A DNA stretch of 17,930 bases from a bacterium (lineage in GTDB: Bacteria; Zixibacteria; MSB-5A5; GN15; FEB-12). Location: NCBI GenBank assembly GCA_043811375.1, contig JBDRNJ010000028.1, forward strand, positions 1 through 17,930, written 5' to 3'. This document shows positions 1 through 17,930 of the stretch, piece by piece. The translations under genes and the position numbers were made by a program. Under the pieces are notes generated by a model. It was not told the DNA's origin and did not search any database. It saw only the letters and a program-made list of their open reading frames with translations. Within the stretch, counting starts at the first letter, position 1. Each line of letters opens with the position of its first letter.

Positions 1-2
1 CG

Positions 3-908
3 AGTGCGCACGGCTGTCCCACCCAGGCGCTCTATCAACTCCGGAACACAGCGGGAGCAGATCAGATTGTACAGAACGGTCTCACCCGGGTGTTTGGCCA
101 ACAACGATTTGGCCACCAAAGCGGTAACCAGGTCCCCACCCAATGGTCGCCCGTGTCGATCGACTAAGAACATACGGTCGGCATCACCGTCAAAGGCCAC
201 CCCGAAGTCGGCCTTGGTGTCGGCGATGGCTCGCTGCAGATCAACCAGGTTTTCCGGCTCAATCGGGGAGGCGGGATGATTGGGGAAGTTGCCGTCCGGT
301 TCAAAGAACAGCTGGGTGACCTTAATGGGAAGCTGTTTCAGGACTGGAGGCAAGGTAGCTCCAGCGACACCATTACCGGCGTCGATAGCAATATGGTAGG
401 GCTTGACGGCCGCAATGTCGATAAACGACAGGCAGTGAGCGGCGTAGTCGGCGGCGATGTCTTTGCGCACGACTACGCCTCGTGACGGAGCTCTGGTGAT
501 CGGCTTATCCGCCTCAATCGCCTTGAGAATGAGGTTCAGTCCATCCTGTCCGGAAAGCGGTTCGGCTCTCTCGCGACAGATTTTGAAGCCATTGTATTGC
601 TTGGGATTGTGGCTGGCCGTGATCATGATACCGGCATCGTACTCGAAGCGACCAACCGCAAAGTAGAGTCCGTCGGTTGAGACCATTCCCAGGTCAATGA
701 CATCGGCGCCGGCGTCGTTGATTCCCCGCGCCAGATGCTCGAACAATTCGTCAGAAGACAGGCGCATGTCGCGACCGACGGCGATTGTCCTGGGTTTGAG
801 CAAATGAGACAAATGATAGCCGATCTGGAAGGCAATATTGCCGTTTACCTGATCGGGGAAGGTGCCACGAATATCGTAAGCCTTAAAAATCGAAGGATCT
901 ACAATCAT
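3..908 (-). CDS. Phosphomannomutase/phosphoglucomutase (alpha-D-phosphohexomutase family), 5' part; runs off the window edge
   Basis: Manual minus-strand translation (absent from the ORF track) begins MIVDPSIFKAYDIRGTFPDQ. It contains the phosphoserine loop GIMITASHNP and the metal-binding loop GVAFDGDADR. ATG at 908, with GAGG just upstream. Confidence 0.95.
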   Translation of the reverse strand, partial: MIVDPSIFKAYDIRGTFPDQVNGNIAFQIGYHLSHLLKPRTIAVGRDMRLSSDELFEHLARGINDAGADVIDLGMVSTDGLYFAVGRFEYDAGIMITASHNPKQYNGFKICRERAEPLSGQDGLNLILKAIEADKPITRAPSRGVVVRKDIAADYAAHCLSFIDIAAVKPYHIAIDAGNGVAGATLPPVLKQLPIKVTQLFFEPDGNFPNHPASPIEPENLVDLQRAIADTKADFGVAFDGDADRMFLVDRHGRPLGGDLVTALVAKSLLAKHPGETVLYNLICSRCVPELIERLGGTAVRT

Positions 909-1114
909 GGGTGTCCTCAATGTATAGACTCATACTACCGGATTTTTAACTACTGCGTCAATTTGAAATTTGAGTGCTTTGGCGCAGAACGCAAACATAA
1001 GGCTCGAAGGCGATCACCCGAAGCCGCGCTTCAGTCGGTTTGTAGCGGGTTGATGCTTGGTCCTGAGAGCCGATTCCCCCCCGTTACAGTGCTGCTGTGG
1101 AACGAAAAATGCTC

Positions 1115-1142
1115 TTGCTTTTTGGGCGCATTTGGTTATACT
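1115..1142 (+). promoter_or_regulatory. Candidate sigma70 promoter for the tRNA pair
   Basis: TTGCTT (1115-1120), 16-bp spacer, TATACT (1137-1142), then a GC-rich stretch; about 80 bp upstream of tRNA-Val. Confidence 0.5.
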
Positions 1143-1223
1143 GACAGGCCGTCGGAGGGTATCTTGCCTCTGGCAGGTTACTGTCCGGCGAGTGGTCTTT
1201 GACAAGTGTAAGCTGTACGGTAT

Positions 1224-1297
1224 GGGCGGTTAGCTCAGCTGGTTAGAGCACCTGCCTTACACGCAGGGGGTCACTGGTTCGAATCCAGTACCGCCCA
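1224..1297 (+). tRNA. tRNA-Val(TAC); CCA not encoded
   Basis: Cloverleaf: acceptor GGGCGGT/ACCGCCC, D arm GCTC/GAGC, anticodon stem CCTGC/GCAGG with TAC at 1258-1260, T arm ACTGG-TTCGAAT-CCAGT, discriminator A followed by TTT. Confidence 0.97.
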
Positions 1298-1479
1298 TTT
1301 TGGTGGGCAGACTGGATCTTTTGTGGACAGGACCGGAAACGCGGGCTGAAGTACCCCCAAGTTGGTGCGAGTCGGGGTAACCTGGATGGCGCGAGATCGC
1401 TGGTATACGTGATTGTCGCCAACGCCAGCGGGCCTATGGTTGCCTGATACCAATGCCGATACAGTGAAATACAGATGCC

Positions 1480-1553
1480 GGGGTTGTAGTTCAGTTGGTT
1501 AGAACGCCTGCCTGTCACGCAGGAGGCCGCGAGTTCGAGTCTCGTCAACCCCG
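1480..1553 (+). tRNA. tRNA-Asp(GTC); integration target; CCA not encoded in the integrated state
   Basis: Acceptor GGGGTTG/CAACCCC, D arm GTTC/GAAC, anticodon stem CCTGC/GCAGG with GTC at 1514-1516, T arm GCGAG-TTCGAGT-CTCGT, discriminator G followed by CTT. Confidence 0.97.
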
Positions 1554-3094
1554 CTTATTTTGTCAATAGACAGAACTTCACCATTGGGGGCGGCCTTCCG
1601 AAGATCAGGAAGAGTATATTCGACAGTGACTTGCGGGTAGTCCACGTCTATTTCCCTAACAAATGACCTTAGGAACGTCTGACGCTCCCATATACTCCCC
1701 TCCGCAAGAAGATCGTACATATCGTCGACGTAGCGTCGTAAGTCGGCCTTGCTGATGCCGGGCACCGTGCCCTGTTGACGTCGTTGGCATTCGAGCCTGT
1801 TCGCCTCTGCCTGAAGTGCGTCGACCTGGGCCTTCAACCTTTTGATTCGTGGAGCGAGGTCAGATAGCTCAAGCTCTCCCGATTCAAGGCAGGCATACAG
1901 GCGATCGAGCCTGTTCTGCGTCGCTTTGAGCTGATCGTTCACGGCTTCGACCTTGCCACTGCTCCCCTCTCGGGCTCGTCGAATCTCCTCGTTCGTCAAC
2001 TTCAGCAGCTCTGTGAGGTTTTCGGGCGTCAAGACCCGCTCCTTGATCTTCTCAACGACCGCTCTCTCCAGTGCGCCAACCGGCACCATCTTGGCATCGC
2101 ACACATCGCTGCCCTTGCGGAGATGATTGTAGCAACCGTAGTACCGGTAATTGCCGGACTTGGCGCTGCCTCCCTGCATGGCCCGTCCGCACTTTCCACA
2201 GCGAACGAGGCCACTCAGCAGATAGGACGAACTCTGCCGCCGAGGATGATAGAGATTCGGATTCCGGCTATCCATTAGTAGCTGAGCTGTGTCAAACTGT
2301 TCCCTCGGAACTATCGGCTCACAGTAGTCGTCCACCTCGAACCTCTCTTCCCCGGGCTTGAGCTCCCGGTGCATGGCATATACGTATTTACCAATCACGA
2401 TCGGATTCCGAAGAACGCGATAAACCGCCATCTTCGCCCACTTTTTCCCGCGCCGGGTCAAGAATCCGCGCCGGTTCAACTCCTTTGCAATCTCTTTTGC
2501 TCCATGACCCTCACAGCAACGGTTGAATATCAGTGCCACGGTCGATGCGGACTCCTGGTCCGGTACGAGCTTCCGACGCTTGGTAGCACTATCCCGGATG
2601 GTCTCGTGCTTGTAGCCGAAGGGGGGATACCCGCCGTTGCAAAAGCCTCGTAGAGCATTCTCTTTCAGCCCTCGCTTGGTATCCTGAGACAGGTTAGCGG
2701 AGTAGAACTCGTCAATAGATTCTATCATGCCTTCCAGCAACGCACCTACCGGGCTATCGTCAACGGGCTCGTTGATCGAGACTACCTGAATCCCCCGCCT
2801 GCGGAGAAGAGACTTGTAGACAATGGAGTCTTCACGATTGCGGGCAAACCGTGACAGCTTCCAGAGCAAAATAGCGTCGAACGGCTTCGGCTTGGCCTTG
2901 GCCAAGGATATCATCTCCTGGAATGCCGGCCGATTCGCTGTCCGCGCGCTCTCGGCTTCGTCGATGAACTCCCTGACGATTTCGTAGCCCTTCTCAGCGG
3001 CGTACTTACGCAGTGCCCTCAGTTGGGCGGATATCGACAGGTCCTTTTCTGCCTGCCGCTCCGACGAGACTCTTGCGTACAGGACTGCGTTCAT
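1499..3094 (-). CDS. Large serine recombinase (integrase), 531 aa
   Basis: Catalytic motif YARVSS, then SRFARN, a recombinase domain (GGYPPFGY), a zinc ribbon (LSGLVRCGKCG...YYGC...C) and a coiled coil. The 3' end reads antisense through tRNA-Asp. Confidence 0.96.
   Translation of the reverse strand: MNAVLYARVSSERQAEKDLSISAQLRALRKYAAEKGYEIVREFIDEAESARTANRPAFQEMISLAKAKPKPFDAILLWKLSRFARNREDSIVYKSLLRRRGIQVVSINEPVDDSPVGALLEGMIESIDEFYSANLSQDTKRGLKENALRGFCNGGYPPFGYKHETIRDSATKRRKLVPDQESASTVALIFNRCCEGHGAKEIAKELNRRGFLTRRGKKWAKMAVYRVLRNPIVIGKYVYAMHRELKPGEERFEVDDYCEPIVPREQFDTAQLLMDSRNPNLYHPRRQSSSYLLSGLVRCGKCGRAMQGGSAKSGNYRYYGCYNHLRKGSDVCDAKMVPVGALERAVVEKIKERVLTPENLTELLKLTNEEIRRAREGSSGKVEAVNDQLKATQNRLDRLYACLESGELELSDLAPRIKRLKAQVDALQAEANRLECQRRQQGTVPGISKADLRRYVDDMYDLLAEGSIWERQTFLRSFVREIDVDYPQVTVEYTLPDLRKAAPNGEVLSIDKISGVDETRTRGLLRDRQAF
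1543..1554 (+). repeat. attL core CGTCAACCCCGC
   Basis: Identical to 16949-16960; overlaps the tRNA-Asp acceptor 3' strand and the recombinase ORF. Confidence 0.9.
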
Positions 3095-3942
3095 ATCAAA
3101 CCTCCCAGAAACGACGTTTGGGGATCATCCATTCTTAGTAACGCGCAAACTTGGTTGATGCCGTGAGGTTTCAGGTCGACGACGTAGTCGTGGCCCCTTG
3201 TTGAGCCAAACACCGTAGCGGGCAGCTCAGTCTCTATCGGCACCCTGTCATTCATACAAACTGCTATGGAGTCATCGTAAGTTATGCCGTCTCCAGCCCT
3301 CCAATACCTGTGGAAGCGCTTGGACTTCACAGCGTATCGCACGCGGAACGGATGTTCGGAGTCATCGTCGTTCGAGTTCGGTTCGATGTATACCGCAGCG
3401 CATAGGCCCGGATGCGCCTGCACGTATCGAATGGTTGTAGCTTCGAACGAGGCCACGTAACGGTGCGACAGGGCCTTAATCGTCGCTATCTCCGTGGGCA
3501 TGCTCGTAGCATCTGCCACGAAACAGCCCTGCGGGAATAGTATAAGGCCAGCGTATTCAAACGCTTCTCTCTCAAAACCCTTCAGACCAATATCCGGTAT
3601 GGAAGCACACTCGCACGCGAAGTCGTATCCATTGTGCCAGGGGAGATCGTAGTGTCCGATTTCGTGCAAAACGCTGAGTCTCTGTCGTTCAAGACTATCG
3701 CCTGCCTTAATCACAATCTGCGCGTCATCGCCCCGTGCAATCATGAAGGCAGGCACATGCATTTCCAAGCCTGCTCTTCTCCTCAACTCATCTACGCTGC
3801 TGTCATCTATCCCAACCAACTCGATGTCGAAGTATGCCAGAATCGGGTCGATTGGAATCGGCGGCTCCTTCACGCCCACGTCGCGCAGGGTCCGTCCAGC
3901 GTAGAATCCGATGTCATGCGTCACCACCGTGTCGTAGCGCAA
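3091..3942 (-). CDS. ImmA/IrrE-family Zn metallopeptidase (anti-repressor), 283 aa
   Basis: R-x-S-x-x-HEIGH zinc motif, followed by EREAFEYAGLILFP, an HTH-like segment and a C-terminal extension. TTG start 3 bp after the repressor stop; ATGA overlap with the integrase start. Confidence 0.88.
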   Translation of the reverse strand: MRYDTVVTHDIGFYAGRTLRDVGVKEPPIPIDPILAYFDIELVGIDDSSVDELRRRAGLEMHVPAFMIARGDDAQIVIKAGDSLERQRLSVLHEIGHYDLPWHNGYDFACECASIPDIGLKGFEREAFEYAGLILFPQGCFVADATSMPTEIATIKALSHRYVASFEATTIRYVQAHPGLCAAVYIEPNSNDDDSEHPFRVRYAVKSKRFHRYWRAGDGITYDDSIAVCMNDRVPIETELPATVFGSTRGHDYVVDLKPHGINQVCALLRMDDPQTSFLGGLI

Positions 3943-3945
3943 AAC

Positions 3946-4305
3946 CTATCCCTTGTCATCCTTCTCCTGCATTATCAGGAACTTGACGTAGTCGAGCAGC
4001 TCCCGCCTCTTACCCTCGGAGAGCTTCTCATACCCTCGGAAGATCACGTTAGCTCTTTCATCGGTCCGAAGTGCCTCGTCGAACTCCATTCGCTCAGCAT
4101 TGCTCACCAAGAAGTCTACGCTTACGCGTAGGGCCCGGGCCAGCCCCGCGAGCTTGTCAGACTTCAGTTGAGTGACTTCTCCAGACTCCAACCTAGAGAT
4201 TGTAGCTTGAGCCAAGCCTGACTTGCGGGCCAGGTCCGCTTGACTTAGACCTAACTCGTGCCGCTTGACCTTGATCTTCTCGGCCAGTTGAACGTCTTTT
4301 GTCAT
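3946..4305 (-). CDS. XRE-family HTH repressor (ImmR-like)
   Basis: LSQADLARKSGLAQATISRLESG...LARALRVSVDFL plus a C-terminal helix. ATG at 4305 has GAGG upstream, so it is preferred over the ORF-track start at 4338. Confidence 0.92.
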   Translation of the reverse strand: MTKDVQLAEKIKVKRHELGLSQADLARKSGLAQATISRLESGEVTQLKSDKLAGLARALRVSVDFLVSNAERMEFDEALRTDERANVIFRGYEKLSEGKRRELLDYVKFLIMQEKDDKG

Positions 4306-4337
4306 TGTTTCATCCTCATCCTTCGCCTTTAGCATCA

Positions 4338-4506
4338 ACTATATGCATCCCCACAAGATATTTGTCAACAGAAATCTATAGGATCTTCACTGATTAGTGA
4401 TGTTCTGACATGACCAGCCAATAAGTGTCATTATTTGCTTGACTTACAGAGTGCTTATGTGCATTCTGCTCGTTGAGAGACAGGAGTATTGCGCCAACGA
4501 CAATAC
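4338..4506. promoter_or_regulatory. Divergent promoter/operator region between the repressor and the Cro-like gene
   Basis: Minus strand: TTGACA (4368-4363) with TATAGT (4343-4338, 19-bp spacer). Plus strand: TTGACT (4439-4444) with CATTCT (4462-4467, 17-bp spacer). Inverted repeats TCACT/AGTGA (4387-4400), TGACA/TGTCA (4406-4430) and GTATTG/CAATAC (4486-4506). Confidence 0.5.
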
Positions 4507-4560
4507 GTCACTGCATAGGAAATATGTGGTTTGTCAGACAACTCGAATCCCACGGATAGG

Positions 4561-4776
4561 ATGAAGCAGAAGTACCGTGCTCGTGTGCTGGAGTGCCGCC
4601 TCAGCGCACACATCCCCAAGCAGAAGGACCTCGCCCGACTGACTGGCATCGCTCCGACCATCATCAGCGAGCTGGAGTCTGGTGCGCTCTTCCTTTCATC
4701 CCCATACGCACTGGCGATAGCCGAAGCCTGTAAGTGCAGCCTCGACAACCTCTTTGAAGTGCGAACCAGGAGATAG
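4561..4776 (+). CDS. Small Cro-like XRE HTH protein (71 aa from ATG 4561)
   Basis: QKDLARLTGIAPTIISELESG...AIAEACKCSLDNLF fits the HTH_3 pattern; divergent from the repressor; GGATAGG lies before the ATG (alternative TTG start at 4531). Confidence 0.85.
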   Translation: MKQKYRARVLECRLSAHIPKQKDLARLTGIAPTIISELESGALFLSSPYALAIAEACKCSLDNLFEVRTRR

Positions 4777-4779
4777 TCT

Positions 4780-4956
4780 GTGACCGCCGTCATTGACAAC
4801 AGCCACAGCCACGATCAGGGCCTCGCCATCCTTGCCCGCCTTATCGCTCGCACGGTTGTCCGTGATTGTCAGAAACAGGACCGAGCCACTACAGATCACA
4901 AGAGTGTGGCGGCGGCATACCCCATCAGCAGTAGCGTTCTGGAGAAAACTGCATGA
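4780..4956 (+). CDS. Small hypothetical protein, 58 aa (not in the ORF track)
   Basis: GTG at 4780 with AGGAG 7 nt upstream; translation MTAVIDNSHSHDQGLAILARLIARTVVRDCQKQDRATTDHKSVAAAYPISSSVLEKTA. It fills the gap between two genes exactly, and its stop overlaps the primase start (ATGA). Confidence 0.75.
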   Translation: MTAVIDNSHSHDQGLAILARLIARTVVRDCQKQDRATTDHKSVAAAYPISSSVLEKTA

Positions 4957-7490
4957 ATGAGATCGAATTCCGTCAGGTTGTCGACCAGATCAAGAATGCC
5001 GTCAATATCTTAGAGGTCATCGGCGCCCACGTGGAACTCAATAGCCGCAATATGGGCTGTTGTCCCTTTCACGAAGACAGCAATCCCAGCTTCTCGGTCA
5101 ATCCCGACGGCCAGTATTTCCACTGCTTCGGCTGCGGGAAAGGTGGCGACGTGATCCGCTTCGTTGAGCTGATCGAGGGCCTCCCATTCACAGAGGCTGC
5201 CAGCAAACTCGCCGGTCTGACAGGCATTCCGTTCAAGAATCTTGATGAAGATCAGATACGAACAATGAGCGAAGCGCGTCAGGTAGCAGACGTTCTGACA
5301 GCCACCGCCCGGTACTATCATGCGAGTCTGTCTACCGAGGCGGCAGATTACCTCCGCAAGGATCGAGGCTTCACGGACGAAATAATCGGGAAGTTCTGCC
5401 TCGGCTGGGCGGGTGGTAGCCTCAGGCATCATTTGACCCAGGATTGCCGGTTCTCAATGGAACTTTGCCTCAGAGCAGGCGTGCTCAAAGAGACGGATCA
5501 AGGGCCAGTACGCGACTACTTTTACCAACGGATCATCTTTCCCAATTGGAAGGCCGGACGAGTGGTTCACTTGACAGGTCGCACGCTCGATGATAAAGGT
5601 CCGAAATACCTGCACTTGCCAGGCTCAATGCACTACCTTTTCACTGAGGATGCGCTCCGGAACGAGCAAGTCGTTCTCTGCGAGGGGGCTCCCGACTGCA
5701 TCACTGCCGTTCAGGCTGGTTGGCCTGCCGTCTCTATACTCGGCACCAGCCAGTTCAATGAGTCGTATCCAGACCGCTTCCGGAAATGCAAATCGGTCTA
5801 CGTCTGTCTTGACGGGGACGATGCCGGTCGCAATGCTGCCAGTAGGATAGGTCGATGGCTGCCTGACAAAGCAATCGTTGTGGCTATGCCTGACGGCGTC
5901 GACATCAATGATTACCTGATGCGGAACACACCGGAGAAATTCCAGACCCTGCTGGACGAAGGAAAACGCTATCTTGACCTGGAAATCGACCGGATTTCAA
6001 CGATCCCGGAGAATAGACGAATGGACGAGGTCCGGGAGTTTCTGCCGTTGCTTTTCGGACTTGATGATTTCGACCGCCAGCGTTACATCGACAGGGTCAA
6101 GCGTGAATTCAAGCTCAACAAGAAGACAATCGAAGCAGGCGTTTACGCAGGCAAGGCCGACAAGCCCGATCCGCCACTCGAGGGCGAACCTGAGAAAGAG
6201 CAGCCTATCACTGACACTGAGCGAGAACAGGCCCTGGAGTTGCTCCGAGACCCTGATCTCATCGAGAAGATCGGCTCCGTGTTGACCGACTTGGGCTGTG
6301 TCGGAGAAGGGAACAATAAGGTCATCGTCTACATGGCCTTGACGTCGCGGATTCTGGAGCACCCGATTAGTCTGATAGTGAAAGGCGAGAGTTCCGCCGG
6401 CAAGAGCTACTTGGTCGAGACTGTCACCAAACTCTTCCCAGAGGAGGACATTCTCAAATTCACGGCCATCACTCCAAAGGCCCTCTTCCACCGGAAGGGC
6501 GGACTCGAACACAAGGGGTTGATTGTGTTTGAGCGGCCCGGTGCCGAAGAGAGCGACTACTCGATTCGGTCACTCCAATCGGAAGGGAAGCTGCTGATCA
6601 CCATGTCGATTAAGGACCCGGAAACCGGAGAGTGGATCAATCACGACAAAGTGGTGCCGGGCCCCGTAGCCTACATTGAGACCACCACGCAGACTCACAT
6701 CCACGCCGAAAACGAAACAAGGTGTTTCGAAATCTATATCGATGAATCGGAAGAACAGACTCGCCTGGTTCACGAAGCTCAGAAAGAGCGCTTCCGTGCG
6801 CCAGGAGAGCAGCGAGCCGTTGATACGAGACCGTGGGTAGTAGCTCAACGCATCCTTGAGCCTCTTCCGGTCATCATTGACTACATCGACCTGATCCCCT
6901 TCCCTACCAAACCTCTGCGCGTGCGACGCGATCACGATCGTCTCCTGACTCTGATTGAGGCGAGCGCAACCCTTCACCAACACCAGAGGGAGAGGCGAAC
7001 AATCGATGGCCAGGAGTATCTGATCGCCGGACTCGAAGACTACGTAGTGGCATATAGTCTCGCCACAGACGTCTTGCAACAGACCATCAAGCAGATCACG
7101 CCGCAGGCCGAGAAGCTCGCCAACCTGATCGACCGCCTACAAGGCGAAAACGGCGGACAACCAATCACCAACAGGGAGATTGTTGATGGTCACGAGGCCA
7201 CCGGCAATACGGTCAAGAAGTACCTCCGTGAGCTCATCAAGCAGGGAGTCGTCGAGGAGGATCGCTCGGGAAAGGCACACCTGTTTAGTATTCTGAGGAT
7301 GCCTGATAAGGAAACATGTCTACTTGTTCATCCCGAAGAGCTTCGGAGGCGATTCGAGGCGCAACAGGAATCGCATCTCCCCAAACCTAACCAAATGCCC
7401 ATTGGTGGGATTAAGGATGGAATTGAAAACGACTTAACCCAACCTCACCAACCTACCCAAGGGTGTGAAGGGAGGTCAAATGAGCTTTAG
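4953..7490 (+). CDS. DnaG-type primase (CHC2 zinc finger + TOPRIM) fused to a P-loop ATPase/putative helicase and a C-terminal wHTH-like domain, 845 aa
   Basis: CPFHEDSNPSF...HCFGCG zinc finger; RIIFP and GPKYL primase core; TOPRIM CEGAPD and LDGDDAG; Walker A GESSAGKS (nt 6384-6407); NTVKKYLRELIKQGVV wHTH-like end. Confidence 0.9.
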   Translation: MNEIEFRQVVDQIKNAVNILEVIGAHVELNSRNMGCCPFHEDSNPSFSVNPDGQYFHCFGCGKGGDVIRFVELIEGLPFTEAASKLAGLTGIPFKNLDEDQIRTMSEARQVADVLTATARYYHASLSTEAADYLRKDRGFTDEIIGKFCLGWAGGSLRHHLTQDCRFSMELCLRAGVLKETDQGPVRDYFYQRIIFPNWKAGRVVHLTGRTLDDKGPKYLHLPGSMHYLFTEDALRNEQVVLCEGAPDCITAVQAGWPAVSILGTSQFNESYPDRFRKCKSVYVCLDGDDAGRNAASRIGRWLPDKAIVVAMPDGVDINDYLMRNTPEKFQTLLDEGKRYLDLEIDRISTIPENRRMDEVREFLPLLFGLDDFDRQRYIDRVKREFKLNKKTIEAGVYAGKADKPDPPLEGEPEKEQPITDTEREQALELLRDPDLIEKIGSVLTDLGCVGEGNNKVIVYMALTSRILEHPISLIVKGESSAGKSYLVETVTKLFPEEDILKFTAITPKALFHRKGGLEHKGLIVFERPGAEESDYSIRSLQSEGKLLITMSIKDPETGEWINHDKVVPGPVAYIETTTQTHIHAENETRCFEIYIDESEEQTRLVHEAQKERFRAPGEQRAVDTRPWVVAQRILEPLPVIIDYIDLIPFPTKPLRVRRDHDRLLTLIEASATLHQHQRERRTIDGQEYLIAGLEDYVVAYSLATDVLQQTIKQITPQAEKLANLIDRLQGENGGQPITNREIVDGHEATGNTVKKYLRELIKQGVVEEDRSGKAHLFSILRMPDKETCLLVHPEELRRRFEAQQESHLPKPNQMPIGGIKDGIENDLTQPHQPTQGCEGRSNEL

Positions 7491-7615
7491 CACGAACGTT
7501 TGTTTTAACCCCTCGTTTTCCGTGGCGATATTGGTGAGATGTGCCTTAGACGTTGGGCCTCAAAAGGATAACCTGACCAACGCCAACTTGGTCACATTTG
7601 GTGAGATGGGGAGGT
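7375..7615. repeat. Cluster of degenerate 10-bp repeats (AYCTNACCAA-like) in both orientations; candidate replication origin
   Basis: Forward: ATCTCCCCAA 7375, ACCTAACCAA 7385, ACCTCACCAA 7442, ACCTACCCAA 7451, ACCTGACCAA 7571. Inverted: TTGGTGGGAT 7402, TTGGTGAGAT 7531, TTGGTCACAT 7588, TTGGTGAGAT 7598. Confidence 0.75.
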
Positions 7616-7618
7616 CGC

Positions 7619-7957
7619 ATGCCTAACGTGGTGGAATTCCTGCGAAGCTTCCGTGGGCGGTCCAAGGTCCCGAAGCCGCCTGAACTGTCTGCCGTTGTGG
7701 CTGAAGGCGTGCTCTCCATGTCCGCCACCGAGTTCCGCGACGCCAATCTGGCTGTGTTGGTGCGAAGCTATCTACTGGGCGAGGATATCGTCTTAGCTTC
7801 AAATGACCGATGCCGTGTGCTGTATGGCCACAAATACGTCACCTACCTGCCAGAGGAACTCATGGCTGTTTACCAACTATCACCCGATTTCGTTAAGAGA
7901 ATCCACCACATCAAGAAGTTGTGCGACGGTGAAATCCTCGCAGAGGGAGTTCTATAA
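7619..7957 (+). CDS. Hypothetical protein, 112 aa
   Basis: ATG at 7619 preceded by GGAGGT; stop lies 1 bp before the next ATG; no recognisable motif. Confidence 0.7.
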   Translation: MPNVVEFLRSFRGRSKVPKPPELSAVVAEGVLSMSATEFRDANLAVLVRSYLLGEDIVLASNDRCRVLYGHKYVTYLPEELMAVYQLSPDFVKRIHHIKKLCDGEILAEGVL

Positions 7958-7958
7958 C

Positions 7959-8876
7959 ATGGCCGTATCATCCCCGGCCAAGATTGCCGCCAATCGGCGC
8001 AATGCGAAGAAGTCGACTGGTCCCAAGACCAAACGGGGCAAGGCGATTGTACGTTACAACGCCATGAAGCATGGCTTGTTGGCGAAAGAGGCAGTGATAA
8101 CCGTTGGTGACGGCAAGGAGAATGAAGCCGATTTCGGCAAGACCCTGCAGTCACTCGTCGACGATTTTCAGCCTGTCGGCCCAATGGAACAGATACTTGT
8201 GGAGCGCATTGCCGTCAGCTATTGGCGGTTGCGTCGCGCTCTCCGGGCCGAAACAGGGGCCATTCGTAATCAGCTCGATTCGTTTATCTGGACCAGCGCC
8301 CGGAAGGCCGAAAGTGACTTAAAGCACAACATGCGATTCTCAGATTTGCCTGAGTGTAGAGAGAGCATCATGACCGATCCAAAGGGACTCCAGCTGCTCA
8401 TAGATGAGTTGGAAGTGGTCAAGACTCAGATCGAAGAGGACGGTCACATTTCCGAGCACAGCATTGAACGGCTATTCGAGTTTTACGGTCGCACAGACTT
8501 GAACACAGGCAGCTTGCTGAACTACTACAATCGCTTAGCTGACAAAGTTGTCAACGGAGACTCCGGAGTTTCGCAAGTCGAGCCTTTGAATGAGGAAGAG
8601 CGCAAGCAGACACTGCTCGGTTTGGTGAAATGGGAAATATCCAGCCTCAAAAAGACTCTGAAACAAGCTGAGACCAAGGTTAAACTGGGACTCCAAGCTG
8701 AATCAATGGCTCTCAGCATTCCTGACGCCAACACCACCAATACCTGTCTCCGTTATGAGACCACCATCGAAAGGCAGCTGTACCGCGCCCTGAACCAGCT
8801 CGAACGCCTCCAGCGGGCTCGCAAGGGCGATGCTGTCCCCCCGCCAATCAACGTCGAGCTCTCAGCCTCGGCCTGA
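7959..8876 (+). CDS. Hypothetical protein with basic N-terminal motif ANRRNAKKSTGPKT...NAMKHGL (HGGxSTG-related; possibly small-terminase-like), 305 aa
   Basis: ATG at 7959 with GAGGGAG upstream (the ORF-track start at 7803 overlaps the previous gene). Conserved-looking blocks ILVERIAVSYWRLRRALRAE and RYETTIERQLYRALNQLERLQ. Confidence 0.75.
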   Translation: MAVSSPAKIAANRRNAKKSTGPKTKRGKAIVRYNAMKHGLLAKEAVITVGDGKENEADFGKTLQSLVDDFQPVGPMEQILVERIAVSYWRLRRALRAETGAIRNQLDSFIWTSARKAESDLKHNMRFSDLPECRESIMTDPKGLQLLIDELEVVKTQIEEDGHISEHSIERLFEFYGRTDLNTGSLLNYYNRLADKVVNGDSGVSQVEPLNEEERKQTLLGLVKWEISSLKKTLKQAETKVKLGLQAESMALSIPDANTTNTCLRYETTIERQLYRALNQLERLQRARKGDAVPPPINVELSASA

Positions 8877-9126
8877 TTCCCATTTCTGCGAAACAAAGCC
8901 AAACACCACCACTGAGGATAATGGCCCGTTGACACGCAGCGTTTGTTGGAGTTAAGTTCAGAAGGGCACCCAGACTTACTGGCCTGATTGGAGAGCGAGG
9001 AGCCTAAACAGCAGGTTCTTCCATGTGGTCGGGCCTTGGCCTTTAGGGGTGGTGGAGGTTTTGCATCGAACGCCGGTGATACTATTGGCGTCACCGTGCG
9101 AGAACACAGAGAATGGGGAATCGAGT

Positions 9127-9984
9127 ATGGCTCACGGCTCTATTAACGGCGCAAATCTCGGCTTCGAATCCGAACTCTGGCGAGCGGCCGACGCCTTACG
9201 GTCCAACATGGATGCCGCTGAGTATAAACACGTCGTGCTCGGTCTAATCTTCCTCAAGTACATCTCAGACGCTTTTGAAGAGCAGCATGCCAAGCTCGAA
9301 GCGGACCGTGCACAGGGAGCCGACCCGGAAGACCCCGACGAGTACCGGGCCATCAACATATTTTGGGTGCCCAAAGAGGCGCGCTGGTCCAAGCTCAAAT
9401 CCGAAGCCAAGCAGCCGACCATCGGCAAGGTCATCGATGACGCCATGCTCGCCATCGAACGCGATAACCCATCGCTCAAAGGTGTGCTGCCCAAGGACTA
9501 CGCCCACCCGCGCCTCGACAAGCAGAGGCTTGGTCAACTCATCGACATGATTGGCAACATAGGTCTGGGAGATAAGGCCAACCGCTCCAGGGATATTCTC
9601 GGCCGGGTCTACGAGTATTTTCTCTCTCAGTTCGCCAGCGCCGAGGGTAAGAAAGGCGGCCAGTTCTATACACCACGTTGCGTTGTCCGTGTTCTGGTCG
9701 AAATGCTTGCCCCTTACAAGGGGCGAGTCTATGACCCGTGCTGTGGCTCTGGCGGAATGTTTGTTCAGTCGGTTGAATTCGTTAAGGCCCACGCCAACGG
9801 CAATGGTAATGGAGGAAAAACAAAGGCCGATGTCAGCATCTTTGGCCAGGAATCGAACCATACCACTTGGCGGTTAGCTAAGATGAATCTCGCCATCCGG
9901 CAGATCGAGAATAACCTCGGTCTCAGTAACACATTTGGTCATTATCATAGGCACCCAGAAGCCCGATATAAGATACAACGCTAA
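9127..9984 (+). pseudogene. hsdM: Type I restriction-modification M subunit, C-terminally truncated (~285 aa)
   Basis: [31 protein letters not shown], the SAM-binding motif [11 protein letters not shown] and GQESN...MNLAIR are present. Similarity fades near 9920, and no NPPF motif, hsdS or hsdR follows. Confidence 0.88.
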
Positions 9985-10010
9985 TTTCAGTATCATTTAG
10001 GAAGTCCTCA

Positions 10011-11642
10011 ATGGACCGAGTCTCCAATCTGGAAGAAATACTCGACTTCGCTACCGGCATTGACCGAGTGAATACTCTTCTGGAGTTGGCCTCACTAATC
10101 GGAAAGTCTGCTCCCGACCGAGCCATCAGGCTCGTTGAGGAAGCTGTGGAGTTGGCCGGATCAGTCAACTACCCGCAGGCCAAGCCCAAGGCTTTTCTGT
10201 ATATGAGCTTAGCATACTGGGTAAAAGGGGATAGCGACAAGGCCATTGAGGTCGCGAATTCGGCCCTGCGCCTGTTTCAAGAGCTTGATGATCAACGAGG
10301 GGTTGGAGAGGCCTATCGTTCGATCGGGAGGAGTCTAAGCCGCATACATGAGCATGATAGGGCGCTGGAATCCCTATTCAAGGCGGTTGCAGCTTATGAA
10401 GCGATTGAGGATCAGAGCAATGTCGGTAAGACATTCAATGAGATTAGCTATGTCTATTGGGTTCGCAAGGAGTTCGAGAAGTCATTCGACTACTCGAATA
10501 GGGCACTTGAAGCGTTTCGTAACGTAGGTGACGAAAAGAACGCCGCAACGATCCTGGGTAATATGGGGGTACTTTATCTGGAAATTGAGCAGCTTGACAT
10601 GGCGCTTGAACATTGCATGCAAGCCAGGGCAATTTGGGACGACATGGGGGAGCTCGAGCATCTGAATGCGGTCCATGTCTTCATCAACCTGAGCAAGATC
10701 CTTCTTCTTAAAGGTGACTGCGAACAGTCCCTTAAGTACGGACACATGGCTGAGGGACTTAGTGAAGCGATAGACTTCAAAGAGGGCCTGGCACAAGCTC
10801 GTGGTAACATGGGATTGTCATACTTCCGCCTGAAAGACTATGCTAAGGCTGAGGAGCTTCTGAAGAGCTGCCTTGAGATTTCACGACAGATCAAGAATAC
10901 ATTCATAGAGCTTGAGGCCCTGAAGGATCTGGCGGTAGTAAGAAGGGCGCAACAGTCCTATGAAGCGGCTTTCGAGTATTTGGAGCAATATGACTCCATA
11001 AAGGACAAGCTGCACGATGAACGTCGAAGTGCCCTGATAGCTGAAATGGAAGCCAGATTTGAAAGCGAGAGAAACAGGAAAGAAGCCGAGATTTATCGCC
11101 TGAAGAATGTTGAGTTGGCAGGCGAAATAAAAGAACGTAAGAAAGTCGAGCGCGAACTCTCCAAGTACCAAAAGCAACTCCAAAGGCTCGTCGACGAGAG
11201 AACTCAAGAGCTCGAACAGGAAAGAACTGCTCTGGCACAAAAGAACATAGCCCTCAACCAGATTCTCGAACACCTTGAAACTAAACGTCAGAAGACAAAA
11301 CGTGAAGTATATCTCAATCTAGAGAAGTCTCTGCTGCCGTTCATGGACAAACTCGCCGATATATCTGACAAGCAGAATGCCCAGGTGATTGAGCATATGA
11401 GCATGACTCTTAGAGCCATTCTTGATCAGGACATGTCCGAGTTCAAGGACAAATACGCCAGGTTATCACCGCGAGAGATGCAGATCTGCATGCTCCTAAA
11501 AAAGGGGCTCACCTCAAAGCAAGTCGCAGATGCCCTTAGCATCTCACTTTACACAGTTAAGAATCACCGTGAGCAAATCCGCAAAAAGCTCGGTATCACT
11601 AATAAACACATCAATTTAGCTTCCTTTCTGAAGGCTCGGTAG
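10011..11642 (+). CDS. TPR-repeat protein with a coiled coil and C-terminal LuxR-type HTH, 543 aa
   Basis: Tandem ~40-aa TPR-like repeats (e.g. ATILGNMGVLY, AQARGNMGLSY); C-terminal LSPREMQICMLLKKGLTSKQVADALSISLYTVKNHREQIRKKL. Confidence 0.92.
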   Translation: MDRVSNLEEILDFATGIDRVNTLLELASLIGKSAPDRAIRLVEEAVELAGSVNYPQAKPKAFLYMSLAYWVKGDSDKAIEVANSALRLFQELDDQRGVGEAYRSIGRSLSRIHEHDRALESLFKAVAAYEAIEDQSNVGKTFNEISYVYWVRKEFEKSFDYSNRALEAFRNVGDEKNAATILGNMGVLYLEIEQLDMALEHCMQARAIWDDMGELEHLNAVHVFINLSKILLLKGDCEQSLKYGHMAEGLSEAIDFKEGLAQARGNMGLSYFRLKDYAKAEELLKSCLEISRQIKNTFIELEALKDLAVVRRAQQSYEAAFEYLEQYDSIKDKLHDERRSALIAEMEARFESERNRKEAEIYRLKNVELAGEIKERKKVERELSKYQKQLQRLVDERTQELEQERTALAQKNIALNQILEHLETKRQKTKREVYLNLEKSLLPFMDKLADISDKQNAQVIEHMSMTLRAILDQDMSEFKDKYARLSPREMQICMLLKKGLTSKQVADALSISLYTVKNHREQIRKKLGITNKHINLASFLKAR

Positions 11643-11651
11643 GCTCCTCGA

Positions 11652-11707
11652 CATAGGCACTCCTATAGGCACTTTTCGGTCCTTGTTGGATCTCGATCTA
11701 TGCCTAT
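11652..11707. promoter_or_regulatory. ATAGGCA(CT) direct and inverted repeats between the regulator and the large gene; candidate operator
   Basis: ATAGGCACT at 11653-11661 and 11665-11673; inverted TGCCTAT at 11701-11707; CATAGGCAC also at 9946-9954, upstream of the regulator. Confidence 0.5.
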
Positions 11708-11714
11708 CCTATAA

Positions 11715-14700
11715 ATGACGAATAGGATGGTCAACAGAAAGGTAAAGAACGTGTCTAGACAAAAAGCAACGCTATTGCAAGCTGCCGGCATTCTGCTGGT
11801 TTTCGCGATGTGCGCGACGGCATGGCCCGAGGACGTGAAACGCTCCTCCGTTCCGGGGATCGCTGTCTCGCCCAATGTTATCTTGGAACAAGATCGAATT
11901 GACGAGGCGCCGATCATCGAATCGGCTCCTACCCAAGCACCCTCCGAAGATCAAGCCGCGCCGGCTGATGAGGAAGGCGTGCGCGCTATGCAGGACGTAA
12001 TTACCGAAGCCCGGGAGACCGGGAAGCTCAAGAATCCATATGCGTCGGTTCTGGCTCCTAATCCGGTCGACGGCGCCAATGGAAGGACTATCTTTCTCTG
12101 GGAAACCTTCTTAGACTACAGCTTCGATCCGAGTTGGACGGTTATCAATACCAATACGGAAGGTGACAACTGGTATGTAGACACCTATTCCAACTATGAC
12201 CTTGACGGCTATGCCGCTCGCGTCAATGGTTGGATGGCTACCAGCCTTATGGATGAATGGTTGATTTCACCTGCGATGGACCTGACCAGCGCTGATCCGT
12301 CTTGCCTTCGCCTGGAGTTTGCCTGGGTAGGCTGGTCGCAGCTGGCTGTTTGGCCGTACGACAACTACGATCTGGAAGTCTGGATCTCGCTTGATGGTGG
12401 TGCCACCTGGGCGGCCAAGATTTGGGACGAGGAGACCAACGGACCGGAGACCTTTGATTACTGGGAATACGCGGTCATGGACATGTCGGCTTATGCCGGC
12501 GAGGCTAATATAGCTCTTGGTTTCCGTTACTACAGTGAGCTGGGGGGCGGTGATTGGGGTCTCTTTGATGCTATTAAGCTGCACGATTCACCTCCGCCGG
12601 TTGGTCGCTGCTGCTTTGCCGATGGGACCTGCGATGACATGATGGAAGCAGACTGCGATGCCGCAGGTGGCCATTGGAATGAGGAGCTGAATTGCACCGA
12701 CAATCCGTGTCAGCCCGGCGACAACTGTATCAACCCTATAGTTATCAGCCTCCCGGCTGCGTTACCATACGAAGATCTTGGACAGACAACCTGTGGTCGC
12801 GGCAATGACATCGAGGAGGGCACCCTTTGCGAGACATGGGGATACGGTCGAGACTACGACATGGTCTACGAACTTGTGCTGACGTCTGAGACAGACCTCA
12901 TAATAACTATGGATCCGAAAGGCAACAAGCAGGCTATCTTCCAGGTCGGCACGTCGTGTACACCGTCTGCCGGCGAGTGCTTGTTCTACGCCACTGGTGA
13001 TTGGACAGGATCCGCTCCTTTCAGTTCGGGGGTCCAACAACTTTCAGCAGGCACTTACTACCTCTTGATCGATGGCTATAAAGGCGCCTATGGGGACAGT
13101 ACGGCTTGCATGGAGGACTTCGATTTGTGGATAGAGATCCCACCGGATCTCGGTCCTGGAAGCACTTGCGAGGACCCAATCATCGTTGACATTGATGCCG
13201 CCCTCGCCGGCGGAGGTTATGTTGACACCAATACGACCTGCCTGCGCGGCAACAGCAATGATATGACCTGTCTGGGATGGCATGACTCCGGCGAGGATAT
13301 CTTCTATCAGCTTGATGTCACAAACGCAACTGATATAGATGTCACCGTCAATTCCTTTGGGGTTAACAATGTTGGCGTGCTGATAGCCACCGGATGCCCG
13401 GATGAACTCAACTGCTTGGACTACTATGCCAACACAGGTACCGGCGAGTCCAAGCTATTCTCGGTTCACTTGGAGCCGGGCTCGTATTACCTAATGATCG
13501 ACCGGTCTACCGATTGTCTGTTCGAGTTCGAGCTCTCTATTGACGAAGCCCAGCCTACGGCACCCGGCGACAACTGTGGAACTCCGATCGTTCTGAATTC
13601 CTCCACAGATTTCCCTTACAATGCCATTGAAACGACCTGTGGTCGTTACAACAACTACAATCAAACCTGTAATAACAGCTGGGACGATGGCGAGGATCTG
13701 GTCTATCAATTGAACATTGAATCGCCTATGCGGGTCGAAATCTCTTATGATCCGATGGGAACGTCGTACGTAGGACAGATTCTCACTGATCAGTGTCCTC
13801 CGCCCAGCGGTTGGGGTACCTGTCTGGTGACCACCTACAACTACGGAGCCGACCCAAAGAGCTTCCGGATTGATCTAGATCCGGGAACATACTACCTGTT
13901 GTTCGACAATCAGATTCCGTGGAGCGATCCCGACCAGACGTGTATCCCACAGATTGACATCAGTATCAGTGAATTCGAGTGTCCGGGGATTCCCAATGAC
14001 AACTGCGCCGACGTTACGCCGGTAGCAGTAGAATCCGGGGTCACGGTGACTCTGACTGGCGAGAACACGTGCGCTAGCAATGACTGTCCGGATCTCCCCT
14101 ATCTGGGTGTCGCCTGGGAAGCCTTCACGATCGATACACTGTCAGCAGTCACCATCGATTTCTGCGGCACTGCGCCGGCCTTCGAAGTTGTTGCAACGAC
14201 GATCTACACTGCTTGTCCGTGCGATGGTGGAGTCGAGTCTTACGAAGCGTCCACCTATGACTGGTATCTGTGTGATGGAAACATTTCGATGACGTTCGAC
14301 ATTCTGCCGGCCGGTACGTACTACATTCCGGTTGTATCCAACGATCCAAACTACAGTCCGATCAACTACTACTACGAGGGTCCTTACACCATCAACATCA
14401 GCGCCGAACCAACCTATTGGCACTACTGCGAGGCCACTTCGTCGGCGTGGTGTGATCAGTGGATCGAGAACTTCCAGTTCGCCAATATCAACAACAGTTC
14501 GGTCTGCGAACTCTATGGTGATTTCACCGACAAGGCAGCTTTTGTGCAACCGGGCGAGACATACGACATGAGCGTAACAATCGCCAACTCGTGGAGCTAC
14601 GAGGCCATTCGAGTGTGGGTCGACTGGAATCAGGATTGGGATTTTAGTGATCCGGGTGAACAGGTTTTCGAGTACTGGTGGTCCGGCCAGGTAACGCTGC

Positions 14701-16703
14701 CCGTAACAGTTCCAGCGGACGCTGCTCTGGGAGCAACTCGCCTGAGAGTTCGCTTCGATTCCGGAATGGAGCCCTATCCCTGTGGTAACAGCTGGGCGGG
14801 AGAGATCGAAGACTACACAGTCGATGTCGGCGGCAGCCCGCCTTCGTTGATAGTTGAACCTACCTCGATCGACTTCGGATCCGTCGAGGGAGGAACCACG
14901 GGGGGCACGACACTCAACCTTACAGTTGACGGCGACTACGAGATCCTGTATTGGACCGAAATCGCTTACGAAGGCACACCCGACTACCCTGGAATGCGCC
15001 AAGTCATAACCGACATGGGTAACACGCTACCCGACAAAGCTCCGTACTCCGGTCCGGAATACACCAATCCTTCGGGATCACCTAAACAGGGAGGCGATCA
15101 GATTGCTGATGCGTTCGTGATTCCCTCGGATACATACAGCACGACTGGAACGACAGACGGATATATCGACCACTACTACGAGGAGTGTCCTTACTGGAGT
15201 CCGGCAGCGCCAGATGTCGTCTACGCCTACACGGCTACTCAGGATAGATACTTGAATATCGATCTTTATGGTTCCTCGTACGACACTAAGCTCTTCGTTT
15301 TTGAGAACGATGAAAACACAGTAATCGCTTGCAACGACGACTTCTATGCCGACTATACCTCGGCCCTCTTCGACGTGGCTGTTTACGCCGGAAACACATA
15401 TTACATCGTGGTGGACGGTTACAGCGAAGCCGGCGACTACGTGTTCGACTTCTCCGCCGTGGAGCCTTCTGAGCCTATGGCCTGTCCTGACAACAGCATT
15501 CCCGAGCTCGAAGAATGCGGCGGAATAAGCAACAACGGCTGCAACATGCCGGAACCGGCATTTGAAACGGTGGAGTGTGGCGACACCATTTGCGGGACTC
15601 TGTTTGCTCAGGATAATTACAGAGATACGGACTTCTACACGGTAACGGTTGAGGACGCCGGCTGGCTTACCATCACTGGATGCGCCGAGCTACCGCTCGT
15701 GCTGGCCTTTGTGGCCTTCGATCCGATGGGCGTGGTTGATTGTGACAATGCTCTGTACCTTGAGCCCTGGGTTGCCGGCCTTCCGGGAGATACAATTTCT
15801 ACTCAGCTGAAAGTGGAGCCGGGAACTTACGCGGTCTTCGCAGCTCCCGCCGTATTTTACTATTATCGCTGCGGCGCACATAACAACTACTGGTTTACGG
15901 TGGACTGCAATCTCCCCACGCCATGGTTAAGCGTTTTGCCTGAGGAAGGGGTAATTCCCGGTGCCGGCACTTCCGAGCTGCAGGTCGGCTATGATGTTAG
16001 CGGATTGGATGAAGGCATACACAACGCCAACATTCTCATTACGCATACCGGTGCAGATCCCGGCAAGACGATCGACATAGTCCCGGTCACAATCGACGTT
16101 GGTCCCCCGCCGGTTCTCCATGTTGCAGATCCGGATACGCTGTCTGTCGTGATGAAGAACGCTGTCGGTGATGCCAAGATCGGAGCAGTCTATTTGAGTA
16201 AGTGGGTGATCGGGCAGGACGGCGATGTCAGTGACATAGCGAATCTGGCTATGACCTGCTCCGAAATCTCAGTTGACCTGACCACCGAGATTGTCCCGGT
16301 TGCCCCCGGCGGCATTATTGGCGATGCCCTCAAGGCTACATACGTAATTCCCGATCTAATCGTAGAGATTGAGTATCAACAGCCTGACAGTCTGATTTGG
16401 GGCGCGTTGGATTTGACCTATGAATTCACTTTTGAGGTCAATGGTGAGCCTGGAGCACATGCCGTCCCGGTGGTCCTCGGCGGTCATATCGCAGGGGACC
16501 TAAATGCTGACGGAGCAGTGGACATTGCCGACTTGATTCACATGGTCAACTACATGTTCAATGACGGGCCTGCCCCGGAAATCATGACAGCTGCGGATGT
16601 CACCGGTGACTGCATCGGACCAGACATTGCCGACCTGGTTCACTTGGTGAACTTCATGTTTAATGGTGGAGAAGAACTGATACATTGTCCTTCAGGTCAC
16701 TAA
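11715..16703 (+). CDS. Large secreted, acidic, Cys-rich multidomain protein with repeated beta domains, a GEVED domain and a C-terminal dockerin-like domain, 1662 aa
   Basis: Sec-type signal peptide (basic N-terminus, GILLVFAMCATA); cleaved-adhesin/choice-of-anchor-J-like domain (DEWLISP); ~140-aa repeats (GDNC..PI...G.D.VY...GTYYL.ID); GEVED-like block (VWVDWNQDWDF...TRLRV...GEIEDY, ~14610-14816); duplicated dockerin motifs GDLNADGAVDIADL and DVTGD..PDIADL (~16494-16670). The start could be 11715, 11727 or 11751. Confidence 0.9.
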   Translation: MTNRMVNRKVKNVSRQKATLLQAAGILLVFAMCATAWPEDVKRSSVPGIAVSPNVILEQDRIDEAPIIESAPTQAPSEDQAAPADEEGVRAMQDVITEARETGKLKNPYASVLAPNPVDGANGRTIFLWETFLDYSFDPSWTVINTNTEGDNWYVDTYSNYDLDGYAARVNGWMATSLMDEWLISPAMDLTSADPSCLRLEFAWVGWSQLAVWPYDNYDLEVWISLDGGATWAAKIWDEETNGPETFDYWEYAVMDMSAYAGEANIALGFRYYSELGGGDWGLFDAIKLHDSPPPVGRCCFADGTCDDMMEADCDAAGGHWNEELNCTDNPCQPGDNCINPIVISLPAALPYEDLGQTTCGRGNDIEEGTLCETWGYGRDYDMVYELVLTSETDLIITMDPKGNKQAIFQVGTSCTPSAGECLFYATGDWTGSAPFSSGVQQLSAGTYYLLIDGYKGAYGDSTACMEDFDLWIEIPPDLGPGSTCEDPIIVDIDAALAGGGYVDTNTTCLRGNSNDMTCLGWHDSGEDIFYQLDVTNATDIDVTVNSFGVNNVGVLIATGCPDELNCLDYYANTGTGESKLFSVHLEPGSYYLMIDRSTDCLFEFELSIDEAQPTAPGDNCGTPIVLNSSTDFPYNAIETTCGRYNNYNQTCNNSWDDGEDLVYQLNIESPMRVEISYDPMGTSYVGQILTDQCPPPSGWGTCLVTTYNYGADPKSFRIDLDPGTYYLLFDNQIPWSDPDQTCIPQIDISISEFECPGIPNDNCADVTPVAVESGVTVTLTGENTCASNDCPDLPYLGVAWEAFTIDTLSAVTIDFCGTAPAFEVVATTIYTACPCDGGVESYEASTYDWYLCDGNISMTFDILPAGTYYIPVVSNDPNYSPINYYYEGPYTINISAEPTYWHYCEATSSAWCDQWIENFQFANINNSSVCELYGDFTDKAAFVQPGETYDMSVTIANSWSYEAIRVWVDWNQDWDFSDPGEQVFEYWWSGQVTLPVTVPADAALGATRLRVRFDSGMEPYPCGNSWAGEIEDYTVDVGGSPPSLIVEPTSIDFGSVEGGTTGGTTLNLTVDGDYEILYWTEIAYEGTPDYPGMRQVITDMGNTLPDKAPYSGPEYTNPSGSPKQGGDQIADAFVIPSDTYSTTGTTDGYIDHYYEECPYWSPAAPDVVYAYTATQDRYLNIDLYGSSYDTKLFVFENDENTVIACNDDFYADYTSALFDVAVYAGNTYYIVVDGYSEAGDYVFDFSAVEPSEPMACPDNSIPELEECGGISNNGCNMPEPAFETVECGDTICGTLFAQDNYRDTDFYTVTVEDAGWLTITGCAELPLVLAFVAFDPMGVVDCDNALYLEPWVAGLPGDTISTQLKVEPGTYAVFAAPAVFYYYRCGAHNNYWFTVDCNLPTPWLSVLPEEGVIPGAGTSELQVGYDVSGLDEGIHNANILITHTGADPGKTIDIVPVTIDVGPPPVLHVADPDTLSVVMKNAVGDAKIGAVYLSKWVIGQDGDVSDIANLAMTCSEISVDLTTEIVPVAPGGIIGDALKATYVIPDLIVEIEYQQPDSLIWGALDLTYEFTFEVNGEPGAHAVPVVLGGHIAGDLNADGAVDIADLIHMVNYMFNDGPAPEIMTAADVTGDCIGPDIADLVHLVNFMFNGGEELIHCPSGH

Positions 16704-16811
16704 CTGAAGGGCCGACAGGCAAGAGAGCCGTGTCCGTTCTCTTGCCACCCAAATGGCTGCGAATCTCGTTCTACACTCAACCTTGGTACCACAACGTTGG
16801 GTAACGACGAT

Positions 16812-16847
16812 CGAGGGACTGCTTGATAGCGGTCCCTCGTTCTTTTT
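16812..16847 (+). terminator. Rho-independent terminator
   Basis: Stem CGAGGGACTGCT / AGCGGTCCCTCG (12 bp, one G-U), loop TGAT, followed by TTCTTTTT. Confidence 0.8.
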
Positions 16848-16948
16848 GAAGAGTGTCGCCGAAGCTACCGTGCTATGTGGCAAGCTGGAACCTTGCCGGG
16901 GGAGCTAACCCAAGCTGAACGCGAACTCGAAAGTCCTGTGTTTCGTAA

Positions 16949-16960
16949 CGTCAACCCCGC
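16949..16960 (+). repeat. attR core CGTCAACCCCGC (displaced tRNA-Asp 3' end; reads CAACCCC-G-CCA with the next two bases)
   Basis: Exact match to 1543-1554. Confidence 0.9.
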
Positions 16961-17574
16961 CATTTTTGAGTTTGGGTCCCTTCGGCAATGATGCTGAAGG
17001 GCTTTTTGTATGCGGCACTTAGGGTTGCGCCAGCGAGCGAGCAGTTCCAATATAGCAAATCGACCAATTCTCGTTTTTCGTCGTTATTTCGGCTAAGCCA
17101 AAGATCAGGAAGCTTTTGCGAGAGTTCTAGTATTCTCTCGGCAGTGTAGAGAATATCCGGCCCATTGCCGTTTAGAGCCTCAAGCTGTGACTGCAATCGG
17201 ATCTGTTCAGCTTCCCATTTTGCCGAGAGAGTCTTCCAGTGCTCAGTTGTGATAGTGTTTTCGAGCTTGTCCTGGTACGCCTGCTCAGTCCAGGTGTCGA
17301 TCTGCCCGAGTCTGACTGAGATTCTCTGCCGCTCGGCTTGCGTTCGTTCCGCTGTTGTTCGGTGACGGCTTGACAACTCCTTCATGATCTTAGAGGCCTG
17401 AGCGCGGGTCAGCACAAGCGGTCCAAGCAAATCGGAGAACTGATCGACGACGTCGGCCTCCCTTACATACACAAGATCGCAGCCGCCCGGTTTCATGCCG
17501 GTGCAGTGGTAATAGATATACCTGCCCTTCTTTCGCTCGGCAGTGATCTTTGCTCCGCACTTTGCGCAAACCAT
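16951..17574 (-). pseudogene. 3' remnant of a second large serine recombinase (zinc ribbon + coiled coil only)
   Basis: MVCAKCGAKITAERKKGRYIYYHCTG...C zinc ribbon, then a coiled coil, ending QKWRG* with the TGA inside the att core. The catalytic and recombinase domains are absent. Confidence 0.85.
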
Positions 17575-17930
17575 TTGTATTCCCGTCAGGTGGTGGGCTG
17601 GGCCATGAGCCGCCGGGTCGATGGCCAGTTGACGCTCTCGGCTTTGCGTCAGGTGATTGCCCGTCGTCATCCCGGTCGGGGGTTGCTTCATCATTCCGAT
17701 CAGGGCAAGCAATACACCGCCGATGATTACCGAGACCTACTGACCGATCAAGGTCTGGTGGCCAGCATGAGTCGTCGCGGGGATCGCTGGGATAATGCCG
17801 TGATGGAATCGTTTTTCGGGACGCTTAAGACGGAGATGATATATTTTGAGAAGTTTTTGAGCCGAGAGGAGGCGCAAACGAAGATTTTTGAGTATATTGA
17901 GGTGTTCTACAATCGCCAACGACGGCACTC
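17575..17930 (+). mobile_element. IS3-family transposase (OrfB, DDE core) internal fragment, 5'-truncated; runs off the window edge
   Basis: Manual translation: LYSRQVVGWAMS...LLHHSDQGKQY...SMSRRGDRWDNAVMESFFGTLKTE...IFEYIEVFYNRQRRH. No start codon or left inverted repeat. Confidence 0.93.

Follow-up and report, generated by a model that had tools for sequence, protein, structure and literature searches.

A circle-only C-terminal tail under selection in a family of tRNA-targeting serine integrases, with a possible role in directionality

Introduction

The mycobacteriophage integration-dependent immunity switch is a case in which recombination rewrites the end of a protein, this end being the degron of the repressor. 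Integration of SSV1-type elements cuts the catalytic core of the integrase into two pieces. In these split integrases (named in PMC4383910) recombination rewrites a protein end, as it does in the 17,930-bp stretch of Zixibacteria DNA described here (the window); however, the canonical fold of the window's large serine recombinase (LSR) is complete before the att site.

An att site lying inside the integrase gene is a layout already in print for Myxococcus phage Mx8, for DsiB and for the streptococcal rumA ICEs. In Mx8, attP is located inside int, and on integration a C-terminus of 112 residues gives way to one of 13, which alters activity (PMC6070905, PMC4701971). The window element resembles Mx8 in having attP within the integrase gene with a new C-terminus in frame, but the Mx8 enzyme is a tyrosine integrase whereas that of the window is a serine integrase, and the part which it loses is an appendage outside the canonical fold. 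In the rumA ICEs, att lies inside a serine integrase gene and the excised form has another length and C-terminus, for which a functional difference was proposed (Ambroset et al., 2016, PMC4701971). Unlike the window element these ICEs are conjugative and target a protein gene, and the accessible part of PMC4701971 contains neither a conservation test nor a mechanism.

The 3′ end of the gene for the serine integrase DsiB of the Dehalococcoides ssrA islands always overlaps attL at the tDNA 3′ end, and its stop codon lies outside the island. McMurdie et al. (2011, PMC3146451) proposed that DsiB is fully functional only when made from the circle or when a tandem neighbor precedes its gene; they reported the C-terminus as divergent and left its function open. 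The 3′ end of the window LSR gene likewise overlaps attL, with its stop codon outside the island. The two systems differ in their target, which is the tmRNA 3′ end for DsiB but tRNA-Asp in the window (the family as a whole targets eight tRNA types in 45 loci), and in their genes, the ssrA islands having a dsiA-recF-parB-mom module and the window having ImmA-like, XRE, HTH and primase genes. They also differ in that sequence comparison shows the circle tail of the window family to be selected.

According to Islander (2015), serine integrases are not known to target tRNA genes. How LSRs without an obvious recombination directionality factor (RDF) set direction is an open question that has been posed for C-terminal DBD2 strands (PMC12286644). 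The SCCmec Ccr recombinases, with extra C-terminal strands on DBD2 that were suggested to block the RDF site (PMC12286644), are similar to the window LSR, but their strands are permanent, whereas that of the window would be present or absent by integration state. In the main texts of the open-access literature searched, a strand or HTH that is conserved and confined to the circle is not described, and the accessible parts of PMC12884075 and PMC8270828 hold nothing on such a strand.

Borders and gene content of the island

A 12-bp core at 1543–1554 (attL) is repeated exactly at 16949–16960 (attR), with no further copy on either strand of the window. The two copies delimit an island of 15,406 bp (approximately 15.4 kb) at its integration target, a tRNA-Asp(GTC) gene (1480–1554, + strand), the encoded CCA end of which is lost at attL, with a CCA remnant located after attR. 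Taken alone, a 12-bp repeat is weak evidence for the far end of an island. However, 16949–16960 is considered to be the true far end because an inverted-repeat arm shifted by 6 bp adjoins it, because next come the CCA remnant and the gene of an older recombinase, which ends in the same core, and because the tail encoded across the joined ends scores 21.0 bits on a family profile built without the window. The older gene is the 3′ remnant of a different LSR (16951–17570, − strand) with a zinc ribbon and coiled coil, its stop lying inside the core in another frame (...KWRG-stop), and it is interrupted by an IS3-type transposase at about 17570. As this remnant is of another LSR type and lies beyond the right core, the island would have entered an already occupied site. 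This second type, with a WRG or MRG end and its stop within the same tRNA-Asp core, was seen in the window (16951–17930), in G000:C32 (246–1511) and at loci L360, L367 and L370, and recurs directly next to elements of the tailed family, on their outer side. The window itself is contig C28 of genome G000. In contig C32 of this genome the tRNA-Asp end is present in two 24-bp copies, and a second tRNA-Val/tRNA-Asp pair (G000:C27, 40004–40228) has the same core with a different island and, judging family by appearance, a tyrosine integrase alongside.

Next to the integrase gene lie ORFs for an IrrE/ImmA-like M78 peptidase (3091–3942, − strand; domain match E 5e-5), which is an anti-repressor candidate, and for an ImmR-like XRE HTH repressor (3946–4338, − strand) with homologs in 10 of 15 elements of the family. 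A small divergent HTH protein of 81 aa (4531–4776, + strand), found at the same position in six relatives, is a positional candidate for Cro, Xis or RDF. LSRs require a separate RDF for excision; no small protein was common to all 15 elements and no shared RDF candidate was detected among them. It is followed by a DnaG-type primase with a C-terminal extension (4953–7490, + strand; in 6 of 15 elements), which suggests replication of the circle, and by a 357-aa protein of no family (7803–8876, + strand) that also occurs in three related elements. A 119-aa ORF at 7598–7957 matched neither a family nor a fold. Elements G290 and G294 share the module of the window.

The cargo (9127–16703, + strand) consists of a truncated HsdM, a TPR-LuxR regulator and a 1662-aa GEVED/dockerin protein. 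The HsdM gene (9127–9984) breaks off at about 285 aa, immediately ahead of the TPR-LuxR gene, with longer HsdM genes kept in the related elements G158 and G294, while the GEVED and dockerin protein (11715–16703) is secreted-type cargo behind the TPR-LuxR regulator. Reductive-dehalogenase-like ORFs, judged by eye, were seen in G775b, G829b, G909b and G989a, which have integrases of the same family.

A terminator-like hairpin at 16812–16839 (+ strand; consensus match only) is predicted to end cargo transcription before the tail and, in the circle, would stop antisense read-through into the integrase gene. No terminator-like site was detected after tRNA-Asp within 1400–1700. Another terminator-like hairpin, which was formerly 3′ of the tRNA gene, is now located beyond attR (16978–17001) and none is predicted after attL (1555–1700), so that read-through from the tRNA may run antisense into the integrase gene. 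No sigma-70-type promoter was found near either end of the island.

The integrase gene and its two forms

The LSR (531 aa; 1499–3094, − strand) contains Resolvase, Recombinase and Zn_ribbon_recom domains and a coiled coil, with Ser10 and four Cys invariant, and so has the catalytic, recombinase and zinc-ribbon features of a large serine recombinase. Its canonical fold ends at approximately residue 498 and the att core encodes residues 514–518. The preliminary description had reported that the recombinase ORF crosses the att core and that joining of the ends in silico gives another tail of 14 residues, also in frame. Both observations were confirmed. In the integrated state the ORF reads through the left core copy and ends in antisense tRNA-Asp with ETRTRGLLRDRQAF followed by TAA (14 codons; 1499–1542, − strand), a tail that is predicted to be disordered and is not selected as a peptide. 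Joining of the ends gives a 531-aa protein ending with VTKHRTFEFAFSLG and TAG (14 codons; 16905–16948, − strand), a circle-only tail that has no start codon of its own and fits the family consensus RTFELAFSLTI-stop. The idea of a swap between two designed tails was not upheld, as selection was detected on the circle tail only and the integrated tail is read-through into the tRNA gene. The equal length of the two tails (14 = 14) was also rejected as a sign of design, since the integrated-state stops of 45 tRNA-adjacent relatives fall at index 11–97.

Contigs of four of the seven listed runs were compared with the window and contained neither an attP nor an attB joint; as contigs drop rare variants, such missing joints are not the same as absence of the circle. 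One contig of run X1, which may be the source sample, is continuous over attR (10414–17026). In the same run (window 1–900 and 17160–17210), two contig variants were observed left of the tRNA gene with depths of about 9 and 17, the depth of the island being 12–15, which suggests a second strain, possibly without the island.

Survey of related integrases and far ends

Zixibacteria records supply the closest named homologs of the window. Of the best 120 of 3497 integrase homologs, 72 run out in antisense tRNA, 15 have an early stop, 22 have other non-tRNA tails and four have no anchor. Six carry RTF in the register of the window, while a seventh flagged row proved to be tRNA-derived. Three of the 22, the close homologs P0001, P0005 and P0014 (see also locus L120), share the same short TLPKLL tail, which comes from an arm with its motif one base nearer the core. 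A total of 59 genomic LSR loci were examined up to 78 kb upstream, of which 53 had an anchor, and 45 of these 53 lie directly at a tRNA gene, with eight types represented. Repeat candidates upstream numbered 48 in forward orientation and 29 in reverse-strand controls; T, V or S followed by F at positions 17–18 was found in 10 versus 0 of them, and an AGAAC-like arm in 15 versus 0. For 14 relatives and the window, across five tRNA targets, the joined ends give the tail in exact register. A far end was recognized in 15 of the 44 loci with at least 12 kb upstream, with no family tail in the other 29; far ends at 37–39 kb may belong to tandem neighbors. One AGAAC-like far copy (G290, −17182) leads to an immediate stop.

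In tandem arrays, LSR, linker and strand are also encoded by an older element when a newer member of the family precedes it. In metagenome arms, an in-frame LSR was found upstream in at least 6 of 80, where circle and tandem are indistinguishable. Pattern scans of viral contigs gave 0, 9 and 3 matches with no intact family attP, two of the matches being family far ends (L372, L373).

The LSRs adjacent to tmRNA genes were taken as DsiB-type by position and not by name. They share 27–31% identity with the window LSR, and both their frame across the core and their tail are different. They form a separate branch with 100% support in a quick tree, which was used only to separate this clade. Short tails are spread across the same tree, with HTH tails in one clade and in P0025. 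The tmRNA-adjacent LSRs L384–L392 (G751, G775, G976) cross att at residue 525, again in another frame, and three of their far-end or tandem tails share an ending of LEF and hydrophobic residues. DsiB-type integrases may have a selected circle tail of their own.

Selection on the circle-only tail

For analysis of the tail, metagenomes were searched with a DNA-only pattern consisting of core and arm, which fixes R and T and ends before F. At least 120 stretches matched, of which 80 were taken and, after removal of 10 with short flanks and 12 redundant ones, 58 arms remained; these are related, and counts of them are not independent events. Across the 58 non-redundant arms the circle tail reads F-x-L-x-F-x-L followed by a stop. 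In the integrase frame a stop occurs 8–12 codons on in 48 of the 58, with stops scattered in shifted frames, and at one and the same codon in 33 (TAA 13, TAG 14, TGA 6). In the 47 arms having F18, Leu20 is spelled by all six Leu codons, F22 is present in 43 and L24 in 36. The hydrophobic fraction at positions 18/20/22/24 is 0.84/0.91/0.95/0.93, and 0.07/0.19/0.05/0.07 between them. Pairwise, uncorrected pN/pS is 0.55 in frame, 0.91 and 2.11 in the shifted frames, 0.76–1.11 on the other strand and about 1.0 after the stop, where entropy is again that of the background. Approximately 10 of the 58 arms deviate or are decayed.

Of 200,000 random 7-codon stretches from this genome, none scored as high as the 21.0 bits of the window's circle tail, and the integrated tail scores −18.9 on the same profile. 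Among 285 genomes of the phylum, 25 contained matches to a tRNA-Asp-type pattern, which also fixes two bases of the F codon; there were 36 such matches, against one for a reversed-pattern control. In the 20 such arms read outside the window, the stop is at the window's codon in 14, one codon earlier in four and later in two. At the level of sequence comparison, these data show purifying selection on a putative amphipathic strand of seven residues in the circle form, and the tail is very probably a selected part of the circle-form protein. The conservation of an RTF-x-hydrophobic tail at the attP-state ends of homologs, which the preliminary description had asked about, was therefore borne out for the hydrophobic part, the signal starting at F, but not for 'RT' as a protein motif. 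Given this conservation, the sequence of the recombinase would depend on its integration state in a selected way.

The ParB-type HTH extension

In G290 and G294, joining of the ends fuses a 120-aa HTH_ParB extension in frame, and four of the six naturally strand-bearing homologs also continue into an HTH_ParB domain (E 1e-4, 2e-5 and 6e-8 for the three scanned, the fourth differing very little from the first). Searching with a profile built from two HTH tails gave 1176 representatives at E ≤ 0.001. The best 150 of these 1176 are all 50–262 aa in length; 48 of the 111 anchored HTH pieces among them have RTF-type motifs, and ahead of the att-coded GSP there is no conservation apart from about five pieces that include the end of the integrase. 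As regards annotation, roughly a thousand 'free' ParB-HTH proteins may be integrase ends in detached form. As a protein query the HTH tail had no match in viral contigs, and a word-index search with it returned the self-match only.

Architecture of the att sites

The attP join is an imperfect palindrome with its center at offsets 27/28, counted from the E of the family motif EVL. This corresponds to 1551/1552, where the symmetry of the arms places the putative crossover center. Within the arms, GTTCT at offsets 3–7 (1572–1576, − strand) mirrors AGAAC, or AGGAC in the window (16933–16937, − strand), at offsets 48–52. The left motif spells 'VL' of the family-wide EVL motif and the right one spells 'RT'; as they mirror each other, both would be DNA constraints read as protein, and 'RT' was rejected as a protein motif.

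In attB the tRNA T-loop sequence GTTCG (1533–1537, + strand) is a putative zinc-ribbon-domain motif of the arm, by analogy to PMC3783163, and lies 6 bp nearer the center than in the attP arm. The T-loop supplies CGAAC at offsets 42–46, and the shift of (A/C)GAAC between attP and attB is accordingly put at 6 bp from sequence only. Shifts of the DBD2 motif between attP and attB are 5 bp in LI integrase (PMC3783163) and 4 bp in SPbeta (PMC11722253).

Predicted structure of the two forms

An AlphaFold2 model of the window's integrated form has the complete LSR fold, with residues 496–531 unstructured (pLDDT < 50). Residues 1–494 of the model align to SprA 13–531 (9dxh; Z 19.9, rmsd 10.9, 461 residues aligned) and residues 137–494 to LI integrase 134–452; the ends of the aligned ranges match SprA 531–537 and LI integrase 452. 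In the model of P0113, a natural short-tail homolog, a strand at 529–535 follows a disordered linker of 25 residues; its block has a moderate pLDDT of 69, and 8 of the 80 alignment rows cover the tail. This strand aligned to no solved chain, a result that bears neither way on docking at the RDF site. Since the canonical fold ends before att, the circle form would add a tethered β-strand. It is predicted that this strand is paired in the circle form and that the integrated form keeps the canonical fold with a disordered tail.

Proposed mechanism and alternatives

By sequence, the 3′-terminal part of the island's own integrase gene codes for a flexible linker, within which attP lies; the circle encodes LSR, linker and strand, in some relatives continued by a ParB-type HTH domain, and the chromosome LSR, linker and unselected antisense tRNA. 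In the mechanism proposed here, a new recipient would make the circle form only, and this form must therefore integrate; a carrier would make the tail-less form only, which must therefore start excision. The exception would be a same-family element upstream in tandem, which supplies the strand as in the six fused homologs. The tethered strand probably pairs with the edge that the zinc-ribbon (DBD2) sheet leaves exposed and to which RDFs contribute a strand; the circle form would then ignore the RDF and integrate even while early genes are derepressed. Integration would remove this block and leave an RDF-responsive excision enzyme, so that the product of one recombination sets the direction of the next. 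Occlusion of the RDF site is favored because most RDFs add a β-strand to the DBD2 sheet and because the extra C-terminal strands of SCCmec LSRs could block this site (PMC12286644). In SprA, F532 is flanked by RDF residues and is important for directionality (PMC11722253). We lean towards the reading that the strand docks at the edge used by RDFs and makes the circle form integration-biased. This has a cost, as an RDF-proof circle form would also favor re-integration in the donor. The preliminary description had suggested that the two forms differ in stability or directionality; directionality fits the structure predictions and the literature better and is put forward as a proposal only. Its comparison with a degradation tag gained no support.

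A direct challenge to a protein role for the tail would be that it only reflects constraints acting on the DNA of the attP arm, such as sites for the integrase or an accessory protein. This holds for 'EVL' and for 'RT', R16 being AGA in 13 of 15 AGAAC-like arms, where it mirrors GTTCT. As an explanation of the tail it is hardly credible, since positions 20–24 and the stop lie 32–55 bp from the center and outside the 24–25-bp arm, third codon positions are the most variable, synonymous Leu codons differ at their first positions, any of the three stop codons may occur and conservation does not continue past the stop. It is also highly improbable that the tail ORF encodes an independent small peptide or HTH protein with its own start in the integrated state, the frame match being incidental. 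In tRNA-Ala-type arms an in-frame GTG is often preceded by GGAG at a distance of a few bases, and the HTH piece appears as a free protein in gene calls, but the window and the Val-, Ile- and Asp-type arms have no start codon, the called starts of HTH pieces are scattered over unconserved upstream DNA and the integrase register is exact in 15 of 15 joins.

The same tail-selection data would fit a switch of activity or stability with direction unchanged, as in Mx8, in which the strand caps a sheet edge or replaces a degradation-prone end, the circle form being strong and the integrated form weak or short-lived with low basal excision. The integrated form of Mx8 was reported as less active (cited in PMC4701971), and the proposal of McMurdie et al. 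that DsiB is fully functional only from the circle (PMC3146451) points the same way, as does the lack of a terminator-like site after tRNA-Asp (1400–1700), given that antisense RNA may damp the integrated gene. Such a switch is nonetheless considered unlikely, if still a serious contender: the integrated form includes all of the canonical fold, up to where LI integrase ends, and should therefore fold without the strand, and the length of integrated tails depends on the target tRNA and ranges from 11 to 97 codons, unlike that of a selected degron. The strand could also act as a built-in RDF which blocks re-integration and promotes excision of sister copies for replication of the circle, given that RDFs typically add a strand to DBD2 (PMC12286644), that the element carries a primase and that the HTH extension could replace a DNA-binding cofactor. 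This is improbable, as a newly entered circle would encode this form only and would have to integrate with it, and as chromosomal tandem arrays, which keep strand-bearing older integrases (6 of the 120 best homologs), would then be unstable.

Significance

Occlusion of the RDF site by the strand remains the preferred reading, and from it a wider proposal is drawn tentatively, as a possibility that may well prove wrong: that tRNA-targeting serine integrases of a widespread family control their direction through recombination of their own gene, with excision adding an RDF-site strand (and optionally a ParB-type HTH), integration removing it and tandem neighbors re-completing older integrases. 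The family provides matched natural isoforms that differ only by the strand, which makes the question of directionality testable. For genome engineering, it should be noted that chromosomal annotation of this family yields the integrated isoform; cloning from such annotations would miss the selected tail and could explain false negatives. The targets of the circle forms are conserved 3′ ends of tRNA genes, with at least eight tRNA types in several phyla. If the proposal is true, the family would possess a one-gene, product-encoded directionality switch, possibly without a separate RDF, and would offer a natural answer to whether C-terminal DBD2 strands govern the directionality of LSRs.
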